Shown piece by piece: positions 1 through 64,000 of a stretch of 64,000 nucleotides of DNA. The DNA is from a virus. Numbering within the stretch: position 1 is the first letter of the stretch; the number at the start of each line of letters is the position of its first letter. The stretch lies in IMG/VR virus record IMGVR_UViG_3300045988_174665, one strand, 5' to 3'. Under the pieces are notes generated by a model, which had not been told where the DNA came from, ran no database searches, and was given only the letters and a program-made list of their open reading frames with translations. Made by a program: the position numbers and the translations under genes.

Positions 1-1593
1 TTGAGCAAGAAAGGCTGTAGTTGTCTCAAATTCCATATTCGCTGAGTGAGCAATTGAAGCAGTCCTTGTCATAGCAGAAGCTAATTCATTAGTATCAGAT
101 GCAGTAACTGCGGCTAATTCAGAATAAACATCATTAACTCTTTGAGCCGAAGTTTCATCTAATTCCATGTTAAAACCACGTAAGGCAGCTGTCATAAGGT
201 CGGTAGCTTTTGCGTTATCCAAATTAGCAATACGAGCCATCTTCATCGTTTCAGTACCAATCTGGGTAGCCTCATTTACATCAAGACCTTGCTGGTAATA
301 AAGAGTTAATGTTTCATATGCCCCTTTAATTGTAGTGCCTAAATCCTCTGCCATTCGAGTATATTGTGGTAATTTATCCCACATATCGCTGACATTAAAG
401 TCGGTAACTACAGCAGTTTCTGTCATAGCCTCATCTAGGTCTTGAACAGTTGTAAAAGCTGACCTTACTGCTCTTTGGAATAAATTAATTGTATTTTGTA
501 GACCGAAGAAATATTTAACTTGTTGTCCTAATTGTTCGACTTCTTGTCTAGCATTTTTTAAAGTTTCAGCTGAACGACTAACTTGATTAATTGTAGTCCC
601 CATATTTCGAATGGGCTCTTTAGTTTGTTCAGAAGCTGTACCAATTGATTTAATTGCAGAGCTAACTTTTTCTAAATCTTGCTCAGGCAAATTTAATATA
701 GCACTTTTAATTTCTTCAATTCCTTTTCCAGAAAAATCTAAAGAGGTTATCTCAGTTAATTTTTGTCTTAAATTATTTAAATGAGTTTCAGAAGTAGAAA
801 GGTTATCTATTTCTGTTTTTAATTCACTAATTTTATTTTCCCAAGCAGATATTCTTGCTGTAACACTAGTAATACTACTATTATTATTATTAATTTGAGT
901 ATTAAGAGAGGTAAGATTTTGTTTTGCGATTTTAAGCTCTGCTCCTACTTTCTCTAAACTAGCACTTAAATCAGTATATTCTGATTTATTGTAGGCTTTT
1001 TGTCCACTTTCGTCACGAAGTTTTTGCTGTTGTTTTTTAATGTTGGTTTGCTCGTTTAATAGTTTATTATACTTATCGCTGGCTTGAACTTGTTGTTGAG
1101 CTAAAGCAGCACCCGACTTTTTTAAAGACTCTTCTTGAACTTTCGCATCTTCTAATTTCTTCTCATAGCTCTTTATAGAATTGATTTTATTTTCTATTGC
1201 TGTTTTTGTGTTATTAACAGCATTATAATATTTTTTTAATTCAGTTGTAGCTTTACTTGTTTTTTCGATAGTATCTTTAGAAATTAAACTTCTTATAGGT
1301 TTTCCATTTAATTCGTCAGTGTATCCATTAATTATTTTAAGCAAGGCTTCTACTTTCTTATAAGAAGAAGTTATTTTATTAACATCAGAAGGTCCTTTTA
1401 TTTCCATATTAGAAGCTTCTGTTAATTTTTGTATTTCATTATTAATTTTTTTAAAGGTGCTATTAATTTCTGTAGTTAGACCTTTAGATAAATTAATTTT
1501 AGAAAAAGAATCTTGCATTGTTTGAACGCTAGTTTTTAAGTTAGATAAATCTACTTTTGCGTCAAACACTATATTTACTCTTTTATCTCCCAT
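1..1593 (-). CDS. tail tape measure protein, N-terminal part (ORF runs off window start)
   Basis: ATG at 1593 (MGDKRVNIVFDAKV...) with GGAGGAC RBS at 1598-1604. Open to base 1. Coiled-coil N-terminus followed by a ...MTAALRGFNM... TMP-like core. Lies downstream of the tube genes. Confidence 0.8.
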   Translation of the reverse strand, partial: MGDKRVNIVFDAKVDLSNLKTSVQTMQDSFSKINLSKGLTTEINSTFKKINNEIQKLTEASNMEIKGPSDVNKITSSYKKVEALLKIINGYTDELNGKPIRSLISKDTIEKTSKATTELKKYYNAVNNTKTAIENKINSIKSYEKKLEDAKVQEESLKKSGAALAQQQVQASDKYNKLLNEQTNIKKQQQKLRDESGQKAYNKSEYTDLSASLEKVGAELKIAKQNLTSLNTQINNNNSSITSVTARISAWENKISELKTEIDNLSTSETHLNNLRQKLTEITSLDFSGKGIEEIKSAILNLPEQDLEKVSSAIKSIGTASEQTKEPIRNMGTTINQVSRSAETLKNARQEVEQLGQQVKYFFGLQNTINLFQRAVRSAFTTVQDLDEAMTETAVVTDFNVSDMWDKLPQYTRMAEDLGTTIKGAYETLTLYYQQGLDVNEATQIGTETMKMARIANLDNAKATDLMTAALRGFNMELDETSAQRVNDVYSELAAVTASDTNELASAMTRTASIAHSANMEFETTTAFLAQ

Positions 1594-1646
1594 TTTGTCC
1601 TCCTAATAAAAAAATCGACATTAACCAGTAAGTTAATGTCGATTTA

Positions 1647-2432
1647 TTATAAATCACTATCTATATCATCATTTAAAAAATATTGTTCAAGAACAATTTT
1701 ATTACCTCTTGAACCAACGGGAATTCCAACTAATGAAAAATTAGCTACCATTGGTGAAGCATTCTCTCCCAGAGTCATAGATAAATCAGACATCAACTTT
1801 ACTTTAGGAATTTTTATTATTCCTGTTTTTATATGTCCAGTAACATCATCCTGAGTCTTTGTCTTAGCTTCTAAGCTTAAAAACCCAGAAATTAATTGTT
1901 GTCCAATTACTACTTTTTCTCCACCATTAGTATAGTTAAAGTTATAAATTGCCCTAATATTTGTGAAAGGGGTATTAATTTTATAGACTTTATCTTCTAC
2001 TTTGCTATAATTAATTTTTTCTTGCGTTTCTTTATCATAAAGAAATAATTTATCAGCTGGAATATATTTTAAAGTAACCAATCCGTTTTCATCACTTTCA
2101 AGATTATTTTCAGTTTGTGTTACCTTTATTGGAGTTTTTGTGTATTTTAAAATTTTAGAGTTACTTAATAGAGCAAACTGTTCTTTAGAAAAAATTCCGT
2201 TTGAAAAATTAACAGTAACTTCCTTAGTTTCTTCCCAAAAAACTCTATCTTGGTTGTTATATCCGCCTGATGCACGAACTTTATTTTTAATTTCATTAAA
2301 GTTAGAAATGGTGATTTTATCAAAAAGAGCAATTGTTTCTCCTTCCTCAAATACTTTTCCAAGTATCTCTATAGGATAAGTAAGTTTTAAATGCATATCA
2401 TACAACTCTTTGAAACCTAATTCTTTCTCCAT
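1647..2432 (-). CDS. tail tube-like protein, paralog of 2477..3253
   Basis: ORF track. Start moved to MEKELGF (AGGAGG RBS at 2434-2443). Shares the pattern ...GG.N....W...KE.TV......FS......A... with the neighbouring gene. Confidence 0.5.
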   Translation of the reverse strand: MEKELGFKELYDMHLKLTYPIEILGKVFEEGETIALFDKITISNFNEIKNKVRASGGYNNQDRVFWEETKEVTVNFSNGIFSKEQFALLSNSKILKYTKTPIKVTQTENNLESDENGLVTLKYIPADKLFLYDKETQEKINYSKVEDKVYKINTPFTNIRAIYNFNYTNGGEKVVIGQQLISGFLSLEAKTKTQDDVTGHIKTGIIKIPKVKLMSDLSMTLGENASPMVANFSLVGIPVGSRGNKIVLEQYFLNDDIDSDL

Positions 2433-2476
2433 AATTCCTCCTAAAAAAATAAACGGCAAAAGCCGTTTATTTTATA

Positions 2477-3253
2477 TTAGATTTGTGTGTCTTCAGTAGC
2501 TCCTGTTATACTATACTTAACAAGCTTCATCATCTTACCGTCTGATGGACGCATAACACGAAGATTCATATTAAATACTGAGGGGTCTCCTTCAGCCTCA
2601 AGAGTAATTGTGTTCTCTGACTGAACCTTAGCCTTTTGTATTATGAATTGGAAAAATTCATCCTTACCTGTTACTTCAGAACGAGCATAAGTATCTCCTG
2701 TTACATAATAAGTGCCAGGGAAAGAATTAGCTGAAATTTCAATCTCTTGACCATCTACTGCTAATTCAGAAACTAAGAAATAAGTTTCACCGGCTGTTAA
2801 AGTTGTTGAAGCTGTTGAATCTGCGAGAGTTTTCTTAGTACCCTTTTCTACTCCCTTCGCATCATAAACCTTTGCGTCATCCGGAACTGCTACTACCTTT
2901 CCGCCCGGAAGTTCAATATTTGTAGGAACTGTTTTTCCTTTAAAAGTGATTGTTTTAGTGATTTTTGTAGCTGATGAAAGAGTAGAATCACCAAACATAA
3001 TAGCTAAAGATTTAGCAGAGAATAGAGCATCTTCTAGAGTAACTGTAATTTCCTTACCATAGTCCCAAATAATAAGTGGCGGATTACCTTTACCACCTCT
3101 AGCTTCAGCTTCTTCTGCTGTTTGTTCTATTGTTGATACTTTTAAGGTATCTAAATAGAGAACTGCAGCACCACGAGTACCATCGGAATTAATATCATAA
3201 AAAGTTACATCAGCGACTTCTTTGATACCATATCTTTCTAGTATGTTAGCCAT
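2477..3253 (-). CDS. major tail (tube) protein candidate
   Basis: ORF track, 258 aa, GGAGG RBS. Position between connector genes and the tape measure gene. Confidence 0.55.
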   Translation of the reverse strand: MANILERYGIKEVADVTFYDINSDGTRGAAVLYLDTLKVSTIEQTAEEAEARGGKGNPPLIIWDYGKEITVTLEDALFSAKSLAIMFGDSTLSSATKITKTITFKGKTVPTNIELPGGKVVAVPDDAKVYDAKGVEKGTKKTLADSTASTTLTAGETYFLVSELAVDGQEIEISANSFPGTYYVTGDTYARSEVTGKDEFFQFIIQKAKVQSENTITLEAEGDPSVFNMNLRVMRPSDGKMMKLVKYSITGATEDTQI

Positions 3254-3264
3254 ATTATAGCCTC

Positions 3265-4029
3265 CTATTCATTTAAATTTTCTATCCAATATTTAGGTTT
3301 AACTTTTTTGGAGTCGGCGCCGGCTAATAAACTCTGGATATCTAAGTTATAAGCCTCTTGATGTCTTTTTCTATCCATAAGTCGGACTCCTGCGACATAT
3401 GGTATCTGCCTAATATTAAGTGGATTAATACCCAAATCCATACAGCAAATTGACTCCATTACAGTATTTAAAGAAATTCCCTTTCCAGATTTTGCTTTAA
3501 TTTTATCTCTATAACGAGCTTTTGCTTTAATACGAGCAATACGTGGGTCTTCATCTGCAACATATTCTTCAACCATTTCAGCCCCAGAAGCAAGTCTGAT
3601 TAAGTTTTGAAAGTCAAAAAAGTCTTCTTTGTTTATCAATCGTAACTCATCTAAAGAGGAGATTGAGATTATAGTTTTATTAAAATCGCCAACCATAATT
3701 GCGTTAGCATTAAATAAAAGAGTTACTGGTTCTTTAATAAAAAATTCTATACCTTTTTGAACTTTTTGGGCATAATCTTCATTGCTGGCTGCAGTAGCCA
3801 TTATATACTCAAACGGAGTTGGCATTTTCTCCACTTTATCAAATAAGTTTTGTTCATTAAACATATCTAATATATCTTCTTGTTGAAGGAACAAAATTGA
3901 ACGATACAAAGGAAAAAATTTATCTTTTATATCTAAAAAAGTTGGAGGATAAATAAAAATATCTTTTTTTTTAAATTCAACAGGTAAATTTAAAAAAAAT
4001 AAAGATAAAGCTTCAGATTTATTAATCAT
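3265..4029 (-). CDS. hypothetical structural protein (tail completion region)
   Basis: ORF track; tightly packed in the late operon. Confidence 0.5.
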   Translation of the reverse strand: MINKSEALSLFFLNLPVEFKKKDIFIYPPTFLDIKDKFFPLYRSILFLQQEDILDMFNEQNLFDKVEKMPTPFEYIMATAASNEDYAQKVQKGIEFFIKEPVTLLFNANAIMVGDFNKTIISISSLDELRLINKEDFFDFQNLIRLASGAEMVEEYVADEDPRIARIKAKARYRDKIKAKSGKGISLNTVMESICCMDLGINPLNIRQIPYVAGVRLMDRKRHQEAYNLDIQSLLAGADSKKVKPKYWIENLNE

Positions 4030-4510
4030 AGCTAGTTATTTTAAAAACCTGCTGATAACAGGATACTTCTGTAGTTAAAAAATTTAAAGAAAAATCTCCT
4101 CCACTAATTTTTCCTAACCCATTTACACTTTTATCTTTTAAGCTTTTTTGAATTTCACCCATTATAGCAAATGGGCGTAAATTACTATCTTTTATAGTCC
4201 ATTCGGTAAAAGGAACAAAATTTTCTACTACAATTGTAATATCTTTAAATTCAGAATTAATTAAATTAATATCGCCGCCCTCAACTCTAATTGCAACAAT
4301 AGAGTTAGCGGTTTCTTTAGTATCTACATAAGGAACTATTTTAATTAATTTACTTTTTATTTCTTTATTTACTATATCTAAAGGAATATCATTCTCAGCT
4401 AAAGGATTTTTATTATTATAATATAATAATTTAATAAGATTTTGATTAGCTAAAAGCCTCTGCATAATTTTTTGTAGGTTAAGACCTATTTCCATACAAT
4501 TTCTAACCAT
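4022..4510 (-). CDS. hypothetical head-tail joining protein
   Basis: ORF track; overlapping stop/start with neighbours. Confidence 0.5.
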   Translation of the reverse strand: MVRNCMEIGLNLQKIMQRLLANQNLIKLLYYNNKNPLAENDIPLDIVNKEIKSKLIKIVPYVDTKETANSIVAIRVEGGDINLINSEFKDITIVVENFVPFTEWTIKDSNLRPFAIMGEIQKSLKDKSVNGLGKISGGDFSLNFLTTEVSCYQQVFKITSYD

Positions 4511-5254
4511 TTATTCACCCTCCTCTAACCAATAAATGTCCTCTTTTTTATCTTCTTCATTGATTTCAGGTAAAGGACTCTTATCCATTATATAAATAGG
4601 GTCAACTGTAACATATTCAACACCTGGGGTTGAAATAATATCATATCCAGTTACTCGATAGCCTTGTTTAATATTTTTAATCGTAATTTCAAAATAGCTT
4701 TGTTTTTGGAGATTTTCGTTTAATGGTAGGATTAAAAAATTAGAATTACTATCTTCTAAATATATTACATTAGCACTACTTGATTTAATAGTATCTGTAA
4801 TGGCTGCTGTACCTTTACCGTGAAAATATGCCCAACTTTTTACTATTGTACCTTCTTTATTTTTCCACATAATCTTATGTGTCATTTTTAATACTACATA
4901 ACGGTTATAGCCGCTGGTTCGCATATTTTCTAACCAATATACCATCCATTTCTCTTCTTCTTTTGTTTCTTCATTGGTAATTTCTAAAATTGTTCCATTA
5001 GGAATAATCAATTTTCTTCTGGTCAATAGATAATGTAAAGTTTCTGTGGAATCTTGTTTATAAGGTTCTAAACTACCTACCTGCTCTTCTTCTCCAAGTA
5101 AAAAAGTTACTCGATAAATTGTCTTCTTCAAATAGTATTCAAACTGATGTTCTCTCTCCCCTTGAATCCTTGTTTGATAAGTAGAACCAAATTTATTTAA
5201 TCTTTTTCTATAAATATCATTATAATACATTATTTTTCGACCAAAGACATACAA
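4511..5254 (-). CDS. hypothetical head-tail joining protein (start may be the internal MYYNDIY)
   Basis: ORF track; the first 8 codons overlap the upstream gene. Confidence 0.5.
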   Translation of the reverse strand: MYVFGRKIMYYNDIYRKRLNKFGSTYQTRIQGEREHQFEYYLKKTIYRVTFLLGEEEQVGSLEPYKQDSTETLHYLLTRRKLIIPNGTILEITNEETKEEEKWMVYWLENMRTSGYNRYVVLKMTHKIMWKNKEGTIVKSWAYFHGKGTAAITDTIKSSSANVIYLEDSNSNFLILPLNENLQKQSYFEITIKNIKQGYRVTGYDIISTPGVEYVTVDPIYIMDKSPLPEINEEDKKEDIYWLEEGE

Positions 5255-5502
5255 TCAAAGATTGTACTTCTAAAATATTTATATTTTAAATATCGGAGAG
5301 AAGATAATTTATAAAATAATATATAATAATTTATTGTTTTTTGCTCATTAGAATATCCTAATAATTCGCAGAGAATAGAATCTAAAAAAGTTTCCCATTC
5401 CCCATTTTTTTCAAACTCGCATAATAAACCATATAATTTACTTTTAAATTTATTAGTATACCCCTCTTTCATATCTGCCACATAGTCACTCATCTTTACC
5501 AC
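5230..5502 (-). CDS. hypothetical protein
   Basis: ORF track; operon context. Confidence 0.45.
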   Translation of the reverse strand: MVKMSDYVADMKEGYTNKFKSKLYGLLCEFEKNGEWETFLDSILCELLGYSNEQKTINYYILFYKLSSLRYLKYKYFRSTIFDCMSLVEK

Positions 5503-5920
5503 CTGCCAATTTCTGATATGGAAAAGGTTTATTATCTATTGCTCGATAATAAATACTTTCATAATCTTTCGCATTTTTCTTTTCTTGTAATAGTAAATTA
5601 CTAAATTTATCAATTAAATTAGCCTGAGAAAAATCCCTTTCATCGTATAAAGGTTTAACATTTTTCCAATCCATTATTACTCGATTTAACCACTCAACTT
5701 TCATATAAGTAGCTAAAATCTGAATTTCTCTATTGTTTAAGCTTGAAACAAAATTATTTTCCTCAATTTCTAAACTTTTTTTAGGGAATTTAAACCATGG
5801 TATGGCGGCGTCAAGAATAATTCTCCAATCTTCATTAACCTCGTTGCTTGTCCAAAGTTCCCATTCGTCTTCTGTCATTCTCCCTAAAAAAGCATCATAC
5901 ACTTTTTTTAAAGGAGTCAT
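5486..5920 (-). CDS. head-tail connector/adaptor candidate
   Basis: ORF track; position just after the capsid genes. Confidence 0.45.
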   Translation of the reverse strand: MTPLKKVYDAFLGRMTEDEWELWTSNEVNEDWRIILDAAIPWFKFPKKSLEIEENNFVSSLNNREIQILATYMKVEWLNRVIMDWKNVKPLYDERDFSQANLIDKFSNLLLQEKKNAKDYESIYYRAIDNKPFPYQKLAGGKDE

Positions 5921-5921
5921 A

Positions 5922-6395
5922 TTAGTCCTCCTTACTATCTCGGCTTAGTTTAATAGCAGAAATTATATCTATATCCGTATATTTTTTAAGTAGGTCACAT
6001 CTGTTTAAGTCAGAAATTTCGTGTTCGATAGCATAATCAACTAATTGAAAAATCTGCTCTCTGGGAAGTTTCTTTAAAAGTTCTCTTAGCTCTTGAACTG
6101 GGGCAAGAGTTAAGTACCTTTTTTTCTGAGAATCAGTTAAAACAATAATATGAGGTTCTTCACCCTCTTCCTCTAAGCCTAAATCAATTTTATCTCTTAA
6201 TTCATCAATTCCAAGTATGCCTTGCTTGAACATATATTCTACACCATCTTCATAAAGAAGTTGCTGTAAAGTTTCAAAAGGAATAGCTTTTACTGCTCCT
6301 TTCTTTTCCCAAGTCCTTGAAAATCTTAAATCATTGCTCTTAATACCAACTCTACCGTTGGTTAAATTTTTAACCTTTACAATTCTATTTTCCAT
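5922..6395 (-). CDS. hypothetical protein downstream of MCP
   Basis: ORF track. Confidence 0.45.
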   Translation of the reverse strand: MENRIVKVKNLTNGRVGIKSNDLRFSRTWEKKGAVKAIPFETLQQLLYEDGVEYMFKQGILGIDELRDKIDLGLEEEGEEPHIIVLTDSQKKRYLTLAPVQELRELLKKLPREQIFQLVDYAIEHEISDLNRCDLLKKYTDIDIISAIKLSRDSKED

Positions 6396-6462
6396 TCTAA
6401 TTACTCCTTTTACTCTTTATTTTTTAAAAGGAGGAGAGAACCTCTCCTCCCTTTCTTATATA

Positions 6463-7506
6463 TTAAAGGTCATAAACCTCTGAATATGTTTGTGCGATAC
6501 CAGTATTCTGATAAATTGCCCAATCATGATGACTATGAATAGCAGCACCAATTTTTCTATATACATGCATTTCTAAAGAATTATCTCTATTCTTAAAGTC
6601 ATTGATTTGAGTACCACCCTCAAGAACAAGTTTAACTACCTTTTCCTTACCTGTTGGTAAAATATAAGCGATTTGAGGGTCAATTTGAGTCTTTGTGTTA
6701 GTTTCATCAATGAAAGACTGAGGAATCTGAACAATTGTTGTACCACGGAAAATATTAATGTATCCAGTCTTATGAATTGCATCAATATCATCTGGATGGT
6801 ATACACCTTGATAATTTGTTCCTACAGGAACGATTGCATCAGGACCCATTGCCGCAATGAACTCAGGCGGTGCAAAAATAATTGCATTGCTACCATAAGC
6901 TCTAACTACATTAATAAGCTTAACCATTTCTTCTCCATTAAACGAAGAACCTGTAAACTTATTTGCTGCCGGACGACCCTTAGCATTAATTGCTGCACGA
7001 AGAGCCTTTTGTACTTCTCCGAACATAGAATCAGTAAGTCCTTCAGTAATAATTTCCATTACATCTGACATTACTTCAGCACCATCTAACAGTCTTTCAA
7101 AATCAACTGTTACAGCACCACCTACTGCGTAAGCAGATACTTCATAGCTACCTCTGTCAAGTCTAAAGGTTTCGTATACACCAGAAAGACCAACTTGAGT
7201 AAGGAACTGTTTTGCTCTATTTTTACCAAGTCTTGTCTTAAAGATAGCTTTTTGATTTTGTCCAACTACCTGAATATCAGCAAAACCACCCATTGCAGAA
7301 ATAACATTATTAGGAACGATTTCATCAGCAGTATCAATTATAATCTGATAAATGTCGTATCTGTTTTTCATAAACATATTTACTGAGCCAGCTAATTCTT
7401 TTAATCCATCTTGTATAGCTTGGTTAACCGAATTAACAGAAAAGTTTGCCGGAGCAGTCTTTTTTGCAGAGTACATAGCTAACTCTTTTAATTTTTCTAA
7501 AGTCAT
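6463..7506 (-). CDS. major capsid protein candidate
   Basis: 347 aa, GGAGG RBS. Gene order portal / scaffold-like / small protein / this ORF resembles the lambda B-C-D-E arrangement. Confidence 0.7.
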   Translation of the reverse strand: MTLEKLKELAMYSAKKTAPANFSVNSVNQAIQDGLKELAGSVNMFMKNRYDIYQIIIDTADEIVPNNVISAMGGFADIQVVGQNQKAIFKTRLGKNRAKQFLTQVGLSGVYETFRLDRGSYEVSAYAVGGAVTVDFERLLDGAEVMSDVMEIITEGLTDSMFGEVQKALRAAINAKGRPAANKFTGSSFNGEEMVKLINVVRAYGSNAIIFAPPEFIAAMGPDAIVPVGTNYQGVYHPDDIDAIHKTGYINIFRGTTIVQIPQSFIDETNTKTQIDPQIAYILPTGKEKVVKLVLEGGTQINDFKNRDNSLEMHVYRKIGAAIHSHHDWAIYQNTGIAQTYSEVYDL

Positions 7507-7524
7507 AATCTATTTTCCTCCTTA

Positions 7525-8085
7525 TTAACCAATACACTGGAATTTTATACCAAATTGTCCATCTGGCATTGTAGTACCTTTTACTACCTTGAGAATTGGA
7601 GAAGTTGTAGGTTTAGTATCACTAACTACATGAGTACCATCTGTATGATAAGTAGCATAAAGTGGTGTAGTCTTTAACTTTTCTACGGTACAAGCTTCTT
7701 TAAGTTTATCATCATCTGTAAATTTTTCAGCATCATAACTAATTGTATTAACCGTATAAGTATCTCCTAAAGTAAGGTAACCCATACGAGGTAAAAAAGT
7801 GCCGGGTACTAGACAGAAATTTTTTAAACCGTCTTCTCTCTCGTCATACATATGTTCCGATGAATAGTTTAATGCAATTGGTAAAACAGTGGCAGCTGTA
7901 GGTAAGCCAATAGTACGAGTAGTTTTATCAACTGTATAAAGCATGCCATTTTCAGCCGGCTTAGCTTTTGTAAAAGAAGCTGAATCTAATTTACATTGAG
8001 CTTCAATTCTGCCATCTCTACGAAAAGTTACATTATTTAATTCAACTTGTCCATAGCCATCAATTGCTAGTCTTTGAATTGCCAT
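7525..8085 (-). CDS. head decoration or scaffold-associated protein candidate
   Basis: ORF track; position immediately upstream of MCP. Confidence 0.35.
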   Translation of the reverse strand: MAIQRLAIDGYGQVELNNVTFRRDGRIEAQCKLDSASFTKAKPAENGMLYTVDKTTRTIGLPTAATVLPIALNYSSEHMYDEREDGLKNFCLVPGTFLPRMGYLTLGDTYTVNTISYDAEKFTDDDKLKEACTVEKLKTTPLYATYHTDGTHVVSDTKPTTSPILKVVKGTTMPDGQFGIKFQCIG

Positions 8086-8101
8086 TATTATTTCCTCCTA
8101 T

Positions 8102-9493
8102 TTACTTGTGTTCATAACGAGATAAGATTTCTTCAATTCCTGTAGTAGGCTCATATTTTGGGATTTTAAATCCCGGCTGTGTTTCAAGAGCAAAAACAGA
8201 AGGATTTTCTTTAACTGCGGCATAAGCCAGCTCTTTATCTAAGTCTTCTACAGTATACTTATCTTTGTTTTCTTTGAAATTAACTAAAACATCTTCTGAA
8301 ATAGTTTTAGAATACTTTTGAAGTAAATTATCTTTTTCAGAATTTTCTATATTAGTTTTGTAAGTTACAAGCTCTTGGTTGTTTTGTTTTAATGTTTCAA
8401 TTTCTCCTTGAGCCTGAGTAAGTTTTCCCTCAACAGCTTCTTTTTCTTCCGTTAAAGTACTTTTCTCTATTTCTAAAGTAGAAATAGTATCTTCTTTCTC
8501 TTTAATTTTGATTTCAAAATTAGAAATTTTTTCTTTTGAATCTTTAGCCTCTTGTAAAGTATTACTAAAGTTTTCATCTACTTTTTCCAAAGTATTGTTA
8601 TTTAAAGTGCGTAAAGTTTCAACAGCAGATTTTTCTGATTCGCTAAGATATTCTACATATACTAATGTAATATCTCCTAATTGAACTGCATCGTTATCTT
8701 TTGTATAACAAACTTTATAGGTTTTCTCATCCTCATACTTTTTTACAATAGCATAATCGTCATACACATCTAAAATACTATATTCTACGATATGGTCGTT
8801 TTCTTCATTGTACTTAGTATTTAATGCATACCAAATTTGCTCATACTTTTGAGAATCTGATAAATTAAATTTAAATTTCATAAATTTCTTTCCTCCGTCA
8901 TTCTGTTTTTTTGTTTCGAGTTGTTGAATAAATTTTGTCATTTTATCATATAAAGTAAAGAACGCCGCCCCTTCAAAACAAGGCTCTACATCCTCTCCTA
9001 ATACTTGTAAACCTAAAAAACAAGCATCTTGATAAACAAAATATCTACCGCCATCAATAATTGACCATTCCCCTTTTATAGAGGGAACATATAATTCCAT
9101 AGATTGCGGTTTTCCAACAATCTCTGACGCTTCTTTATATAAACTTGTAAATAATAAAACATCCACACAAGCATAAGTCCGTTCTATTCCGTCTTCATCT
9201 AAAAAGTTTTCCCATTTTAGATTAGGATTTTCCGGAACTATACCATAAATTTTTCCAATATCATTCGCCGCACCGTGGTCAGTAAAATCTTCATCAGACT
9301 GACTATAAATACCCTTGATTGGTACATAACTAATGGTTGATAAAAGTTTGTCAGCAAATTCATCAGTAATATATCCACCATTACGATTAGCTTTTTTATA
9401 AAAAATTCTGCATCTAGCTTTAGATAAAACTTCATTATATCTTTCCAGTTGACTATAGACAACCACTTGGAAATTATTAATATTTTGATTCAT
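8102..9493 (-). CDS. scaffold / prohead protease-like protein with C-terminal coiled coil
   Basis: 463 aa. The C-terminal half is rich in E/K heptads. Lies between portal and capsid genes. Confidence 0.4.
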   Translation of the reverse strand: MNQNINNFQVVVYSQLERYNEVLSKARCRIFYKKANRNGGYITDEFADKLLSTISYVPIKGIYSQSDEDFTDHGAANDIGKIYGIVPENPNLKWENFLDEDGIERTYACVDVLLFTSLYKEASEIVGKPQSMELYVPSIKGEWSIIDGGRYFVYQDACFLGLQVLGEDVEPCFEGAAFFTLYDKMTKFIQQLETKKQNDGGKKFMKFKFNLSDSQKYEQIWYALNTKYNEENDHIVEYSILDVYDDYAIVKKYEDEKTYKVCYTKDNDAVQLGDITLVYVEYLSESEKSAVETLRTLNNNTLEKVDENFSNTLQEAKDSKEKISNFEIKIKEKEDTISTLEIEKSTLTEEKEAVEGKLTQAQGEIETLKQNNQELVTYKTNIENSEKDNLLQKYSKTISEDVLVNFKENKDKYTVEDLDKELAYAAVKENPSVFALETQPGFKIPKYEPTTGIEEILSRYEHK

Positions 9494-10998
9494 TAGCTGC
9501 CTCCTTGATTATCTGAAGATTTTTCATTATCAATGGTTCGTGGTGACTTCTCATCTTCTTCTTTTTTAGGAGCACCACCGACATCGCCACTTTGAGTGTA
9601 TGCAGTAGATAGAGGGATTAATAAATCAGATAGTTTTAAAACATCATTTTCTAAAGTTTTTATATTACACAAATCACTTTGAGAAAGTCCTGCCGCAATC
9701 GCTGGCAGAATAAAGCTATATCCAGAATTAGCTAAAGATAAAGAAGATTTTAAATAGTCTTGATAATTATAATTAGTAATTGGTAATATGTTATATTTAA
9801 ATTCTATAATATTATTAGCAAAAACAATATTAACAATATTAGTTAAATAATTAGAAAATTTATCAATTAAGGGACTCATAAAAGCTGTATCATTAGTAAT
9901 CGAATTTTCTAAAGATAAATTACCGGTGGCCGCAAATAGTTGACTACTAGCACCAGCTTCATAATAAATATTATTAACCATTTTTTCTAAATTACTAATA
10001 TTATTATCATTGGTAGTTTTTGAAGTAGCTATTTCTGCATCGGTATAAGTTGTTAAAATATCAACATTCTTATTCTTTCTGAGCATCTGTACTGCACCAT
10101 TATGCATAACTTCTGCTTCTTCTGGTTCAAATAATAATGTTCCGTCATTTGTGTGAGGAACTTTTTGGATAAGAATTTTTTTAATTTCATCCTTATCTCT
10201 TTCCATATCAAGTTGTACAGCTTCGTCATAAAGAATCGTAGCCGGAATCAATGATAAAAATAAAGGTCTACCATCATACATAGAAAAACAAATAGTTTTT
10301 TCAACTGGAAGCATTACCCATTTATTTGCTGTTTTTCCGTCACGAAATCTTTTATAAGCCCTTTGAACATTTTTCGGATAGGCGGCAAGAGCACTGGCTC
10401 TATCACCCTCATCATTAATTCTACTAAAATAAGTTACATCAAATTCTATTAAATCATTATTATTTGCATCTTTAAAATTAGAAGAACAATATCTTATTGG
10501 CAGGTCTAAAACTGAAAAATTTTTATTATCTAAATTAACTACCAATCCATAATAAGCTCCATTAATTAAAGCTTTTAAGGCACAATTATTTAAAAAACTA
10601 GGAATACCAATTTTCTCGCAAAAAGATAAAGCTTTATAATACCTATCCTGTAAACTGTCTTCTGTTAATTTTCTTTTTCTCTTTAATATCTTTGGAATTA
10701 ATATTCCTTCATATTTAAAAATGGTTGCATAATAAATTAAAATTCTGCGATAAAAACCGTTTTTATAAAAATAATTTTGAGATAAAGCTCTCTGTTCAGT
10801 TAGAGAGCCTGACTCAATAATCTTCTTTATTTCATCTAAACTATAATCTTTACAAGGCTGCCTTAAATTTCGATTACTCCATATTCCATTGGAATAACTG
10901 TTATCATTCGTGGCAATCATATCTGTAAAAGCTTTTTTAAAAGTTTCTAATGTAAAATGTTTTATTTGTTCAGGTTTATTTACTTGACTTTCATCCAT
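9493..10998 (-). CDS. portal protein
   Basis: 501 aa directly downstream of the large terminase; acidic C-terminal tail. Confidence 0.7.
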   Translation of the reverse strand: MDESQVNKPEQIKHFTLETFKKAFTDMIATNDNSYSNGIWSNRNLRQPCKDYSLDEIKKIIESGSLTEQRALSQNYFYKNGFYRRILIYYATIFKYEGILIPKILKRKRKLTEDSLQDRYYKALSFCEKIGIPSFLNNCALKALINGAYYGLVVNLDNKNFSVLDLPIRYCSSNFKDANNNDLIEFDVTYFSRINDEGDRASALAAYPKNVQRAYKRFRDGKTANKWVMLPVEKTICFSMYDGRPLFLSLIPATILYDEAVQLDMERDKDEIKKILIQKVPHTNDGTLLFEPEEAEVMHNGAVQMLRKNKNVDILTTYTDAEIATSKTTNDNNISNLEKMVNNIYYEAGASSQLFAATGNLSLENSITNDTAFMSPLIDKFSNYLTNIVNIVFANNIIEFKYNILPITNYNYQDYLKSSLSLANSGYSFILPAIAAGLSQSDLCNIKTLENDVLKLSDLLIPLSTAYTQSGDVGGAPKKEEDEKSPRTIDNEKSSDNQGGS

Positions 10999-11001
10999 AA
11001 A

Positions 11002-12834
11002 TTAACCTCCCGAAAAGAAAATAAGTTTACGAGTACCAGAACCGTTTCCAAATCTTCTTCTACGCTTATAACTTTCTTCTTCAAGTTCCTTAATTCTCCA
11101 TAAGCCATAAGCAAATGAATAATACTTATCATCTGGAAAACGAGTATTAATTGATTCTAAAACAATGTCCATTCCTGTTCTTTTTAAGCGTAAATTAGCC
11201 ATTTCCTCAAAAAGTTTTGTTGTCATTTCGTGAGGTAAAAGTCTTTTTATACGCTGCTCAGGTTTCATTTTTTGACCAATCTTTGTTTCAAGTAAGGCAT
11301 TTTTTGCTGATTGTTCAGTAATCAAAAAACGAACCGTGCCGCCGTTTAAACGAGAATAGGCATTACCATTAATTTGAGATTTTAAACTACCGCTAGCCTT
11401 AATTCCATACAAAATTTGTGGAGCTTCTTTTGGTTGAACTTTCTTATAAGTATCATCATTATGAAAACCATATGCAGGATAAGATTCTCCGAACTCATCT
11501 ATTTGTGTTCTAATCATCTCATCTGCAAAGCCAACACCTAAGCCATTTGTATCAATAACTACTTCTTTTGGCTTAAAATCTCTAATAATTCTTTTTAATT
11601 CAATTGCTTGTTGATAGAAAGTTTTTGCCTTTATGTTTTTACCCAATACAAAAATATTAACCAAAGAACAGTAATATTTTCCACCTTGAATTTTAACTTT
11701 AAAGACACTACAAACTGTTTGGTCGTGAATTCTACCTACGTCTACTGATAATAAGTAAAATTGTGAAGTTCCTCGTCTAACAGAAAAGTGCGTTTCTGGA
11801 TTTTTTAATTTTCGATATTTTTGTAATTTATCAAAATTAAACCAAGAATCTTCTCCTCCGCCAGTCCAGACCGACATATACTCACGAGCAAAAGTCTCTT
11901 CATTATAAGAAGGTGACATTTGCAATTCTTTAATAAAAGAACGGTCTAGTAAACCGTGCATTACAGGAACTCGATAATCACAACCCCAAACAAAGGCTTC
12001 TTTAGGATTAATAATTTGCATTTCTAGTAAATCAATAAGCTTCATATAGGCATATGAAGACTTAACGCCCGCCGAAGTCATATAAAGTTGTTGTTGGTTG
12101 GGTTCATTTGGATTAACTTTTCCCAGTGCAGTTCTTCTTGAAACATTCATTAAAGGAAGGACTACTGAATTTAAAATTTCGCCATCGTGGTCACGGACCT
12201 CGTCAATGAGTCCTCCCTGACGTCTTCCTCCACGTTCCGAGTCTAAAGCACCAACTACATCAAAGATAGACTTATTACGAAAAAGTAAACTAATATAATC
12301 TTTTCCAAAAGAACCCTCCCCAATAATTTCTTTTTTAAGAAGAGGATATTTATCCCAGATTTCAAAAATTTTATCTTTAGCTATTTTCGCAGATTGATTT
12401 TTACCAGGGGCGCAAATGAATCTTTTTGTTCCGGGCAAAAAAATACATTGCAAATAAATTGCTAAAATAGAAAGAAAAGTTTTAGAAAAAGCACGACAAG
12501 CTGTAACATAATGATATCTATATCTAAAGCACGCCCGCAAGAAAATTCTTTGGTAAAAGAATAAATGGAAATTTGAATCCGATGGGGCAATGATATCAAG
12601 AAAAATATCTGGATAGGCAATAAATAAATCCATATAACGCTCAAAAAGCTCAATATGTTCTAAAAGATAACTTTCAGTTAAAATAAAACCTTTGTCAATT
12701 TCAATTCCATCTTTCTTTTCTTTTATGACCGTTTCTTCTAATTTATCTAATGTTGATTGGGAGAAAAGACTAAATTCTTCCACCGTCTTCCACCTCCGCA
12801 ACAAAGCCATCATCGTCATCAAAGACTTCATCAA
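11002..12834 (-). CDS. terL: terminase large subunit (exact start uncertain, several Met in first 10 codons)
   Basis: 610 aa. Deviant Walker A (ACRAFSKTF) and Walker B-like LIDEVRD. C-terminal nuclease-like VIDTNGLG. Lies upstream of portal. Confidence 0.8.
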   Translation of the reverse strand: MMKSLMTMMALLRRWKTVEEFSLFSQSTLDKLEETVIKEKKDGIEIDKGFILTESYLLEHIELFERYMDLFIAYPDIFLDIIAPSDSNFHLFFYQRIFLRACFRYRYHYVTACRAFSKTFLSILAIYLQCIFLPGTKRFICAPGKNQSAKIAKDKIFEIWDKYPLLKKEIIGEGSFGKDYISLLFRNKSIFDVVGALDSERGGRRQGGLIDEVRDHDGEILNSVVLPLMNVSRRTALGKVNPNEPNQQQLYMTSAGVKSSYAYMKLIDLLEMQIINPKEAFVWGCDYRVPVMHGLLDRSFIKELQMSPSYNEETFAREYMSVWTGGGEDSWFNFDKLQKYRKLKNPETHFSVRRGTSQFYLLSVDVGRIHDQTVCSVFKVKIQGGKYYCSLVNIFVLGKNIKAKTFYQQAIELKRIIRDFKPKEVVIDTNGLGVGFADEMIRTQIDEFGESYPAYGFHNDDTYKKVQPKEAPQILYGIKASGSLKSQINGNAYSRLNGGTVRFLITEQSAKNALLETKIGQKMKPEQRIKRLLPHEMTTKLFEEMANLRLKRTGMDIVLESINTRFPDDKYYSFAYGLWRIKELEEESYKRRRRFGNGSGTRKLIFFSGG

Positions 12835-13762
12835 AGCCGGCCTTTTCGTACATATCTAAATCATATTCTTTGTTAGTGTTATAATAATCTTCTGATTGTT
12901 TAGCTTCTTTTAATTGCTTAACTCTCCGTTCAATATCTTCTGAAATTCCACTTTCATTAGTATAAAGTCTTCGATTAAAAGTTTCAATATTTTGCATAGT
13001 TTCATCAACTATATCTTTACTAACATCATCATAAAATTTAGGTTGCCATCCTTTCTTTTCCAACCAGCGGCAAAGTTCTCCAACCGATTCAAAGTCACTA
13101 GCACTTTTTACATTCTTAGGAGTAAAATCAGCCAGTTTAACCAATTTATCATATGAAGCTAATAATTTATCGAAATCTGTTCCAGACCTTATTCGGCTAT
13201 CAATTAAAAGAGAAATCTTACAAATTTTCTTAGCTTGGTCCATTGAAATTTTTCCATTAACATTTTGAGTATTTAGAATACCTTGTAATAAGTCTTCCAA
13301 ATATTCGAGTTCTTCTTCACAATAGTCTGGACCCCACTTAGCCTGAAGTTCTTTTAAGTGTTTTTCCCTAATTTCGGGTAATTCGCTTTCGATGACCTTG
13401 GCGTCCTGTAACTCTTTGAATTTTCGGAAATAATCTCCCCATCCTAAACTTTCGTATTCTTGAGCCTTAAAGACATTACAATAAACAGGAAAAACATCAT
13501 CCCCGTTATCTTTATGAAGTCTCTCAAACTCTTGAGGAACAAAAGGTATATCTAAATATTGACAAAGTTTATCGACATAAGTCCAATTAAAATCGTTTTC
13601 TCTTAATAAATTTTTAAGACAACTTGTACAAAAAGGAATAACCCCGTCTGGATAAAAAAGTGACCGTGTCGGCAGAAATTCCTCTATTGATAAGGTACTG
13701 CCGCAATGCTCACATTTTTTAAACAAAACTTTTTTAACTTTAACTTTAGGCTGAAGGCTCAT
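12770..13762 (-). CDS. zinc-ribbon protein, possible small terminase/DNA-recognition subunit
   Basis: CEHCGS...CTSC motif at the N-terminus; overlaps the terL start. Confidence 0.3.
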   Translation of the reverse strand: MSLQPKVKVKKVLFKKCEHCGSTLSIEEFLPTRSLFYPDGVIPFCTSCLKNLLRENDFNWTYVDKLCQYLDIPFVPQEFERLHKDNGDDVFPVYCNVFKAQEYESLGWGDYFRKFKELQDAKVIESELPEIREKHLKELQAKWGPDYCEEELEYLEDLLQGILNTQNVNGKISMDQAKKICKISLLIDSRIRSGTDFDKLLASYDKLVKLADFTPKNVKSASDFESVGELCRWLEKKGWQPKFYDDVSKDIVDETMQNIETFNRRLYTNESGISEDIERRVKQLKEAKQSEDYYNTNKEYDLDMYEKAGFDEVFDDDDGFVAEVEDGGRI

Positions 13763-14159
13763 TTTCTTTGCCCCCTTTTTTAACCCCTTTTTCCGTTATC
13801 TTTTTGTTAATTAAATTGGTTTTTTTTCTTTTTGAAGAGTCAACCGCTTGTTTTAGAACTTTAATTGTATCTCTTCTTTTCTTTTTACTCGAAAGGCAAA
13901 ATTGTTCTGTGGTGTCTGCTAAAATTTCATAAAAGTCTTTGGGAATTGATTTACCTTCTTTGTCCTTTTCTTTCTTAACCATTTCAACTTTAAAGAATCT
14001 AACCAACCCCAGAAATTCAATTTCTGAAAGTTTAGAAACTAAAAGAAGAAAATTAGTAATTTCTTTTTCGGGAATCTTAATTTGCTTTTGTTGAGAATTT
14101 GAGTTTTTTTCGATTACGCTCATCTCTATCACACTCCTTACATCTATTAGAAAATCCAT
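13746..14159 (-). CDS. hypothetical basic protein (start uncertain)
   Basis: ORF track; overlaps the upstream ORF by 83 nt. Confidence 0.35.
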   Translation of the reverse strand: MDFLIDVRSVIEMSVIEKNSNSQQKQIKIPEKEITNFLLLVSKLSEIEFLGLVRFFKVEMVKKEKDKEGKSIPKDFYEILADTTEQFCLSSKKKRRDTIKVLKQAVDSSKRKKTNLINKKITEKGVKKGGKENEPSA

Positions 14160-15420
14160 CTTTAGAACGACTTTTTCTACAATAATTTTTGGTGGAAATT
14201 AAAAAGGTGCGGCCGCATACTCTGCAATTTTTAAAGTTCTCTGGAAAAAATAAATTCTTAATAAGCTCTTCGTGGTAAGCGGCGGCGGCGTTAATTTCCC
14301 CTATAATTTTTTGTTTGAAAAGTGTTGAAATATAATTTGCAGTATAAGTTTTTTGAAATTTTTGATTAATAAAATCCGCTATTTTTTGGTTTGGAACTTT
14401 CTTTAATTTTAAGTCTAAAATTTGTTGTAGGTAATCTGGTAAATTGGCTTCCTTTATGTAAAATTTTAAAGTTTTAAAAAGAAAAGGAGAGGTTTCTTCT
14501 ATATCTTCTAAAATAATTGAATCATAAACTTCGTAAAAGTGAGTAAAAAATCCGTAAAGGTGGTCTGGATTTTTAAAGTCAAAAAAGTTTTGGTTTTTTC
14601 TTTGGTCTTGAAGTTTCCAATAAAGAGAAGAAATTAATTCGAGTTCTTCCTCTGAATAAAGCGACGGCCGCAATTCAGAAAAGGGTTTAAAAATCAATTG
14701 AGAGAAAGAAGAATTATCTTGAAATCCTAAAGGGAAAACGGGAATTTCAACTCCAAATTTGGGAATCTCTTCTGGGGTTATAACCAAATTAAAACTCTCA
14801 ACCAAAACTGGCGTTGAATAGTTATCTCTAAGTGTGTATTGCTCCGTTCTAAGTTCAACAAGACGATGGCGAAGTTTTAGGTAAGAAAATTGGTTGAGAG
14901 AAGTGGCTTTTTCTTTAAGAGAAAGCTGTTTTTCCTCATCAATGCGGGAAAGAAGTTCTGGTCGAGGTGGTAACTTTCTTTTCCCCGTTTTTAAATCGTA
15001 AAAGTTAAGGAGAAGTTCAAGCTCATCAATTTGTTTAAAAAGGGAAGTGAAAGCTTTTTGAAGTTCAGGAGAGGCTTCTTTTAAGGCTTCTTCTCGAGAA
15101 AATTTTTCCTTCTTAACTTTAAGAGGGGTAGAGTTAATGTGGCGAACTTGGTTTTCGTTAAAGGTCGGGGATTCAATTAAGGCATTAAGGCTTTCTTCTG
15201 GTCGCCGAGTCCAAGTTTTATTCTTTGTTTCAATTTGAATTTCTTTTTTTTGATTACAATTTAAACCATCTTTATCTTTTCCCCACAAGAGGTAGTTAGA
15301 AATCGTTTCTAATTCTGTAGGGGTTAGGTTTTGTAACTTTGGGTTAGTGAGATATTTTTGTAAAAATTTTGACCTTTCTTCTCCAGATTCGAGAGAGAAG
15401 TCAAGGTTTAGTCTGTTCAT
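14077..15420 (-). CDS. hypothetical protein with C-terminal zinc ribbon and HTH-like segment
   Basis: CRVCG...CKECD at the C-terminus. NQKIADFINQ...YISTLFKQ resembles an HTH. First gene of the late block. Confidence 0.4.
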   Translation of the reverse strand: MNRLNLDFSLESGEERSKFLQKYLTNPKLQNLTPTELETISNYLLWGKDKDGLNCNQKKEIQIETKNKTWTRRPEESLNALIESPTFNENQVRHINSTPLKVKKEKFSREEALKEASPELQKAFTSLFKQIDELELLLNFYDLKTGKRKLPPRPELLSRIDEEKQLSLKEKATSLNQFSYLKLRHRLVELRTEQYTLRDNYSTPVLVESFNLVITPEEIPKFGVEIPVFPLGFQDNSSFSQLIFKPFSELRPSLYSEEELELISSLYWKLQDQRKNQNFFDFKNPDHLYGFFTHFYEVYDSIILEDIEETSPFLFKTLKFYIKEANLPDYLQQILDLKLKKVPNQKIADFINQKFQKTYTANYISTLFKQKIIGEINAAAAYHEELIKNLFFPENFKNCRVCGRTFLISTKNYCRKSRSKDGFSNRCKECDRDERNRKKLKFSTKAN

Positions 15421-15675
15421 TTTATTCCTCCATTTTAGATTAAAGTTATCCTTTAAGTTAATTATACACTAAAAAAGTTCCAAAGTCAAATTTTAGAAAT
15501 TGTGGATTTTAGATAAAATGTATAATTTTAAAGGTAGAATTTTAGAAAAAATTGCTAAAGAAATGAAAATTGAGTTCAGTGGGATTTTTTGCCAGGCCAT
15601 TTCTGAACCGTCCAAAAAAAGTAGGTTATTTCATAAAACATACCCGCCCTTTATAAATTTTATAAATATATAAGT

Positions 15676-15705
15676 AAAAAAATAAAGAGGCTATATAGCC
15701 TCTTT
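15676..15705 (-). terminator. intrinsic terminator
   Basis: AAAGAGGC-TATATA-GCCTCTTT hairpin followed by a U-run in the minus sense. Confidence 0.6.
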
Positions 15706-15958
15706 ACTTTATATTTATTATTGTATATTTTTCTGGACTATTTGTAAAGCCTTTATAAAAAGTAACTGTTAATTCATCACCATTTACAAAATTATTAGTA
15801 TCATTATAAAAACTATAAACATCGCTATTTGTACTAATATAAATTATATTTTTATCTACATTAACAACTGTTGCGGTTTTAGTTTCTGTAGTTGTTGCAA
15901 AAAGTGCAACAACTACAACAAATATTAAACTTAAAATAATTATAATTTTTCTTTTCAT
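15704..15958 (-). CDS. small secreted/membrane-anchored protein
   Basis: N-terminal MKRKIIIILSLIFVVVVALFA signal/TM segment. Confidence 0.5.
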   Translation of the reverse strand: MKRKIIIILSLIFVVVVALFATTTETKTATVVNVDKNIIYISTNSDVYSFYNDTNNFVNGDELTVTFYKGFTNSPEKYTIINIK

Positions 15959-15972
15959 TTTTTAAACTCCTT

Positions 15973-16656
15973 TTACTTTTCGCAAGTCAAGTTGTACTCT
16001 TGTACAAATTCTTCAAGCGTTGGAAAAGTTTTGAACAATTCCATAATTTTATTAACGCTTTTAAAACTGTTAATGTTTTGTATGCTTTTCTTTAAAGTTT
16101 TTGCATTTGTTTTTTTTGTTCTTAATAAATTGTTTTCTTTTAAAAACATTAGAAATAAACCCGTAGGAATAACTACACTTGCCCTCATTACTGGAAGGTT
16201 CGGACTATATATGGGACAATAAATTATGAAGTTAGTCTTTATCATTTTAAAGTCTTGTAAATCTATACTGTAATAACCCAAATCGGCGGAATTTTGTTTA
16301 CAGTCTAAATTAATTTTAGTTTTTTTACCTTCCATATTTTTATAATATTTAATAATATCATCTTGGTTTTTTGGTGAAACTCTGACTTTATTTTTTAAAT
16401 AACGACTAACCGCCAACTCAAACTCTTCACCCCTTTTTCCGTTCTGATTACCGCCCACGCTCACGCAGTCAACAGAGCCAAAATCAAAAAAAATGTTGCC
16501 CGTAAGCTTGCACATTTTAAGAGCAAGTAAAGCCCTTGACCTTTGTGTGCTTATGGTTTTAGTATCGTTTATAACCTCTTGCAAATCTTCAAGAGTATAT
16601 AAACCGTTTAAATTATAATCGTGCTTATTATTTGTTGTGATTTCAAAATTCGTCAT
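15973..16656 (-). CDS. hypothetical protein, possible PD-(D/E)xK-like nuclease
   Basis: GEEFE ... NLDCKQ spacing is reminiscent of an E...D-x-K nuclease core. Has its own promoter at 16713-16741. Confidence 0.35.
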   Translation of the reverse strand: MTNFEITTNNKHDYNLNGLYTLEDLQEVINDTKTISTQRSRALLALKMCKLTGNIFFDFGSVDCVSVGGNQNGKRGEEFELAVSRYLKNKVRVSPKNQDDIIKYYKNMEGKKTKINLDCKQNSADLGYYSIDLQDFKMIKTNFIIYCPIYSPNLPVMRASVVIPTGLFLMFLKENNLLRTKKTNAKTLKKSIQNINSFKSVNKIMELFKTFPTLEEFVQEYNLTCEK

Positions 16657-16712
16657 TGTTAGTTACCTCTTTTTTAAATTGTCAAAGGATTTCTTGTTCC
16701 CTTGCAAGTCCT

Positions 16713-16741
16713 ATTATATAGCCGTTTCAAGTAATTGTCAA
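16713..16741 (-). promoter_or_regulatory. sigma70-type promoter
   Basis: Minus sense TTGACA-17 nt-TATAAT upstream of 15973..16656. Confidence 0.6.
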
Positions 16742-16777
16742 TACTTATTTAGAATATTTTTTCAAAAACTTGCAACC

Positions 16778-16870
16778 TTGTACAATATATACAATACAAA
16801 AAAATTGTACTATTTAAAAACTGTACAATTTATCTAAAAAAATCAATCTTCTAACAATCTTTTTGTACAA
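16778..16870. promoter_or_regulatory. cluster of TTGTACAA palindromic boxes
   Basis: TTGTACAA at 16778 and 16863, TTGTACT at 16805, TGTACAA at 22 (16822). They lie between divergent promoters. Two more copies at 15992-16007. Confidence 0.4.
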
Positions 16871-16885
16871 TATCACTAATCGTAC

Positions 16886-16897
16886 TTTAGACGCAAA
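16886..16897 (+). repeat. isolated TTTAGACGCAAA half-site
   Basis: Same 12-mer as the outer arm of the tripartite elements; lies 8 nt upstream of a promoter. Confidence 0.6.
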
Positions 16898-16904
16898 GTG
16901 CATA

Positions 16905-16933
16905 TTGCACAAAAGCCTATTTTATAGTATAAT
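16905..16933 (+). promoter_or_regulatory. sigma70-type promoter
   Basis: TTGCAC-17 nt-TATAAT. Confidence 0.5.
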
Positions 16934-16939
16934 AGAGTG

Positions 16940-17175
16940 GTAAAAGGTTAGATAAAATTAAAATAAACATATTTATAATTTTATAATCTATTCTAATAAT
17001 GCAATGAATAATTATATAAAATATTAGAATATATAGAAAGAAAATAATAGATAATAAATTATATAAATATATCAATAAAATATAAATATATACCATCTTT
17101 TTATCAGTAGTTCAGGTGGCAAGGTGTGTATAAAAATAATGGCGAGGGAGGTAAAAATTACCTCTTTTTGTTTTT
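16940..17175 (+). ncRNA. candidate ~240-nt AT-rich non-coding transcript
   Basis: Bounded by the 16905 promoter and the 17148 terminator; no ORF longer than about 19 codons. Confidence 0.3.
17148..17175 (+). terminator. intrinsic terminator
   Basis: GAGGTAA-AAA-TTACCTC hairpin followed by TTTTTGTTTTTG. Confidence 0.55.
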
Positions 17176-17290
17176 GTTTTCTTATTTTTATTTTTTAAAA
17201 AGTTCAAAAAAGCTGCGTTTCGGTTTTGAATGAGCTGCGTCGCCGCTGCAAAAAATTTTTTAAATTTTTAAAATTTTTTTTAAAAAACTA

Positions 17291-17319
17291 TTGACTTTTT
17301 AAAAAAGTTATGTTATAAT
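17291..17319 (+). promoter_or_regulatory. early promoter
   Basis: TTGACT-17-TATAAT preceded by an A/T UP-like tract. Confidence 0.65.
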
Positions 17320-17351
17320 ATAGTTACAAAATAAAGAAAGGAATTTTAAAA

Positions 17352-17561
17352 ATGAAAGCTACAAAAAAAATTACAATGACAAAAAAAGAAAAGAACGCTA
17401 TTATTAACGGCTTAAATCTACTTATTGAATACGGCTATGCCTATGAAGAGATTTTCGGGTGTAATTTGACTGATGATTATGCGGTATGTTTACCAGATGA
17501 AATGTTAGAGGCTTTTAAAGCCTCTTTAGATAGTTCTTATATTAATATTATTAAAGACTAA
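17352..17561 (+). CDS. small acidic hypothetical protein
   Basis: ORF track; AAAGAAAGGA RBS. Confidence 0.55.
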   Translation: MKATKKITMTKKEKNAIINGLNLLIEYGYAYEEIFGCNLTDDYAVCLPDEMLEAFKASLDSSYINIIKD

Positions 17562-17602
17562 AATAAAATATTCATAAGATAAAGAAAAGAGGTGAAAAAC
17601 AA

Positions 17603-17812
17603 ATGGCTACAATTGTTATTTCAGTTTTTGCAACTTGGTTTATAATTAGTATTTTAATTGCAATAGGTGATACTTTTTTAAAACAAGATGTATTGTGGGA
17701 CGATTGGTTTATTATAATTGTATGTTTCCCATATATTATCATATCCATACCGTTTGAATTGATTGTGAAAACAATAAAAAAATTAAAAAAGAAAAGAGGT
17801 AAAAAACAATGA
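17603..17812 (+). CDS. small two-TM membrane protein (family with 18235..18483)
   Basis: Shared W(D/E)DW(F/Y)..IV.FPY motif with the paralog. Confidence 0.55.
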   Translation: MATIVISVFATWFIISILIAIGDTFLKQDVLWDDWFIIIVCFPYIIISIPFELIVKTIKKLKKKRGKKQ

Positions 17813-18030
17813 AAATAGCTACCGTTACGGCTCTTCACGGGCGAGACTCGGACGAATATTCAAAAATTGAAAATGCTATTAATACTCTAACAGATTTTCA
17901 GGAGTTTTTAAAAAATAATAGCGTTGATATGAGCAAAATTGATGAAAATACACTTTGTGTTTTCCGTAGGCAATTACAAAGATTATTCTCTCCAAAAGGT
18001 TTGGTTATTGATTGGGTAGATAATGATTGA
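17809..18030 (+). CDS. small hypothetical protein
   Basis: ORF track; ATGA overlap with the upstream gene. Confidence 0.5.
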   Translation: MKIATVTALHGRDSDEYSKIENAINTLTDFQEFLKNNSVDMSKIDENTLCVFRRQLQRLFSPKGLVIDWVDND

Positions 18031-18040
18031 TATAATAAGA

Positions 18041-18070
18041 AAATAAACGGTTTATATAACCGTTTATTTT
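18041..18070 (+). terminator. intrinsic terminator
   Basis: AAATAAACGG-loop-CCGTTTATTT hairpin followed by a T-run. Confidence 0.6.
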
Positions 18071-18080
18071 TTAACTAAAA

Positions 18081-18157
18081 TTGCGTCTAAACTTTGGATT
18101 GTTCTTTAGACGACAACCGTCTAAAACTTAAAAACTAAAATCATTTTAGACGCAAAA
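18081..18157. repeat. tripartite TTTAGACG element 1
   Basis: TTGCGTCTAAAC ... TTTAGACGACAACCGTCTAAA ... TTTAGACGCAAAA. Confidence 0.85.
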
Positions 18158-18173
18158 TTAATTATAAATTCTA

Positions 18174-18202
18174 TTGACAAATTCAAATTTATAGTGTATA
18201 AT
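18174..18202 (+). promoter_or_regulatory. early promoter
   Basis: TTGACA-17-TATAAT with an extended TG. Confidence 0.7.
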
Positions 18203-18234
18203 ATATTCATAAGATAAGGAAAGAGGTGAAAGCA

Positions 18235-18483
18235 ATGACAATCGCAGTAATGATAATTTTAACAAGTTTGATAACTTGGCTTCTTCTTGACATAATCCTT
18301 GCTATTTATGACTATAATAAAAATCAATTTTATATGTGGGAAGATTGGTACACTTTTATAGTATTTTTCCCTTATTTGATTTTTATTTGCCCATTTGGTA
18401 TGGCAATTTGTACAATAAAGAAAATTCTTCGTAACTACAGAAAAGAAAGAAAATATAATTCAAAACATAGAAAGGATAGATAA
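18235..18483 (+). CDS. small two-TM membrane protein
   Basis: ATG at 18235 after a GAAAGAGG RBS; paralog of 17603..17812. Confidence 0.55.
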   Translation: MTIAVMIILTSLITWLLLDIILAIYDYNKNQFYMWEDWYTFIVFFPYLIFICPFGMAICTIKKILRNYRKERKYNSKHRKDR

Positions 18484-18485
18484 TA

Positions 18486-18625
18486 ATGACCGCTGGAGCA
18501 TTTGTACTTGTAATATATTTTGGGTTCTTATTTCTTTTTACCCTCGCAAATCGTTAATTTGTGCAATAAAGAAAACCATTCATAAGTATAAGAAAAATAA
18601 TTCAAAACATAGGAAGGATTGATAA
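18486..18625 (+). pseudogene. truncated, frameshifted third copy of the membrane-protein gene
   Basis: 23-codon TM stub followed out of frame by LICAIKKTIHKYKKNNSKHRKD. This matches the tail AICTIKKILRNYRKERKYNSKHRKDR of 18235..18483. Confidence 0.55.
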
Positions 18626-18627
18626 TA

Positions 18628-18849
18628 ATGAAAGCAACTTATATTAGAGAATTAGTAATCACCACAGAAGAAATCGAAACAATTACAAGAGGTCTTGAAA
18701 AACTTGAAGAATTTATAGATAGTGCTAACGAGTTGGAACTTGACCTTTTTGACATTTACGAAATGGATACTATTTCAAGCTTACGCAACAGGGCGGAAGA
18801 TAACGACTTATTTCTTGATGATAATATTACAATTAAAGAAACGGAGTAA
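18628..18849 (+). CDS. small acidic hypothetical protein
   Basis: ATG at 18628 after an AGGAAGGA RBS. Confidence 0.5.
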   Translation: MKATYIRELVITTEEIETITRGLEKLEEFIDSANELELDLFDIYEMDTISSLRNRAEDNDLFLDDNITIKETE

Positions 18850-18866
18850 TCCGTTTCTTTTTTTTA
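18836..18866 (+). terminator. intrinsic terminator
   Basis: GAAACGG-AGTAAT-CCGTTTC hairpin followed by a T-run. Confidence 0.6.
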
Positions 18867-18873
18867 CCTTGTT

Positions 18874-18951
18874 TTGCGTCTAAACTTTTAATTTACTTCT
18901 TAGACGGCAACCGTCTAAAGTTATTTAATCAAAATCAATTTAGACGCAAAA
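18874..18951. repeat. tripartite TTTAGACG element 2
   Basis: TTGCGTCTAAAC ... TTAGACGGCAACCGTCTAAA ... TTTAGACGCAAAA. Confidence 0.85.
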
Positions 18952-18988
18952 TCACTAAAAATTTTTTAAAATTTTTTTTAAAAAACTA

Positions 18989-19017
18989 TTGACAAATTCA
19001 ATTTTATAATGTATAAT
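18989..19017 (+). promoter_or_regulatory. early promoter
   Basis: TTGACA-17-TATAAT. Confidence 0.7.
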
Positions 19018-19049
19018 TAGTATATCAAATAAAGAAAGAGGTTTTCACT

Positions 19050-19502
19050 ATGACAACTATCGCAACAATTTTAACTACCTTAATTATATGTGCCGTGACA
19101 GGACTTTTACCTTTAATAATAGTCAAAACTTATTTGGCTATTGAAAGTCATTTCATCAAGAAAGATATTTTAAATAATAAGTTCCTTTATCTGGCTTATT
19201 TAAATAAAGCCGAGGAAAGGGAAAAATACGGTAGAAGAGCTTGGTACATTGGGAAAAGAAAAAAAGCTTTAAAAAATAAGGTTGATAACTATTACAATGA
19301 GATTCATTATTTACCAAAATATATGGTATCTTGTAAAGAAACAGAAATCGAACAGACTAAAATTTATATTAGTGAATGGGAAACTATCCGTCAACGCAAC
19401 TGGGAAAAATTAGATAAAATTGATACAGAATTAAATAAATGGAAAAAATTCCATTCATTAAAAACTTATGACGAGGAAAAAATCAGGCAGATACTTGCCT
19501 GA
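19050..19502 (+). CDS. N-terminally membrane-anchored hypothetical protein
   Basis: ORF track; TM segment followed by a charged helical region. Confidence 0.55.
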   Translation: MTTIATILTTLIICAVTGLLPLIIVKTYLAIESHFIKKDILNNKFLYLAYLNKAEEREKYGRRAWYIGKRKKALKNKVDNYYNEIHYLPKYMVSCKETEIEQTKIYISEWETIRQRNWEKLDKIDTELNKWKKFHSLKTYDEEKIRQILA

Positions 19503-19510
19503 TTTTTTTT
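19481..19510 (+). terminator. intrinsic terminator
   Basis: AATCAGGCA-loop-TGCCTGATT hairpin followed by T8. Confidence 0.65.
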
Positions 19511-19518
19511 ATTGTAAA

Positions 19519-19594
19519 TTGCGTCTAAACTTTAAGAAATTAAGACTTAGACGGCAACCGTCTAAAATAAAGAATTGAAAGTTTAGACGCAAAA
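19519..19594. repeat. tripartite TTTAGACG element 3
   Basis: TTGCGTCTAAAC ... TTAGACGGCAACCGTCTAAA ... GTTTAGACGCAAAA. Confidence 0.85.
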
Positions 19595-19632
19595 TTACTC
19601 AAAAAATTTTTAAAAAATTTTTTAAAAAACTA

Positions 19633-19661
19633 TTGACTTTTAAAAGTTTTTGCTATATAAT
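19633..19661 (+). promoter_or_regulatory. orphan early promoter with RBS-like leader but no ORF
   Basis: TTGACT-17-TATAAT followed by ATATACATAAGATAAAGAAAGGAAAG with no start codon or ORF. Confidence 0.55.
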
Positions 19662-19739
19662 ATATACATAAGATAAAGAAAGGAAAGACAAAAACTTAAA
19701 AAACTTTTAAAAAAATTTTTAAAAAATTTTAAAAAACTA

Positions 19740-19768
19740 TTGACAAATAAAAAATTCTATGATATAAT
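19740..19768 (+). promoter_or_regulatory. early promoter
   Basis: TTGACA-17-TATAAT. Confidence 0.65.
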
Positions 19769-19845
19769 AAGTACAGAAAGTTAAGAGATTAACTTTTAAA
19801 TAAAAATAGGGTTGCGACCTAACGCTAAAAAAGAAAGGATATATT

Positions 19846-20235
19846 ATGACAAACAGAGAATTTTTGAACAGCGTAATTAACAACAACATTGACACTGCCG
19901 TTATTGATTTTGCCGAAAATCAGCTTGCAAAGCTTGATGAACGCAATAAAAAGCGTTCAAGCACAATGAACGCAAGACAGAAAGAGAACGAAAGCATCAA
20001 GGCTGAAATTATTGATTTTATCAAGGAAAACGGTCAGAGTGTTGTCGCAAGTGAAATCGGCGAACAGTTCGGCTTTTCTACTCAGAAAGCAAGTGCATTG
20101 CTCAGACAGCTTGCTGAAAGTGGTACGCTTGCCGTTGACACCGTAAAAATTCCAAAGAAAGGAAAGGTAAAGGCTTATAGCCTTGCGGGCAATGAAATGA
20201 CTGCGGACACCGAAAACGATACCGAAAATGAATAA
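19846..20235 (+). CDS. winged-helix DNA-binding protein (paralog of 27382..27741)
   Basis: Shared ...REF.N.......DFA.NQ...LD.RN.KR ... STQKASALLRQL...G.L......IPKKGK.K.Y. Confidence 0.6.
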   Translation: MTNREFLNSVINNNIDTAVIDFAENQLAKLDERNKKRSSTMNARQKENESIKAEIIDFIKENGQSVVASEIGEQFGFSTQKASALLRQLAESGTLAVDTVKIPKKGKVKAYSLAGNEMTADTENDTENE

Positions 20236-20237
20236 GT

Positions 20238-20271
20238 AAAAATAAGGTGGGCAACAGTCCACCTTATTTTT
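20238..20271 (+). terminator. intrinsic terminator
   Basis: AATAAGGTGG-loop-CCACCTTATT hairpin followed by TTT. Confidence 0.65.
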
Positions 20272-20278
20272 ACCCAAA

Positions 20279-20362
20279 TTTGCGTCTAAACTATTAGTTA
20301 AAAAATTTAGACGACAACCGTCTAAAGGTTATTTTATCGAAAAATAAACTTTAGACGCAAAA
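20279..20362. repeat. tripartite TTTAGACG element 4
   Basis: TTGCGTCTAAAC ... TTTAGACGACAACCGTCTAAA ... TTTAGACGCAAAA. Confidence 0.85.
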
Positions 20363-20378
20363 TTAACTTAAAAAACTA

Positions 20379-20407
20379 TTGATTTTTTAAAAAATTTATT
20401 GTATAAT
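20379..20407 (+). promoter_or_regulatory. early promoter
   Basis: TTGATT-17-TATAAT. Confidence 0.6.
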
Positions 20408-20442
20408 TATTATAGAAAATAAAAGAAAGGAGTTTATCAAAA

Positions 20443-20880
20443 ATGAATATTATGGTAAAATCACAAATTGAACTTGACAAAATTCCACTCGATACAAAAG
20501 CACAAATTTCTATTAAATTTGGAACTATTAAAAATCCCGCTGTTGTAAAAAATAAATATTTTTACAATATTTTAGTATATGGTAAAAGCGTGGTAAAAGT
20601 ATATGGCAATAGCAATATTGTAGCATTTGATAATAGTACTATTCTAACATATGATAATAGTATTGTTGAGGCATTTGGCAATAGTACTGTTATAGCTTGT
20701 AACAATAGTTTTGTTAGAACATATGATAATAGCACTATTACAGCATATGATAATAGTATTGTTGAAGCATTTGATAATAGTACAGTTGAAGCATTTGACA
20801 ATAGTACTATTATAGCTTGTCATAATAGTTTTGTTAAAACATATGATAATAGTACTATTAAAGTATATAATAATGCTTAA
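20443..20880 (+). CDS. decapeptide-repeat (DNSxVxAx) beta-solenoid-like protein
   Basis: About 10 tandem 10-aa repeats. The N-terminus is homologous to 54036..55004. Confidence 0.6.
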   Translation: MNIMVKSQIELDKIPLDTKAQISIKFGTIKNPAVVKNKYFYNILVYGKSVVKVYGNSNIVAFDNSTILTYDNSIVEAFGNSTVIACNNSFVRTYDNSTITAYDNSIVEAFDNSTVEAFDNSTIIACHNSFVKTYDNSTIKVYNNA

Positions 20881-20928
20881 AAAAATATTAAAAAAGTAAT
20901 ATAATTTTAATAAATAAATTAATTTTAA

Positions 20929-20963
20929 AAATAAACGATTTATCTAAAATCGTTTATTTTTTT
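20929..20963 (+). terminator. intrinsic terminator
   Basis: ATAAACGATT-loop-AATCGTTTAT hairpin followed by a T-run. Confidence 0.6.
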
Positions 20964-20971
20964 AACTTAAA

Positions 20972-21050
20972 TTGCGTCTAAACTATTAGTTAAGAATTTA
21001 GACGCTAACCGTCTAAAGCCATTTAATTGAGATAGAGTTTAGACGCAAAA
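20972..21050. repeat. tripartite TTTAGACG element 5
   Basis: TTGCGTCTAAAC ... TTTAGACGCTAACCGTCTAAA ... GTTTAGACGCAAAA. Confidence 0.85.
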
Positions 21051-21089
21051 TTTGCCCTAAAAATTTTTTAAAAATTTTTTAAAAAGCTA

Positions 21090-21118
21090 TTGACAAAATC
21101 AATTTTATAATGTATAAT
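21090..21118 (+). promoter_or_regulatory. orphan early promoter with RBS-like leader but no ORF
   Basis: TTGACA-17-TATAAT followed by ATATACATAAGATAAAGAAAGGAAAAAC with no ORF. Confidence 0.55.
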
Positions 21119-21171
21119 ATATACATAAGATAAAGAAAGGAAAAACAAGAAACTTAAAAAATTAAAAACTA

Positions 21172-21199
21172 TTGATAAATAAAAAATCTATAATATAAT
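21172..21199 (+). promoter_or_regulatory. early promoter
   Basis: TTGATA-16-TATAAT. Confidence 0.5.
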
Positions 21200-21220
21200 A
21201 AATACAAAGGTGGAATTACA

Positions 21221-21514
21221 ATGAAAAAATTTGAGATTGAAACTATGCAAATAAACGAAACTATATATACAGAAAGTGTATTTGTGGGTACAGGTAGAGA
21301 AATATTAAATCTATACAAAAATTTAATGAAGCACACCGAAAGAGTGTGTAATAAATGGGAAAACAATAACGGACTCCCATATGTTGATATAAGAGGAATC
21401 CAAGGTATAGAATTGTATCTCACACAAGAATATTCCATAAACTGGACACCTCGTGTTCGGATTATGGGAAAGAATGAAACGGCAAAATTCCTATTAGAGA
21501 GATGTGAAATGTAG
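21221..21514 (+). CDS. hypothetical protein
   Basis: ORF track; AAAGGTGG RBS. Confidence 0.5.
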   Translation: MKKFEIETMQINETIYTESVFVGTGREILNLYKNLMKHTERVCNKWENNNGLPYVDIRGIQGIELYLTQEYSINWTPRVRIMGKNETAKFLLERCEM

Positions 21515-21558
21515 GAATCAGCCTATTCTTTCAAAAAATAAAATAACAAAAATATAAT

Positions 21559-21591
21559 CAAAGGGTGGGTAATAACTCACCTTTTATTTTT
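21559..21591 (+). terminator. intrinsic terminator
   Basis: AAAGGGTG...CACCTTT hairpin followed by a T-run. Confidence 0.55.
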
Positions 21592-21600
21592 TATTATAAT

Positions 21601-21680
21601 TTGCGTCTAAACTATTAATTAGACAAAGTTTAGACGATAGCCGTCTAAAGATTATTTTATTAAAACAACTTTAGACGAAA
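21601..21680. repeat. tripartite TTTAGACG element 6 (degenerate last arm)
   Basis: TTGCGTCTAAAC ... TTTAGACGATAGCCGTCTAAA ... TTTAGACGAAAAA. Confidence 0.8.
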
Positions 21681-21688
21681 AAAAAGTC

Positions 21689-21717
21689 TTGACTTTTAAA
21701 AGAAAATATATTATAAT
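21689..21717 (+). promoter_or_regulatory. early promoter
   Basis: TTGACT-17-TATAAT. Confidence 0.65.
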
Positions 21718-21739
21718 ATAGTTACAGAATAAAGAAAGG

Positions 21740-22186
21740 GTGCTTATTGTGACAGATGAAAGTTTAATGTTATTAGTATATTTTGGTGTTACCGCTTTTA
21801 TACTTTTTGGAGTGCTATTTGAATTACTATATAGCAAATTAAAATATATTAAAAAAATTAAAAAACAGCCACATAAATTCACGCAATTGTTGTATTATTA
21901 TAATACAATACAAAAATACACTAAAATGTGTATAGATTCACATAATATACTAATTAAAAAAATAACAGAACTAAATAATATATATAAAGCATTATTAACA
22001 GCAAGTAAAATAGAAGATATTGATAAAGTGACTTTATCAAAAAAAGTAGAAATTCAAAAACTTGTCATAAAAGACAACCTTTTGGAAACCTTGTTAAAAG
22101 AACAGGAAAATGCTTTTGAAGAATTAAAAAAAGAATTAAAAGTTGATAATTGTGATGAAAAACTAATTAAAAGGCTTACTAAATAA
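21740..22186 (+). CDS. membrane-anchored coiled-coil protein (start uncertain; a GTG at 21749 is possible)
   Basis: ORF track; N-terminal TM segment. Confidence 0.5.
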   Translation: MLIVTDESLMLLVYFGVTAFILFGVLFELLYSKLKYIKKIKKQPHKFTQLLYYYNTIQKYTKMCIDSHNILIKKITELNNIYKALLTASKIEDIDKVTLSKKVEIQKLVIKDNLLETLLKEQENAFEELKKELKVDNCDEKLIKRLTK

Positions 22187-22200
22187 GCCTTTTATTTTTT
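22170..22200 (+). terminator. intrinsic terminator
   Basis: AAAGGCTTA-CTAAA-TAAGCCTTT hairpin followed by a T-run. Confidence 0.65.
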
Positions 22201-22208
22201 GAAGAAAA

Positions 22209-22283
22209 GCGTCTAAACTATTATAACCTTTAGACGGCAACCGTCTAAATCAGCTTTAAAATAAAAAAGTTTAGACGCAAAAA
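22209..22283. repeat. tripartite TTTAGACG element 7
   Basis: GCGTCTAAAC ... TTTAGACGGCAACCGTCTAAA ... GTTTAGACGCAAAAA. Confidence 0.85.
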
Positions 22284-22288
22284 TTATC

Positions 22289-22317
22289 TTGACTTTTTTA
22301 AAAAAATATATTATAAT
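22289..22317 (+). promoter_or_regulatory. early promoter
   Basis: TTGACT-17-TATAAT. Confidence 0.65.
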
Positions 22318-22353
22318 TACTATAGAAAATAAAAGAAAAGAGGAAATTCAAAA

Positions 22354-22782
22354 ATGATTTATTTCGATATGGACGGAACAATCGCAGACTTTTATGGTGT
22401 TAATGGTTGGCTTGATTGCTTAAACAATGAGGACACAATGCCTTATAAAAGGGCTAAACCGTTAATAAAAATGAATGTTCTTGCAAGGGTATTAAACAAT
22501 TTACAGAAAAGAGGTTTTGAAATCGGTATAATTTCTTGGACTGCTAAAGACAGTTCTGAAAGCTATCATAAAGCTGTCGCAAGAGAAAAAGAACAATGGT
22601 TGCATACTCATTTGAAAAGTGTAAAATTTAATGAAATTAATATTCTTAAATATGGTGTTCCAAAAAGCACCGTAGCAACCGAAAACGATATTCTTTTTGA
22701 TGACGACAAAAGAGTTAGAAAAGAATTTTGCGGGCGGGCATTTGATGAAACAAAAATATTTGAAATCTTAAAGGCTCTTTAA
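22354..22782 (+). CDS. HAD-superfamily 5'(3')-deoxyribonucleotidase-like protein
   Basis: FDMDGTIADF (DxDGT motif I) and LFDDD motif. Confidence 0.65.
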   Translation: MIYFDMDGTIADFYGVNGWLDCLNNEDTMPYKRAKPLIKMNVLARVLNNLQKRGFEIGIISWTAKDSSESYHKAVAREKEQWLHTHLKSVKFNEINILKYGVPKSTVATENDILFDDDKRVRKEFCGRAFDETKIFEILKAL

Positions 22783-22797
22783 AGAGCCTTTAATTTT
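22768..22797 (+). terminator. intrinsic terminator
   Basis: TTAAAGGCTCTTTAAAGAGCCTTTAA palindrome followed by TTTT. Confidence 0.6.
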
Positions 22798-22805
22798 GCT
22801 ATAAT

Positions 22806-22877
22806 TTGCGTCTAAACTGCCGCTGCGACTTAGACGCTAACCGTCTAAAATAAAGAATTAAAAGTTTAGACGCAAAA
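22806..22877. repeat. tripartite TTTAGACG element 8
   Basis: TTGCGTCTAAAC ... TTAGACGCTAACCGTCTAAA ... GTTTAGACGCAAAA. Confidence 0.85.
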
Positions 22878-22914
22878 TTCATTTTTAAAATTTTAAAAAA
22901 TTTTCAAAAAACTA

Positions 22915-22943
22915 TTGACTTTTTAAAGTTTTTACTATATAAT
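22915..22943 (+). promoter_or_regulatory. early promoter
   Basis: TTGACT-17-TATAAT. Confidence 0.65.
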
Positions 22944-22974
22944 ATATACATAAGATAAAGAAAGGAAAATAACA

Positions 22975-23208
22975 ATGAAAAAGAAAAAGATATTTTGGGA
23001 ACTTATGGGGTATATAACCTTAACAGGTTTAATTATCGGACAAATTACTGTAGGCTACTGGTATTTATTTGCACAGCTTATTTATTTATTTTGTAATGCA
23101 GTTAATGTGCTTAGGGATTTCTCAGAGCATATGCCATATTCTTATAGAGTAAAGGATATTTGTTTTACTGCTATTACAATTGGTTTAATTTGTCTTTGGA
23201 TTTTTTAA
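22975..23208 (+). CDS. small multi-TM membrane protein
   Basis: ORF track; hydrophobic throughout. Confidence 0.5.
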   Translation: MKKKKIFWELMGYITLTGLIIGQITVGYWYLFAQLIYLFCNAVNVLRDFSEHMPYSYRVKDICFTAITIGLICLWIF

Positions 23209-23222
23209 AGGGGAGAAAATAA

Positions 23223-23642
23223 ATGTTAAATAATATTTTATATATCGCTATTGCCGCACTTATTACAATAATTATGGTATGGATTATTGAAATTTTTATT
23301 TATATTTCTAAAGTAAAAAAGAATAAAAATATTTTCAAAAGAATTGTAAGGTTGGAAAGAAGAATTTCAATTTACAACAAAAAATTAAAAAAATTGCATA
23401 CAAGTTATATTGCAGTTAAAGAGTTTGAAAAAATTACAGCCAATAGCTATTATAATAAAAAGTCCTCTTTCGCTGAATATAGTAGAGATATGGACAAAAC
23501 ATTAGATATTATGGAATTGATACAAATTACTATAAAAACTATTACAATAAGAAAACAAGAGGCAGAGAGAGAACGAAAAAGATTACAAGGCATTATAAAG
23601 GTTGATAAATTAAGATTTAAAATAATTGCAAGGTTCATTTGA
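23223..23642 (+). CDS. membrane-anchored coiled-coil protein
   Basis: ORF track; GGGGAG RBS. Confidence 0.5.
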   Translation: MLNNILYIAIAALITIIMVWIIEIFIYISKVKKNKNIFKRIVRLERRISIYNKKLKKLHTSYIAVKEFEKITANSYYNKKSSFAEYSRDMDKTLDIMELIQITIKTITIRKQEAERERKRLQGIIKVDKLRFKIIARFI

Positions 23643-23668
23643 GCCTTGCTTTTTATTTTCGTCAAAAA

Positions 23669-23742
23669 GCGTCTAAATCTTTAAGTTTCAGGGTTTAGAC
23701 GCTAACCGTCTAAATTTTATTTTAAGATTTTAGACGCAAAAA
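23669..23742. repeat. tripartite TTTAGACG element 9
   Basis: GCGTCTAAAT ... TTTAGACGCTAACCGTCTAAA ... TTTAGACGCAAAAA. An extra half-site lies at 23793-23804. Confidence 0.85.
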
Positions 23743-23840
23743 TTTGCTTTCTTTATAAAATTTTATTATAATTATCTTAAAGAAAAAGAAATTTTAGACG
23801 CAAATTTTTTAGAAATTCTAAAATTATTTTTAAAAAACTA

Positions 23841-23869
23841 TTGACAAACTAAAATTTCTAATGTATAAT
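23841..23869 (+). promoter_or_regulatory. early promoter
   Basis: TTGACA-17-TATAAT; overlaps the spurious N-terminal extension in the ORF track. Confidence 0.65.
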
Positions 23870-23902
23870 ATAATTGAAATTAAAAGAAAGGTGGCTACTT
23901 TT

Positions 23903-24262
23903 ATGGCAACACGCAAACAATTGAGAGAAGAAATCAAAAAGCATTATATGGAAAAATTCATTGACTTTTTGGATAAAAGTGGTGAAGATGTTTTGATTGT
24001 AGGTTCAAACAAGCTGGCTTTCCCTGTTACTGACAGCGAAAACAATGAAGATTTTATCGAGCTTACAATTAAAATTCCGATAGGTGCTAATAAAGGCACT
24101 GAACCATATGATGGATATGCAATGGCGGAAGACTACGAAATCCATCAGCGTGAAATGGCTGAAAAGAAAGAGAAAGCTAAGAAACTCAAAGAAGAAAAAA
24201 TCAAAAGAGATAAGTTGTACAGAGAAAACAAAAAAAGACAGAAAGAAGGAAGAGCGGTTTAA
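23903..24262 (+). CDS. hypothetical protein, paralog of 25394..25756
   Basis: Shared ...VGSN..AFP..D.E.NEDFI...K.P.GANKGTEPYDGYAMAEDYE.H... plus a K/E-rich tail. Confidence 0.55.
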   Translation: MATRKQLREEIKKHYMEKFIDFLDKSGEDVLIVGSNKLAFPVTDSENNEDFIELTIKIPIGANKGTEPYDGYAMAEDYEIHQREMAEKKEKAKKLKEEKIKRDKLYRENKKRQKEGRAV

Positions 24263-24276
24263 CCGCTCTTTTTTTA
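24249..24276 (+). terminator. intrinsic terminator
   Basis: AGAGCGG-TTTAA-CCGCTCT hairpin followed by T6. Confidence 0.65.
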
Positions 24277-24290
24277 AAACCTTTTTAAAT

Positions 24291-24368
24291 TTGCGTCTAA
24301 ACTATTAATTAGACAAAGTTTAGACGGTTGCCGTCTAAAGGTTAAAGATTAGAACTTTAGACGCAAAA
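24291..24368. repeat. tripartite TTTAGACG element 10
   Basis: TTGCGTCTAAAC ... TTTAGACGGTTGCCGTCTAAA ... TTTAGACGCAAAA. Confidence 0.85.
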
Positions 24369-24408
24369 TTTGCCTTAAAAAAATTTTTAAAAAACTTTTA
24401 AAAAACTA

Positions 24409-24437
24409 TTGACAAAATCAATTTTATAGTGTATAAT
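24409..24437 (+). promoter_or_regulatory. early promoter
   Basis: TTGACA-17-TATAAT. Confidence 0.7.
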
Positions 24438-24469
24438 AAGTACATAAATTAAAGAAAGGGTGTTCAAAA

Positions 24470-25147
24470 ATGAACGAGATAAAAATTGATAAACGAAAAA
24501 ATTATTATATGGTGTTTGATACGGAAACATCAAATTCACTTGATGACCCGATTATGTATGACTTGGGCGGTGCTATCATTGATAAAAAAGGTCAAGTATA
24601 TGAAACATTTTCTTTTGTAATATGGGATACTTTCTGTAATATGCGAGAGCTGATGAAAACTGCTTATTATTACGAAAAAGTACCGCAATACTGGGACGAA
24701 ATCAAAAGCGGTCAGCGTAAAATCGTATCACTTTTTACTGCAAAAAAATATTTTTATGACTTATGCAAAAAGTATAATGTAACGGCTATTATGGCACATA
24801 ACGCAAGGTTTGATTATAAGTCAACTAATGGTACTTTACGCTACTTGACAAAATCAAAATACCGCTATTTTTTGCCGTATGGCATACCACTATGGGACAC
24901 TTTAAGAATGGCAAAAAGTACGGTGTGCAAACAAAAGTCATATATAAAGTGGTGCAATAAATACGGTTATGTACAAAAAAACGGTCAGGTCAGGGCAACG
25001 GCTGAAATTTTATACCGTTATATGGTAGGTAATAACAATTATACAGAGTGCCACACTGGACTTGAAGATGTGTTAATTGAAAAAGAAATTTTTGTGTGGT
25101 GTATGCGACAGCACAAAAAAATGAATAAAAATTGTTTTAAGAAATAA
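24470..25147 (+). CDS. DEDDh (DnaQ-like) 3'-5' exonuclease
   Basis: Exo I FDTETS, Exo II AHNARFD, Exo III H.GLEDV. Confidence 0.75.
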   Translation: MNEIKIDKRKNYYMVFDTETSNSLDDPIMYDLGGAIIDKKGQVYETFSFVIWDTFCNMRELMKTAYYYEKVPQYWDEIKSGQRKIVSLFTAKKYFYDLCKKYNVTAIMAHNARFDYKSTNGTLRYLTKSKYRYFLPYGIPLWDTLRMAKSTVCKQKSYIKWCNKYGYVQKNGQVRATAEILYRYMVGNNNYTECHTGLEDVLIEKEIFVWCMRQHKKMNKNCFKK

Positions 25148-25170
25148 GGGCAATCGCCCTTATTTTTTTA
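25144..25170 (+). terminator. intrinsic terminator
   Basis: AAGGGC-AATC-GCCCTT hairpin followed by T7. Confidence 0.65.
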
Positions 25171-25210
25171 CTTTAATACTTTAACACTTTAAAGCATTAA
25201 AATCTCAAAT

Positions 25211-25291
25211 TCCGTCTAAACCGCAACGCCTAAGTTGAATTTTAGACGACAACCGTCTAAGTTTTTAACTGCTCAAAGTTTAGACGCAAAA
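25211..25291. repeat. tripartite TTTAGACG element 11
   Basis: TCCGTCTAAAC ... TTTAGACGACAACCGTCTAA ... GTTTAGACGCAAAA. Confidence 0.85.
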
Positions 25292-25332
25292 CTCCTTTTA
25301 AAAAATTTTTTAAAAAAACTTTTAAAAAACTA

Positions 25333-25361
25333 TTGACAAAATAGGCTTTATAGTATATAAT
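25333..25361 (+). promoter_or_regulatory. early promoter
   Basis: TTGACA-17-TATAAT. Confidence 0.7.
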
Positions 25362-25393
25362 ATATACATAAGATAAAGAGAGGAGTTAATCTA

Positions 25394-25756
25394 ATGAAAG
25401 TTTCAAGAAAGGTATTGCGTGACAAAAAGCGTAATGAATATGTCGAATTACTAACCGAGTTATTAAAACCCCGTGAAGATGTTTTGCGAGTCGGCAGTAA
25501 TGAGATTGCCTTTCCGATTGTTGATGACGAGGGCAACGAGGATTTTATTGTAATCACCGTCAAAGTACCGACTGGAGCAAATAAGGGAACAGAACCCTAT
25601 GACGGCTATGCAATGGCGGAGGACTATGAAATGCACCTCAAAGAAAAAGCCGAGAAAAAAGCAAAAGCCGAAAAAGCAAAGGCTGAAAAAATTGCCCGTG
25701 ATAAGGCATATCGAGAGGCAAAAAAGAAGCAAAAAGAAAAAAGAGTAGAGCAGTAA
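25394..25756 (+). CDS. hypothetical protein, paralog of 23903..24262
   Basis: See 23903..24262. Confidence 0.55.
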   Translation: MKVSRKVLRDKKRNEYVELLTELLKPREDVLRVGSNEIAFPIVDDEGNEDFIVITVKVPTGANKGTEPYDGYAMAEDYEMHLKEKAEKKAKAEKAKAEKIARDKAYREAKKKQKEKRVEQ

Positions 25757-25770
25757 TGCTCTACTTTTTT
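25743..25770 (+). terminator. intrinsic terminator
   Basis: AGTAGAGCA-GTAA-TGCTCTACT hairpin followed by T6. Confidence 0.65.
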
Positions 25771-25811
25771 AGCCTATTACTTTAGTGCTTTAAAGCGTTG
25801 AAGTCTAAAAC

Positions 25812-25898
25812 CCGTCTAAACTGCCGTAACGATAAAGATTAAAGTTTAGACGACAACCGTCTAAAGTTAACCCATATTGAAAGAGTTTAGACGCAAAA
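25812..25898. repeat. tripartite TTTAGACG element 12
   Basis: CCGTCTAAAC ... GTTTAGACGACAACCGTCTAAA ... GTTTAGACGCAAAA. Confidence 0.85.
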
Positions 25899-25928
25899 TT
25901 TATTTTAAAAAAAATTTTCTAAAAAGAC

Positions 25929-25957
25929 TTGACAAAATTTTCATTCTATGGTATAAT
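25929..25957 (+). promoter_or_regulatory. early promoter
   Basis: TTGACA-17-TATAAT. Confidence 0.7.
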
Positions 25958-25992
25958 TTATAAAGAATTAAAGAAAGGCGGTTTGATAACCA

Positions 25993-26364
25993 ATGCAACA
26001 AATTTATACAAGTAAATACGGCTCTATTTTTTCACGCACTAAAATTCCGAAAAAAGAGGGCGACTATGTTTATTTTATTCAAATCGGAACAACAAACGAA
26101 CGGCTTTTCAAAGTTGGCACAACAAATAATGTACTGCGGAGAATGAAAGAACATAACAAATACTATAAAAAAGATATTTATATTTTGTGGGTATCGCCCT
26201 GTTACTCAAAATATACCACTTTAAGGGTAGAGGATAACACAAAAAAAATATGGTCAACATTAACGGGATTTACCTATAAAAGAAATGACCGTTTTATAAT
26301 AAGTCCTGTTATAACCAAAGTACAAATAAAAGTCAGAAAAATTTATGAGATTGCACTTGAATAA
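25993..26364 (+). CDS. GIY-YIG / T5orf172-like domain protein
   Basis: YVYFIQIG ... FKVGTTNNVLRRMKEH resembles the GIY...YIG...R..E core. Confidence 0.45.
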   Translation: MQQIYTSKYGSIFSRTKIPKKEGDYVYFIQIGTTNERLFKVGTTNNVLRRMKEHNKYYKKDIYILWVSPCYSKYTTLRVEDNTKKIWSTLTGFTYKRNDRFIISPVITKVQIKVRKIYEIALE

Positions 26365-26380
26365 AGTGCAATCTTTTTTT
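26348..26380 (+). terminator. intrinsic terminator
   Basis: GATTGCACTT-GAATA-AAGTGCAATC hairpin followed by T7. Confidence 0.65.
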
Positions 26381-26388
26381 ATTAATAG

Positions 26389-26500
26389 TTTAGACGGGTT
26401 TTTAAGTTTAGACGCAAAGATGTTTAGACGGGTGCCGTCTAAACTCGTCAAAATTTAAGGGGTGTCAAAATTCTTCTCTTGTCAATTTTTAGACGCAAAA
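26389..26500. repeat. TTTAGACG element 13 (rearranged: two extra direct half-sites)
   Basis: TTTAGACGG at 26389, TTTAGACGCAAA at 26407, TTTAGACGGGTGCCGTCTAAA at 26423-26443, TTTAGACGCAAAA at 26488. Confidence 0.8.
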
Positions 26501-27068
26501 TTTTTTATTTCAAATTCCCAGCTCTGTCAAATTTTAAGTTAAAATAAGCTGCGTTCAAATTTTCTTTATAATCACTGCCGCTGCAAATTTTTTTAATTGA
26601 AAAAAAGCTACGATTAAGACAAATTTTTTCTTCTTTAAAATTTCAGCAGGGAACTCTTTTTTTAGAGAAGTTGCTTTCATTTTTAACTTAAGAAAAAAAC
26701 GCAAATTTTTTTGAAGGTCAAATTAATTTTAAAGTCAAATTTCAGCTAGCGGCCCTAAGCTTTCTCTTCGATTAAGTCTAAATCCTTCCTCAGTTAGAAC
26801 TCTAAAAATTTTTTAGGAGAAAAGGAAAAGAAAAAGATAACCAAATTAGCGTCAAATTTACGCTAAATTGACTATCTAAACTAAATTAATTATACTCTTT
26901 ACTTTATTTATAAAGTTAAAGCCAAATTAGCGTTAACTTTAAATTAAGATTAGATTATTTTTAAAGACTCAGCGGCCACAGTCAAATTCTTAAAGAAATC
27001 AACTTTTCAATATCGGAAAGTTTAGTCAACTTTTCTAAAGCGTCAAACTTCTTATCGTGTCAAATTTT
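26447..27068 (+). repeat. iteron-like array of GTCAAAWTT motifs (putative replication origin)
   Basis: GTCAA(A/T/C)WTT at about 26447, 26464, 26481, 26526, 26718, 26743, 26851, 26981, 27025, 27042 and 27058, plus relaxed nCAAATT copies. Nearly all are in the same orientation and no ORF is present. Confidence 0.5.
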
Positions 27069-27182
27069 AAGCCCGCAGCGGCAACTAATTTTAACTTTAA
27101 TCTTAATTTGAAAGAAAAGAAAATTTGACTTGGCGGCTTCACCTTTAAATTAAATTAATTCTTAAATTTTAGAAATTAAATT

Positions 27183-27211
27183 TTGATTTTTCTTTAAAAA
27201 ACCACTATAAT
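27183..27211 (+). promoter_or_regulatory. promoter P1 of the winged-helix gene
   Basis: TTGATT-17-TATAAT followed by a purine-rich leader. Confidence 0.55.
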
Positions 27212-27274
27212 ATATATAGAAAATAAAGAGAGAAGAAAGGAGAAAAGAAAAGGGAAAAAGAGGAGAAAGAAAAT

Positions 27275-27303
27275 TTGAAAAAACCTCAAAAACCTTATAT
27301 AAT
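27275..27303 (+). promoter_or_regulatory. promoter P2 of the winged-helix gene
   Basis: TTGAAA-17-TATAAT. Confidence 0.5.
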
Positions 27304-27381
27304 ATAAGTGTAATAAAGAGAAAGAAAAGAAAAACTAATTTTAAAGTTGCCAACTACTAAGTGTTGGAGAAAGAGGTCTAT

Positions 27382-27741
27382 ATGACACAGAGAGAATTTT
27401 TCAACGCAATCGCAGAGAACGAAACTTTGACTGAGGAAATGAGAGATTTCGCAAAGAATCAGATTGTTCTTCTTGATAAGAGAAATGAAAAGAGAAGAGA
27501 GGCAACTTCCCGAAAGGCAAAAGAGAACGCACCTATTATCGCCGCTATTCTTGAAACCCTTACAACAGAACCTCAGACAGCAGCGGAAATCGCCGAAGTT
27601 GTAGAAATCTCTACACAGAAAGCAAGTGCTCTTCTTCGTCAGCTTGAAGAAAAGGGAGAAATTTTGACAACTGAACTCAAAATACCGAAGAAGGGTAAGA
27701 GAAAATCTTACTTTATAGTAGAATCGAAAGAAGCCGATTAA
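27382..27741 (+). CDS. winged-helix DNA-binding protein (candidate origin/iteron binder)
   Basis: ATG at 27382 after a GAGAAAGAGG RBS; paralog of 19846..20235. Confidence 0.6.
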   Translation: MTQREFFNAIAENETLTEEMRDFAKNQIVLLDKRNEKRREATSRKAKENAPIIAAILETLTTEPQTAAEIAEVVEISTQKASALLRQLEEKGEILTTELKIPKKGKRKSYFIVESKEAD

Positions 27742-27901
27742 GGCTTCTTTTCTTTTACGCTTTAAACGCTCCTTTGCGTTTTAAACGCTCTTATTATTAT
27801 ATTATTATTATAATATTATTATAATATTATTATACTATTTATTTTTTTATTTATTTTTTTATTTATTTTTAAAATTTGATTTTCTGCGATTTTTGAGCCA
27901 G

Positions 27902-28041
27902 ACACTCATACCTATAAAATAACACAACTATCTATCAAATAACCCCTATTCCTATAAATCAATACTCATACTTATAAAATAATACTCATACCTATAAATC
28001 AACACAATTATCTATAAATCATTGTTAACTTCTATAAAGAA
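27902..28041 (+). repeat. seven tandem ~20-bp repeats ending in CTATAAA(T/A)(C/A)A
   Basis: Units: acactcatacctataaaata / acacaactatctatcaaata / acccctattcctataaatca / atactcatacttataaaata / atactcatacctataaatca / acacaattatctataaatca / ttgttaacttctataaagaa. Confidence 0.75.
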
Positions 28042-28130
28042 ACTAATCTTAATTTTTCTAGCCTCTTGCCGTGCCTCTTTATTGCTATGGGAAGGACTCT
28101 TACTCTAATAACTACCGAGGAATCGCCTAA

Positions 28131-28620
28131 GATTTCTCTTTTTTTTTATTCTTTTTTCCTCTTTCATTTTCTTTTTATTCCTTTATTCTTTTATCTTTAT
28201 TCTTCTTTATTATTATTCCTCTTATTTATTATTATTATTATTATTATACTATTATTAACCTTCTCTCTCTCTTTTCCTTCCTTTTCTTTCCTTTTCTTTA
28301 TTATTACTATTAAATTAATTTTCCTTATACCTTCTCCTTCTTTTCCTTATACCTTCTTCTTTTCTTTTCTTATTATTATACTATTATTATATTATACTAT
28401 TTCTTCTTCTTTCCTCTTTCTTTCTTCTTTTTATTTTTATACTTATATTAATCCTTCTTTTTTATTTATTATTATTATATTATTATACTAATTTCTTTTC
28501 CTTTCTTTTTCCTTTTCTTCTCTTCCCTCTTTTATCTTATTATACTATTATTATATTATTATTATACTATTATTATAATTAATCTTATACTATTATTATA
28601 ATAATATAATAATAAGATAA
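28131..28620. repeat. strand-asymmetric low-complexity tract (T/C on plus strand) with ATTATTATACTATTATTAT reiterations
   Basis: Almost no purines other than A on the plus strand. The minus sense reads as reiterated TAGTATAATAATAA + GAAAAGGAA-like units. The ORF-track entry 28066..28491 is a translation artefact. Confidence 0.7.
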
Positions 28621-28801
28621 ATTCCTCCTTAATTCTCCTATAAGTAATCTTTTTCTAATAATCTCTCTAAAATTTTAAGAAATTTTATTCTGAGAAATTT
28701 TCTCTTCCTTTACCTTTTCTAACCTTAATCTTTTAATCCTAATCTTTAACTAAGTCGCCGCAAGTCTTTATAAATTTTATTATATAAAAAAGATAGACTA
28801 C

Positions 28802-29098
28802 TTAAAAGCCTATCTTTTTAACCTCTTTAGGAGTTGACGAGAGGAAGCTTTCCATTTTTAGCTCCCAATCATCTTCGTCAAAACTATAAAATTTTCTTTC
28901 CGTAATTGCCGCCATCGCTGTAAAAAAGCTACACTTAGGAAAGTCCCGTCTTACCTTATCCATTTCTCTTACCTCAACAGAATTTCCATTCCGAAAAGTT
29001 AAAACAAGCTCTTCCTTTCCGGCAACAGAATGACTACCAAAATTTTTAATTCCTTCTGTTGAATATACCATTCCATTTACTTTAATAAACATTAGCAT
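28802..29098 (-). CDS. hypothetical protein
   Basis: ORF track; AAAGAAAGGAAG RBS. Confidence 0.5.
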   Translation of the reverse strand: MLMFIKVNGMVYSTEGIKNFGSHSVAGKEELVLTFRNGNSVEVREMDKVRRDFPKCSFFTAMAAITERKFYSFDEDDWELKMESFLSSTPKEVKKIGF

Positions 29099-29128
29099 CT
29101 TCCTTTCTTTTTATAACTATATTAATTA

Positions 29129-29476
29129 CTATATATCTTCATCCAAATAAAATGATTGAGGCAGTCTCTTACTATAGTAAGCTCTTTTTCCATAAAGCAC
29201 TTCCATATATCGAGATAAGTCAAAACCTTCCTGACCTAAATTATACAACTTATCTCTAAAATAATGAAGAATTTTCTGCAAGTATTGTTCTCCAATTTCT
29301 TTTGATGCCGCACCGGTCACACCAACTCTCAAACCATTATTTAAGAGAAGAATAATTGCATAAGGTTGTATAGCAATATCAAATCGCTCATAGTCCTCTT
29401 TATTAACTAAAACGACTTCGCCGCCGAGGACATTATCAACATTAAAGAAAACATTCCTTACTTTAACTACATCCAT
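29129..29476 (-). CDS. hypothetical protein
   Basis: ORF track; AAAGGAG RBS. Confidence 0.5.
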   Translation of the reverse strand: MDVVKVRNVFFNVDNVLGGEVVLVNKEDYERFDIAIQPYAIILLLNNGLRVGVTGAASKEIGEQYLQKILHYFRDKLYNLGQEGFDLSRYMEVLYGKRAYYSKRLPQSFYLDEDI

Positions 29477-29531
29477 TTAACTACTCCTTTGAATTTTCGT
29501 TAATTAATTTGTAATAATATTTCATTAAATA

Positions 29532-29697
29532 TCACTTACTATAAAACAATTTCGAATCCTTAATGGGATAATAAAATATTCGTCCATCAGCGGCTGTAAT
29601 AAAGGTAGTTAAACCATAATAACCTTTTTACGACTGTTAAAATACCATTAATATCGTGAATTGTTTCTACAAAGTCTCCTATTGTGATTTCTCCCAT
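29532..29697 (-). pseudogene. small gene interrupted by a 1-nt frameshift in an A5 run
   Basis: MGEITIGDFVETIHDINGILTVVK | KGYYGLTTFITAADGRIFYYPIKDSKLFYSK. The frames join at plus-strand T5 29625-29629. Confidence 0.45.
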
Positions 29698-29711
29698 TCT
29701 ATATTACTCCT

Positions 29712-29918
29712 TTATAAATGCCTTATTGCTTGGCTCTGAAAATTTAATACAACCTCATCCTTTATATCTATTACTTTTTGACAAGCTCTTTCTACCATTT
29801 TATAAGAATCGTAATTAGTGGTTTCAAATTGAATTTTATATTCTCCCTTTTCATTATCAATTTGAACTTTATATGATGTTCCCATTTGTGTCACCCCTAT
29901 CTCAACATACTCCGACAA
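29712..29918 (-). CDS. hypothetical protein
   Basis: ORF track. Confidence 0.5.
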   Translation of the reverse strand: MSEYVEIGVTQMGTSYKVQIDNEKGEYKIQFETTNYDSYKMVERACQKVIDIKDEVVLNFQSQAIRHL

Positions 29919-30280
29919 TGAAAATATATATGTTTTTTATAAATTTTTGCTCCACAAGGTTTGCCAATAACTTTATGGGGTCTTGGTAAAACTTCGTTAT
30001 AATTTTTCTGGGCTTCGTCATAATTTTTCTGGACTTCATAGTACTTTGCCAGAGCTTCGCTATACTTTTCCAGAGCTTCACTACACTTTTTTAGAGCTTC
30101 ACTACACTCTTTTAGAGCTTCATTATACTTTTCTTGTGCAGTGGCGACATCCTGATTTACTTGTATTTTTTCTTTATACAGCTCTTCATATTGGTCAGCC
30201 AATACTTCTGTAGTATCTTTACCACAATATTCCTCGATTTTTATAAAATCTGTAACTCTTATCGAAGTTTGCTCATTCAT
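29897..30280 (-). CDS. coiled-coil protein with EALKKCSEALEKYSEALAKY repeats
   Basis: Start moved to MNEQTS (GGAAAGGAAG RBS). Confidence 0.5.
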   Translation of the reverse strand: MNEQTSIRVTDFIKIEEYCGKDTTEVLADQYEELYKEKIQVNQDVATAQEKYNEALKECSEALKKCSEALEKYSEALAKYYEVQKNYDEAQKNYNEVLPRPHKVIGKPCGAKIYKKHIYFHCRSMLR

Positions 30281-30468
30281 TTTTCTTCCTTTCCATCCAT
30301 TTTTACGCCGCAACCAGGACATTCATTAGGTATTGTCAAATGTGGTAATAATTCATACGGTTCTAAATAATGTCCACATTCAGAGCAATAATAATAATCT
30401 CCATCATAATCATAGTCTTTTATCCATTCAGCCATTTTCATCGTCCTTTTTATCCATTTTTGCACCAC
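30277..30468 (-). CDS. zinc-ribbon mini-protein
   Basis: CSECGH ... CPGCG. Confidence 0.5.
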   Translation of the reverse strand: MVQKWIKRTMKMAEWIKDYDYDGDYYYCSECGHYLEPYELLPHLTIPNECPGCGVKMDGKEEK

Positions 30469-30658
30469 AATAAGGGCAATATGGGTATAACGGATTATTC
30501 TTAGAATCTAAGAATAAGTAATTATCACATTCTGAGCAACGATATTTGGTGTGCCATAAAGTTTTTCCAGTCGGTATCCACTTTCCGTGTTTAACTTGTT
30601 GAATATAGAGCCTGAAAAGTGCCTTATCTGGCTCATTTTTTAACTCTTTTTCAATCAT
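30428..30658 (-). CDS. zinc-ribbon mini-protein
   Basis: CSECDN ... CPYCG; start moved to MIEKELK. Confidence 0.5.
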   Translation of the reverse strand: MIEKELKNEPDKALFRLYIQQVKHGKWIPTGKTLWHTKYRCSECDNYLFLDSKNNPLYPYCPYCGAKMDKKDDENG

Positions 30659-30878
30659 TACCTTTACGCTCTCCCTTTTTCGGCACCAATTCACCAATGA
30701 GGTTTAAACCCTTGTAACACTCATCGCATAGATGTATTTTAACTTTTCTCTTACTTTCGATAGGAAATCGCAACCCGCTAAGACAATCAGTATCAACTCC
30801 TATATAAAATTCTTTCATTTTAACTATGTAAGGATTTTCGATAATTTTGTAACAACTATCGCATTGGTAAATTTTCAT
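30651..30878 (-). CDS. zinc-ribbon mini-protein
   Basis: CDSCYK ... CDECYK. Confidence 0.5.
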   Translation of the reverse strand: MKIYQCDSCYKIIENPYIVKMKEFYIGVDTDCLSGLRFPIESKRKVKIHLCDECYKGLNLIGELVPKKGERKGND

Positions 30879-31076
30879 TTATTTCACTTCACTTTTCTTG
30901 TAGAACTCATATCTATTATCTTTATTATCGTGCTTAAAAACTTTTACAAGGCTATCTACACTCATATTATTTACCCATATAGCATCGTTTGCTGCTCTAT
31001 CGAGCAAAAAGATAGTTTCCCCACTCTTAATTCCATCAAGCACATCAGAATTACAAACATTTTCATACTTTATCAT
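30879..31076 (-). CDS. hypothetical protein
   Basis: ORF track. Confidence 0.45.
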   Translation of the reverse strand: MIKYENVCNSDVLDGIKSGETIFLLDRAANDAIWVNNMSVDSLVKVFKHDNKDNRYEFYKKSEVK

Positions 31077-31330
31077 TTGCTTTCACCGTCCTCGACACGC
31101 TGATTCCATTTTTCAGCGTACTGTCCAATATATCCGGTTTCTTCATCAGCATCTCCTGCAGGGATAGTAAACGGCATATCGAATTTATCAAGTATACAAT
31201 TTTGTTCCGTATCTTCATGTTGGTAGTATTGATGAATAACTGTTTGCCCATATTTATTTACAAAAGAGTCTCTATGAAATTTCATTTCACTGCCGCAGAA
31301 CGGACAAGATTTGAGTTTTAATTCAAACAT
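31073..31330 (-). CDS. Lar-like restriction-alleviation protein candidate
   Basis: N-terminal LKSCPFCGSE zinc knuckle and C-terminal AEKWNQRV, as in Lar-family proteins. Confidence 0.5.
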   Translation of the reverse strand: MFELKLKSCPFCGSEMKFHRDSFVNKYGQTVIHQYYQHEDTEQNCILDKFDMPFTIPAGDADEETGYIGQYAEKWNQRVEDGESK

Positions 31331-31734
31331 TACTTTTCACTACCTCCAACAATCTGATTCCAACATTCAACACATTTGTTAGAATCTTTTTTGCAATCCT
31401 CTACGCTCATCAACCCTAATTTGCAATTCTCTGCACTCATCAACCCTAAGTCATGAGGACACACATAGGAGGGCTTACCGTTGTTATCGAGAGGAATATT
31501 TGGATATTTCTCTAATAAATCCGTAAGATAAGTTTTTTGTGGGTGCGCATCACTCCACTGCTGAACGACTTCGATTGCTTTTTTGGGGTATTGTTCCTCG
31601 AAATCAAAACAAGTCATATTATCAGCACCATTATTGTCTTGACTAAGAGGGCACTTAGTACAACAGATTTGACAATTATTAGTCATCCTGCATTTTTCTT
31701 TTATAAAATTAGCCGTCTTACTACAATCAATCAT
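31330..31734 (-). CDS. Cys-rich hypothetical protein, paralog of 31727..32140
   Basis: Shared C..CPLS...N.....MTC.(D/E)FE...P..AI..VQQWSD.HPQKTYLT... C..CWN. Confidence 0.5.
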   Translation of the reverse strand: MIDCSKTANFIKEKCRMTNNCQICCTKCPLSQDNNGADNMTCFDFEEQYPKKAIEVVQQWSDAHPQKTYLTDLLEKYPNIPLDNNGKPSYVCPHDLGLMSAENCKLGLMSVEDCKKDSNKCVECWNQIVGGSEK

Positions 31735-32140
31735 TTTCTTCACCCTCTTCATTGTTTTTAATAGGCAGATTCCAGCATTTTACGCAGTCACCGCCACAGT
31801 CATTATCTATTTCTTTCACTCCTAAGTCACATGGGATTACACCATCAGGTATTCCTCTTTCATCAAGAATAGCGTTTGGATAATGACTTAGAAATTCAGT
31901 TAAGTAAGTCTTCTGTGGGTGCGTATCGCTCCACTGCTGTACAATTAAAATTGCTTGTTCAGGGCAGAGTACTTCAAACTCCCCACATGTCATCCTATCG
32001 GTTGCATCATTATTCCAACCACTCAGAGGGCAATCATGGCAATCAATTCCGCACTGATATATACCAGCACATACTTTACGCTTTTTTGTCATTCTTCGCT
32101 TCTCATTAAAATAGTTTTTAGCGATATTACAATCAATCAT
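31727..32140 (-). CDS. Cys-rich hypothetical protein
   Basis: See 31330..31734. Confidence 0.5.
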   Translation of the reverse strand: MIDCNIAKNYFNEKRRMTKKRKVCAGIYQCGIDCHDCPLSGWNNDATDRMTCGEFEVLCPEQAILIVQQWSDTHPQKTYLTEFLSHYPNAILDERGIPDGVIPCDLGVKEIDNDCGGDCVKCWNLPIKNNEEGEEND

Positions 32141-32189
32141 TATTAATCTTCCTTTCCCTCAATAGAGCAACTGTCAAAATTTTAAGTAT

Positions 32190-32588
32190 TTATGCTCTAC
32201 GCTTTCCATTCCAATCATATTTAGCAATCATATCTTGTGCCTTTTTAAATCTAACTTGTTGAGCTTTATATGTAGCAATCATATCTTGTGCTTTTTTAAT
32301 TGCGTGTTTCTCATCTGGGGCATAAACATAGACGCTGCAAACTTTACCTTTTCTATGCTTTATAATATTTCCTTTTCTGTTACATTCACTTATTTTTGCC
32401 GTATTATTAACAGGATTATATACCCAATGATAACATTCTTTTTTCCCATCCTCATATATTTCAATACGAGCATCACCCCAATTAGTGGAATAAGCTTCTT
32501 TATATCGTTTTGCTTTTTCGTAATTGGTTGTTGCTGTACAAATATGATAGTCTGAATAGTCTCCTTTTGTAATAATATAAATTTTCAT
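32190..32588 (-). CDS. hypothetical protein
   Basis: ORF track; contains an internal KKAQDMIA duplication. Confidence 0.5.
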   Translation of the reverse strand: MKIYIITKGDYSDYHICTATTNYEKAKRYKEAYSTNWGDARIEIYEDGKKECYHWVYNPVNNTAKISECNRKGNIIKHRKGKVCSVYVYAPDEKHAIKKAQDMIATYKAQQVRFKKAQDMIAKYDWNGKRRA

Positions 32589-33769
32589 ACTGTCCCCTTT
32601 TTGACTAACGATACAATTTTTTCTTTTGCCTCCACAAGCTCACCATATTCAAGCTTATATGGCGTATCTTCTTTAATCTTCTCTCCGTCAACTTGAACAG
32701 CTTTAAAATTAACAATATTCAGATTGCTATCTCTTTCAATTAATACAATTATAGAACCTTTCTTCCCTTTTGCGGTACTATCATTATCACCTACAATTAC
32801 AGCGTTACTACCTCCTGCAAGCGTTGTACCACAATCGCCTAAAAGCTTAGCATTATTGCCGCCTACAAGTGTTGAACCGCAATCACCTACAAGCATAGCA
32901 TTATATCCTCCTGTAAGTTCAGCACAGAACTTACCTATAATTGTTGTATAGTCACCACCTGTAAGTATTGCACCATCGCCTCCTATAAGTTTAGCACCTT
33001 TGCCTCCTATAAGTTTAGCATAATTATTACCCACAAGCTTAGTACGGTCGCCACCCACAAGCTCAGTCCAATCATCACCTACAAGTGTTGAATATTCATC
33101 ACCTATAAGTTTAGCACCTTTGCCTCCTATAAGTTTAGCACTGCACCTGCCTACAATTGTTGCGTGGTCACCACCCACAAGCTTAGTGTTATTGTCTCCT
33201 ACAAGCTTACTATTGTTGCCGCCCATAAGCTTAGCACAATCACCTCCTACAAGGTTAGCGCAACTACCGCCCACAAGCTTGGCACAGGTGCCACCTATAA
33301 GTTTATCATTGTATCCACCTATAAGTTTAGCATAAGAGCCACCTATAAGTGTTTCATCATCTGACGCTTCTACATTAGATTTCATCTTCTGAGAAGCAAA
33401 ATCAAGACTTGCATCAATAAACTGTGATAAACTTAGCTTTGAACCGATTTTTAACTTTTTTGTACAAAACTTTTCATTGTTATCTGTTTCAACACTGGAT
33501 AACGCTTCAACTTCTGTAAATTCTGTAACATTACCTTTATAATCAATAAGATGATAATAGTCAAGTGTATCAATAGGGTTTTTACAAAAGTGCATCCCGC
33601 TTTTGCAAATTTCTGCATTATCTTCTTCAAATACGGTGTTTTCTTTATATACCTTATCCCTGCAAATTAATCCTTTTCTAAACGCTTTATAACCCTTCAT
33701 TGTATATATACACTCCTTTAAACTTTTACTATTCTTTTTGATAAATTTCTTACGGGCGTTACTTTTCAA
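32585..33769 (-). CDS. decapeptide-repeat (xxAKLIGGxx) beta-solenoid-like protein (start uncertain, possibly MKGYKAF)
   Basis: About 22 tandem 10-aa repeats. The N-terminal KGYKAF..GL.CRD..Y......E......CKSGMHFC.NP domain resembles the C-terminal domain of 54036..55004. Confidence 0.6.
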   Translation of the reverse strand: MKSNARKKFIKKNSKSLKECIYTMKGYKAFRKGLICRDKVYKENTVFEEDNAEICKSGMHFCKNPIDTLDYYHLIDYKGNVTEFTEVEALSSVETDNNEKFCTKKLKIGSKLSLSQFIDASLDFASQKMKSNVEASDDETLIGGSYAKLIGGYNDKLIGGTCAKLVGGSCANLVGGDCAKLMGGNNSKLVGDNNTKLVGGDHATIVGRCSAKLIGGKGAKLIGDEYSTLVGDDWTELVGGDRTKLVGNNYAKLIGGKGAKLIGGDGAILTGGDYTTIIGKFCAELTGGYNAMLVGDCGSTLVGGNNAKLLGDCGTTLAGGSNAVIVGDNDSTAKGKKGSIIVLIERDSNLNIVNFKAVQVDGEKIKEDTPYKLEYGELVEAKEKIVSLVKKGTV

Positions 33770-33801
33770 ATAAAATACTTAAATATTATCTTTCTTCCGT
33801 A

Positions 33802-34038
33802 TCACAGTTCAAAAATTCCTTCCATAATAGCAATAACTATACCCAAACCGCCGCAAAGGCAATAAAAACCAACATTAAAAGGAACAATAAAACAAGAAGA
33901 TAGAAATAGCATTATTCCGCCAAAAATCGCCCAAATTACTATAAAGACAATTGTTTCAGCAAAAACCCTCTTAAAGAGTGAATTACTATGTAGTAATTCT
34001 GTTAAAAAATTTGAAATTGTTTTTAAAAAATCTTTCAT
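33802..34038 (-). CDS. small two-TM membrane protein
   Basis: ORF track; hydrophobic. Confidence 0.5.
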   Translation of the reverse strand: MKDFLKTISNFLTELLHSNSLFKRVFAETIVFIVIWAIFGGIMLFLSSCFIVPFNVGFYCLCGGLGIVIAIMEGIFEL

Positions 34039-34048
34039 ATAAATCTCC

Positions 34049-34372
34049 TTAATCTACAAATTGATAACTTACACTATGAACTTTATAACTACTTGGATAA
34101 TTGTCAAGGTCAATTAAATATTCGATATGATGAATAAATTTTTCTAACAATTCTTCTGCGTTATCTTTAACTACTAAAAACATATCCGTTTTTAAAGTTG
34201 TAAAAAATATTGTATCATTAGGAATTTCTTCCATTTCAACGCTAGAAATTTCAATGATTTCTGGATACTTACCTAAATGAAATAAATACTCGATATGATG
34301 AGCAAATTTCTTAAAAGTTTCAATCGAATCTTTGTCAATACCAAGACAAATAGTAAGTTTAACATTCCTCAT
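34049..34372 (-). CDS. hypothetical protein with internal duplication
   Basis: FKKFAHHIEYLFHLGKYP and LEKFIHHIEYLIDLDNYP half-repeats. Confidence 0.5.
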   Translation of the reverse strand: MRNVKLTICLGIDKDSIETFKKFAHHIEYLFHLGKYPEIIEISSVEMEEIPNDTIFFTTLKTDMFLVVKDNAEELLEKFIHHIEYLIDLDNYPSSYKVHSVSYQFVD

Positions 34373-34413
34373 GGACCTTACTCTCACTTTCTTCTATATT
34401 ATAAAAGATTTGC

Positions 34414-34977
34414 TTAAAGGTCGTTAGGAATAAAAGTTTCCTCAACCTCGTCATTGGGGCGGTCAGAATACATAATAATCTCATCCAAGGTTAACGGAGT
34501 ATAATCAAAACCCTCCATCATACAACCACAATTATAAGCATTTTTTAATCCCATTAAATTAAAACATTTTGCAACTCTTTCAGCTTCTTTAGAATTATGC
34601 ACGTGACCATAAAGATGATATCCGCCGTAATGCATTCGGTTATAACTTAAAATTGGATAATGGCAAAGAACAACACTTCTACCATTATCAACCACCTCCA
34701 GATAAGAATGATATTCAACCTTTTCTTTTAACCACTTGCCATCGTGGTTGCCGCAGATTAAGATAATCTTTCCGTTTAATCGAGGAAGATAAGCAAGCAT
34801 ATCTTTTCTTTTCCAGAAGAAATCACCAAGAACATAAACAGTATCTTCGGGACTAACTGCTTTATTCCAGTTCTGAACCAAGGTTTCATTCATTTCTTCT
34901 ACTGAAGAAAAAGGTCTGTTATCAAATTTAATTGCATTTTCGTGTCCAAAATGGAGGTCAGAAATATAAAAATTCAT
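34414..34977 (-). CDS. calcineurin-like metallophosphoesterase
   Basis: DLHFGH, GDFF, GNHD and GHVH motifs. Confidence 0.8.
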   Translation of the reverse strand: MNFYISDLHFGHENAIKFDNRPFSSVEEMNETLVQNWNKAVSPEDTVYVLGDFFWKRKDMLAYLPRLNGKIILICGNHDGKWLKEKVEYHSYLEVVDNGRSVVLCHYPILSYNRMHYGGYHLYGHVHNSKEAERVAKCFNLMGLKNAYNCGCMMEGFDYTPLTLDEIIMYSDRPNDEVEETFIPNDL

Positions 34978-35012
34978 AAGTTTCCTCTTTTCTTTCTTTA
35001 TTTTCTATATAT

Positions 35013-35041
35013 ATTATATAAAAATTTTTTTAAAAAATCAA
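35013..35041 (-). promoter_or_regulatory. sigma70-type promoter
   Basis: Minus sense TTGATT-17-TATAAT with an ATATATAGAAAATAAAGAAAG leader. Confidence 0.65.
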
Positions 35042-35058
35042 GCTTTTTCTTAAAATTT

Positions 35059-35148
35059 TTAGAGGTAGAGAAAGATGCCCAAGAAAATGCCGACCCAAAT
35101 ACCTAAAACAAAAACGCCTGCCATTGTTACCCAGAATAATAAATCCAT
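35059..35148 (-). CDS. 29-aa hydrophobic peptide candidate
   Basis: MDLLFWVTMAGVFVLGIWVGIFLGIFLYL; GGAG RBS; below the ORF-track size cut-off. Confidence 0.3.
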   Translation of the reverse strand: MDLLFWVTMAGVFVLGIWVGIFLGIFLYL

Positions 35149-35230
35149 TTAATCCAACTCCACTTCTTTTAATTCACTTTTTAAACTCATTAAAACTTTA
35201 TTATACTTTTTATTTTAAAATCAATTAAAG

Positions 35231-35314
35231 TTATCTCTGCTTTAAGATGGCACAAATAAAAAAGCCAAACCAAAAGCCTCCCAGAAATAACATTATATTT
35301 ATAAACAAGCCCAT
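35231..35314 (-). CDS. 27-aa hydrophobic peptide candidate
   Basis: MGLFINIMLFLGGFWFGFFICAILKQR; follows 35320..35610 directly. Confidence 0.3.
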   Translation of the reverse strand: MGLFINIMLFLGGFWFGFFICAILKQR

Positions 35315-35319
35315 TTATA

Positions 35320-35610
35320 CTATACCTCCTTCTTCTCTTTTTCTTCAAGATACGGCTTTTCTTTACAGCACTGCCATTTTACACTTGAATAACTTTTGTC
35401 AAGAACCTTCCAAAATTCCCTATAAAGTCGCCGCAGTTCCTTCTTTCTTACTCTATCCTTTTTAGAGTTCATCATTAAATTGAGAGTCCTCCTCATTCCC
35501 TTCTTCTCCATCATTACTAAATATACTATAGGATAAGGGAATTGTAACCAATTGCGAACTCCTAATTTATCTCTTAAAATTTCTGGAGGTAACCATTTCT
35601 CTTTTCCCAT
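35320..35610 (-). CDS. basic hypothetical protein, tandem paralog of 35574..35873
   Basis: Shared SKK.R.RKK.L.R...E..K motif. Confidence 0.45.
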   Translation of the reverse strand: MGKEKWLPPEILRDKLGVRNWLQFPYPIVYLVMMEKKGMRRTLNLMMNSKKDRVRKKELRRLYREFWKVLDKSYSSVKWQCCKEKPYLEEKEKKEV

Positions 35611-35873
35611 TTTATCAACTCCTTCGCTACCCTATGAAGATTTTTCTTACGAGTTCTTTTCTTCTTGGAATGATAGCTTAAATGCAAAATATGTCCTTTT
35701 ACGCCCTTTTCTGCAATAAAAACATCAAGTAACTCATAGAAAGTTTTTAAAGGATGTGCTGGTTTTTCTGTCAATCTTAATTTTTCAATGATATATGACT
35801 GATTAGTATGAAGAAGTAATTCAGTTCTTACTTCATTTAATTTTAAAGGTGTATTTTTGTACCAAGTTATCAT
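35574..35873 (-). CDS. basic hypothetical protein
   Basis: ORF track. Confidence 0.45.
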   Translation of the reverse strand: MITWYKNTPLKLNEVRTELLLHTNQSYIIEKLRLTEKPAHPLKTFYELLDVFIAEKGVKGHILHLSYHSKKKRTRKKNLHRVAKELIKWEKRNGYLQKF

Positions 35874-35917
35874 TTAGCTCTTCCTTTCTTATCAATTTGT
35901 TAAGATTTAAAATTAAT

Positions 35918-36505
35918 TTAATCTTCTTTAACTTTAAAATCAAAACCATAAAGTCTTCGGGAGGGTTTATTACCTAAAGCGGTAATAATTTTTTCAGTCA
36001 CTTCTTTTTTAGACTGGGTGGTTGAAGCAATTCCCTTAATAATTTTTATTGTATATTTTAATGGCATTAAAACTCCATTAAAATAAACAAGAGTATTTTC
36101 ATTTATAACACACTTCTTTTCTTCTCCGTTTGTTGAAAAAGAAGCTTCTTGATAATCCAACTCATATTCTTCAATTTTGGTTAGTCTATCTCTTTTTGCT
36201 CTTTCTAAATTAGTTTCTCTTGTTACCCATTCAAGATTATTCAAACTATTATCCCTTTTATTATGATTTAAATGGTCAACAGTTAAGTCTTCGGCATTTG
36301 GAATAGGGCGAAAAGTTAATAAAACCAATCTATGAGCTAATTTCTTACCCGATTCAGTCTGAATGGCACAGTAGCCACTCTGATTAATTCGATAAGAAAG
36401 ATTTCTTTTTCGGCGGTCTTTAAAATGTCCTAAACTAGATACCCATACACCAAACTCTTTATTAAACTTCCAAGTTTCAAGACTAAAAATAATTTTAGGT
36501 AACAT
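35918..36505 (-). CDS. HNH homing endonuclease
   Basis: AHRLVLLTF...VDHLNHNKRDNSLNNLEWVTRETN (HNH core). Confidence 0.8.
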   Translation of the reverse strand: MLPKIIFSLETWKFNKEFGVWVSSLGHFKDRRKRNLSYRINQSGYCAIQTESGKKLAHRLVLLTFRPIPNAEDLTVDHLNHNKRDNSLNNLEWVTRETNLERAKRDRLTKIEEYELDYQEASFSTNGEEKKCVINENTLVYFNGVLMPLKYTIKIIKGIASTTQSKKEVTEKIITALGNKPSRRLYGFDFKVKED

Positions 36506-36539
36506 AAAATCAACCTTTCTTTTCTTATTTTCTATATAT

Positions 36540-36568
36540 ATTATATAAAAAATTTTTTAAAAAGTCAA
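36540..36568 (-). promoter_or_regulatory. sigma70-type promoter
   Basis: Minus sense TTGACT-17-TATAAT. Confidence 0.65.
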
Positions 36569-36583
36569 ATAAAAAATGGTGTA

Positions 36584-37285
36584 TTAAGATACACCATTTT
36601 CTCTATTCTTATACAATTGTACTTTTTCTTCTTCCCTTAAACCTCTTAAAGCTTCCATAATCTCTTCCTTAATCCCAGAACTATTTATCTTGTCAACAGC
36701 CGCATCTATCATTTCTGTATAACTTGCACCTAATGGCATATCATCAATTGCTTCTCCAACTATCTTATCAAGTTTATCCAAAGCTTCGTGTAAAGAAGGG
36801 GCTTCTTTAGTGGTTTCTTCTTTAGTGGTTTCTTCTTTAGTGGTTTCTTCTTCGGGAGTTTCTTCAAGAGTAGAAAATTCCCAAGAACCTCCATCTCCAT
36901 TTCCCCCAAAAGTTGGAACAGAAATCCACTTATAAAAATTGTCATCTTCTGTCTTATTCTTATCTTTATTCTCGTCCTTACAAGAAGAAAACCGAGAAGT
37001 TAATTCCTTTAAGGCTTTACCAGTGAAATTGGTTTGCACTGTCCAATCTTCTGTTTTTGGAAACTTTTCTTTAATCATCATTTGAGGCAGAGCATCATTC
37101 TTTTTACTATCTACCTTTTTTCTTGGGTTAGTAATAAACTCATAAAACTCTTTTTCACATTCTGGACAAAGCACAGGACTTTCTTTCTCGAATCTTATAA
37201 AAACTTTCCTCATTTCACCATCAAAATCATTAGATGAAATTGTTTCAAACAGGTTGCCGCAACGGTCACAAAAAACTTTAATCAT
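36584..37285 (-). CDS. zinc-ribbon protein with EETTK repeats
   Basis: CDRCG ... CPECE at the N-terminus; three EETTKE repeats. Confidence 0.5.
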   Translation of the reverse strand: MIKVFCDRCGNLFETISSNDFDGEMRKVFIRFEKESPVLCPECEKEFYEFITNPRKKVDSKKNDALPQMMIKEKFPKTEDWTVQTNFTGKALKELTSRFSSCKDENKDKNKTEDDNFYKWISVPTFGGNGDGGSWEFSTLEETPEEETTKEETTKEETTKEAPSLHEALDKLDKIVGEAIDDMPLGASYTEMIDAAVDKINSSGIKEEIMEALRGLREEEKVQLYKNRENGVS

Positions 37286-37300
37286 TATAAACCTCCAAAT

Positions 37301-37960
37301 TTACCAATTTACATAAACATCTAATACGCCCGAGGCACAGCCGCAGTCATAAATTTTTCCCATTTTTCCAAAGGGAGTACTTACAACTGTACCCTTACTT
37401 AAATCTGATGAAGCCAAACAAATATATCCGTCTCCATCACACACAAAACCGTCACCGTCGGTATGACGATAAGGTATATTTAATCCATAACCCGGCAATA
37501 TCCTTTCGGAATACCAAGTCCATTTATAACCTCCCCAATACAATACTCCAGAATATTGTAAATCTGTAGGATTATAATAAGTTTCTATCTTATTGTAATT
37601 TTCTTCTTCAACCTCAACCTCAACAGGCTTAGTTGCCTCAACTTCTTCAACAATCTTTTGTTCTGGAGCTTTTTCTTCGATTTTCTTTTCTTCTTTCTTC
37701 TCTTCTTTCTTTTTTTCTTTCTTTTCTTCTTTCTTCTGAGAAACCTTTGTTGGTTTTTGTGTTGTAGAAATTCCTTGAGTTGTTGGTTGTGTTTTCTCCA
37801 CTTTTTTTGTAGTGGGTTGCGTTACTTTACTTTCTATTACTTTAGTAGAAACGGTGGCATTAGACTCTTCTCCTTTATTTGTTTGAGTACTACAGGCACA
37901 AACAGTAAATAATGTAAAAATTACCATAAGTGCAGTTATAAGTTGAACTATATTTTTCAA
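37301..37960 (-). CDS. lipoprotein with C-terminal 3D/DPBB-like domain (possible cell-wall enzyme)
   Basis: LFTVCAC lipobox, K/E-rich linker, then ...DGDGFVCDGDGYICLASS..SKGTVVSTPFGKMGKIYDCG....LDVYV. Confidence 0.5.
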   Translation of the reverse strand: MKNIVQLITALMVIFTLFTVCACSTQTNKGEESNATVSTKVIESKVTQPTTKKVEKTQPTTQGISTTQKPTKVSQKKEEKKEKKKEEKKEEKKIEEKAPEQKIVEEVEATKPVEVEVEEENYNKIETYYNPTDLQYSGVLYWGGYKWTWYSERILPGYGLNIPYRHTDGDGFVCDGDGYICLASSDLSKGTVVSTPFGKMGKIYDCGCASGVLDVYVNW

Positions 37961-37974
37961 ATAAACACTCCTTA

Positions 37975-38901
37975 TTAATGTGCCAATACATCATAAGTAG
38001 AAATTACACTTAAATCTTTATAAATATTATTACCAATAAGGGCTTTGAATTTCTCTTTAGATGTCTGACTTTTTCTTAATCTTAATTCCATATGAAATTG
38101 AATTAAAACTGTTATATATAAATCTCTTTCGAGAATTGTTTTATACATATCGTGATGATAAGGAACTGTCGTTTTATTAACTAAATATGCGTATGCAGAA
38201 ACAAATTGATGGTTATAATAATGAGATATTCCTTTATCATCTTTAGTTTCCGTAAATATCTTTCCAATATCGTGATACTGTAAAACTTCTACAAGAATGT
38301 CTTTTTCATAATTTTCTTTTGCTAAAGTAGCCGCAGTATCCATATGTAATCCGATTGGAAAAGAATGATGTGGATTGTTATGATTGATTGTTCGTGAAAT
38401 ACTTAATAGACTATCTAAATCCTGTGTTGGCAAAAGGTTATTCTTATTTTGAATGATTCTAATATCATCCCAACCTTCATAGTAATAAGGAACAGTAAAA
38501 TGCTGTAGCTGTTTGTAAATTACTTCAGCTGGAACAACAACCTCTCGGGTTGAATCTGCTTTTCTTTTAAAAATTTCCTTTAAAGATGCAATTGCCACTA
38601 CACATATCTTTTTACACGGTATTTTTTCAATACTTTTTAAAAAGTGAACTCGTCTTTTAAAGCTGAGATTTGTTGCATCATAAATAACATTTTTGCCCTC
38701 TTTTAAATCCGCAATAACACGATTTCCTAACTTTGAAAAAATCTTTTGCGGGTTCGCTTGTATATTGGCATCACCATAAAGCTCCTTTCTAATAGCATCA
38801 GAGGAATGAATGACGCCATTATATTTAATTGCAATTTCTTTTGCTAAAGTTGACTTGCCGCTGTAGCTAAGTCCAACCATCATAATAAAATAATTCGTCA
38901 T
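37975..38901 (-). CDS. P-loop polynucleotide-kinase-like / HD phosphohydrolase fusion
   Basis: Walker A GLSYSGKST at the N-terminus; HHSFP...QYHDIGK HD motif in the C-terminal half. Confidence 0.7.
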   Translation of the reverse strand: MTNYFIMMVGLSYSGKSTLAKEIAIKYNGVIHSSDAIRKELYGDANIQANPQKIFSKLGNRVIADLKEGKNVIYDATNLSFKRRVHFLKSIEKIPCKKICVVAIASLKEIFKRKADSTREVVVPAEVIYKQLQHFTVPYYYEGWDDIRIIQNKNNLLPTQDLDSLLSISRTINHNNPHHSFPIGLHMDTAATLAKENYEKDILVEVLQYHDIGKIFTETKDDKGISHYYNHQFVSAYAYLVNKTTVPYHHDMYKTILERDLYITVLIQFHMELRLRKSQTSKEKFKALIGNNIYKDLSVISTYDVLAH

Positions 38902-38915
38902 TTCTCTTTCTCTCC

Positions 38916-39734
38916 TTAACCAAAATAACCACTATAATCTAAGATTACTGGCTGATTAGTTTTAAAATCAAAACCTACATTACCTGCGTGAATATCATTT
39001 ATATGCATCTCATTAATAAAAATGGACAATTCTTCAAAATCCTGCCAATTCAAGCGGTTCTGAAAAAGATTGTCAATTGCAATATTATCCCCAACCTCTC
39101 CTTTTTCAGATGGAGTTGACCAAGAAACCAGTGATGAGGGAGCCTTAGAACAGGGAGTACAAAAAACATAAGAACCTGTACAATATCCCTCTTCACTATC
39201 GTATCTCTGCTCGTGAGCATAATACTTTTCTACCTCTTCAGTGCAAACCCTTACTCTTTCAGAGATATAAAAAGGATAACCATAAAAATATCCTAAAAAA
39301 TAAGTTCCCGCAAAGCATTGCCTTACTTGTGAAAAATCAGCTTCCAGAATTTGAGTTAAGATAGCTTCTTTTTTACAATAATCAATTGCTTCTTTGTAGT
39401 CATCTTTAGTAAGATTATGATAATCTTTATTAAAGTTACTAATCAAATGAGAAGTATATTCCTCATTTGGAATTGTACAATTTCTTTCATCAGTAAAAGG
39501 AACTTTAATTACATAATCTTTACCAAACTGGTATTTTATAATAATAACCCCTTTTGTTGCCCCACTGTCACTTTCATACCAAGCGTTACCAGTTTCATAT
39601 CTTCCGAAAGCTTTCCTTTGCCAGTTATGAAAACTGGTACTTGTGCCATTAAGTATAAAAGTATCAAAAGAATACTTTTTTACCAAGTCTTCAATTACTT
39701 TTTTAAAAAATAAACGAACTTTATTTTCAATCAT
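38916..39734 (-). CDS. hypothetical protein, possible kinase-like fold
   Basis: C-terminal NDIHAGNVGFD...ILDYSG resembles the catalytic-loop/DxG of small-molecule kinases. Confidence 0.35.
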   Translation of the reverse strand: MIENKVRLFFKKVIEDLVKKYSFDTFILNGTSTSFHNWQRKAFGRYETGNAWYESDSGATKGVIIIKYQFGKDYVIKVPFTDERNCTIPNEEYTSHLISNFNKDYHNLTKDDYKEAIDYCKKEAILTQILEADFSQVRQCFAGTYFLGYFYGYPFYISERVRVCTEEVEKYYAHEQRYDSEEGYCTGSYVFCTPCSKAPSSLVSWSTPSEKGEVGDNIAIDNLFQNRLNWQDFEELSIFINEMHINDIHAGNVGFDFKTNQPVILDYSGYFG

Positions 39735-39766
39735 TCTTTTCTCGCCTTTCTTTATTTTCTATATAT

Positions 39767-39795
39767 ATTATATAAAAAATTTTTTAAAAAAACAA
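39767..39795 (-). promoter_or_regulatory. sigma70-type promoter
   Basis: Minus sense TTGTTT-17-TATAAT. Confidence 0.5.
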
Positions 39796-39798
39796 GTT

Positions 39799-40051
39799 TT
39801 AAAAAATTACCTGATATGAAACACCATAATTAATAATTGAACAAGATAAATCAATTTTATTTTTAAAAGCTATCTTAAATACCTGACATATAGAAGGAGG
39901 GAATAAGGAAAACTCTGGTGAATACTGAATATAGACCTTAAAAAATTTCAAAAATTTTCTGCTGTTTTTTAGGAGTGACTTTAAAGCAATCACCACCAAC
40001 CTCTTGTGTGAATATGTTTTTCTTTAAAAAAATATAATCTCCTATCTTCAT
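39799..40051 (-). pseudogene. small gene interrupted by a 1-nt frameshift in a T6 run
   Basis: MKIGDYIFLKKNIFTQEVGGDCFKVTPKKQQKIFEIF | KVYIQYSPEF...YQVIF. The frames join at plus-strand A6 39940-39945. ATGA overlap with the upstream gene. Confidence 0.4.
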
Positions 40052-40920
40052 TTTAATGCTCCTTTCTCCTTCATTTCTGTTAATCTTACTGCTACTTCTA
40101 CAGTTATAGTATCAAAATACTCAAGAAAAATCTGTTGCAAAAGTCCTGATGCGTTTTTTTCTGACCATTTTTTATCTGTGTCTAAAGTATAGGTTTTATC
40201 GTCTTCAAATAATTCTATCGAAGGAATCTCATAAAATTTTTCTGGCGACAAATCTTCTTTAAATATATTGATTAAATTATTAACATTAGAAAAAGTGATT
40301 GCTTTATATTCTTCTGCATTATATTTATATTCAAGAATCATGCGAGAAGAAAAACCAGAAAAATTTGTGTACATTTCTGAAATTGAGACACCGTCGAAAA
40401 TTGCAAATAACCAATTAATATGGTAAAAAACTCTATACCACTTTTGTTTGCAACGAGAACAACTAGTTATCATTCCCATCACTTGACGATAAAGAACAGA
40501 ATAATTTTGAAAAAATACCTGATTAACTTTTGATTTAAGCTGTTCGTAAAATTCTTTATATAATGGATTAACTCTTATTGTGCTACTTAGAATTGGTTCA
40601 AAATAGGTAAAATTTCCTTTAAAGAAACTTGTAATAAACTTTCTGATATCAACAGTCTTAATCTTTCCATTATTTACTACAAGCTCATGGCAATCAATCT
40701 GTTTGTTTAGACAAAATTCTTCATAGGTTGGAAAAATGACCGCCACAGCATCATAATCACTTAGATTTGTTGCTAATTCATAATTTTGACTGCCAATTAA
40801 AGATATAAAGAAAATTTCTCTGCCACCGTCGCTTAAAATTTTTTCATAACCCCTTAATATTGCATCTACTTTATCTGCATAGTCCTTATTTAACAGACTT
40901 ACCCTATCGTATCTATACAT
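40048..40920 (-). CDS. Pol-beta-superfamily nucleotidyltransferase (RNA-repair-associated type)
   Basis: LIGSQNYELATNLSDYD matches the GS..Y(G/E)....SD.D motif. Confidence 0.6.
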   Translation of the reverse strand: MYRYDRVSLLNKDYADKVDAILRGYEKILSDGGREIFFISLIGSQNYELATNLSDYDAVAVIFPTYEEFCLNKQIDCHELVVNNGKIKTVDIRKFITSFFKGNFTYFEPILSSTIRVNPLYKEFYEQLKSKVNQVFFQNYSVLYRQVMGMITSCSRCKQKWYRVFYHINWLFAIFDGVSISEMYTNFSGFSSRMILEYKYNAEEYKAITFSNVNNLINIFKEDLSPEKFYEIPSIELFEDDKTYTLDTDKKWSEKNASGLLQQIFLEYFDTITVEVAVRLTEMKEKGALK

Positions 40921-40949
40921 TTTTTCGCCCCTTTTTATTTTCTATATAT

Positions 40950-40978
40950 ATTATATAAAAAATTTTTTAAAAAAGCAA
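40950..40978 (-). promoter_or_regulatory. sigma70-type promoter
   Basis: Minus sense TTGCTT-17-TATAAT. Confidence 0.55.
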
Positions 40979-40979
40979 A

Positions 40980-41001
40980 AAAAGAGAGGTTAACCTCTCT
41001 T
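40980..41001. terminator. hairpin terminator
   Basis: AAAGAGAGG-TTAA-CCTCTCTTT. Confidence 0.55.
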
Positions 41002-42194
41002 TAATCGTGATGCTTAAGCAGATATTCTCTCGAAACATTTTTAAAGCTAAAATCAGTCTTTGGATTTCTCAATACAATTCCCTCTCTATATACAGAAGGA
41101 TTAACAACCGACTTCGCAGTCGCAACTTTCTTAAATTCGTCCAAATCTTTAGGAAGCTTATAATGAGCATCGAGAATTGGGACAAATTTCATTCCCATTT
41201 CATTTACCACCAATTGTGCCTCAGTAGAAGGTACTCTACCTCTGTCTGAACGAATAAAATTAAAGATGTATAAATCATCTTCTTTGAGCTTCAAAGGATT
41301 ACCTTGAACGCTGCCTACAGATTCGCCTTGAACACAAACATAATCAAGCTCAGGATTCTGTTTTAAATATGTTTCAAGTTGCTCTCTAATATGGTATTTA
41401 AAAGCCATATCCCAATAAATGTTATGGTCGTGATAGCAATTTTGTTTCTCATCTTTCTGTCTTATATTTCGAGAAAGAACATAAAATTCAAACTTATTTC
41501 TTCTCTTCTTTTTTCTTTCAAGAATATAAGTTGAAGAAGTACCGTCCAACTTCTCAGTTACAATCCAATCATCCTCATTATTAAGAATAAAGGGAATGTT
41601 CTCAACTCTCTCTTCGTCGGTTTTATGAATATAAGGGAAGTGAGTTGGAAAAGCCTTTGGACTATCTTTCTTTTTGCCCAAAAAGACAAAGAGAAGTTTT
41701 CTACCCCACTCCCTCTTCATAAGCCAACGGAATGGCTTCTTTTTCATAATATTTTTATGTCTTGCCGCCATTGACATATATTTAATATCTTTAGCTTTGT
41801 TAGCCTTACGAATATTATCATCTTGAGAAATATAAGTTACTCCAAGCTTCTGTCCAACATCAGAATGAAGTGGTAAATCTTTAAATTCTGGAAAAGCAGA
41901 CAGCGGCATTAGAAGTCCTTGTGAAATAACTTTACACATTCTTTGAGTCTTTACTTTAAAATTACGCTTTGCCATAAAAGTAAATCTCTCATCGTTGTCA
42001 GGAACTTTTGAGTCAATTTCAAAGTAAATACCTTTCTTTTTAGTTTCGTCATTAGGGTCAAAGTCGCCCTTTCCTACTACGCAATGCCAGCCACCAACAG
42101 TTGCTAATTCAACCCTATCGTAACCTTCCAATGGAGTGACCTTATCAACCTCTACAATATAAGCTAACATTCTCTCGCCTTTTTCGTTTAACAT
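41001..42194 (-). CDS. ATP-dependent RNA ligase (DRB0094-like)
   Basis: N-terminal OB-like AYIVEVDKVTPLEGYDRVELATVGGWHCVV; adenylyltransferase motif I TEKLDGTS. Confidence 0.8.
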   Translation of the reverse strand: MLNEKGERMLAYIVEVDKVTPLEGYDRVELATVGGWHCVVGKGDFDPNDETKKKGIYFEIDSKVPDNDERFTFMAKRNFKVKTQRMCKVISQGLLMPLSAFPEFKDLPLHSDVGQKLGVTYISQDDNIRKANKAKDIKYMSMAARHKNIMKKKPFRWLMKREWGRKLLFVFLGKKKDSPKAFPTHFPYIHKTDEERVENIPFILNNEDDWIVTEKLDGTSSTYILERKKKRRNKFEFYVLSRNIRQKDEKQNCYHDHNIYWDMAFKYHIREQLETYLKQNPELDYVCVQGESVGSVQGNPLKLKEDDLYIFNFIRSDRGRVPSTEAQLVVNEMGMKFVPILDAHYKLPKDLDEFKKVATAKSVVNPSVYREGIVLRNPKTDFSFKNVSREYLLKHHD

Positions 42195-42460
42195 TATACA
42201 TCATCCTTCCATTTTTTCGTTCTCATTTCAATAATATAATCTATTACTTTTTCATATTCTGTTTCTGTTAAAGAAAGTAGTGGCACGACTGTCTTATCAA
42301 AATTTGAAAAACCCGCCATTTTCATAAAGTCATTAACAAATTCTCCGATTACCCTATAGGTATCAATTCCCAATTCGGGGTATGTATCTCTTGATACTCT
42401 ACTCACTGTTTTAGAACCAATCTCATTGGTATTTTCATAGCTCATTTTTAACTTAATCAT
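42194..42460 (-). CDS. hypothetical protein
   Basis: ORF track. Confidence 0.45.
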   Translation of the reverse strand: MIKLKMSYENTNEIGSKTVSRVSRDTYPELGIDTYRVIGEFVNDFMKMAGFSNFDKTVVPLLSLTETEYEKVIDYIIEMRTKKWKDDV

Positions 42461-42698
42461 TTTTATAATCCTCCAACTTAACGAGTTTTAAAACTCGATA
42501 GACCTCGGGAGGTACAAAACCAAGTTTTTGCAAATCTTCATCCTTTTCTATTTGGTGGTATACAGAAATTCCATCTTCAAGAAAAACAATACTATCTCCT
42601 ACAATAAGTTCTGACCAATTAACAGCGTCACTTAATTCAAATAACTGACCGTCAATTTTTAAAACTATATTATCAAACTTTATTGGTCTGGTTATCAT
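42453..42698 (-). CDS. hypothetical protein
   Basis: Start moved to MITRPIK because the ORF-track N-terminus overlaps the promoter. Confidence 0.45.
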   Translation of the reverse strand: MITRPIKFDNIVLKIDGQLFELSDAVNWSELIVGDSIVFLEDGISVYHQIEKDEDLQKLGFVPPEVYRVLKLVKLEDYKND

Positions 42699-42729
42699 TT
42701 TAAAACTCCTTTTCTTATTTTCTATAAAT

Positions 42730-42758
42730 ATTATATAGAATTTTTTTAAAAAAAGCAA
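42730..42758 (-). promoter_or_regulatory. sigma70-type promoter
   Basis: Minus sense TTGCTT-17-TATAAT. Confidence 0.55.
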
Positions 42759-42759
42759 A

Positions 42760-44412
42760 TTATAAATATTGTTTAATTAACTCAGAAAAGTTTCTTAAAA
42801 AATGAATCGAAATGGTGTCTTTTTGTAGGGCCGCTGTTCGCTGTATATCCCAAGCATTTTTAATGCCTGCCTGAGATTGCTGCGTTGGATAAAGTATTTC
42901 TGGAGTTGTAATAGTAACTCGAACCAATTTAGATAAATTTTTTTCTTTTGTATAATCTGTAATTGCCCGATAAATTAAATATAAGAAAAAGGACAAGGGA
43001 ATTAATATACCGTTCAAGTTCATAATGTGAATAGCATTTGTGGTTGTTTCTTTAAAATCTCCAATAGAAGAGGCATCGTCAAATAATAAATATGCCACAT
43101 CCTGAGCTAATAAACGGCTTAAATCTTCTTTATAATTTTCTTGATTACCAATTGCCCCTTTTCCTAATTGTAAAATTGCTCCAACCACATAAACAAAATT
43201 TTTATCTATATTAGAGAAAATTTCTTTAAAAGAATCCATTTTAATAGCTGTGCCGGCGGAGTAACCTCTCTTAGAAAAGTTTTCATTTAAGGTATATAAT
43301 TTAGAAGAACTATAAACAATAAAGCCATTATTAATTTTATCTAATCTCTGTCTTAAAATTTCAAATGCTCTATTATTATCCACATAATTACCTAAAGAGT
43401 TTTCTTTTGTAATTTTTTCTATAGCGTCTTTATCTATACCATAAGTATAAATATTATCCGCTTTAATCTTTTTCTCTCCAGAACCAATTCCTTCAATTTT
43501 GTATCCTTGATTTTTATTGTTTTGTAACATAAAGATGAAGTTTTCCAAAAATTCTTGTTCTAAACCGCCTTGACCAGCCGCTGTCTGCATAGCAACTTTG
43601 TTCTTTCTAGTGTTACCCAAAATCGCCTGTTTACAACTCATTAAGCTAACTCCTCTTTTACTTTTACTTTCTTTAATTCTCTTTTTAATTGAATTTTTAA
43701 TTTTATCAACTTGATACACTTGGCACATATTCCGCACGAAGGGGTTGGTGGCAGCCTTGCCTCTATATTTTTCTAAAGCTTCTACAACTTCGGCATAAGC
43801 GTTAGAATAATCTTTCCCAGTTTTATTTAATCCATTTTCTTGATTAGCACTGAATTGTAAAATTAAAGCTTCTTGTACAATTTCTGGCATTACCTCGTCA
43901 ATTACATTTTCAATTGCTGAATTAATTTTTACTCCTTTTTTAATTTGACTAATAATTTTTCGAGAAATTTTTCCCTCATATTTATCCCAAACCTTACCAA
44001 AATAAGTGCCAAAAAAGGCAGTAACTGTTTTTTGTCCCTTGGTATTCTTTATTAAGGCTACATTTCTTTCATAAACTTTTTTTAAGTTCATCGTTTCATT
44101 AAGAAGCTCAATTATTTTCTTTGCTCCATCTGCGGAGGCTGTCGAATCTTTTACTCCCCTTCCTACATTAATACCATAAACTTTTCTTAAAAGGGCTTTT
44201 TCTTTCTTTTCTTCATTTTGAGCTAGTCTTAATAATTGCTTGGCAGCGGTGACGTCTTCTGAACCCAGAGCATTTCTGAATTTACCACCGTCCCTCAAAT
44301 TTCTTTTAATTGTATCGTAAGTTTTTCTATAAGTCGGTCCACTGTCTTTTAATCTTTCGTAAAAAACATACATACTAGACAAAGAGCGACTTTGTATGTC
44401 TAAAGCTGGCAT
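42760..44412 (-). CDS. large hypothetical protein
   Basis: ORF track, 550 aa, GGAGG RBS; no motif recognised. Confidence 0.55.
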   Translation of the reverse strand: MPALDIQSRSLSSMYVFYERLKDSGPTYRKTYDTIKRNLRDGGKFRNALGSEDVTAAKQLLRLAQNEEKKEKALLRKVYGINVGRGVKDSTASADGAKKIIELLNETMNLKKVYERNVALIKNTKGQKTVTAFFGTYFGKVWDKYEGKISRKIISQIKKGVKINSAIENVIDEVMPEIVQEALILQFSANQENGLNKTGKDYSNAYAEVVEALEKYRGKAATNPFVRNMCQVYQVDKIKNSIKKRIKESKSKRGVSLMSCKQAILGNTRKNKVAMQTAAGQGGLEQEFLENFIFMLQNNKNQGYKIEGIGSGEKKIKADNIYTYGIDKDAIEKITKENSLGNYVDNNRAFEILRQRLDKINNGFIVYSSSKLYTLNENFSKRGYSAGTAIKMDSFKEIFSNIDKNFVYVVGAILQLGKGAIGNQENYKEDLSRLLAQDVAYLLFDDASSIGDFKETTTNAIHIMNLNGILIPLSFFLYLIYRAITDYTKEKNLSKLVRVTITTPEILYPTQQSQAGIKNAWDIQRTAALQKDTISIHFLRNFSELIKQYL

Positions 44413-44423
44413 AATTCCTCCTA

Positions 44424-44450
44424 TAAAAAAAGAGCGTTATTCACGCTCTT
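44424..44450 (-). terminator. intrinsic terminator
   Basis: AAGAGCG-loop-CGCTCTT hairpin followed by T7 in the minus sense. Confidence 0.6.
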
Positions 44451-44481
44451 ATGTATATAAAACAGCCTCTATTGAAGCCGA

Positions 44482-45243
44482 TTAGGACAATTGTACAACC
44501 TCGTCCAGTAATAAAGTCATATTGGAAGTTAATGGTTGGTTTGCGTGGAAATGCCCACAATACCAATGTGTGAAAGTAATTTTATCATAAACCTCTTCTA
44601 AAAATTCTTCCATAGAAGTATCCGCTTCTCCATAATTAAAAGGAAGAAATAATTCTGTGGGTTCATATTTAAGTGGACAAGTATGACTAAAAATATAATC
44701 ATATGAGTTATTTTTTGAAATAATTTCAAAAATTTCCTTTTTCTTCTCTTCATCCATTTGTTCATCGGGATACCAATATCCCCTTTTATGAACTACTCTC
44801 CAATATTTATCAATTGAATACGCCCCACCAAGTACAAGACACTTTTTCCCTAAAATTGTAATTACTCCATCATCAGGGAATAAAATATTAGAATACTTTT
44901 TTTCTACCCAACAATTACATTTTAAATCTCCTCTACATTGAATTTTTTGATAAGAAGGAATATGCTCGGGGCGGCAATCGTGATTACCTTGAATACAAAT
45001 TAAAGTAATTGGTAAATTACTAATTTTTTGCTTAATCTTTTCTCTATAAGACTTACTTTTATCTATAAGAGGCTCTCCCCATTTTAAACCAGTATTCATT
45101 TCATCATAAATATATCCATAATTGATTCCAGTATCACCCAAAAGAATTAAATAATCTTCTTTAGTGGTATTATTTTCCCTGCAAAATTGAGGTAAAAAGC
45201 CAAACTGACCGTGAGTATCCCCTCTTACAAAAATTCTTCCCAT
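44482..45243 (-). CDS. Ser/Thr-phosphatase-type metallophosphoesterase
   Basis: GDTHGQ, LGDTG, GNHD and GHFH motifs. Start moved to MGRIFVRGD because the ORF-track N-terminus overlaps tRNA-Gln. Confidence 0.8.
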   Translation of the reverse strand: MGRIFVRGDTHGQFGFLPQFCRENNTTKEDYLILLGDTGINYGYIYDEMNTGLKWGEPLIDKSKSYREKIKQKISNLPITLICIQGNHDCRPEHIPSYQKIQCRGDLKCNCWVEKKYSNILFPDDGVITILGKKCLVLGGAYSIDKYWRVVHKRGYWYPDEQMDEEKKKEIFEIISKNNSYDYIFSHTCPLKYEPTELFLPFNYGEADTSMEEFLEEVYDKITFTHWYCGHFHANQPLTSNMTLLLDEVVQLS

Positions 45244-45261
45244 TCCTTTCTCCTCTCTTAT

Positions 45262-45285
45262 ATACAAAAATCCCTTATAAAGGGA
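45262..45285 (-). terminator. terminator at the end of the tRNA island
   Basis: TCCCTT-TAT-AAGGGA hairpin followed by T5 in the minus sense. Confidence 0.5.
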
Positions 45286-45288
45286 ACT

Positions 45289-45363
45289 TGGCAGCGGAGA
45301 AGAGAATCGAACTCCTACCCGTTGGGTCAAAGCCAACTGTACTAACCGTTATACTACTCCGCT
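45289..45363 (-). tRNA. tRNA-Gln(TTG)
   Basis: Full cloverleaf, anticodon loop CTTTGAC, GGAGTTCGATTCTC T-arm, encoded CCA. Confidence 0.85.
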
Positions 45364-45999
45364 ATATTTAATTTAATAACTTATTTTAGCCATATAAAGA
45401 CCTTCGCCTTACTTTGATTTAGTTTTCTTCTATATTCAGCCACTAAGAAAACATACTTGAGCCTTGGGGAGCTACCCCAAAACGATATGCCCTATACCTC
45501 TTTAGAGGCAACTAAGCTTAGAAGGGAATGATTACCCTTAACTTTCACCCACCATCCAAAAAATATAATATCTTTTTAACATAAAAGGTATTTTCATCAT
45601 TGTTTTTCTATTTACGGTATTGAGCTACTCGCACATTAAACTTGCCTTATAGTTAAGTTACCTTAACATCACTACCACACCCCTTATTTGAGTTACTAAG
45701 GTTTGCTAATTTCTCAGGTTAGCCTAACTTAGCTTATTCTTTCACTGAAAGCGTCTATTACGGAGCGGACAAGAATTTGCCTTTAAAAGCAACTAATCAA
45801 GCACATCTTTCCCACCAAGAAGACCCGTCTTTTATCTCCGCCCTTATTAGGTCACCCTAATAAGTTCTCGTTGATTTAAAGTATCCTTAAAATCCTTACT
45901 AATTGGAATTATTGGAAAGATTCTCGGCACGATGGCATTCGTCTTCACCGAGGTTTATATGATTAAAATAAACTATTAAATTTTCAAGGTACAATTAAA
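45364..45999 (-). ncRNA. 636-nt ORF-free structured spacer (candidate large ncRNA)
   Basis: No ORF in either strand. Many local helices: TTGGGG/CCCCAA, CTTATTAG/CTAATAAG, AAGGG/CCCTT, CTCGG/CCGAG, GTTAAG/CTTAAC. Visibly richer in G+C than the flanking DNA. Confidence 0.35.
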
Positions 46000-46073
46000 T
46001 GGAGTGGATAAAGGGAATCGAACCCTCATCCTCGGTTTGGAAGACCAATGTTTTACCATTAAACTATATCCAC
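46000..46073 (-). tRNA. tRNA-Gly(TCC)
   Basis: Cloverleaf, anticodon loop CTTCCAA, U73, CCA. Confidence 0.85.
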
Positions 46074-46109
46074 ATTTATTACCTTAAATTTTATAAGGCA
46101 AAATAAATT

Positions 46110-46349
46110 TTAATCTTCTTTAATCTCTGGCTCAATAATAATAAAATCTCTTATCTTCATCCAGATATCATTTTCACTTTCTACCCACAGCTCATTAAAT
46201 TCAAGAGCGTGCAAAGCACCTAAAACAGATTTTGCATTAACACAAAAACCATTACTATCCTTTACCACGATTTTACCCTCAAGCTGTGAAGTAATATGAG
46301 CAAAATTAATTGCATCACTTGAAGTATCTAATCTAATCTTTGCTCTCAT
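46110..46349 (-). CDS. HPr-like domain protein lacking the catalytic His
   Basis: ...VNAKSVLGALHALEF... matches the HPr vnaKSimglmsLg core. The GLHARPA site is replaced by TSSDAINFA. Confidence 0.4.
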   Translation of the reverse strand: MRAKIRLDTSSDAINFAHITSQLEGKIVVKDSNGFCVNAKSVLGALHALEFNELWVESENDIWMKIRDFIIIEPEIKED

Positions 46350-46384
46350 TTTTTTTATCCTTCCTTTCTTAACTTTCTATAAAT

Positions 46385-46413
46385 ATTATATAGAAATTTT
46401 AAAAGATTTTCAA
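46385..46413 (-). promoter_or_regulatory. internal promoter
   Basis: Minus sense TTGAAA-17-TATAAT. Confidence 0.55.
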
Positions 46414-46417
46414 ATTT

Positions 46418-46494
46418 TGGTGCTCTTGAAAGGATTCGAACCTTCACTTGATAGAGCCTAAATCTATTGCCTCTTCCAATTGGGCTACAAGAGC
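46418..46494 (-). tRNA. tRNA with anticodon TAG (Leu codon CUA) but a short variable loop
   Basis: GCTCTTG/CAAGAGC acceptor, stem ATAGA/TCTAT, loop TTTAGGC, 5-nt variable loop CAAGT, A73, CCA. Confidence 0.7.
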
Positions 46495-46615
46495 ATATAA
46501 AGCTTTTAATTAAGCGAATACATTTTTCAGTATTACTTTAAATGCGGAGGCTATCAAATCTCACTTCCCTCACATACTTAATTTGGCGATTTGACCTAAC
46601 CATAAGCTTTTTTAA

Positions 46616-46689
46616 TGGAGATACTATTTGGAATTGAACCAAAAATCAAGCTTTTGCAGAGCCTTGCCTTACCATTTGGCTATAGTATC
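46616..46689 (-). tRNA. tRNA-Cys(GCA)
   Basis: Anticodon loop CTGCAAA, U73, CCA. Confidence 0.85.
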
Positions 46690-46692
46690 ATA

Positions 46693-46768
46693 TGGAGCTT
46701 CTAGTCAGATTCGAACTGACGGTCTTTGGATTACTAAACCAATGCTTTACCAACTAAGCTACAGAAGC
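46693..46768 (-). tRNA. tRNA with anticodon AGT (Thr-like) and a U31-U39 mismatch
   Basis: 76 nt in standard register; loop TTAGTAA gives A34-G35-U36. Confidence 0.6.
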
Positions 46769-46953
46769 ATAATCTTATTGTCTAGACTTTGACCACACTT
46801 AATGTTTGGATAAGATACTCAAACTTGGGTTTACCTATATCGTCGCTCCCTCAAACCACGGAGTATTTTTCGATTATACTCAACGCCTTCTTTCATCGCC
46901 CAAATATGGCAGGTATTTATTCCATTATTATAATTTTAAAATTATAATATAAT

Positions 46954-47037
46954 TGGTAGGAGAGGATGGATTCGAACCATCGAAGCGAAACGCAACAGAT
47001 TTACAGTCTGCCCCTTTTACCACTCAGGAACTCTCCT
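46954..47037 (-). tRNA. tRNA-Tyr(GTA)
   Basis: Loop CTGTAAA, long variable arm GCG-TTT-CGC, A73, CCA. Confidence 0.85.
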
Positions 47038-47113
47038 TGGTGTGCCATCGGAGATTCGAACTCCGGACTTCTTGATTAAAAGTCAAGTATTCTACCAACT
47101 GAATTAATGGCAC
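47038..47113 (-). tRNA. tRNA-Lys(TTT)
   Basis: Loop CTTTTAA, perfect cloverleaf, abuts tRNA-Tyr. Confidence 0.9.
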
Positions 47114-47252
47114 AAATTTAATAAGAATGACACTCTTTGCTTGTATATTCGCAATGACCATCTCATTCTTATCTTTAAATTACTTAAAACCAGAGGGTGA
47201 CAATCCTCATTTCCATAAAGGCGATAGATGCCCGTTCTATCCTTGGTTTTAA

Positions 47253-47329
47253 TGGTGCTCTTAGATAGGATTGAACTATCAACCTCTCACTTATAAGGTG
47301 AGTGCTCTAACCAACTGAGCTATAAGAGC
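47253..47329 (-). tRNA. tRNA-Ile(TAT)
   Basis: Stem CTCAC/GTGAG, loop CTTATAA, A73, CCA. Confidence 0.8.
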
Positions 47330-47637
47330 ATTTAAACTAAATAAGACGCATCTTATTTAGTTAGGCTTTATCCGCAGAATCAGCCGCAATTCATCATTTT
47401 AGTCTTACAAACCCACTTACTAAGACTTGCTTTGATTTCGTTCAAAGGTTTTTCTAAAGCGGTTACGCCAATTTTTTAAAATTGGAAAAACTAATTAAAT
47501 TAATTAGACAGAGAATCTTCTCTTTTTTAAGAATAGATATAATACTGGTAATTTACATCCGCTTTTAGTTATTTCTTCTTTTAAAGAAATCCCTTCAATT
47601 ACAGTCCTATTGCGGCAAGGGCTAACAGTATTTTTAG

Positions 47638-47705
47638 GGGAAGCAACGAGGCTTGAACTCGTACCAATCCTAGGAATTATTCTAACCAATTGAAACTATA
47701 CTTCC
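47638..47705 (-). ncRNA. 68-nt tRNA-like RNA with a 13-nt mini anticodon arm
   Basis: Acceptor GGAAGTA/TGCTTCC, D-arm with AATTGGTTA loop, T-arm ACGAG-TTCAAGC-CTCGT. Only AATTC-CTA-GGATT sits where the anticodon arm should be. No encoded CCA. Confidence 0.5.
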
Positions 47706-47734
47706 CTTAACAGTCAACTTAATCATTGACTTAA

Positions 47735-47810
47735 TGGCTCTTACAGCAGGACTCGAACCTGCAACTCTCTGATTAACAGTCAGATGCTCTACCGATTGAA
47801 CTATGTAAGA
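47735..47810 (-). tRNA. tRNA-Asn(GTT)
   Basis: Loop CTGTTAA, U1-A72, G73, CCA. Confidence 0.9.
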
Positions 47811-48192
47811 ATATTTAAAGGTGCAGGGATAGCCTAACCCCACATCGAGCAGGAAAACACCAAGAATTTTTCTGCTCATTGTTTAAGCATCCCGACCAGT
47901 TTCTCGGTAACTGCGGCCAAGGCTTCCTTTTCGTTATATCCCGTTAGTAGAAACCATCAATTTTTCTTCTAAGGCAGATAACTCCAGTACTGCACTAACT
48001 TCTGGATATACGTTCAAGCAAGTATCACTTACCAAGTTTAACGACATTGACAAGTCGGCTAGATTAGATATAGAATTTTAATCTATACCCTACATATGGG
48101 AAGGACAATGACCTGGCTGTTTTTACTCTATAGGTTTCAGCCTAACTATTAGAGTAAGGAATCTCATCTTTCTGAGGCGTCACATTGTCCTC
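47811..48192 (-). ncRNA. 382-nt ORF-free structured spacer (candidate ncRNA)
   Basis: Long nested helices in the minus sense, e.g. GGACAATG..AC / GT..CATTGTCC, TTACTCTA.TAG / CTATAGAGTAA, TATAGA/TCTATA. Confidence 0.35.
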
Positions 48193-48273
48193 TGGAGCAG
48201 ATGAAGAGAATCGAACTCCTGCTATCAGTTTCAGTTCGGAGAACTGATGTACTAACCACTATACTACATCTGC
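48193..48273 (-). tRNA. aberrant tRNA (loop TCTCCGA, C33; 10-nt variable region)
   Basis: Good acceptor, D- and T-arms (body paralogous to tRNA-Gln). Anticodon stem TCAGT/ACTGA, with the ACTGA strand duplicated. Confidence 0.55.
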
Positions 48274-48285
48274 ATATAAGATAAT

Positions 48286-48361
48286 TGGCTGTTCATTGGA
48301 GATTCGAACTCCAGACCACCGTGTACACCAGTAGCTCTTCCTAACTGAGACTTAATGAACA
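48286..48361 (-). tRNA. aberrant tRNA-like gene without a regular anticodon arm
   Basis: TGTTCAT/ATGAACA acceptor, G73, CCA, T-arm TGGAG-TTCGAAT-CTCCA. The central ACTGGTGTACACGGTGG gives only a weak TACTG/CGGTG stem with loop GTGTACA. Confidence 0.5.
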
Positions 48362-48729
48362 ATATATTATAAATACTAGATTCAGATAAGCAAGACTTTA
48401 CAAATCTCTAGAATATCCGTGAAATAATCGTTATGTCTGCAGAACATATAATTATTTCATCCTACTTATCTGGTAAGCTTTCTTGGGCGAGATGAACTTA
48501 CTAACTCTACCTTAGAATAAAAATAGCATCTAACATCATTTTATCCCTCTATAGAGATTTACTTAAATTTTAGTTATACAAGCAGCCCGTGTTTACCGTT
48601 ACACTAACAACCGCATATATTGCCTTGCTTGTGATATAAGCTCTGCAAAGCATAGAGTTTGTATCGTACCACTCAATCCCTTATTTATTCGCTTTATTTT
48701 AGGTATCTAATAATTGCGATTAGATTTAC

Positions 48730-48820
48730 TGGCGGCGAGGGTGAGATTCGAACTCACACACCTCTTTCCAGCTACTAACAGTTTAGCAAACTGCTTCCTT
48801 ACCATTAGGATTACCTCGCC
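48730..48820 (-). tRNA. tRNA-Ser(GCT)
   Basis: Loop TTGCTAA, long variable arm, G73, CCA. Confidence 0.9.
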
Positions 48821-48822
48821 AT

Positions 48823-48950
48823 ATGGCTAGAGTGGTTGGACTCGAACCAACTTATATTCGGAAATTTAAAGTTCTTATAATATAGATTAAAAGTCTATTC
48901 CTAATGGGTAGAAGGATGAACCTCAACAGCCGAATATTTATTTAACTTAC
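48823..48950 (-). ncRNA. signature hairpin RNA unit A (followed by an orphan T-arm and ..GCCA tail)
   Basis: P1 ATATTCGG/CCGAATAT, GGCU, UUCAUCCUUCUA, then GTTGG-TTCGAGT-CCAAC-CACTCTAGCCA. Own promoter upstream. Confidence 0.5.
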
Positions 48951-48957
48951 ATTAAAT

Positions 48958-48986
48958 ATTATAGCATATATTTTATTATTTGTCAA
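48958..48986 (-). promoter_or_regulatory. internal promoter for unit A
   Basis: Minus sense TTGACA-17-TATAAT with an extended TGC. Confidence 0.6.
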
Positions 48987-49014
48987 ATATTTTTTATTAT
49001 TTAAAATTTGTTCG

Positions 49015-49148
49015 ATGCGGTAATTTTAACATCTACATAATACTATTGCACTACCAACTGTGCTACATCCCGCTTTAATGGGATGGTGGGAATCGAACCC
49101 ACATCACATAGTCCCCTGATATAGAAGGATGATGTTAGTCAGCCGCAT
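49015..49148 (-). ncRNA. signature hairpin RNA unit B carrying a permuted tRNA-like domain (YrlA-like architecture)
   Basis: P1 ATGCGG/CCGCAT and P2 TAACATC/GATGTTA, with GGCU and AUCAUCCUUCUA. The inner module at 49042-49112 has a T-arm, a capped 6-bp acceptor helix, U8-A9 and a D-arm with GG, closed by ACTAT/ATAGT. Confidence 0.6.
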
Positions 49149-49197
49149 ATTTTTTATATTGTGGAAATTTGTTTCTCTAAAATCTTAATCCCAAATC

Positions 49198-49240
49198 AAG
49201 TGCTTGTTAGCGTAGAAGGATGAAAAACAATAGCCACTTT
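49198..49240 (-). ncRNA. signature hairpin RNA unit C
   Basis: AAGTG/CACTT and UGUU/AACA helices; loop UUUCAUCCUUCUACGCU. Confidence 0.45.
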
Positions 49241-49250
49241 GAGAAAGAGA

Positions 49251-49313
49251 TGTGGGAATTTAATGCTCTTTTAAAACCGTTTATTATATAGAAGGATGAG
49301 CATTACAGCCACA
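49251..49313 (-). ncRNA. signature hairpin RNA unit D
   Basis: P1 TGTGG/CCACA, P2 TAATGCTC/GAGCATTA; the loop starts AUCCUUCUA. Confidence 0.5.
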
Positions 49314-49324
49314 AATTATAAATA

Positions 49325-49418
49325 GTGGAAATCGGACTTTCTATCTTATTATTATGGAGGTGGCTAAACCACCGAAATTCTTTTTTTTTCTTAGAAGGAA
49401 GAAAGTCCATAGCCACAA
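49325..49418 (-). ncRNA. signature hairpin RNA unit E
   Basis: P1 GTGG/CCAC, P2 GGACTTTCT/AGAAAGTCC, variant UUCCUUCUA, inner hairpin GGTGG-TTTAG-CCACC. Confidence 0.5.
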
Positions 49419-49440
49419 TAACTTCATTTTATTTCACAAA

Positions 49441-51720
49441 TTATAACAAAGCAAATAGTTCATCGGTATCAAAAGCTGTGACAATCGGAACTTCTGGCTT
49501 TTCCTTTATAACGGGTTTTGTGGTACCCGTAACCTCGTCAAACTCTTTTGCAATTTCATAAGGTACTGTTGTATCATTACTAAAAATGATATCCGCTTCA
49601 TTTCTATTTGTAACAATACTACCTCTTGCAATAGCGTTCATCATTACAAGGTCATAAATATTTGCCTTATTAAGATGTGTTAAACCATAGCAGGTTGCAG
49701 TTACACCCTGTAAATTACTTTCAAGATTATTGCCATAAAACCTCGGACTTCCATTCTGAAGGTTCATATCACACCAGATGAACTTACGCTCAACACAATC
49801 AAATATAACAGGTATAGCAACAGTACTATCAGCAGTTAAGTCAATCTTCATTTCAACTGTTTTCGGCTCGAATATCTCACCGCTATTTACATCTTCTCTT
49901 TCCATCCATCCGAAACGGCAATTGGGAAGCGTAGAAAAATGCTGTCGTGTAAAACTATAAACCTGAAATGCAATGTATCTACCAGCGTTTTTAGCAACTG
50001 CATCAATGTCCACATCAATAAACTCTGCTACACCATCACCGTTAATATTTCCGCCATTGGTAATGTCACCCGAATGATATGCTCTATATTTTGCAGAGCG
50101 AAGTTGTGTATATGATACACGGTCAACATACTGCCAATTTTCGTCATAAATGGTTGCAGAAAGGTCAATATCAACCCTGTCTTCACCCCAACCATTTCTC
50201 GCCTTATCGGTATTAGTCCACCAGATAAAACCACGAACAGCTGTAGCGTCTTTCTTAATGGGCAACTTACTACCACGAACAATGGTCTTAACAGCCTTAC
50301 TTGCACTTCTCTGACTAAACGGAACAAGATAATTTTTGAAATCCTCATCAATATAAACTTTTCCGAGGAAATCTTTTTCCTTATACTGTTCAATTAAAGC
50401 ATCACGGCAAATCGTTGCAATATTGTTACATACATTGCTATTGATTTTAGGAAGTTCATTTTTGATAACCATAGCTTTTGCAAGATTTCCCTTAGGAAAG
50501 AATACTCTTACAGGCTGATTATCATTCTCCATTCTTCCTATAAAATGCTGTCTTACCTGAAGAAGTACAGGAGTTGAAATTTTTGTTGCAACTTCTTTAA
50601 AACAGTTGACAATATAATTCGGATTATCTGCATCACGAATAAGTTTATCAAGTTGTCTTGCAAACTCTCCCGGTCTTGCCTTTAACAAGGTAGCGGCTTC
50701 ACGCATATCTTTTGCGGTAATTGCTGCCTGAACCTTTCCCGCAAACATAAGAGGCTTTTTCTCATTTCTTAAAGTATTAAATGCAGCGTTAACATTATGA
50801 TACTTTGCTTTTTTATATTCAAACGGATGAAGAATTTCTGCTACTCTAATCCATTCATACTGATAACGGAACAAATCCTCTGTTATATTACTACAACCAG
50901 CAAGCAAATCCATAATCATACGGCGTTCAACCCTACGAAGGTTTCTGTATTTAGTCCTTGAAGCAAGACTAATGTCGCCATTAGAAAGTGCTGTTACAAG
51001 TCGTAAAACATCTGTTGTAGTCTTGAAATATTTACTTATTGAATCAGCACTTTTGATTGGTGCTTTTTCAATAATAAGCTTTCCAATAAATGCAACATTC
51101 TCTTTAAGAGGAATTGTATTAGGAAGATATGTAGTATAATCGGGACAAGCAAGAATAATAGCTTCAATGTCCTCTTTATCCTGCTCCGAAATTGATGTCT
51201 TACTCTCAACAAGATTTGTGAAAATAGTCATCAAATCATCGTGACTTCCCATTGACAAAACAGTCATTTTATTGTCATCAATAAGTGGGAAACGCTCATC
51301 TTTTTCGTATTCGGGAATTAATGTACCAAATGACCAGTAATGAACGATTGCATTAACAAACAACTCGATATCACTTGCTTCTGCAACCTGCTGCGGGAAG
51401 TTCGGATACATTGGATTATATGTAACATCCGCACCAACAAGTTCTTTAAGTGCAGGAATAAGGGAACTATAAAAAGCAATAAAATTATCTCTTGTAAGAT
51501 GGAATACTTTTTCAAGAAGTTCCCTTGAAAATGTAAAGCCAAGAGCCTGAATATTTTTCAAGCCAGAAATAACAAGTGCCTTTTCTGCCTTATCCTGCTC
51601 ATAAGTCATATCGGCACTGCCAAAGTTAATCGTTACGAAATTGGCGGCAGGTTCAAACATTACCAAATGCTTACGGCGTAACAAAATCTTATCAAGTTCT
51701 GTTAATTTGAAATTCTTCAT
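49441..51720 (-). CDS. 759-aa protein: helical N-terminal domain (possible distant TROVE/Ro60-like) plus C-terminal TerD-like domain
   Basis: The C-terminus reads ...DIDLSATIYDENW..VSY......YRAYHSGDITNGG..GDGVAEFIDVDIDAV....RYIAFQVYSF, matching the TerD pattern (DLD...hSGDn.tG.gdgDdE.i.vdL). N-terminal strings INFGSADMTY, TKYRNLRRVERRMIMDLL...ILHP and FARQLDKLIR are colinear with TROVE landmarks as I recall them. Confidence 0.6.
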   Translation of the reverse strand: MKNFKLTELDKILLRRKHLVMFEPAANFVTINFGSADMTYEQDKAEKALVISGLKNIQALGFTFSRELLEKVFHLTRDNFIAFYSSLIPALKELVGADVTYNPMYPNFPQQVAEASDIELFVNAIVHYWSFGTLIPEYEKDERFPLIDDNKMTVLSMGSHDDLMTIFTNLVESKTSISEQDKEDIEAIILACPDYTTYLPNTIPLKENVAFIGKLIIEKAPIKSADSISKYFKTTTDVLRLVTALSNGDISLASRTKYRNLRRVERRMIMDLLAGCSNITEDLFRYQYEWIRVAEILHPFEYKKAKYHNVNAAFNTLRNEKKPLMFAGKVQAAITAKDMREAATLLKARPGEFARQLDKLIRDADNPNYIVNCFKEVATKISTPVLLQVRQHFIGRMENDNQPVRVFFPKGNLAKAMVIKNELPKINSNVCNNIATICRDALIEQYKEKDFLGKVYIDEDFKNYLVPFSQRSASKAVKTIVRGSKLPIKKDATAVRGFIWWTNTDKARNGWGEDRVDIDLSATIYDENWQYVDRVSYTQLRSAKYRAYHSGDITNGGNINGDGVAEFIDVDIDAVAKNAGRYIAFQVYSFTRQHFSTLPNCRFGWMEREDVNSGEIFEPKTVEMKIDLTADSTVAIPVIFDCVERKFIWCDMNLQNGSPRFYGNNLESNLQGVTATCYGLTHLNKANIYDLVMMNAIARGSIVTNRNEADIIFSNDTTVPYEIAKEFDEVTGTTKPVIKEKPEVPIVTAFDTDELFALL

Positions 51721-51748
51721 TATAATTAATCTCCTTTATTTTAATTTG

Positions 51749-51820
51749 TCGGTAATAATTGAAACTATTTTTAAGACTTAAATTTTCTTTTTATAGAAGG
51801 AAGTTTCAATATAGCCGTTA
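51749..51820 (-). ncRNA. signature hairpin RNA unit F (in the 5' leader of the 759-aa ORF)
   Basis: GGCU, P2 ATTGAAACT/AGTTTCAAT, variant CUUCCUUCUA. Ends about 12 nt before the ORF's RBS. Confidence 0.45.
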
Positions 51821-51897
51821 GGAAAAATTGATGGGAATTTTACACTCTATTCTTATAGCAAAAAGTTTTAGAAGGATGAATATTTTCAGCCACCAAC
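51821..51897 (-). ncRNA. signature hairpin RNA unit G
   Basis: TTGGTGG/CCATCAA pairing, GGCU, UUCAUCCUUCUA. Confidence 0.45.
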
Positions 51898-51940
51898 TTG
51901 AATGAAGGTTGAGTTATTGTCATTATACCTACAATATGAC

Positions 51941-52017
51941 TGGTAACACCGCCGAGGCTCGAACTCGGAATATTCGCCGTGAAAGAGCGATGTGTTAGCC
52001 AATTCCACTACGGTGTC
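51941..52017 (-). tRNA. tRNA-Glu(TTC)
   Basis: Loop CTTTCAC, G1-U72 wobble, A73, CCA. Confidence 0.8.
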
Positions 52018-52020
52018 ATA

Positions 52021-52096
52021 TGGAGCTGGTGGACGGACTTGAACCCTCAACCTACTGATTACAAATCAGTTACTCTACCAATTGAGCTACACCAGC
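52021..52096 (-). tRNA. tRNA-Thr(TGT)
   Basis: Loop TTTGTAA, U73, CCA; one T-stem mismatch. Confidence 0.85.
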
Positions 52097-52308
52097 ATAT
52101 ATGTTATCTGGATTACCCTAGTTCCTAACTTTTTAAACCCTCACGAGTTTAAACAAATGCACGATAACAATACATTTAGAGATTCTTAATAATAACGCAG
52201 CTCTCTCCCTCACTACGAATAGTTTTTCGTTAGCTATTAACGCATAGCTTATCGTTCGCTACGGACGCCTTCTTTTTCTTGGGTAAAGCGGGCAGGAATA
52301 TTTCCCGA

Positions 52309-52383
52309 TGGGTGCGGAGAAGGGATTCGAACCCTTAACCTTCAGAATATGAGTCTGCTGAGCTACCGTTGCTCCACTCCGCA
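52309..52383 (-). tRNA. tRNA with anticodon CAT (elongator Met or Ile2-type)
   Basis: Loop CTCATAT. The anticodon stem GCAGA/TCTGA lacks the three G-C pairs typical of an initiator. Confidence 0.8.
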
Positions 52384-52604
52384 ATATCTTCCCTCATCCA
52401 GTTCCTAGGTAGAGGGAATTTTCATAAAAAAATACGGTTTCTTTGCCTTTAAGACATAGTTGTAAATAGGTTTACCGAAAACCCCTCAGCACCTCCACAT
52501 CAACTCATACAACGAAGAAGAATGCTTCAACGATGGCGTTACAAGGATAAAATACTTGCCTTGTATATCTTCCCTTATCTAATTCTTAGATAGAAGGGAA
52601 AGCG

Positions 52605-52675
52605 TTTTTTAGAAGATAAACTTCTCGGACGCAATATTCGCCCTGTTTTTTTAGAAGATAAACTTCTCGGACGCA
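52605..52675. repeat. direct repeat, 2 x ~29 nt
   Basis: TTTTTTAGAAGATAAACTTCTCGGACGCA at 52605 and 52646; each contains an AGAAG-ATAAA-CTTCT hairpin. Confidence 0.7.
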
Positions 52676-52717
52676 CACTCGCCGCTTTTGCTAAAACTTA
52701 AACCTAAGAAGATATAA

Positions 52718-52840
52718 TTAGGTTTTATTCAAAAGACGAATTCGTCTTTCAAGTTTCTTAATGATACGAGCATTTGCTACCGCATCTCGTGACTTGAGTT
52801 TATGAATACGATTTGAATAATAAAGTTTAGTTCTTGTCAT
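52718..52840 (-). CDS. 40-aa basic peptide candidate
   Basis: MTRTKLYYSNRIHKLKSRDAVANARIIKKLERRIRLLNKT with a GAAAGGAAG RBS; below the ORF-track cut-off. Confidence 0.35.
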   Translation of the reverse strand: MTRTKLYYSNRIHKLKSRDAVANARIIKKLERRIRLLNKT

Positions 52841-52863
52841 AAAATCTTCCTTTCATTTTAAAT

Positions 52864-52938
52864 TGGTACAAGAGAAGAGATTCGAACTCTTAGCTACAAA
52901 GTCCCAAACTTTGCCGTCTACCATTGACTTACTCCTGT
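52864..52938 (-). tRNA. tRNA-Pro(TGG)
   Basis: Loop TTTGGGA, A73, CCA. Confidence 0.85.
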
Positions 52939-53014
52939 ATATGTGAGGATTGCTTTCGTTATTTTATTCAGCGTTCACATAAAGATTACCCTCTAATCCA
53001 AAACTTAACGCTTC

Positions 53015-53090
53015 TGGTGGGACAAGAGGGATTCGAACCCTCACTAAATGGATTTTAAGTCCATTGCCTCTGCCGTTGGGCTACTGTCCC
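53015..53090 (-). tRNA. tRNA with anticodon TAA (Leu codon UUA) but a short variable loop
   Basis: GGGACAG/TTGTCCC acceptor, stem ATGGA/TCCAT, loop CTTAAAA, 5-nt variable loop TTAGT, A73, CCA. The D-arm GCCC..GAGGC is shared with 46418..46494. Confidence 0.7.
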
Positions 53091-53480
53091 ATGGCACAAC
53101 TTATTTATGTAAAGATGGAGTTGCCAACCACCGTTAAATAATCAACAAAAGAAATTTCCTCACCTTTATTTTACTAAACGCTTTTTATTGTTTTACGCCC
53201 TTATTTGTTCAGAGTAGCTAACCTCCTACTTTATTCAGAAGCTCATCGAAATCTTAACTAAGTATACCTCATCAAGAAACTGTTTAACCACCATCTTTTT
53301 CTTCAAAAAGATTTAAAAGCATTTAAACTTTTGTCGATTCATTGCCCTCTCAATTCTACCAACTAGTATAGTATCCTCAGGCTTGGGACTGAGCATCGGC
53401 TGATTACAATAAAGCCTTAGAGAGGGAAGTCTTTTGAAAAGAGGTTTTTAGGGAAATTAAAGAAAGGATTGCTTCCCTCT
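53091..53480 (-). ncRNA. ~390-nt structured leader between the island promoter and the first tRNA
   Basis: Starts with an 11-bp helix AGAGAGGGAAG/CTTCCCTCTCT; no ORF. Confidence 0.35.
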
Positions 53481-53488
53481 CTATAAAT

Positions 53489-53517
53489 ATTATATCATAT
53501 TTTTAATTAAAAGTCAA
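53489..53517 (-). promoter_or_regulatory. promoter of the tRNA/ncRNA island
   Basis: Minus sense TTGACT-17-TATAAT. Confidence 0.65.
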
Positions 53518-53534
53518 AATTTTTATTTCTAAAT

Positions 53535-53651
53535 TTATTCAAAAAGAGAATCATCATAATTTTCAATCTCTTCGATTAGTAAGAAATAATCCTCTTCCAA
53601 CTCCTCTTCTGGAGTCACGCCTAAATCAAAAGAATCAAAGAAATCAATCAT
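53535..53651 (-). CDS. 38-aa acidic peptide candidate
   Basis: MIDFFDSFDLGVTPEEELEEDYFLLIEEIENYDDSLFE with an AAGAAAGGAG RBS. Confidence 0.4.
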   Translation of the reverse strand: MIDFFDSFDLGVTPEEELEEDYFLLIEEIENYDDSLFE

Positions 53652-53685
53652 TTTTTTATTCTCCTTTCTTAACTTTTCTATAAAT

Positions 53686-53714
53686 ATTATAACAAATATT
53701 TATTTTAAAATCAA
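53686..53714 (-). promoter_or_regulatory. promoter (first of three tandem copies)
   Basis: Minus sense TTGATT-17-TATAAT. Confidence 0.6.
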
Positions 53715-53769
53715 ATTTTTTGTTCTTAACTTTCTCTTAAAAAGTTTTTTTCTTAACTTTTCTATAAAT

Positions 53770-53798
53770 ATTATAGAAAAAATTTAAAAGAAAATCAA
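53770..53798 (-). promoter_or_regulatory. promoter (second tandem copy, no ORF of its own)
   Basis: Minus sense TTGATT-17-TATAAT; part of an ~85-bp direct repeat. Confidence 0.5.
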
Positions 53799-53856
53799 AA
53801 TTTTTAGGAGAAACTTTCTAAAAAAATTTTTTTTCTTTCTTAATTTTTCTATAAAT

Positions 53857-53885
53857 ATTATAGAAAAAATTTAAAAGAAAATCAA
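53857..53885 (-). promoter_or_regulatory. promoter (third tandem copy, no ORF of its own)
   Basis: Minus sense TTGATT-17-TATAAT; near-identical to the second copy. Confidence 0.5.
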
Positions 53886-53889
53886 AAAC

Positions 53890-54036
53890 TTATTCGTAAT
53901 TTTCATAACTATTTTTATGTTTATGTTTACGAGTATATTTAGTTTTATCTGGAATCACTCTGGTAATTGGTTTTACACCATTCCAAGAACCTCTTAGTCC
54001 ATAAGTATATTTAAGCACTTCACTTTTCCTCTTCAT
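53890..54036 (-). CDS. 48-aa basic peptide candidate
   Basis: MKRKSEVLKYTYGLRGSWNGVKPITRVIPDKTKYTRKHKHKNSYENYE; TAATG overlap with the upstream gene. Confidence 0.4.
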   Translation of the reverse strand: MKRKSEVLKYTYGLRGSWNGVKPITRVIPDKTKYTRKHKHKNSYENYE

Positions 54037-55004
54037 TATTTTCTACTTCCTTCCTTTCTTTTTAGCCACATTTTCCCATAAATTCCACATTCTAATAAAG
54101 GTACTTCACGAATAACTTTTACTTTTGATGCTCTGACTTTTCCGTCGGAATTAATTGGCGTTACAATATCCTTAATTTTTACTTCAAGTTCAAGTATCGC
54201 AAGATTTTCCCAAGTTCTGCCAAAATTAAGCGCCCAATTAAGATGTGAAATGTGTATACCGCTTCCACAACTATTACATATATCTGTACTACAATTAGGC
54301 TCAGTTATTAACTTTCCTATTTTATATTTGAAGTTTATATTATAATCTGACACATACTCATTATCCTGTTTATGCACCGCCTTGTAAAATGTAGCTGTGG
54401 TGTTGTTGTGCTTAATGTTATAGTAATCCATAAATTCTTCAATATTTTTAGGCGTACAAACTTTTCGAGCATTTCCTAATAACTGAATATTACCTTCTCC
54501 AGTTTGTTTATCAGAGACCTGAACATTTTCATACGCTATAATAGAACTATTATCATGTGCTTTAATAAAACTATTACCATATGCTTCAACAGAACTATTA
54601 ACACTTGCCATAACGAAACTGGTATCCCATGCTACAGCAACACTATTACCAAACATTAAAACAGAACTTTTATCATACGCTATAATAGAACTATTATCAT
54701 ATGCTCTAATGGTACTACAACCATATGCTAAAACGGAACTACAATTTGTTGCCCTAACATAACTATTATCCCATGCTACAACATGACTATTTTCACACGC
54801 TATAACATGACTATTCCCATCTACCCTAACGGAACTTTCTCCTTTTGTTATAATGTGGCTACCATTTGTTACAATAACATCACGAAGATATTTATTTTTT
54901 ATAATAGCAGGATTTCTACAAGTTCCAAAATTAATAAAAATTTGTTCATTAGTATCAACCGGAATCAAGTCAAGTTCTGCTTGTGATTTTACTGTAATAC
55001 TCAT
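54036..55004 (-). CDS. decapeptide-repeat protein with C-terminal Cys-rich domain
   Basis: N-terminus and DNSxVxAx repeats are homologous to 20443..20880. The C-terminus ...FYKAV......Y.......F.Y..G......C......C.SGIH.S resembles the N-terminal domain of 32585..33769. Confidence 0.6.
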   Translation of the reverse strand: MSITVKSQAELDLIPVDTNEQIFINFGTCRNPAIIKNKYLRDVIVTNGSHIITKGESSVRVDGNSHVIACENSHVVAWDNSYVRATNCSSVLAYGCSTIRAYDNSSIIAYDKSSVLMFGNSVAVAWDTSFVMASVNSSVEAYGNSFIKAHDNSSIIAYENVQVSDKQTGEGNIQLLGNARKVCTPKNIEEFMDYYNIKHNNTTATFYKAVHKQDNEYVSDYNINFKYKIGKLITEPNCSTDICNSCGSGIHISHLNWALNFGRTWENLAILELEVKIKDIVTPINSDGKVRASKVKVIREVPLLECGIYGKMWLKRKEGSRK

Positions 55005-55235
55005 TTTCTACCTCTTTCTTTTAAACCAATACATTACATTTTAGACAATAAAGTAAATAATTATTCACTATTCACTATTATCACCTTTCTTTGCTAAAAA
55101 TTTAGCTCTACGACGGCAACTTCTTGTTAGATATCTCTTAGCCCAATGCTTCCATTCGGTTGAAAGACAAATCCATTTTTCGCCGCTAAATCATATTTTA
55201 TACAATCTTCTTTTGAATTAACGGTCTTTTTATAG

Positions 55236-55850
55236 TCACTTTTTTTCATTGAATAAATTTGCCACCTGACTTTCTATGTCCCTTAAAAAGATTTCATCTT
55301 TTTCTAAATTAGATTGTATTTTAAGGTGAGTGTTTTCTTCTGAACTAAGCCTAGATATTACTCTTTCAAGTTCTTTGGCTTTATATTCATAAGTAGCATT
55401 TATACTTCTATCAAATTCTTTTTTGAGTTTTTTCTCACAAAAAATTTCTCCCTGATATAATTCATCTAAATACTCATCTATTTCTTTTAGCAGGTAGTTT
55501 TTAAAATCAACATAGTTAGTGTCCCATTTCTCCATATCATAAGAAAATTGTGTTAATTTACCTTGTAATTTAAGATTCTTTTCGAGAGCTTTTTTATATA
55601 CTTTTTTATCGTCAAGAAATTCTCTTCTTCTTTTTTTAAAAAAGAAAGAAAGTGGCTGTAAGAGCATTTCATCAACTACCGCTCTTTGGTGGTTGATTCT
55701 ATTTTTCCACATTATAGATTCTCCTTGAAGAAAATTTTGATAAGAAGTATCAAAAGGAATATCTGCTTTTACATAAACAGATTTTAATATAAAGTCCTCG
55801 GTGGAATTAATTTCTCCTTTTTCAATTGCTGAAATAATCTTACTATCCAT
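55236..55850 (-). CDS. hypothetical coiled-coil protein
   Basis: ORF track. Confidence 0.5.
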   Translation of the reverse strand: MDSKIISAIEKGEINSTEDFILKSVYVKADIPFDTSYQNFLQGESIMWKNRINHQRAVVDEMLLQPLSFFFKKRRREFLDDKKVYKKALEKNLKLQGKLTQFSYDMEKWDTNYVDFKNYLLKEIDEYLDELYQGEIFCEKKLKKEFDRSINATYEYKAKELERVISRLSSEENTHLKIQSNLEKDEIFLRDIESQVANLFNEKK

Positions 55851-55912
55851 ATTTCCTCCTTTTTTAATTGTTTATAAGTATTATAAATAAAATTTTTCTC
55901 AAAATCAAAATT

Positions 55913-56128
55913 CTATTTTCCCCATTCATTCTTCGTAATAGTATTATTCCAATATAAAGTATATGATGTTTTGATATCTTCAAAAATTAAAGTTAAAGTA
56001 TATCCATTATCTGTTATAATTAATCTTACATTATCCTTTCTAAAAACGGTAGAAAATAGTCCATCAGAAACCATATTTTCCTTTTTATTAAGTATTTTAA
56101 CCCACTCTCTAAAATCTTTTTCTGTCAT
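55913..56128 (-). CDS. hypothetical protein
   Basis: ORF track; AAAGGAG RBS. Confidence 0.5.
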   Translation of the reverse strand: MTEKDFREWVKILNKKENMVSDGLFSTVFRKDNVRLIITDNGYTLTLIFEDIKTSYTLYWNNTITKNEWGK

Positions 56129-56275
56129 TTTTAATTCTCCTTTCTTTTTATAATAAAATTATAAAGAAAATTCTTTAAAAAATCAAAAAAAAGATAGCAC
56201 CTTGCGATGCTATCTTTAGGTTAAAAATTAAGATACTTACTATTTATAAAAATAATACTATTAAATTTTGATATA

Positions 56276-57070
56276 CTATGCAAGAGCTTTTTTAGCGTTG
56301 GCAATTTTCTTATCCTTAGCCCTGATACCGTCATTGATAAGATAATAGATAGCATTGATTGTCTTTTCTTTAACAATTCCATCAACTGTAACATTACCTG
56401 CTCTTTGGGCCTCTTTGACTGCTTTTAAAGTGCCATCTCCGAAGCCGTCCGAATTATCAACCTTTGTCTTAATAATACCCATATTATATAAAGTAATCAG
56501 TTGCTTTTTAAAAGCAAGTATAGCCGTGTTATGTAAACCATATTTAATCATTTCTTCTTCCTCCTTATTTGTTGTGCTTGAGCCCGATGAAACATAATCA
56601 GGTCTGCACGCATAGCTGATGCAGCTTGCCCATCTTTTTTGTCTAAGCACAGAACCATTGCCGCCTCCAGTGTTACCTTCAATCGTGGTGTAGGAGCCAT
56701 CTGAATTAGCTTTCTCAATAATACCTACATGGTCAACGGCATAAGCGCCCGGAACAATTGTACTTGCTTCATTACTCCAATGAAATAATACAACATCACC
56801 AGCTCTATAACCACTGCGAACAATTTTTCCTTTATTATAGAAAGTCTGAGCAAGAACACCGCAGCCGGCAGTTTTACAAAATAGCATATCATCTGCACCT
56901 GCCTGTTTGAATACCCACCAAACAAATGCAGCACACCAATCATAGCAATCGCCGGATACTTCCGCTCCATAAAATGCCGTGTTATATTTACAGCGTTTTA
57001 CATTTGTGGCTCTTGTGCCAACTTCAACACGAGCAATTTTTAAAATTTTATCTACTGTTGTTTTTGCCAT
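56276..57070 (-). CDS. endolysin: CHAP domain plus peptidoglycan-binding domain
   Basis: CYDWCAAFVWW (Cys), VDHVGII (His), TIEGNTG; C-terminal GFGDGTLKAVKEAQRAGNVTVDGIV repeat. Confidence 0.8.
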   Translation of the reverse strand: MAKTTVDKILKIARVEVGTRATNVKRCKYNTAFYGAEVSGDCYDWCAAFVWWVFKQAGADDMLFCKTAGCGVLAQTFYNKGKIVRSGYRAGDVVLFHWSNEASTIVPGAYAVDHVGIIEKANSDGSYTTIEGNTGGGNGSVLRQKRWASCISYACRPDYVSSGSSTTNKEEEEMIKYGLHNTAILAFKKQLITLYNMGIIKTKVDNSDGFGDGTLKAVKEAQRAGNVTVDGIVKEKTINAIYYLINDGIRAKDKKIANAKKALA

Positions 57071-57072
57071 AA

Positions 57073-57600
57073 TTATTCCTCACTTTCTGTAAATGATTTT
57101 TTCAAATCAATATCTTTCATTTTTTGTATTACAAGATTTGCAATCTCATCCTTATCTTCTTCAGTTAAATTATATGGTTGCTGTTCTACTTTTTTAATAG
57201 CTTCCAATAGCATACTGAATTTTTCACTAGCCACTATTTCGTGTCCATCTGTGGCTGGCTCGACTACTAAATTAATACCGCCAACTTTTAAAATATTTCC
57301 TTCGTTTAATATATTTAAATTACCTTTAGCAATTCCACATATATTACTCATAGAAGCAACTATACCAAATTCTATTATACCAAATTTTGCATCTAAAATT
57401 TCACCATTAACCACTTCTTCAGAATTGTCTGGAAGAGTTATGGTATAAGTTAAAGTAGAATTTGATAGGTCAATTGCTCCATTTTTATCTATAATTTGAA
57501 GTCGTGGGTATTTAATTCCACCTTCTCCTTGAATTATTGTATAAAATAATTCATTATCCTTCCATGGGGATACTTTATAAATTTTATTGTAAATTTTCAT
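57073..57600 (-). CDS. BppU-like / tail-fibre-associated protein candidate
   Basis: Start at MKIYNK; position between the fibre genes and the endolysin. Confidence 0.4.
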   Translation of the reverse strand: MKIYNKIYKVSPWKDNELFYTIIQGEGGIKYPRLQIIDKNGAIDLSNSTLTYTITLPDNSEEVVNGEILDAKFGIIEFGIVASMSNICGIAKGNLNILNEGNILKVGGINLVVEPATDGHEIVASEKFSMLLEAIKKVEQQPYNLTEEDKDEIANLVIQKMKDIDLKKSFTESEE

Positions 57601-57724
57601 ATTTATCACTCTTTAGAATTAAATTATATTCTTGTTGAGAAATTAAATTTTTATCAACGGCTTTAATTAAGCTTTCTTTATTAAGTAGACCAAAGATATA
57701 CCATCTTTGTATTTTTTCAAACAT
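57584..57724 (-). CDS. XkdX-like small protein
   Basis: MFEKIQRWYIFGLLNKESLIKAVDKNLISQQEYNLILKSD resembles the XkdX family pattern; below the ORF-track cut-off. Confidence 0.5.
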   Translation of the reverse strand: MFEKIQRWYIFGLLNKESLIKAVDKNLISQQEYNLILKSDKYENLQ

Positions 57725-57865
57725 TTATATTTTCTCCTTTTAAATCTTTCAATTTACTGTCATTCCATCCTGTTACTATTTTTTGTTTATCATGGAAAAA
57801 TAACTTTTTCTATCTACGGATGATGGTTAAACAATTACTAATAGTCTAAACCTACTGAAAAGTCA

Positions 57866-59770
57866 CTATCCGATAAAATCCTTAAAATAATCATAATTAT
57901 CAACTACGCAACGACAAAAAAGTCTTTCATTTGCTTGTGCCATACCAGCGTATAAAGGTGCAGTTGGGTGATTATAAGACTGCCCCGTTTTATAAATACT
58001 GTTTTTAGCATAAAAAGCGTCATCCTTAATGTTTATAAAGGGTATATTGTAATGATTTGCAATATTTTTTATTGCCATAGTAAAACTATCCTCTGTTGCG
58101 TTATAAAGATATGCCATAGACATTAACACAATTTTGGATTTTGGGGCGTGGGTTTTGATTTGTTCGATAATTTTTCCATAATTTCCGTAAAAAGTATCGG
58201 AATAATCGGAATAAGATTTATAATTTGTGATATCTTCAATTGTGCCTAAGTACGAAGTTCCGAGAGAAATTTCATCGTTAATACCTAAAGCACACAGATA
58301 TAATTCTTGTGGTTTCTCTGCAAGCATTTTGACCAGTCCGTGAGAATTGGTAAGCCATGTTCGGGTTGTAAGACCACCTACAGAAAGATTTATGCAGGAG
58401 GCACCGTATTTTCTCGCTAAAATCTGACCCCACGATTTTTGGTAATAATCTGCTACAGTATAACCTTTACTCTGTGAAGCATCAGCAACATAAATTTCGC
58501 CGCTTGAATATGAATCACCTATTACCGCAAATCTCTCGAAAAATCCAAAATCAATTGGAATTTTTTCCTCTACAGTTTCAAGATTGTAGCAATTCTTCTT
58601 AACAAGGAATCCTGTGCCTGTGCCTTGTAGCCTTGTGCCATCAGCAATCCCTGAAAAATCATAATCAAACCGTATAATAGCACCAGATACAACTTTAGAT
58701 AAATCAACAGTTATAGTACCAGTTTCCTCGGTAACTCTTACGCCTTTGATAAGATTTGCTGTTGAGCCTGTATCGTCTGTTGTATAGATGTACAATAAAT
58801 CGGTATCATCACCATTATAATGTCGGTTGAAATTGCTGATGAGTAAACGCGCATCGGTGTGATTCATACCAACTATCTGTACATTGGAAACGATTTTATC
58901 AGCTTTTCCAGTTGATTCAAAATTCGAAACCGCATCTCCTTTGACTTTATTAATTAAATAATTAAGTCTTGTACCACCATAGCACCACTCAGAACAAAGT
59001 ACATACTTATTATTAAATTGCACCTCAGTATCATAAGGAATTTCGTCCCAATTTACTGCCATAGTGATAGTTTTGGCTGAATTGGAGTAAGTTGCGTAAC
59101 CTGTTATATCAGAATCAGCATTAGCATACAGTTGAACAGTCGTTAATGCACCGTTTTCAACTAGGTAAAGGGCAATGAGATTTTTTGAGTGTGTTCGCTT
59201 GATGTAACCTATAGCAATAGCACGTCCATCTGTAACACGAATGTCTTTAATTGCATACATCCATTCATAAGGGTATGTTTCAAAAACCTGTAAACCAAGC
59301 TTTGCTCCATTAGTACCTTCAGCTCCGCCGGTAACAGAAATAACATTATCTTCAATCTTAGTGCCATCACCTGCAATTAATTTATCTTGTTTACCCTCAA
59401 TCTTTTTTGACAGCTCTGACCAAATGGTAGAAGAAGGCTCTAAAGGTTCATTTCCATTTCTATATCCAGAATTTTCAAAACTAAAAGCAACTGATGTGGC
59501 GGTATGGAGGTCGCCGCACACAGCAGAAACCTCCACTTTATTACCATATTGTAAAACTTCCCAAGGGACTTTACACATATTATCATCATCTAAAGTAACC
59601 GAAAAAGGAACTTTTTCTTCAGAAATGAAAATAGCAATAATGGGCTTAACCCAATCATCAGATTCTAGTTCAAAAGAAGCATATAGATAGTCTTTTGAAT
59701 TACTGGCAATAATAGGACAATCTATCAAACTAATTTTTTGTTTATTTAAGCTAAATTTAATTACTTCCAT
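57866..59770 (-). CDS. tail fibre / receptor-binding protein with C-terminal SGNH (GDSL) esterase domain
   Basis: FAVIGDSYSSG (block I), LGINDE (block III), SYNHPT (block V). Confidence 0.65.
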   Translation of the reverse strand: MEVIKFSLNKQKISLIDCPIIASNSKDYLYASFELESDDWVKPIIAIFISEEKVPFSVTLDDDNMCKVPWEVLQYGNKVEVSAVCGDLHTATSVAFSFENSGYRNGNEPLEPSSTIWSELSKKIEGKQDKLIAGDGTKIEDNVISVTGGAEGTNGAKLGLQVFETYPYEWMYAIKDIRVTDGRAIAIGYIKRTHSKNLIALYLVENGALTTVQLYANADSDITGYATYSNSAKTITMAVNWDEIPYDTEVQFNNKYVLCSEWCYGGTRLNYLINKVKGDAVSNFESTGKADKIVSNVQIVGMNHTDARLLISNFNRHYNGDDTDLLYIYTTDDTGSTANLIKGVRVTEETGTITVDLSKVVSGAIIRFDYDFSGIADGTRLQGTGTGFLVKKNCYNLETVEEKIPIDFGFFERFAVIGDSYSSGEIYVADASQSKGYTVADYYQKSWGQILARKYGASCINLSVGGLTTRTWLTNSHGLVKMLAEKPQELYLCALGINDEISLGTSYLGTIEDITNYKSYSDYSDTFYGNYGKIIEQIKTHAPKSKIVLMSMAYLYNATEDSFTMAIKNIANHYNIPFINIKDDAFYAKNSIYKTGQSYNHPTAPLYAGMAQANERLFCRCVVDNYDYFKDFIG

Positions 59771-59781
59771 TCTCCCACCTC

Positions 59782-62700
59782 TTAACTAAATTCATTTATT
59801 TTTCCTTCGGTCTTTTCAACTAACTTATAAGAAAAATCCTTAATTACAAAAGAACAATCCTCATTTGTTGTTAATGGAACAAAACCAACCAATGGTTGTA
59901 TTCTATATAGCTTTAAATCTGGGGCAGACTTACCAAAATCTACTACAAACTTTCTTGTTTCAAATTCCGTTCCTAAAATTGTAGTAGATTTAATTCCTTC
60001 TAGAGTCATTTCTTGGGGCCAACTATAATCACCACTGGTTTTACTATATAAACAGCCCAAGAACATTCCCCATTTCTTAAACTGCTCACTCTTTGCAGTT
60101 AATTGTAGATATAGAACTAAATTACTTTTTTCTTTAAAATGTTCTATATCATCTGAAATTGTTGCTACTAATCTATAGGGGAACTTTTTATATTGTAATT
60201 TACCAACTGTATCTCCACCAGAGAATAAATCATCAATAGTTGCTACACTAGCAGTACAATTAGTTAAATTAATTTTTAATCCCTCGGCAGTGGTTTCTTT
60301 TGAAACGGTGACCGCTCCGGCAACAGGTAAATTATCTTTTAAATTACCACAAGTCTTCATAGAATTATCAATTAAATTACTCCCATTAACAAAAATCTGA
60401 TTAAATGGATTAAATGTATCATATTTTATAATCGAATATTCATTATTATCAGTTGATGCCATTATAGCCCCATAATAGCTGCCTCTATAATCTCTTTGTA
60501 CTAAAAGGTCAGCTTTATTACCTATAGCATAAATGTCTTCAATTTTTACTGATGCATCTTCTACACAATTCCAATCACTACTACTATGAGATGGCATTAA
60601 AGTTCCCTGTATATAATTATTTTTTCCGCCTAAAATTATGCCGTAAGATTTTGAAGTGGTATTGTTATATTTATTGCCAAAAGATTGAAGTCCTGTTATT
60701 ACATTACCAATGCAAGTTGAAGATAAAATAGAGAAGCCACTTCCACCATTTTGTTGGGTTTCTATATTATTAAAAACACCCACATTGGTTTTGTTGTCTA
60801 AGCTTAAACCATCACCTTTATTGCTCCAAGTTTTTAGTCCATTAACTAAAATTCCTCCAGTATTGGTTAAAAAACCTGCTAAATCGTTTTGGCTTGTTTG
60901 AATATTACTAAAAGAACAACCATAACCCCAGTAGTTAATTCCATTGCCACCATTCATACGAGAAGAAAAATTACTAATTTTTTCATCACAGCCGCCTTTA
61001 ATGTAAAGACCATCAGATGGCATCGTTCTTATATCTACATTTTCAATAATACTATTATTACTACTAATTAGGGAAATTCCACGATATTTATAACTACCAG
61101 TCTTAACTCCACTAATCATTAAATCTTTAATAGTAACAAAATTAGCAAAATCATCCCCTGTTGCAGGTTTTACATCAATACAAGCACTTTCTACATCTGG
61201 GCTGCCGCCTCTGGCTAAAATTTTGGTGTTGTTAATACCGTCACCATAAATAATACAAGAGTCAGTAATAGGAATTGAAGTTACTGTATAAGTACCAGAA
61301 GGAAGATAAGCCTTTCCACAACTTTTAATTGCTCTTAATATAGAATTGGTGTCATCTACATCATTAATAGATTTATAACATCTGACATTACCTTCTTCTA
61401 AAATTGGCTTCCAATAAGGTTCAAATTTGGGAATATCTCCGATTTGAGTTATCTTTTGAGATAAAATTGAGAAATTAAAAGATAAATCATATTCACCACG
61501 TGCGGCAACTTGTAATTTTAATTCAATTGGTCTAGTGGATGTAGTATCTATATTAGCTAATCTATTAGCACCAGATTGTGGAACTTGAATCAATTGATAA
61601 GTAATCGGATTAGTAGAAGTACTATATTGTCCCCATAAATAGATATTAATTGTTGCAGGTATTTTATTATTAATAATATTTTGACAAACTACTGTATAAT
61701 CTACGCCTTCTTCAAAAACTTTTATTCCCTCACTAACCGGCAAATAAAAAGTAGTTTGTTTTGAAGGTGTTCCTTTTAAAGAAATGCTGTTATTATTAAC
61801 TTGTAAAGTTACATCATTTACTGTTTGTTTTAAATCTTCTAATCTTACTAAATTACTTGTATTCTTAAAATTATTATAAAATTCTACATTTCTTTCAAGT
61901 TTAAATAATCTTTCTTCAATATTATTTTTTAAAACTTTAGTTTTATCAACAAAAACAATTTTACAGCTAGTATCTATAGTCGCATCAGCAACCAATTTAA
62001 AGCGTAAATATGCCGCCATACCAGTTAGATTACTAATAACTGCGGTCTTAGGGTCTTTATTTAAAGCCAATTCCAAAGAAGATGATATAGTTCCTTTTTT
62101 ATTATTAACTAAAGAAACGGTAACCTTATCGGTAATAATTGGCATATTAGAAATTACATAATTAAAAGTTTTAGAAGCTAAATCTATTGCTTCAATTGGT
62201 ACGAAGACAGAAGTCGTTGAGGTTGCTGCCGTATCGCATTGAATATGAAAAGTATCATTTTCTATTGTTACAGAAAAATTTGGATTAGTAGCACTAAAAT
62301 ATTTACCTTCTACATATCTTAAATCATTACTCTTTTCTTCCAAAACTAAAGATTCTATAGCTTTAGGCTCTCCAAAATCAACTTCATTAAAACTATAAGT
62401 ACTAAAAAGCTTATTATAATCATCACTTAAATTATTTATATAAATAAACTTATTAGGAATTAGAGCGTTTTTCCCAACTCCTAAATTAACAGTATTACCA
62501 CTATTATTTAAGGTGAAATAAGAATTATTACTATTTTGAACTTCTTCTTCAGAAGTTCCATAATTATAATTTATATCTTTAAGCTCTAACTTTCCTACTT
62601 TTGTAATCATTGTAGGGTCAAGAATAATAGCCGAACCAGCTCTAAAATGTCCAATTTGAATATTTTTAAAAGAGATATCTTGATATTCATAAGTCATATT

Positions 62701-64000
62701 ATTAGCATAACCAGACCTTAAAGGACTAGTAACATTATTAATTGTACAATTTTCTATAATAACACTACAAGGTTCGTCTGTATAATAGCTATCGGTTGAA
62801 GATAATCTCTGATTTAAAACTATTCCATTTCCAGTGTAACTTCCATATACAGAAGTTTCTGTTTTATCTAAACCAGATAATTTACAATTATCAATATAAT
62901 TAACTCCATTATCCCAATCTAAAGTTACACAAGAAGTCCCTTTATTTTTTATATTAGAGTCTTTAAGCGTCATATCGCCGTATTGAGCTTCGATTGCCGA
63001 ACCCCGCGCATCAATATCAAGTTGGCATCCTACAATAGTAGTATTTCGTGTTGAGTTCTTAATTCCTCGTTTCGCACAATTACTTATAATACAATTAGAA
63101 ATAATAGTATAAGTTCTTCCATCAAAATTGCCGGTAGTAAGAGGCTTCTGAATTAAATATATTCCATCACCATCTGGTTTTGTATTTCCAGAATTAGTAC
63201 CATTAATGTCTGTAATTATATTTCCTTCAATAATACCATATTTACTCGCTTCTGTGCCACTACTAGATGTACCAATACCTATGGAATGGATATAATTATC
63301 AGTTCCAATAGTACCTGCCGTTACACCCATAATCTGACAATTTCTTACAGAAAAATAAGAACAATCTCGTATAAACATAATACCGGCAGCGAGTTTTGAA
63401 GAAACATTACCCATATTTTCGACTTTAGATTTTTCAACGCTGACATTTTTACAATTAATAAAACTTAATCCTTGAGAAACCTTATGTTTTCCATCAAAAA
63501 TACCGCCTATAATTTTTAAATTGTTACAATTTGTAAATTTAAAAAAGGTAGACTGAACTGTAGTTCCCGTAGAATCAGTCGAATCGGTAGGACTATTATA
63601 ATATATAAATTTTGCATTATTACAAACAATAGTTAAATCATCTACATTTGTTAAAGCAAATCCATTACATTTATATGTTCCCGATGGAAAATAAAGAGTT
63701 TTTCCAGTTAAATTTTTTTCTAAAGATTTAATTGGAGCTAAACTAGTAGCTTTTCCTGTGCCATCTATATTTAAAGCTTTTGTATTATATGGGGTTAAAA
63801 TATTACCATTTAAATCCAATTTAACAGAATTAATCTGAGTATTAACTGTTTCAGCGTCAGCCTTTCCACTAATGCTCGCAGCTAACTCATCAATTCTTTC
63901 AAGTATGTCACTCTTTGCTTCAGGAGGGACAACAGTCTCTCCATTAATGGTTTCTCCGAATTTTATAATAGAAATTGGACTTTTAGCAACTATGACATCA
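59782..64000 (-). CDS. giant tail fibre / depolymerase with two right-handed beta-helix regions (5' end outside the window)
   Basis: The ORF-track M at 63819 is a TTG. The frame stays open to base 64000 (…DVIVAKSPISIIKFGETINGE…). Repeated NC.I.N / I.GN beta-helix-like rungs. Confidence 0.65.
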   Translation of the reverse strand, partial: DVIVAKSPISIIKFGETINGETVVPPEAKSDILERIDELAASISGKADAETVNTQINSVKLDLNGNILTPYNTKALNIDGTGKATSLAPIKSLEKNLTGKTLYFPSGTYKCNGFALTNVDDLTIVCNNAKFIYYNSPTDSTDSTGTTVQSTFFKFTNCNNLKIIGGIFDGKHKVSQGLSFINCKNVSVEKSKVENMGNVSSKLAAGIMFIRDCSYFSVRNCQIMGVTAGTIGTDNYIHSIGIGTSSSGTEASKYGIIEGNIITDINGTNSGNTKPDGDGIYLIQKPLTTGNFDGRTYTIISNCIISNCAKRGIKNSTRNTTIVGCQLDIDARGSAIEAQYGDMTLKDSNIKNKGTSCVTLDWDNGVNYIDNCKLSGLDKTETSVYGSYTGNGIVLNQRLSSTDSYYTDEPCSVIIENCTINNVTSPLRSGYANNMTYEYQDISFKNIQIGHFRAGSAIILDPTMITKVGKLELKDINYNYGTSEEEVQNSNNSYFTLNNSGNTVNLGVGKNALIPNKFIYINNLSDDYNKLFSTYSFNEVDFGEPKAIESLVLEEKSNDLRYVEGKYFSATNPNFSVTIENDTFHIQCDTAATSTTSVFVPIEAIDLASKTFNYVISNMPIITDKVTVSLVNNKKGTISSSLELALNKDPKTAVISNLTGMAAYLRFKLVADATIDTSCKIVFVDKTKVLKNNIEERLFKLERNVEFYNNFKNTSNLVRLEDLKQTVNDVTLQVNNNSISLKGTPSKQTTFYLPVSEGIKVFEEGVDYTVVCQNIINNKIPATINIYLWGQYSTSTNPITYQLIQVPQSGANRLANIDTTSTRPIELKLQVAARGEYDLSFNFSILSQKITQIGDIPKFEPYWKPILEEGNVRCYKSINDVDDTNSILRAIKSCGKAYLPSGTYTVTSIPITDSCIIYGDGINNTKILARGGSPDVESACIDVKPATGDDFANFVTIKDLMISGVKTGSYKYRGISLISSNNSIIENVDIRTMPSDGLYIKGGCDEKISNFSSRMNGGNGINYWGYGCSFSNIQTSQNDLAGFLTNTGGILVNGLKTWSNKGDGLSLDNKTNVGVFNNIETQQNGGSGFSILSSTCIGNVITGLQSFGNKYNNTTSKSYGIILGGKNNYIQGTLMPSHSSSDWNCVEDASVKIEDIYAIGNKADLLVQRDYRGSYYGAIMASTDNNEYSIIKYDTFNPFNQIFVNGSNLIDNSMKTCGNLKDNLPVAGAVTVSKETTAEGLKINLTNCTASVATIDDLFSGGDTVGKLQYKKFPYRLVATISDDIEHFKEKSNLVLYLQLTAKSEQFKKWGMFLGCLYSKTSGDYSWPQEMTLEGIKSTTILGTEFETRKFVVDFGKSAPDLKLYRIQPLVGFVPLTTNEDCSFVIKDFSYKLVEKTEGKINEFS

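Follow-up and report, generated by a model that had tools for sequence, protein, structure and literature searches.

A putative operator array with cassette junctions in the early region of a siphovirus-like gut phage

The octamer elements and their surroundings

The window analysed here, a stretch of 64,000 nucleotides of viral DNA from an uncultured gut phage, contains 51 exact matches to the octamer TTTAGACG/CGTCTAAA on its two strands, against 2.03 +/- 1.47 in shuffled sequences, where the highest count was 7. All 51 fall within 16886-26495, much as the preliminary description had put it (about 50 copies in 9.6 kb and none elsewhere in the window). One-mismatch variants are no denser than background outside the array, at 0.98 per kb.

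The matches form 12 regular elements of four half-sites, one rearranged terminal cluster and one lone half-site (Table 1). A regular element reads CGTCTAAA, spacer, TTTAGACG-N5-CGTCTAAA, spacer, TTTAGACG (pattern <><>), that is, a left arm, a central palindrome and a right arm. The thirteen tripartite copies reported earlier thus come to 12, the thirteenth being the terminal cluster, which had already been flagged as rearranged. Several dimensions given there need correction: the central octamers are always 5 nt apart (3 nt counting the ninth pair) rather than 3-5 nt, the elements measure 64-81 bp from first to last octamer rather than 72-112 bp, and within the window the left spacer is 11-24 nt long (not 8-22) and the right one 14-23 nt (not 12-27). 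Over 56 elements of five genomes, left spacers range over 8-24 nt and right spacers over 8-23 nt. The octamer is nearly invariant at its positions 2-8, with changes at 5 of 1568 positions, and the spacers around it are unalignable. Of the window's 12 elements, 4 have G-C as the ninth central pair, 5 have A.C and 3 have C.C, which is the variation described earlier. The outer arms, TTTGCGTCTAAAC and GTTTAGACGCAAA, are complementary, but the last of the 13 pairs claimed, together with the flanks, is unpaired in about half of the copies.

Table 1. Positions of the elements and associated features in the window
Feature	Position	Strand	Right arm to -35 hexamer (bp)	Remarks
Lone right-arm-type half-site TTTAGACGCAAAG	16886..16898	+		12 bp upstream of first rightward promoter
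E1 (<><>)	18084..18152	.	21	69 bp
Early promoter TTGACA-17-TATAAT after E1	18174..18202	+		Representative of 12 promoters after E1-E12
E2 (<><>)	18877..18946	.	42	Central left half is CTTAGACG
E3 (<><>)	19522..19589	.	43	Upstream of winged-helix cassette
Winged-helix protein G, 129 aa	19846..20235	+		Candidate operator binder; in operator-bearing cassette
E4 (<><>)	20283..20357	.	21	
E5 (<><>)	20975..21045	.	44	
E6 (<><>)	21604..21677	.	11	
E7 (<><>)	22210..22277	.	11	
E8 (<><>)	22809..22872	.	42	
E9 (<><>) and orphan right arm	23670..23800	.		Orphan arm at 23793-23800
E10 (<><>)	24294..24363	.	45	
E11 (<><>)	25213..25286	.		Source of left part of L005 hybrid element
E12 (<><>)	25813..25893	.		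Source of promoter-side part of L005 hybrid element
Array-terminal cluster (>>><>)	26389..26495	.		With degenerate CGTCAAAA
Non-coding stretch	26446..27130	+		About 12 NGTCAAA(T/A) copies (10 on +, 2 on -); adjoins array
Winged-helix paralog G', 119 aa	27382..27741	+		Second candidate binder
-35 starts after E1-E12	18174, 18989, 19633, 20379, 21090, 21689, 22289, 22915, 23841, 24409, 25333, 25929			

Terminator-like hairpins were found by scan upstream of 10 of the 13 elements, the remaining three being visible by eye, and the promoters that follow E1-E12 match the consensus at 11-12 of 12 positions, except for that at 20379 (10 of 12). The elements therefore do lie between a terminator and a sigma-70-type promoter; of the 15-50 bp earlier said to separate them from the next promoter, the upstream placement stands, and the distance from right arm to -35 hexamer is 11-46 bp. 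One early promoter, at 17291, has no upstream element. The orphan right arm of E9 follows the remains of a promoter and 5'UTR, which form a cassette scar with no gene, and the resulting '<><>>' pattern recurs in the related loci L005, L164 and L166. The arrays of L166 and L168 likewise open with a lone '>' half-site, and those of distant clade members close with a homologous terminal cluster, '>>><>><'. A run of the NGTCAAA(T/A) type, such as adjoins the window's array, also follows the last palindrome in L017 and L169.

The window encodes two winged-helix paralogs, as had been proposed. G' has promoter-like sites upstream of its gene (27183 and 27275) with no octamer element beside them. Winged-helix proteins are the sole recognisable DNA-binding family that these phages share, and the two paralogs are candidate operator binders. 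Recognition helices vary widely, however, among phages with identical operators (STQKASALLRQL, ITPGQVTAACKPI, LTTVKASSLLRPL and others), and those of L170 and L171, which have different palindromes, are nearly unchanged or within the range seen among identical-operator phages. As the recognition helix does not track operator type, the proposed role as binder is somewhat weakened.

Distribution in the clade and spacing to the promoters

The 21-bp palindrome TTTAGACG-N5-CGTCTAAA forms arrays in 64 stretches on about 45 IMG/VR contigs, where it precedes early promoters in phages of about 100 kb and 32-49% G+C, whose hosts are probably Clostridia. On the array contigs, TerL is 57-75% and a sigma-like protein 40-49% identical to the window's counterpart, and the shared early genes are present as well. 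The palindrome, earlier taken to be phage-specific, is thus common to a whole clade over that range of G+C. A search of 185,579 bacterial species genomes found octamer-palindrome arrays only on contigs of this phage type, single palindromes being scattered over unrelated taxa with no common context. Most of the clade has the simple palindrome without outer arms, and L027 has an intermediate architecture, with palindrome and right arm and a left arm only sometimes present. The tripartite form is restricted to close relatives of the window and is a derived variant. The distant relative L171 keeps the layout with a different palindrome, GTAGTAGTCTG-N3-CAGACTACTAC, at gaps of about 6-7, 18 and 28 bp (read by eye) from the -35 hexamer.

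Distances from the palindrome to the -35 hexamer, taken over 585 non-identical palindromes from 69 loci, cluster at 7-8 (224 cases), 17-18 (81), 27-28 (34), 38-39 (11) and 49-50 bp (11), with a Rayleigh R of 0.83 at a period of 10.25-10.5 bp, a statistic that overstates independence because elements and loci share descent. In the 52 tripartite elements of five genomes the right arm alone is phased (R 0.59-0.65, with none of 5000 jittered sets as high; common descent bears on these values too), the central palindrome and left arm giving R of about 0.1. Such quantised distances amount to helical phasing and speak for a protein that, bound to the DNA, works together with RNA polymerase, although the phasing could come in part from insertion of A-tract or UP units of about 10 bp.

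Cassette shuffling and comparison with known systems

Cassette maps differ among five genomes, those of the window and four relatives, by gain, loss, duplication and reordering. L005, the sole relative compared outside the array, is about 93% identical to the window in flanking structural DNA; it carries a hybrid element with the left part of E11 and the right part of E12, switching at the right arm, and a second hybrid in which the terminator of E4 is joined to the promoter of E6. The same left spacer can be joined to unrelated right spacers, and the same right spacer to unrelated left ones, and among element pairs with a common left spacer the right spacer is also common in only 33%. The only homology between otherwise unrelated cassettes consists of the octamer words with the terminator, UP-like tract, promoter and 5'UTR. 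The check suggested earlier, of cassette content among relatives, thus turned up differences with crossovers inside the elements, and this comparison of sequences shows recombination at the elements to delete, duplicate, reorder and import cassettes in the fashion of the promoter-early stem-loop (PeSL) cassettes of T4-type phages (Arbiol et al. 2010, PMC2839356; Comeau et al. 2014, PMC4122927).

The PeSL analogy, already drawn in the preliminary description, holds in that cassette gain, loss and reordering among close relatives, including indels and replacements, are bounded by the elements. Both combine a terminator with a strong early promoter of sigma-70-like type that has an AT-rich tract upstream, and both recur between the small, mostly ORFan early genes of a hyperplastic region. 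The phage here is, however, a siphovirus-like gut phage, with portal and TerL unrelated to those of T4; its terminator is separate from the promoter, where in PeSL they overlap; and it has an extra near-invariant 8-bp word, as a palindrome or as four half-sites, phased with the -35 hexamer, that PeSL descriptions lack.

Multi-operator phage repressor arrays, which include the conserved inverted repeats of phiC31 and the C1 operators of P1, offer a further comparison. Like the stoperators of Cluster A mycobacteriophages (PMC9283540, PMC6550527), the array has dozens of copies of one short conserved word in intergenic positions, associated, as in such arrays generally, with promoters and transcription-unit ends, and the tripartite form likewise has a single-orientation half-site beside each promoter. 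The sites here lie in one 10-kb early array, whereas those of repressor arrays are genome-wide, and the symmetric palindrome lies upstream of the -35 hexamer, phased with it, rather than over the promoter or inside transcription units. A further difference is that the window yielded no signs of lysogeny.

The p4 protein of phi29 acts through an alpha-CTD mechanism. The array resembles the sites of p4 and of host Spo0A at early and late promoters (PMC2731898) in that a putative regulator would sit on one particular face of the helix, upstream of sigma-A promoters; other likenesses would be that an upstream-bound protein switches early promoters off and that repression or activation depends on promoter strength. 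It differs in having one site per cassette rather than a handful at one control region and in its unrelated site sequences, and no p4 homolog was recognised here. Each genome of the Cluster O mycobacteriophages likewise has over 30 copies of a conserved palindrome that related phages share, a 17-bp dyad-symmetric repeat of unproven function (PMC4351075), but those repeats are dispersed through the genome, differ in sequence and host, and have no reported promoter phasing or cassette-junction role.

Possible functions of the array

We hold with moderate confidence that the octamers are half-sites of a putative operator, recognised by a sequence-specific, probably dimeric binder at the early promoters, and that the elements serve also as cassette junctions. 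The earlier wording, an operator array or a recombination module or both, fits the phasing of the palindrome in the clade and of the right arm in the window's lineage, as well as the crossovers inside elements. It is rather unlikely that the array is purely a PeSL-like recombination module, with no dedicated octamer binder, in which the terminator-word-promoter unit is portable homology for shuffling and is kept alike by concerted evolution through gene conversion or repeated recombination. The cassette differences with breakpoints in elements, the reassortment of modules across each conserved word, the gene-less scars and the PeSL precedent (PMC2839356, PMC4122927) all agree with it, but concerted evolution within genomes cannot hold an 8-mer invariant over 32-49% G+C and 57-75% TerL identity while its surroundings diverge across the clade, and neither the palindromic form nor the 10-bp quantised distance to the -35 hexamer is explained. 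We also think it unlikely that the palindrome is the operator of a host-encoded factor tying early expression to host state, as Spo0A boxes do at the early promoters of phi29 and Nf (PMC2731898). In its favour, no early protein of the phages comes near the octamer in conservation, a phage-encoded binder could not be singled out, the half-site CGTCTAA agrees with the 0A box TGTCGAA at 5 of 7 positions, and the nearby NGTCAAA repeats do so at up to 6 of 7. Set against this, the 185,579 species genomes yielded no regulon-like occurrences, the singletons there sharing neither context nor taxon; a consensus 0A box occurs in no element, the window's only two both being inside genes; and related phages have quite different palindromes at the same position, which looks like a co-evolving phage-encoded pair.

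We give little credence to the elements as integron-like sites at which a recombinase acting on the four half-sites excises or inserts cassettes. Like attC, they are imperfect inverted repeats with four boxes, as outer and inner pairs, between gene cassettes; the arm words GTCTAAAC/GTTTAGAC resemble the attC RYYYAAC/GTTRRRY; inverted arms of 12-13 bp bracket each cassette; the conserved words in which crossovers fall measure 13-21 bp, a short stretch for homologous recombination of the ordinary kind; and a T5orf172/GIY-YIG-like gene lies at the array end. That gene is found, however, in only 2 of 64 clade loci, the core is one base longer than in attC, and the phasing is left unexplained. Three things defeat the analogy with attC: the geometry, in which, opposite to attC, the inner loop is of fixed size and the distance between outer and inner arms varies; the missing integrase (neither integrase nor attI was found here, and a scan of about 40 window proteins brought up no tyrosine or serine recombinase); and the promoter and terminator that each cassette has of its own. 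Most of the clade, besides, has only the simple palindrome. Least credible, and in our view highly improbable, is a structured RNA or cruciform DNA whose nested fold serves as processing site, attenuator or antisense terminator. The complementarity of the outer arms over up to 13 nt, a possible inner hairpin of 8-9 bp (89.6% of cells paired) and the terminator-like form of some central palindromes on the minus strand are what suggests it; the fold raised in the preliminary description gained no support from covariation (score 0.025 vs 0.027 when shuffled). Of 46 distinct copies, about half leave the ninth pair and flanks unpaired, with one-sided changes; that both stems use the same word is a sign of sequence read-out and not of pairing; most of the clade lacks the outer arms; the elements, being downstream of terminators and upstream of promoters, are mostly untranscribed; and no Rfam family matched in 16.8-27.4 kb.

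In the operator reading, the ancestral design, which recurs across the clade, is a single 21-bp palindrome lying after the terminator of one cassette and ahead of the following promoter, on a fixed helix face relative to the -35 hexamer. A protein bound there would contact RNA polymerase through alpha-CTD or sigma region 4, or fill the UP-element position, at early promoters of host sigma-A type. In the window's lineage this site has been elaborated, the promoter-proximal right arm TTTAGACGCAAAA keeping the phased position, and the central palindrome and left arm, which lie directly behind the upstream terminator, may act as insulator, roadblock or extra docking sites. A near-invariant 8-mer across a deep clade is unusual for operator-regulator pairs and counts against this reading. 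Because the promoters are already near consensus and every early cassette has a site, the binder would be expected to shut early transcription down as it accumulates, by feedback or as an early-to-middle switch, rather than turn it on; activators have phased upstream sites more typically than repressors do, and the sign may therefore be wrong. The array would combine two known kinds of arrangement, a multi-operator array and PeSL-like cassette junctions.

The octamer array and its genomic setting

The 64-kb window holds 51 copies of TTTAGACG and its complement, against 2.03 +/- 1.47 (maximum 7) in dinucleotide-preserving shuffles of the window. All of them lie within a 9.6-kb array (16886-26495), and one-mismatch variants outside these limits occur at background density. 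The preliminary description, which had counted about 50 octamers with none elsewhere in the window and had set out the make-up of the elements, is correct apart from small numerical details. The array comprises a lone half-site, twelve regular units and a rearranged terminal cluster. The regular units read CGTCTAAA - spacer - TTTAGACG-N5-CGTCTAAA - spacer - TTTAGACG and span 64-81 bp, and the gap of the central palindrome is 5 nt in every unit. Left and right spacers measure 11-24 and 14-23 nt in the window, and 8-24 and 8-23 nt over the five genomes that share this form. Among the 56-58 elements of these genomes, octamer positions 2 to 8 are changed at 5 of 1568 positions (a descriptive count), and the spacers are unalignable. 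Constant orientation was found only for the derived right arm, which is promoter-proximal; the basic site is a symmetric palindrome.

A consensus scan placed a TTGACA-N17-TATAAT promoter, with A/T tracts upstream, downstream of each unit, matching the consensus at 11 or 12 of 12 positions with one exception (10/12). The array region contains 28 terminator-like hairpins where 3.6 are expected; a hairpin stands ahead of 10 of the 13 units by scan and ahead of the remaining three by eye. The hairpin with its T-run stands apart, 60-130 bp ahead of the promoter, and overlaps neither the -35 nor the -10. Promoters without an operator are limited to 16741 (minus strand), which serves the leftward sigma-like operon, 17291 of the first cassette, and those of G' (27183 and 27275), the second of two winged-helix paralogs. 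After the lone half-site, the first promoter of the rightward block leads into about 230 nt of very AT-rich, ORF-less sequence that ends at a terminator and matches no Rfam family; its transcript may be a small RNA or leader. "Empty cassettes" were also observed. Gene-less tandem promoters with conserved 5'UTR copies (19633/19740 and 21090/21172), together with an orphan right arm behind a remnant promoter (23793), resemble scars left by deletions during cassette recombination.

Features of the window (< and > give half-site orientation)
Feature	Coordinates	Strand	Remarks
Portal	9493-10998
Terminase	11002-12834
Sigma-like protein	14077-15420	-	447 aa
Promoter of sigma-like gene	16741-16713	-	leftward; 12/12 consensus; no octamer element
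Lone half-site	16886
Regular units			n = 12; <><>
ORF-less stretch	16906-17170
Terminator of ORF-less stretch	17144-17168
Empty cassettes	19633-19768; 21090-21199; 23729-23800
Winged-helix paralog G	19846-20235
Cassette H	20443-20880		145 aa
N-family paralogs	23903-24262; 25394-25756		120 aa
Rearranged cluster	26389-26495		>>><>; end of array
Repeat region	26446-27130		non-coding
Winged-helix paralog G'	27382-27741
RNA-repair-type set	37975-45336	-	adjoins tRNA array
AAA_33/PNK-like kinase	37975-38901	-
RlaP-like nucleotidyltransferase	40048-40920	-
RNA ligase	41001-42194	-
Metallophosphoesterase	44482-45336	-
tRNA array	45289-53090		16 tRNA genes
ROOL RNA	45379-45976	-	RF03087; full-length; 301.6 bits
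Skipping-rope RNA	47185-47251	-	RF02924; 44.3 bits

The array is the sole rightward-transcribed block, flanked by two leftward blocks, in a phage of about 30% G+C. Its cassette products are small and for the most part of unrecognised function; those that can be recognised are the two winged-helix paralogs, an NT5C nucleotidase, a DEDD-like exonuclease-like protein, T5orf172 and two copies of the N protein. Cassette H, seen only in the window among five compared phages, encodes a protein of (Y/F)DNSTI(x)A-type repeats, probably a beta-helix or solenoid. Just upstream of G' lies a NGTCAAAT repeat region with about 12 copies of NGTCAAA(T/A), 10 on the plus strand and 2 on the minus, and 7 of the 10 GTCAAATT matches in the window fall within it. 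A run of NGTCAAA(T/A) also trails the last palindrome in two distant relatives (L017 and L169), and the region may be an origin with iterons or a second operator.

Outside the array, the sigma-like protein is conserved and syntenic clade-wide; its match to a PHROG "sigma factor" family (phrog_5767) covers only the C-terminal 160 residues, and searches of Pfam, NCBIfam and PDB sequences returned nothing. The window also encodes 16 tRNAs, with a ROOL RNA among them and a skipping-rope RNA inside the same array, and a gene set of RNA-repair type whose place beside the tRNAs suggests a tRNA-repair countermeasure.

Distribution and helical phasing of the probable operator

A Megablast search with the array turned up no close relative among the deposited phages in INPHARED. 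Portals of gut-virome contigs, of phAss-1 and of large siphoviruses of Bacillus and Lactococcus share 24-32% identity with that of the window. Neither portal nor TerL matched any T4-type phage; the matches were to phages of the siphovirus type (gut, Bacillus and Lactococcus), again at 24-32% identity. Among named phages phAss-1 comes nearest (29% portal identity), and the paper describing it mentions neither promoters nor palindromes.

We scanned IMG/VR with TTTAGACGTNNNACGTCTAAA (N5/T..A pattern) and obtained 64 matching stretches on about 45 contigs of up to 139 kb, many with 5-13 copies. Since these contigs encode relatives of the window proteins (TerL 57-75% and sigma-like protein 40-49% identical) and have the winged-helix, NT5C, N and exonuclease-like early genes in common, they form one clade, with G+C contents of 32-49%. 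The octamer had at first been taken as phage-specific; it must now be seen as the property of this clade. Among 185,579 bacterial species genomes, arrays were found solely on short contigs bearing the same phage genes and binned with Clostridia, Eubacteriales, Acutalibacteraceae and a few others, and singletons are scattered through unrelated taxa with no common context. In these genomes the octamer is not common in host chromosomes, in keeping with the initial proposal of an operator array, a recombination module or both. Literature searches for the octamer returned unrelated primer and sequence matches only.

In nearly all members of the clade the unit is a single palindrome between terminator and promoter, and the four-half-site form is confined to the window and to L005/L006, L164, L166 and L168, which are its close relatives. 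One locus, L027, is intermediate, with a palindrome and promoter-side arm (TTAGACGTCAAAA) in most units and a left arm in three only. The arrays of distant members end in a cluster of 5-7 half-sites ('>>><>><'), to which the shorter terminal cluster of the window corresponds. Two distant relatives keep the terminator-palindrome-promoter layout with other words: L171 (456-4500) has the palindrome GTAGTAGTCTG-N3-CAGACTACTAC, and L170 (260-10300) has TCTCACTTnTGTGAGA pairs around GGGCCGGCCC, an independent "tripartite" elaboration. The position rule therefore predates the word. MITE- and REP-type repeats have terminal inverted repeats and target-site duplications and are scattered over many unrelated sites. 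The arms of the elements look like terminal inverted repeats, but all copies sit at one kind of junction in one array, with none elsewhere, and this confinement, together with the stepwise intermediate in L027, argues against such an origin.

The spacing between operator and promoter was examined in 585 non-identical palindromes from 69 loci, seeking the best promoter within 110 bp; one was found for 429. The gap to the -35 hexamer is quantised, at 7-8 bp (224 cases), 17-18 bp (81), 27-28 bp (34), 38-39 bp (11) and 49-50 bp (11). With a period of 10.25-10.5 bp the Rayleigh R reaches 0.83, and it is 0.72 without the first peak; these values, like the conservation counts, are descriptive, as the elements share ancestry and are not independent. 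A gap of 7-8 bp puts the palindrome over about -44 to -64, and the longer gaps hold A-tract or UP-like sequence. Gaps in L171, read by eye, are about 6-7, 18 and 28 bp. In the tripartite lineage (56-58 elements, five genomes) it is the right arm that is phased, at 11, 20-22, 30-33 and 40-46 bp from the -35 (R 0.59-0.65, which no set among 5000 jittered ones reached); in these genomes neither the central palindrome nor the left arm is phased (R about 0.1). The quantised gaps mean that, seen from the promoter, the site keeps to a single face of the helix, which is the signature expected of a bound protein that touches RNA polymerase or fills the UP-element position. Such phasing is predicted by neither a recombination site nor an RNA element.

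Cassette junctions and alternative readings of the elements

The elements were also considered as structured RNA or cruciform DNA, the preliminary description having pointed out that the arms and palindrome could adopt a nested fold. Covariation for this fold over 46 distinct arm-and-palindrome sequences is not above that of shuffles (0.025 vs 0.027), with changes on both sides in just 2 cells, and about half of the copies leave the ninth pair and outer flanks unpaired. The units come after terminators and before promoters, one word serves both stems, and most of the clade lacks the outer arms. Rfam gave no match over the array. We reject the fold on these grounds.

The window and L005 are about 93% identical in structural DNA, and the winged-helix proteins of the other relatives are 87-99% identical to those of the window. 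Cassette content varies among the five genomes, and elements bound every difference in cassette order, as would be expected of the recombination module suggested at the outset. L005 lacks the second N copy (N'), and its element equals window element E11 through the right arm and then window element E12; it also lacks H and I, and there the E4 terminator and the E6 promoter meet in one element whose inner spacers come from yet another source. The same left spacer occurs with unrelated right spacers, and vice versa, both within and between genomes: CTATTAATTAGACAAAG is common to the elements at 21604 and 24294, and GATTATTTTATTAAAACAAC to those at 21604 and L166:11314. Only 33% of element pairs sharing a left spacer share the right spacer as well.

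Cassette order in five genomes (letters, early genes; slashes separate cassettes)
Genome	Order
Window	BCD / CE / F / G / H / I / J / K / LM / N / O / N' / Q
L005	B / CD / F / R / E / G / J / K / L / N / O / Q
L164	B / B / CD / F / CE / R / G / X / J / K / LM / N / O / N' / Q
L166	B / B / BCD / F / F / CE / G / X / J / K / LM...
L168	BCD / F / CE / R / E / G / X / a / K / LM / N / Q

The crossovers fall in words of 13-21 bp and could reflect short-homology recombination, template switching at the palindromes or a process assisted by protein. A scan of about 40 proteins showed no integrase or other recombinase. It seems quite improbable that one phage protein provides both phased control of early promoters and precise cassette excision and insertion by pairing the inverted arms that bracket the cassettes. 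If it did, the four-half-site element would be a dual-purpose module, and cassettes equipped with promoter and terminator would be exchanged in integron-like fashion by a system lacking a classical integrase and native to a clade of virulent phages.

Candidate regulators and known systems

A conserved word stands at each early junction, phased clade-wide to promoters of the sigma-A type, and the elements that carry it are the breakpoints between cassettes. We propose that the palindrome or the right arm is bound by a dimeric protein whose effect is exerted through RNA polymerase. The simplest logic would be that the early genes are shut off by feedback or on a schedule, because the operator-bearing promoters are near-consensus and the site is present on all early cassettes, including that of G; activation would be the alternative. 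We speculate that the left arm and central palindrome of the tripartite form reinforce the terminator ahead of them or provide additional docking sites.

As to which protein binds, the winged-helix family (681 homologs) is the sole recognisable sequence-specific DNA binder common to these phages. Its model (pLDDT 81.7) has two N-terminal helices and a canonical winged helix, the structural neighbours are generic winged-helix regulators, and the recognition helix and wing are the best conserved parts among 40 aligned homologs. Phages with an identical operator have very different recognition helices (STQKASALLRQL, ITPGQVTAACKPI, LTTVKASSLLRPL, STSKASSMCRQM and others), and those of L170 (STQKASALLVQL) and L171 (TTAKASSMLRQL) fall within that range despite their different palindromes. 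The helix thus varies at constant operator and not with the palindrome, so that the winged helix as specificity determinant is unsupported; the family is a candidate operator binder, though a less than even one. The N family (2760 homologs, best matches 60-74% identical) is better conserved across the clade than the terminase (57-75%), and its confident model (pLDDT 87.5) consists of a helix, a sheet of three strands and a basic, Lys-rich helix 49 residues long. It matched no PDB fold or family and carries no DNA-binding signature, and we set it aside as a binder. A host-encoded factor could bind the palindrome, and phi29 provides a precedent for host Spo0A at phage promoters (PMC2731898), but a host regulon signal is absent, the bacterial singletons being without common context. 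The half-site agrees with the Spo0A box at 5 of 7 positions and never reaches its consensus, and the elements contain no consensus box.

Integrons have an adjacent IntI tyrosine recombinase with attI, a common promoter Pc and promoterless cassettes; their attC sites carry R''-L''...L'-R' boxes with 7-bp cores (RYYYAAC/GTTRRRY), a fixed R-L spacing and a variable centre. Here the cores, GTCTAAAC/GTTTAGAC, have 8 bp, a loop fixed at 5 nt forms the centre, the outer-to-inner spacing is 8-24 nt, and every cassette has its own promoter and terminator, so that the analogy with attC fails on every defining feature tested. Phage multi-operator arrays, such as the phiC31 CIRs and the P1 C1 sites, share with the elements many copies of a short conserved intergenic word near promoters or transcription-unit ends. 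These arrays have a cognate phage repressor whose specificity fits the word; here the winged-helix family, present in all these phages, is a candidate whose helix does not co-vary with operator type. Stoperators differ in being genome-wide, asymmetric and orientation-dependent, rather than forming one 9.6-kb array of a symmetric basic site (PMC9283540, PMC6550527). The dyad repeats of Cluster O (PMC4351075) and the upstream regulators of phi29 are among the closest known systems, and class I or p4-like upstream regulators bind at distances from the core promoter that differ by whole helical turns, as found for the palindrome and right arm, and touch the alpha-CTD or sigma of RNA polymerase. 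The analogy with the promoter-early stem-loops (PeSL) of T4-type phages, also drawn early on, holds for cassette behaviour in an unrelated lineage: a strong sigma-70-like promoter with an AT-rich upstream tract is repeated, and motif-bounded indels, replacements and shuffling occur between close relatives (PMC2839356, PMC4122927). PeSL junctions, in T4-like myoviruses, lack the octamer word, and their stem-loop usually overlaps or lies inside the promoter (PMC2839356); here a terminator hairpin precedes each element, as a unit of its own. Excised PeSL cassettes form mini-circles.

What is new is the strict face-of-helix rule, the near-invariant word across the clade, its lineage-specific four-half-site elaboration and the coincidence of probable operator and recombination joint. 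The result is a simple, recognisable grammar of early transcription, terminator-operator-promoter, for a large, widespread and wholly uncultured clade of approximately 100-kb gut and rumen phages, and it predicts one regulator site per early gene, the strict face-of-helix rule and lineage-specific operator words. The word can help to locate early regions and genes for host takeover in phage contigs from metagenomes and to isolate the regulator, and it provides compact, insulated promoter cassettes for engineering in Clostridia. The PeSL idea, that regulatory junctions double as the recombination joints that build "ORFan" arrays, is extended to phages of Gram-positive hosts, where the joint holds a discrete, nearly invariant word.

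What the first reader, a model, noticed from the sequence alone, without database searches (positions are those of the whole stretch)
37975..45243. RNA-repair gene set placed immediately next to the tRNA island
Within 7 kb on the same strand as the tRNAs, the sequence encodes:
- a P-loop kinase fused to an HD phosphohydrolase (GLSYSGKST; HD).
- a kinase-like protein.
- a Pol-beta-type nucleotidyltransferase (GS..Y.....SD.D).
- a DRB0094-type RNA ligase (EKLDGTS).
- a lambda-phosphatase-type metallophosphatase (GDTHG/GNHD/GHFH).

A second metallophosphoesterase lies at 34414.

Established knowledge: T4 Pnk plus Rnl1 heal and seal tRNA cut by the host anticodon nuclease PrrC. Bacterial Pnkp/Hen1 and related cassettes combine the same activities.

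Inference: the phage combines three measures into one counter-defence module against tRNA-targeting immunity. These are tRNA repair, tRNA replacement (the island, including aberrant-anticodon species) and a possible Ro/Y-RNA-like RNA quality-control RNP.
Basis: partly seen in the sequence, partly recalled or inferred. Interest (0 to 1): 0.65.

Follow-up and report, generated by a model that had tools for sequence, protein, structure and literature searches.

The report
Phage tRNA-repair cassette beside tRNA island
Right after its block of 16 tRNA genes and a ROOL RNA, this metagenome-only phage encodes an RNA end-healing kinase/phosphatase, a nucleotide-adding enzyme, an RNA ligase and two metallophosphatases, which together look like a kit for mending cut tRNA: a well-known kind of phage counter-measure, not a new one.

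Summary
All five enzyme genes exist at the stated coordinates on the minus strand, with the quoted motifs. They begin 46 nt after the last tRNA of a 16-tRNA island.

The enzymes are:
- a Pnk-HD fusion with a T4-Pnk/CthPnkp-like kinase and an intact HD motif set
- a divergent RlaP-like Pol-beta nucleotidyltransferase
- an Rnl5-type (NgrRnl/DraRnl) RNA ligase
- two metallophosphoesterases

Comparative genomics supports one RNA heal-and-seal pathway. In 35 of 50 species genomes, Pnk-HD lies next to RlaP, an Rnl1-type ligase or an Rnl5-type ligase. Sister phages carry a T4 Rnl1-type ligase where this phage has Rnl5.

The counter-defence role is inferred, not shown.

The "kinase-like" ORF (272 aa) and a 550-aa ORF inside the interval are conserved neighbours of unknown function. 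They are not core repair genes.

The "Ro/Y-RNA" idea is only half right. No Ro/TROVE protein was detected. There is a full-length ROOL RNA, and a covariation-supported YrlA-like RNA next to a conserved 759-aa protein of unknown function.

Verdict: a new member of a known kind. The surrounding RNA elements are the more unusual part.

The parts
37975..38901 (-). Pnk-HD: N-terminal polynucleotide 5'-kinase fused to a C-terminal HD phosphohydrolase (308 aa)
   Evidence: Pfam AAA_33 6.2e-16. phrog_505 polynucleotide kinase. A profile of 35 homologues hits the CthPnkp kinase domain at 2e-22, T4 Pnk at 3.7e-7 and the region 243-374 of PDB 3wfp ('Poly A polymerase') at 2.3e-7. Many ~40%-identical full-length homologues carry PF01966 HD. 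Invariant residues are K16 S17 D35 R38 D75 R119 in the kinase and H179 H210-D211 H227 H231 H270 D304 in the HD domain.
38916..39734 (-). 272-aa protein of unknown function (B family). The motif pattern resembles a minimal protein-kinase-like fold.
   Evidence: No Pfam, PHROG, NCBIfam, PADLOC or PDB hit. The family is large: 2879 representative clusters. Invariant residues are G58 K61 K77 D247 N252 D266; E123 and H249 are nearly invariant. The AF2 model is unusable at pLDDT 42. It lies next to Pnk-HD or RNA ligase in many phage loci, but in only 1 of 50 genome loci.
40048..40920 (-). Divergent RlaP-like Pol-beta nucleotidyltransferase (290 aa)
   Evidence: Pfam RlaP 23.7 bits against a cut-off of 23. 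phrog_388 nucleotidyltransferase. Invariant residues G43 S44, S54 D55 x D57, D91 across 10 homologues. Relatives lie adjacent to Pnk-HD in 18 of 50 genomes.
41001..42194 (-). Rnl5-type ATP-dependent RNA ligase (N-terminal OB domain plus nucleotidyltransferase domain, 397 aa)
   Evidence: Pfam PHA02142 and RNA_ligase. phrog_968 1e-56. TIGR02306 3e-22, below its equivalog cut-off. Naegleria NgrRnl 5cot 4e-33, with KLDG, SRN, QGE, REG(I/L)V and FSFK aligned.
42194..42460 (-). 88-aa ORF, unknown function
   Evidence: Conserved at 97% only in the close relative L001. One weak, sub-threshold Pfam hit.
42453..42758 (-). Small ORF, unknown function. Probably 81 aa from the internal ATG, as called in L001.
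   Evidence: No family hit.
42760..44412 (-). 550-aa protein of unknown function (G family). Conserved just downstream of tRNA islands in a clade of roughly 100-120 kb phages.
   Evidence: 56 homologues, none with a Pfam domain. The AF2 model has pLDDT 79.9: a helical N-terminal half and an alpha/beta C-terminal half. No PDB fold match. Only uncharacterised virome proteins match in BFVD. Absent from 50 Pnk-HD genome loci.
44482..45243 (-). Calcineurin/lambda-phosphatase-type metallophosphoesterase (253 aa from the ATG at 45243)
   Evidence: Pfam Metallophos 4.9e-11. phrog_1649 3.3e-25. RBS GAGAGGAGAAAGGA precedes the ATG, and the longer TTG-initiated ORF overlaps tRNA-Gln. Homologues lie near Rnl5 in L047/L048 and L188.
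34414..34977 (-). Second metallophosphoesterase (187 aa)
   Evidence: phrog_547 6.4e-48. Weak PdeM-like hit. Homologues sit inside RlaP-PnkHD-MPE-Rnl5 operons in L188 and L195, and directly after RlaP-PnkHD at the end of the L194 contig.
45289..53090 (-). Island of 16 tRNA genes, all with encoded CCA
   Evidence: ARAGORN, Rfam, 3' ends read directly.
45379..45976 (-). ROOL RNA, full length. tRNA-Gly lies 23 nt upstream and tRNA-Gln 15 nt downstream.
   Evidence: Rfam RF03087 301.6 bits against a gathering score of 99.1, model positions 1-574 of 574.
49011..49151 (-). YrlA-like structured RNA: closing stem, invariant UCAUCCUUC, and a permuted tRNA-like module
   Evidence: Rfam YrlA 37 bits, below its gathering score of 69, E 1.7e-6. 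RNAalifold on 9 copies gives 28 pairs, 18 of them with compensatory changes. Own covariance model scores 146.9 bits.
49441..51720 (-). 759-aa protein of unknown function inside the tRNA island, flanked by the Y-like and short hairpin RNAs
   Evidence: phrog_33734, unknown function, 6e-95. No Pfam or PDB hit, even with a profile. Ten homologous loci were found, 8 of them with the Y-like RNA downstream.

Best explanation
The region encodes an RNA heal-and-seal pathway.

Proposed steps:
1. A broken RNA has a 2',3'-cyclic or 3'-phosphate end and a 5'-OH end. Many anticodon nucleases leave such ends.
2. The HD domain of Pnk-HD, and/or the two metallophosphoesterases, dephosphorylate the 3' end.
3. 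The kinase domain of Pnk-HD phosphorylates the 5' end.
4. If nucleotides were trimmed, the RlaP-like nucleotidyltransferase extends the 3'-OH by one or two nucleotides.
5. The Rnl5-type ligase seals the break.

The cassette follows directly after the phage's own tRNA island. The most likely biological role is to keep translation running during infection when tRNAs are cleaved, most likely by host defence nucleases. This complements tRNA replacement by the island.

What is shown: the enzyme families, intact catalytic motifs, and conserved co-location of these families.

What is inferred: the order of the steps, tRNA as the substrate, and the counter-defence purpose.

The 272-aa and 550-aa ORFs are lineage-specific neighbours whose role is unknown.
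For: Family assignments with intact active-site residues.

Neighbourhood evidence:
- In 50 species genomes found by searching for Pnk-HD relatives, 35 have an RlaP-like NTase (18), an Rnl1-type ligase (14) or an Rnl5-type ligase (6) within the 8-kb flanks. In most cases the neighbour is directly adjacent.
- L188 has all five enzyme families of this window within about 4.7 kb.
- L003 has an Rnl5-like ligase, RlaP-like NTase and Pnk-HD in the same order.
- Eleven sister-phage loci carry G-B-PnkHD followed by a T4 Rnl1-type ligase instead of Rnl5. This is non-orthologous displacement in the same module.
- L002 has a HAD_SAK_2 phosphatase where this phage has the metallophosphatase.

Literature:
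- RlaP adds 1-2 NMP to RNA 3'-OH ends and restores function of over-damaged tRNA (PMC12776372).
- CthPnkp and lambda phosphatase have 2',3'-cyclic phosphodiesterase activity (PMC2190708, abstract seen).
- NgrRnl seals nicks whose 3'-OH strand is RNA (PMC4408790, abstract seen).
- Phage repair sets that combine ligase, Pnk, phosphoesterase, RlaP and tRNAs are described for jumbo phages (PMC7824862).
Against: - There is no biochemical or genetic evidence for these proteins.
- Characterised Rnl5 enzymes seal nicks in duplexes, not anticodon loops, so tRNA-loop repair by this ligase is uncertain.
- Runella HD-Pnk, the nearest characterised HD/Pnk fusion, also heals DNA ends.
- The RlaP assignment sits at the Pfam threshold (23.7 against 23 bits).
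- The ligase scores below the TIGR02306 equivalog cut-off (79 against 151 bits).
- Terminator-like hairpins lie after the metallophosphatase and after the ligase, so the genes may not form one operon.
- Only 5 of 50 Pnk-HD genome loci have 3 or more tRNAs nearby. Adjacency to a tRNA island is therefore not a general property of the cassette.
Confidence: 0.7

Rival explanations
1. The enzymes process the phage's own RNAs rather than repairing damage. Examples would be maturing or joining the tRNA-flanked ROOL RNA, the Y-like RNAs or the phage tRNAs.
For: The cassette starts 46 nt after tRNA-Gln. ROOL is wedged between two tRNAs, with gaps of 23 and 15 nt. Among 60 ROOL lineages, a core repair gene lies within 10 kb downstream in 6 of 38, against 0 of 36 upstream.
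Against: Pnk-HD/RlaP/ligase clusters occur in 35 of 50 genomes with no ROOL (0 of 50) and usually no tRNA array. All 16 tRNAs already encode CCA, and ARAGORN and Rfam call each as a single continuous, full-length gene. Most ROOL loci show no repair gene in the available flank.
Confidence: 0.08
2. The enzymes act on DNA ends or nucleotides, for example phage genome end processing, DNA nick repair or nucleotide-signal degradation. In that case the link to tRNA is coincidental.
For: Runella HD-Pnk heals DNA as well as RNA ends (PMC6097658, citing Munir and Shuman 2017). The 187-aa phosphoesterase weakly resembles the DNA-ligase-associated PdeM. Calcineurin-like phosphodiesterases in phages are also proposed to degrade cyclic nucleotide signals (PMC7824862).
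Against: The ligase belongs to the RNA-specific Rnl5 family. Sister phages use Rnl1-type RNA ligases. The kinase profile is closest to RNA-repair Pnkp and to the tRNA-dependent kinase PSTK. RlaP acts on RNA and not on other macromolecules (PMC12776372).
Confidence: 0.07
3. The genes are independent accessory genes that happen to accumulate in a variable region after the tRNA island. They do not cooperate.
For: Terminator-like hairpins split the region. Unrelated ORFs (G, E, F, B) are interspersed. The ligase and RlaP genes lie between G and B only in this phage and its close relative L001.
Against: The same enzyme families recur next to each other in independent genomes, in different orders and with analogous substitutions.
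Confidence: 0.1

Closest known systems
Bacteriophage T4 Pnk + Rnl1 tRNA repair (counter to PrrC)
   Same: A 5'-kinase with the T4-Pnk-type active-site pattern (K16 S17 D35 R38 ... R119). 3'-end healing plus an ATP-dependent RNA ligase, encoded by a phage that also carries tRNAs. Sister phages of this one use an Rnl1-type ligase.
   Different: The phosphatase is an HD domain plus separate metallophosphoesterases, not the HAD domain of T4 Pnk. The ligase is Rnl5, not Rnl1. An RlaP-like NTase is present in the cluster. No cognate host nuclease is known.
Runella slithyformis HD-Pnk / ligase repair cluster (Munir and Shuman 2017; PMC6097658)
   Same: A bifunctional HD phosphoesterase plus P-loop polynucleotide kinase, encoded next to an ATP-dependent ligase.
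   Different: The domain order is reversed (kinase N-terminal, HD C-terminal). No Tpt1 or MTase-HIT genes are present. It is a phage element of Bacillota, not a Bacteroidota chromosomal cluster.
Bacterial Pnkp/Hen1 (Clostridium thermocellum)
   Same: The kinase domain is the closest solved relative (4gp7, profile E 2e-22). A lambda-phosphatase-type metallophosphoesterase is used for 3' healing.
   Different: Here the activities are separate polypeptides. No Hen1 methyltransferase was found among the cassette ORFs. The ligase family differs. TIGR04075 scores 34.7 bits against a cut-off of 750.
RlaP-containing RNA repair operons (Burroughs and Aravind 2016; PMC12776372)
   Same: A Pol-beta NTase with GS / DxD / D residues, encoded beside an RNA ligase and end-healing enzymes.
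   Different: It is very divergent from the characterised Pseudomonas RlaP, matching at the Pfam threshold with no PDB sequence hit. Its partner is a 5'-phosphate ligase rather than RtcB.
Rnl5 ligases DraRnl / NgrRnl
   Same: N-terminal OB domain plus nucleotidyltransferase domain. Motifs I, Ia, III, IV and V are conserved.
   Different: It has a roughly 55-aa basic insert between the domains, shared with phrog_968 phage ligases. About 30% identity. Substrate untested.
Jumbo-phage RNA repair repertoires (Iyer et al. 2021, PMC7824862)
   Same: The same logic: tRNAs plus ATP-dependent ligases, Pnk, phosphoesterases and RlaP.
   Different: The genome is about 110 kb, not jumbo. HD and calcineurin-type phosphatases are the rarer choice. 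The cassette abuts a ROOL RNA.
Rsr (Ro60) / YrlA RNP
   Same: An RNA with a closing stem and a permuted tRNA-like module. It matches YrlA model positions 23-85 and lies beside a large conserved protein gene.
   Different: The protein shows no TROVE or vWA signature. The RNA scores below the Rfam gathering score. It carries an invariant UCAUCCUUC motif and comes with arrays of short hairpin variants.

Membership tests
Polynucleotide 5'-kinase (T4 Pnk / CthPnkp clade) | P-loop GxxxxGK(S/T), catalytic Asp and phosphate-binding Arg residues | tested here: met
   G10, G15-K16-S17, D35, R38, D75 and R119 are invariant in 35 homologues. Profile hits: CthPnkp kinase 2e-22, Pnkp1 5.4e-10, T4 Pnk 3.7e-7.
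Polynucleotide 5'-kinase (T4 Pnk / CthPnkp clade) | Phosphorylates 5'-OH RNA/DNA ends | not testable with these tools
   Needs an enzyme assay.
HD phosphohydrolase | H...HD...H...H...D metal-binding motif set | tested here: met
   H179, H210-D211, H227, H231, H270 and D304 are invariant. PF01966 hits many ~40%-identical full-length homologues. The profile hits region 243-374 of PDB 3wfp ('Poly A polymerase') at 2.3e-7 and Cas3-HD weakly. The window protein itself does not reach a Pfam HD hit.
Runella-type HD-Pnk | N-terminal HD domain, C-terminal kinase domain | tested here: not met
   The order here is kinase (aa 1-150) then HD (aa 170-308).
Rnl5 RNA ligase (DraRnl/NgrRnl) | N-terminal OB domain plus NTase domain with KxDG and motifs Ia, III, IV, V; no C-terminal OB | tested here: met
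   PHA02142 OB 5.2e-17 and RNA_ligase 8.9e-17. NgrRnl 4e-33 with the motifs aligned, and the alignment ends at the C terminus.
Rnl5 RNA ligase (DraRnl/NgrRnl) | NCBIfam TIGR02306 equivalog score | tested here: not met
   79 bits against a cut-off of 151.15. It is a homologue, not a curated equivalog.
RlaP (PF10127) | Pfam gathering score | tested here: inconclusive
   23.7 bits against 23. Relatives score 27, 19 and 18 bits or have no hit.
RlaP (PF10127) | Pol-beta NTase catalytic residues (hG[GS], DxD, third carboxylate) | tested here: met
   G43 S44, D55 x D57 and D91 are invariant in 10 homologues.
RlaP (PF10127) | Gene neighbourhood with RNA ligase and end-healing enzymes | tested here: met
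   The window itself. Also L003 and 18 of 50 Pnk-HD genome loci.
Calcineurin-like metallophosphoesterase | DxH / GD / GNH(D/E) / H / GHxH motifs | tested here: met
   GDTHG, LGDTG, GNHD and GHFH are read in the ORF. Pfam 4.9e-11. The second enzyme carries DLHFGH, GDFF, GNHD and GHVH and hits phrog_547.
Bacterial Pnkp/Hen1 system | Kinase-phosphatase-ligase in one polypeptide plus Hen1 2'-O-methyltransferase | tested here: not met
   The polypeptides are separate. TIGR04075 scores 34.7 against 750 bits. No methyltransferase was found among the ORFs scanned from 29 to 64 kb.
Ro60/Y RNA RNP | TROVE-domain (Ro/Rsr) protein | tested here: not met
   No TROVE or vWA hit for the cassette ORFs or the 759-aa ORF, singly or as a profile.
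Ro60/Y RNA RNP | Y RNA (YrlA, RF02553) | tested here: inconclusive
   37 bits against a gathering score of 69, and only the tRNA-like module (model 23-85) matches. The structure itself is supported by covariation.
ROOL RNA (RF03087) | Full-length match above the gathering score | tested here: met
   301.6 bits against 99.1, model positions 1-574 of 574.
Protein-kinase-like fold (for the 272-aa ORF) | Recognisable homology or fold match to a PK-like kinase | tested here: inconclusive
   The motif pattern is suggestive: SGATKG, VIKVP, E123, NDIHAGN, DYSG. However, there is no Pfam or PDB hit, hhalign against the PKA catalytic core gives probability 0.5%, and the AF2 model has pLDDT 42.

The most novel reading that the evidence does not exclude
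The repair enzymes may be only one arm of an integrated 'translation-apparatus protection' locus. In that reading the tRNA island, the ROOL nanocage RNA, the YrlA-like RNA and the arrays of UCAUCCUUC hairpins work together with three proteins conserved in these phages whose fold or function is unknown (759 aa, 550 aa, 272 aa). The RNAs could act as decoys for, or scaffolds against, host RNA-targeting defences. This would amount to a Ro-independent phage RNP and would give ROOL its first functional context.
Probability: 0.12. Interest if true: 0.8.

Novelty: new member of a known kind. Interest (0 to 1): 0.42.

Why it matters
On its own the cassette adds another, compositionally distinct, example of phage RNA heal-and-seal systems: Pnk-HD in kinase-first order, an Rnl5 ligase, an RlaP-like NTase and two metallophosphoesterases. 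It also shows that the Pnk-HD family, which is widespread in Bacillota and their phages and has not been characterised biochemically, is a reliable marker of RNA-repair operons.

The wider locus is more useful. It places an uncharacterised protein trio and at least three structured RNA types (ROOL, skipping-rope, a YrlA-like RNA with hairpin arrays) in one syntenic block with tRNAs and repair enzymes. That gives experimentalists a defined genetic context in which to test what ROOL and these RNAs do.

Tried and rejected
1. The 550-aa ORF as a hidden ligase or nuclease.
- The AF2 model is good (pLDDT 79.9).
- Foldseek finds nothing in the PDB (best E 0.7) and only unnamed virome proteins in BFVD.
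- Its homologues often sit beside PhoH, ClpP and tail genes.
- It is absent from 50 Pnk-HD genome loci.
- Conclusion: not a core repair component.

2. The 272-aa ORF as a demonstrable kinase.
- No Pfam or PDB hit for the family.
- hhalign against PKA is negative.
- The model is unusable.
- It is linked to repair genes in the G-bearing phage clade (20 loci) and in about 5 of the 23 loci found by searching for its own relatives (L045-L067).

3. A general ROOL-to-repair association.
- Loci found by searching for a conserved ROOL motif (112 confirmed as ROOL), pooled with the earlier ROOL-bearing loci, gave 139 ROOL loci in 60 clusters.
- A repair gene lies downstream in 6 of 38 clusters against 0 of 36 upstream (Fisher two-sided p = 0.025).
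- The upstream side is mostly tRNA island, the phages are related, and ROOL is absent from all 50 Pnk-HD genome loci.
- Conclusion: suggestive only.

4. Ro/TROVE identity for the 759-aa ORF. Nothing was found by Pfam, PHROG annotation, PDB phmmer or a PDB profile search.

5. Near or distant DNA matches, and a tblastn of the 550-aa protein, in GenBank phages. None found.

6. CCA-addition as the job of the NTase. This is unnecessary for maturation, because all 16 tRNAs encode CCA.

8. The Burroughs and Aravind 2016 paper is not held. It is cited only through PMC7824862 and PMC12776372.

Full report
**Observation**

The interval 37975-45243 lies on the minus strand of a low-GC (about 30%) phage region. 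Tail-fibre, baseplate and CHAP-lysin genes lie upstream at 54-64 kb.

- Pnk-HD, 37975-38901
- an unassigned 272-aa ORF, 38916-39734
- a Pol-beta NTase, 40048-40920
- an RNA ligase, 41001-42194
- a metallophosphoesterase, 44482-45243
- a second phosphoesterase, 34414-34977

Three ORFs in the interval were not mentioned: 550 aa (42760-44412), about 81-101 aa (42453-42758) and 88 aa (42194-42460).

ARAGORN and Rfam find 16 tRNAs at 45289-53090 on the same strand. tRNA-Gln ends 46 nt before the RBS-preceded ATG of the metallophosphatase.

There is no near-identical DNA in GenBank phages. Close relatives exist only in metagenomes: L001 is a 109.6-kb contig with the same gene order, and the 550-aa protein is 98% identical to one on a 110.9-kb contig.

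**Identity of the enzymes**

*Pnk-HD*
- The kinase domain hits the Clostridium thermocellum Pnkp kinase domain.
- As a 35-sequence profile it hits CthPnkp at 2e-22, the tRNA-dependent kinase PSTK at 8e-14, Pnkp1, and T4 Pnk at 3.7e-7.
- Invariant residues K16, S17, D35, R38, D75 and R119 reproduce the Pnk active-site pattern.
- The C-terminal half gives no Pfam hit on its own. Many 40%-identical full-length homologues carry PF01966.
- H179, H210-D211, H227, H231, H270 and D304 are invariant.
- The profile reaches region 243-374 of PDB 3wfp, deposited as 'Poly A polymerase', at 2.3e-7. I take this to be the HD region of a class-II CCA/poly(A)-polymerase-type enzyme, from my own knowledge.
- This is therefore a kinase-first Pnk-HD. 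The characterised Runella HD-Pnk has the opposite domain order (PMC6097658).

*Ligase*
- It is an Rnl5-family enzyme with an N-terminal OB domain plus an NTase domain.
- It matches Naegleria NgrRnl at 4e-33, with the KLDG, SRN, QGE, REG(I/L)V and FSFK motifs aligned.
- It scores below the TIGR02306 equivalog cut-off.

*NTase*
- It sits at the RlaP Pfam threshold (23.7 against 23 bits).
- It keeps GS / DxD / D invariant across ten relatives.

*Metallophosphoesterases*
- Both carry the full motif set.

**Do they work together?**

Three independent neighbourhood samples say yes.

1. Fifty species genomes found by searching for Pnk-HD relatives.
- 35 have an RlaP-like NTase (18), an Rnl1-type ligase (14) or an Rnl5-type ligase (6) within the 8-kb flanks, in most cases directly adjacent.
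- L188 and L195 carry RlaP-PnkHD-MPE(34414-type)-Rnl5. L188 adds the 44482-type MPE. L194 carries RlaP-PnkHD-MPE and then its contig ends.

2. L003 carries an Rnl5-like ligase, an RlaP-like NTase and Pnk-HD in the window's order.

3. Eleven sister-phage loci carry the block G-B-PnkHD followed by a T4 Rnl1-type ligase (PF09511) instead of Rnl5. L002 has a HAD_SAK_2 phosphatase in the phosphatase slot.

Analogous displacement of both ligase and phosphatase is what a conserved heal-and-seal function predicts.

Published work supports each step:
- RlaP adds one or two NMP to RNA 3'-OH ends and rescues over-trimmed tRNA (PMC12776372).
- Lambda-phosphatase-type enzymes open 2',3'-cyclic phosphates (PMC2190708).
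- NgrRnl needs an RNA 3'-OH strand (PMC4408790).
- Phage sets of tRNAs, ligase, Pnk, phosphoesterase and RlaP are already described, with HD and calcineurin-type phosphatases as the rarer variants (PMC7824862).

**What remains inferred**

- tRNA as the substrate and counter-defence as the purpose rest on analogy with T4 Pnk/Rnl1 versus PrrC, and on position next to the tRNA island.
- Characterised Rnl5 ligases seal duplex nicks, not anticodon loops.
- Terminator-like hairpins follow tRNA-Gln, the metallophosphatase and the ligase, so there may be several transcription units.
- Only 5 of 50 Pnk-HD genome loci have 3 or more tRNAs nearby.
- All 16 tRNAs encode CCA, so the NTase is not needed for tRNA maturation.

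**The unassigned ORFs**

*The 550-aa protein (G)*
- It has 56 full-length homologues without any Pfam domain.
- The AF2 model is confident (pLDDT 79.9) but has no PDB fold match. It matches only unnamed virome proteins in BFVD.
- In the 33 IMG/VR loci, as in the ENA and Logan loci fetched first, it follows a tRNA island wherever enough upstream flank is held.
- It is often followed by the 272-aa protein (B) and Pnk-HD.
- It is absent from the 50 genome loci.

*The 272-aa protein (B)*
- It belongs to a large family of 2879 representative clusters.
- Its invariant residues look like a minimal protein-kinase-like pattern.
- No Pfam, PDB or hhalign test confirmed this, and the model failed.

I treat both proteins as lineage-specific neighbours of unknown role.

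**The 'Ro/Y RNA' part**

- No Ro/TROVE protein is detectable.
- The large structured RNA next to the cassette is a full-length ROOL RNA (45379-45976, 301.6 bits). It sits between tRNA-Gly and tRNA-Gln, with gaps of 23 and 15 nt.
- ROOL is known to lie near tRNA islands in phages and to form an RNA-only nanocage of unknown function (PMC5737381, PMC12286853). The papers I could search do not link it to RNA repair.
- Across 60 ROOL lineages, a core repair gene lies within 10 kb downstream in 6 of 38, against 0 of 36 upstream. This is suggestive but confounded by relatedness and by the tRNA-rich upstream side.
- Separately, a YrlA-like RNA does exist at 49011-49151. Rfam matches only its tRNA-like module (37 bits, below gathering).
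- Nine copies from related phages support 28 pairs, 18 of them with compensatory changes.
- It follows a conserved 759-aa protein of unknown function in 8 of 10 homologous loci.
- Short hairpin variants carrying the invariant UCAUCCUUC flank that gene on both sides.

**Verdict**

The RNA-repair reading is well supported at the level of enzyme families and conserved neighbourhoods. It is a new member of a known kind of phage system. The Ro claim fails on the protein side. The surrounding ncRNA-rich locus (ROOL, Y-like RNA, hairpin arrays, three conserved unknown proteins) is where any real novelty would lie.

Noticed in passing
window 45379-45976 (-): A full-length ROOL RNA lies between tRNA-Gly (23 nt upstream) and tRNA-Gln (15 nt downstream). 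This suggests release by tRNA processing enzymes. The same arrangement is found in L001, while the spacing is looser in L004 and L008.
   Followed up: partly
window 49011-49151 (-); L233-L242: A YrlA-like RNA (closing stem plus permuted T-arm, acceptor-like stem and D-arm) has strong covariation: 18 of 28 pairs are compensatory. It is conserved downstream of homologues of the 759-aa ORF, often in two copies.
   Followed up: partly
window 48852-48938, 49155-49242, 49246-49317, 49319-49421, 51743-51823, 51825-51898 (-): Arrays of short hairpins share the closing stem and the motif of the Y-like RNA and flank the 759-aa ORF on both sides. TCATCCTTCTA occurs 5 times on the minus strand against 0.03 expected. 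The motif resembles the 3' tail (anti-Shine-Dalgarno region) of 16S rRNA; this comparison is from my own knowledge and was not tested. Similar elements occur in other tRNA-island loci (L068, L095, L101, L169, L228).
   Followed up: partly
window 49441-51720 (-): A 759-aa protein inside the tRNA island (phrog_33734, unknown function). Its C-terminal part reads like a TerD-type motif (HSGD...G...EF.DVD), but this is by eye only and no Pfam hit supports it.
   Followed up: partly
window 47185-47251 (-): A skipping-rope RNA (RF02924, 44.3 bits against a gathering score of 36.7) lies between tRNA-Lys and tRNA-Ile. A sub-threshold drum-like hit lies at 52430-52535. Related loci carry drum, DUF3800-I, DUF3800-XI and skipping-rope RNAs in their tRNA islands.
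   Followed up: no
window 46693-46768 and 47253-47329 (-): tRNA-Thr(AGU) and tRNA-Ile(UAU) are unusual anticodons for bacteria. There are also two tRNA-Gly(UCC). All 16 tRNAs encode CCA.
   Followed up: no
L001:8418-9098 versus window 39735-40047: The close relative has an extra 226-aa gene (no PHROG hit) between the NTase and the 272-aa ORF. The window has a 313-nt non-coding gap at that position.
   Followed up: no
L002:7441-8178: The called 245-aa gene downstream of the ligase contains in-frame stop codons under table 11. It may be a pseudogene or a recoded gene. The L002 neighbourhood also carries NAPRTase and NAD synthase.
   Followed up: no
L020:12900-14267: In one sister phage locus the Pnk-HD ORF found by the mechanical ORF listing is 455 aa, with extra sequence beyond the usual ~300-aa Pnk-HD; in sister loci (L021-L027, L036) it is 307-336 aa. 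It lies directly upstream of an Rnl1-type ligase.
   Followed up: no
window 32585-33769 (-): A 394-aa protein with a DUF7666 domain and long GG-x-x-A-K-L-(I/V) beta-helix-like repeats. It has weak hits to gp5 C-terminal repeats.
   Followed up: no
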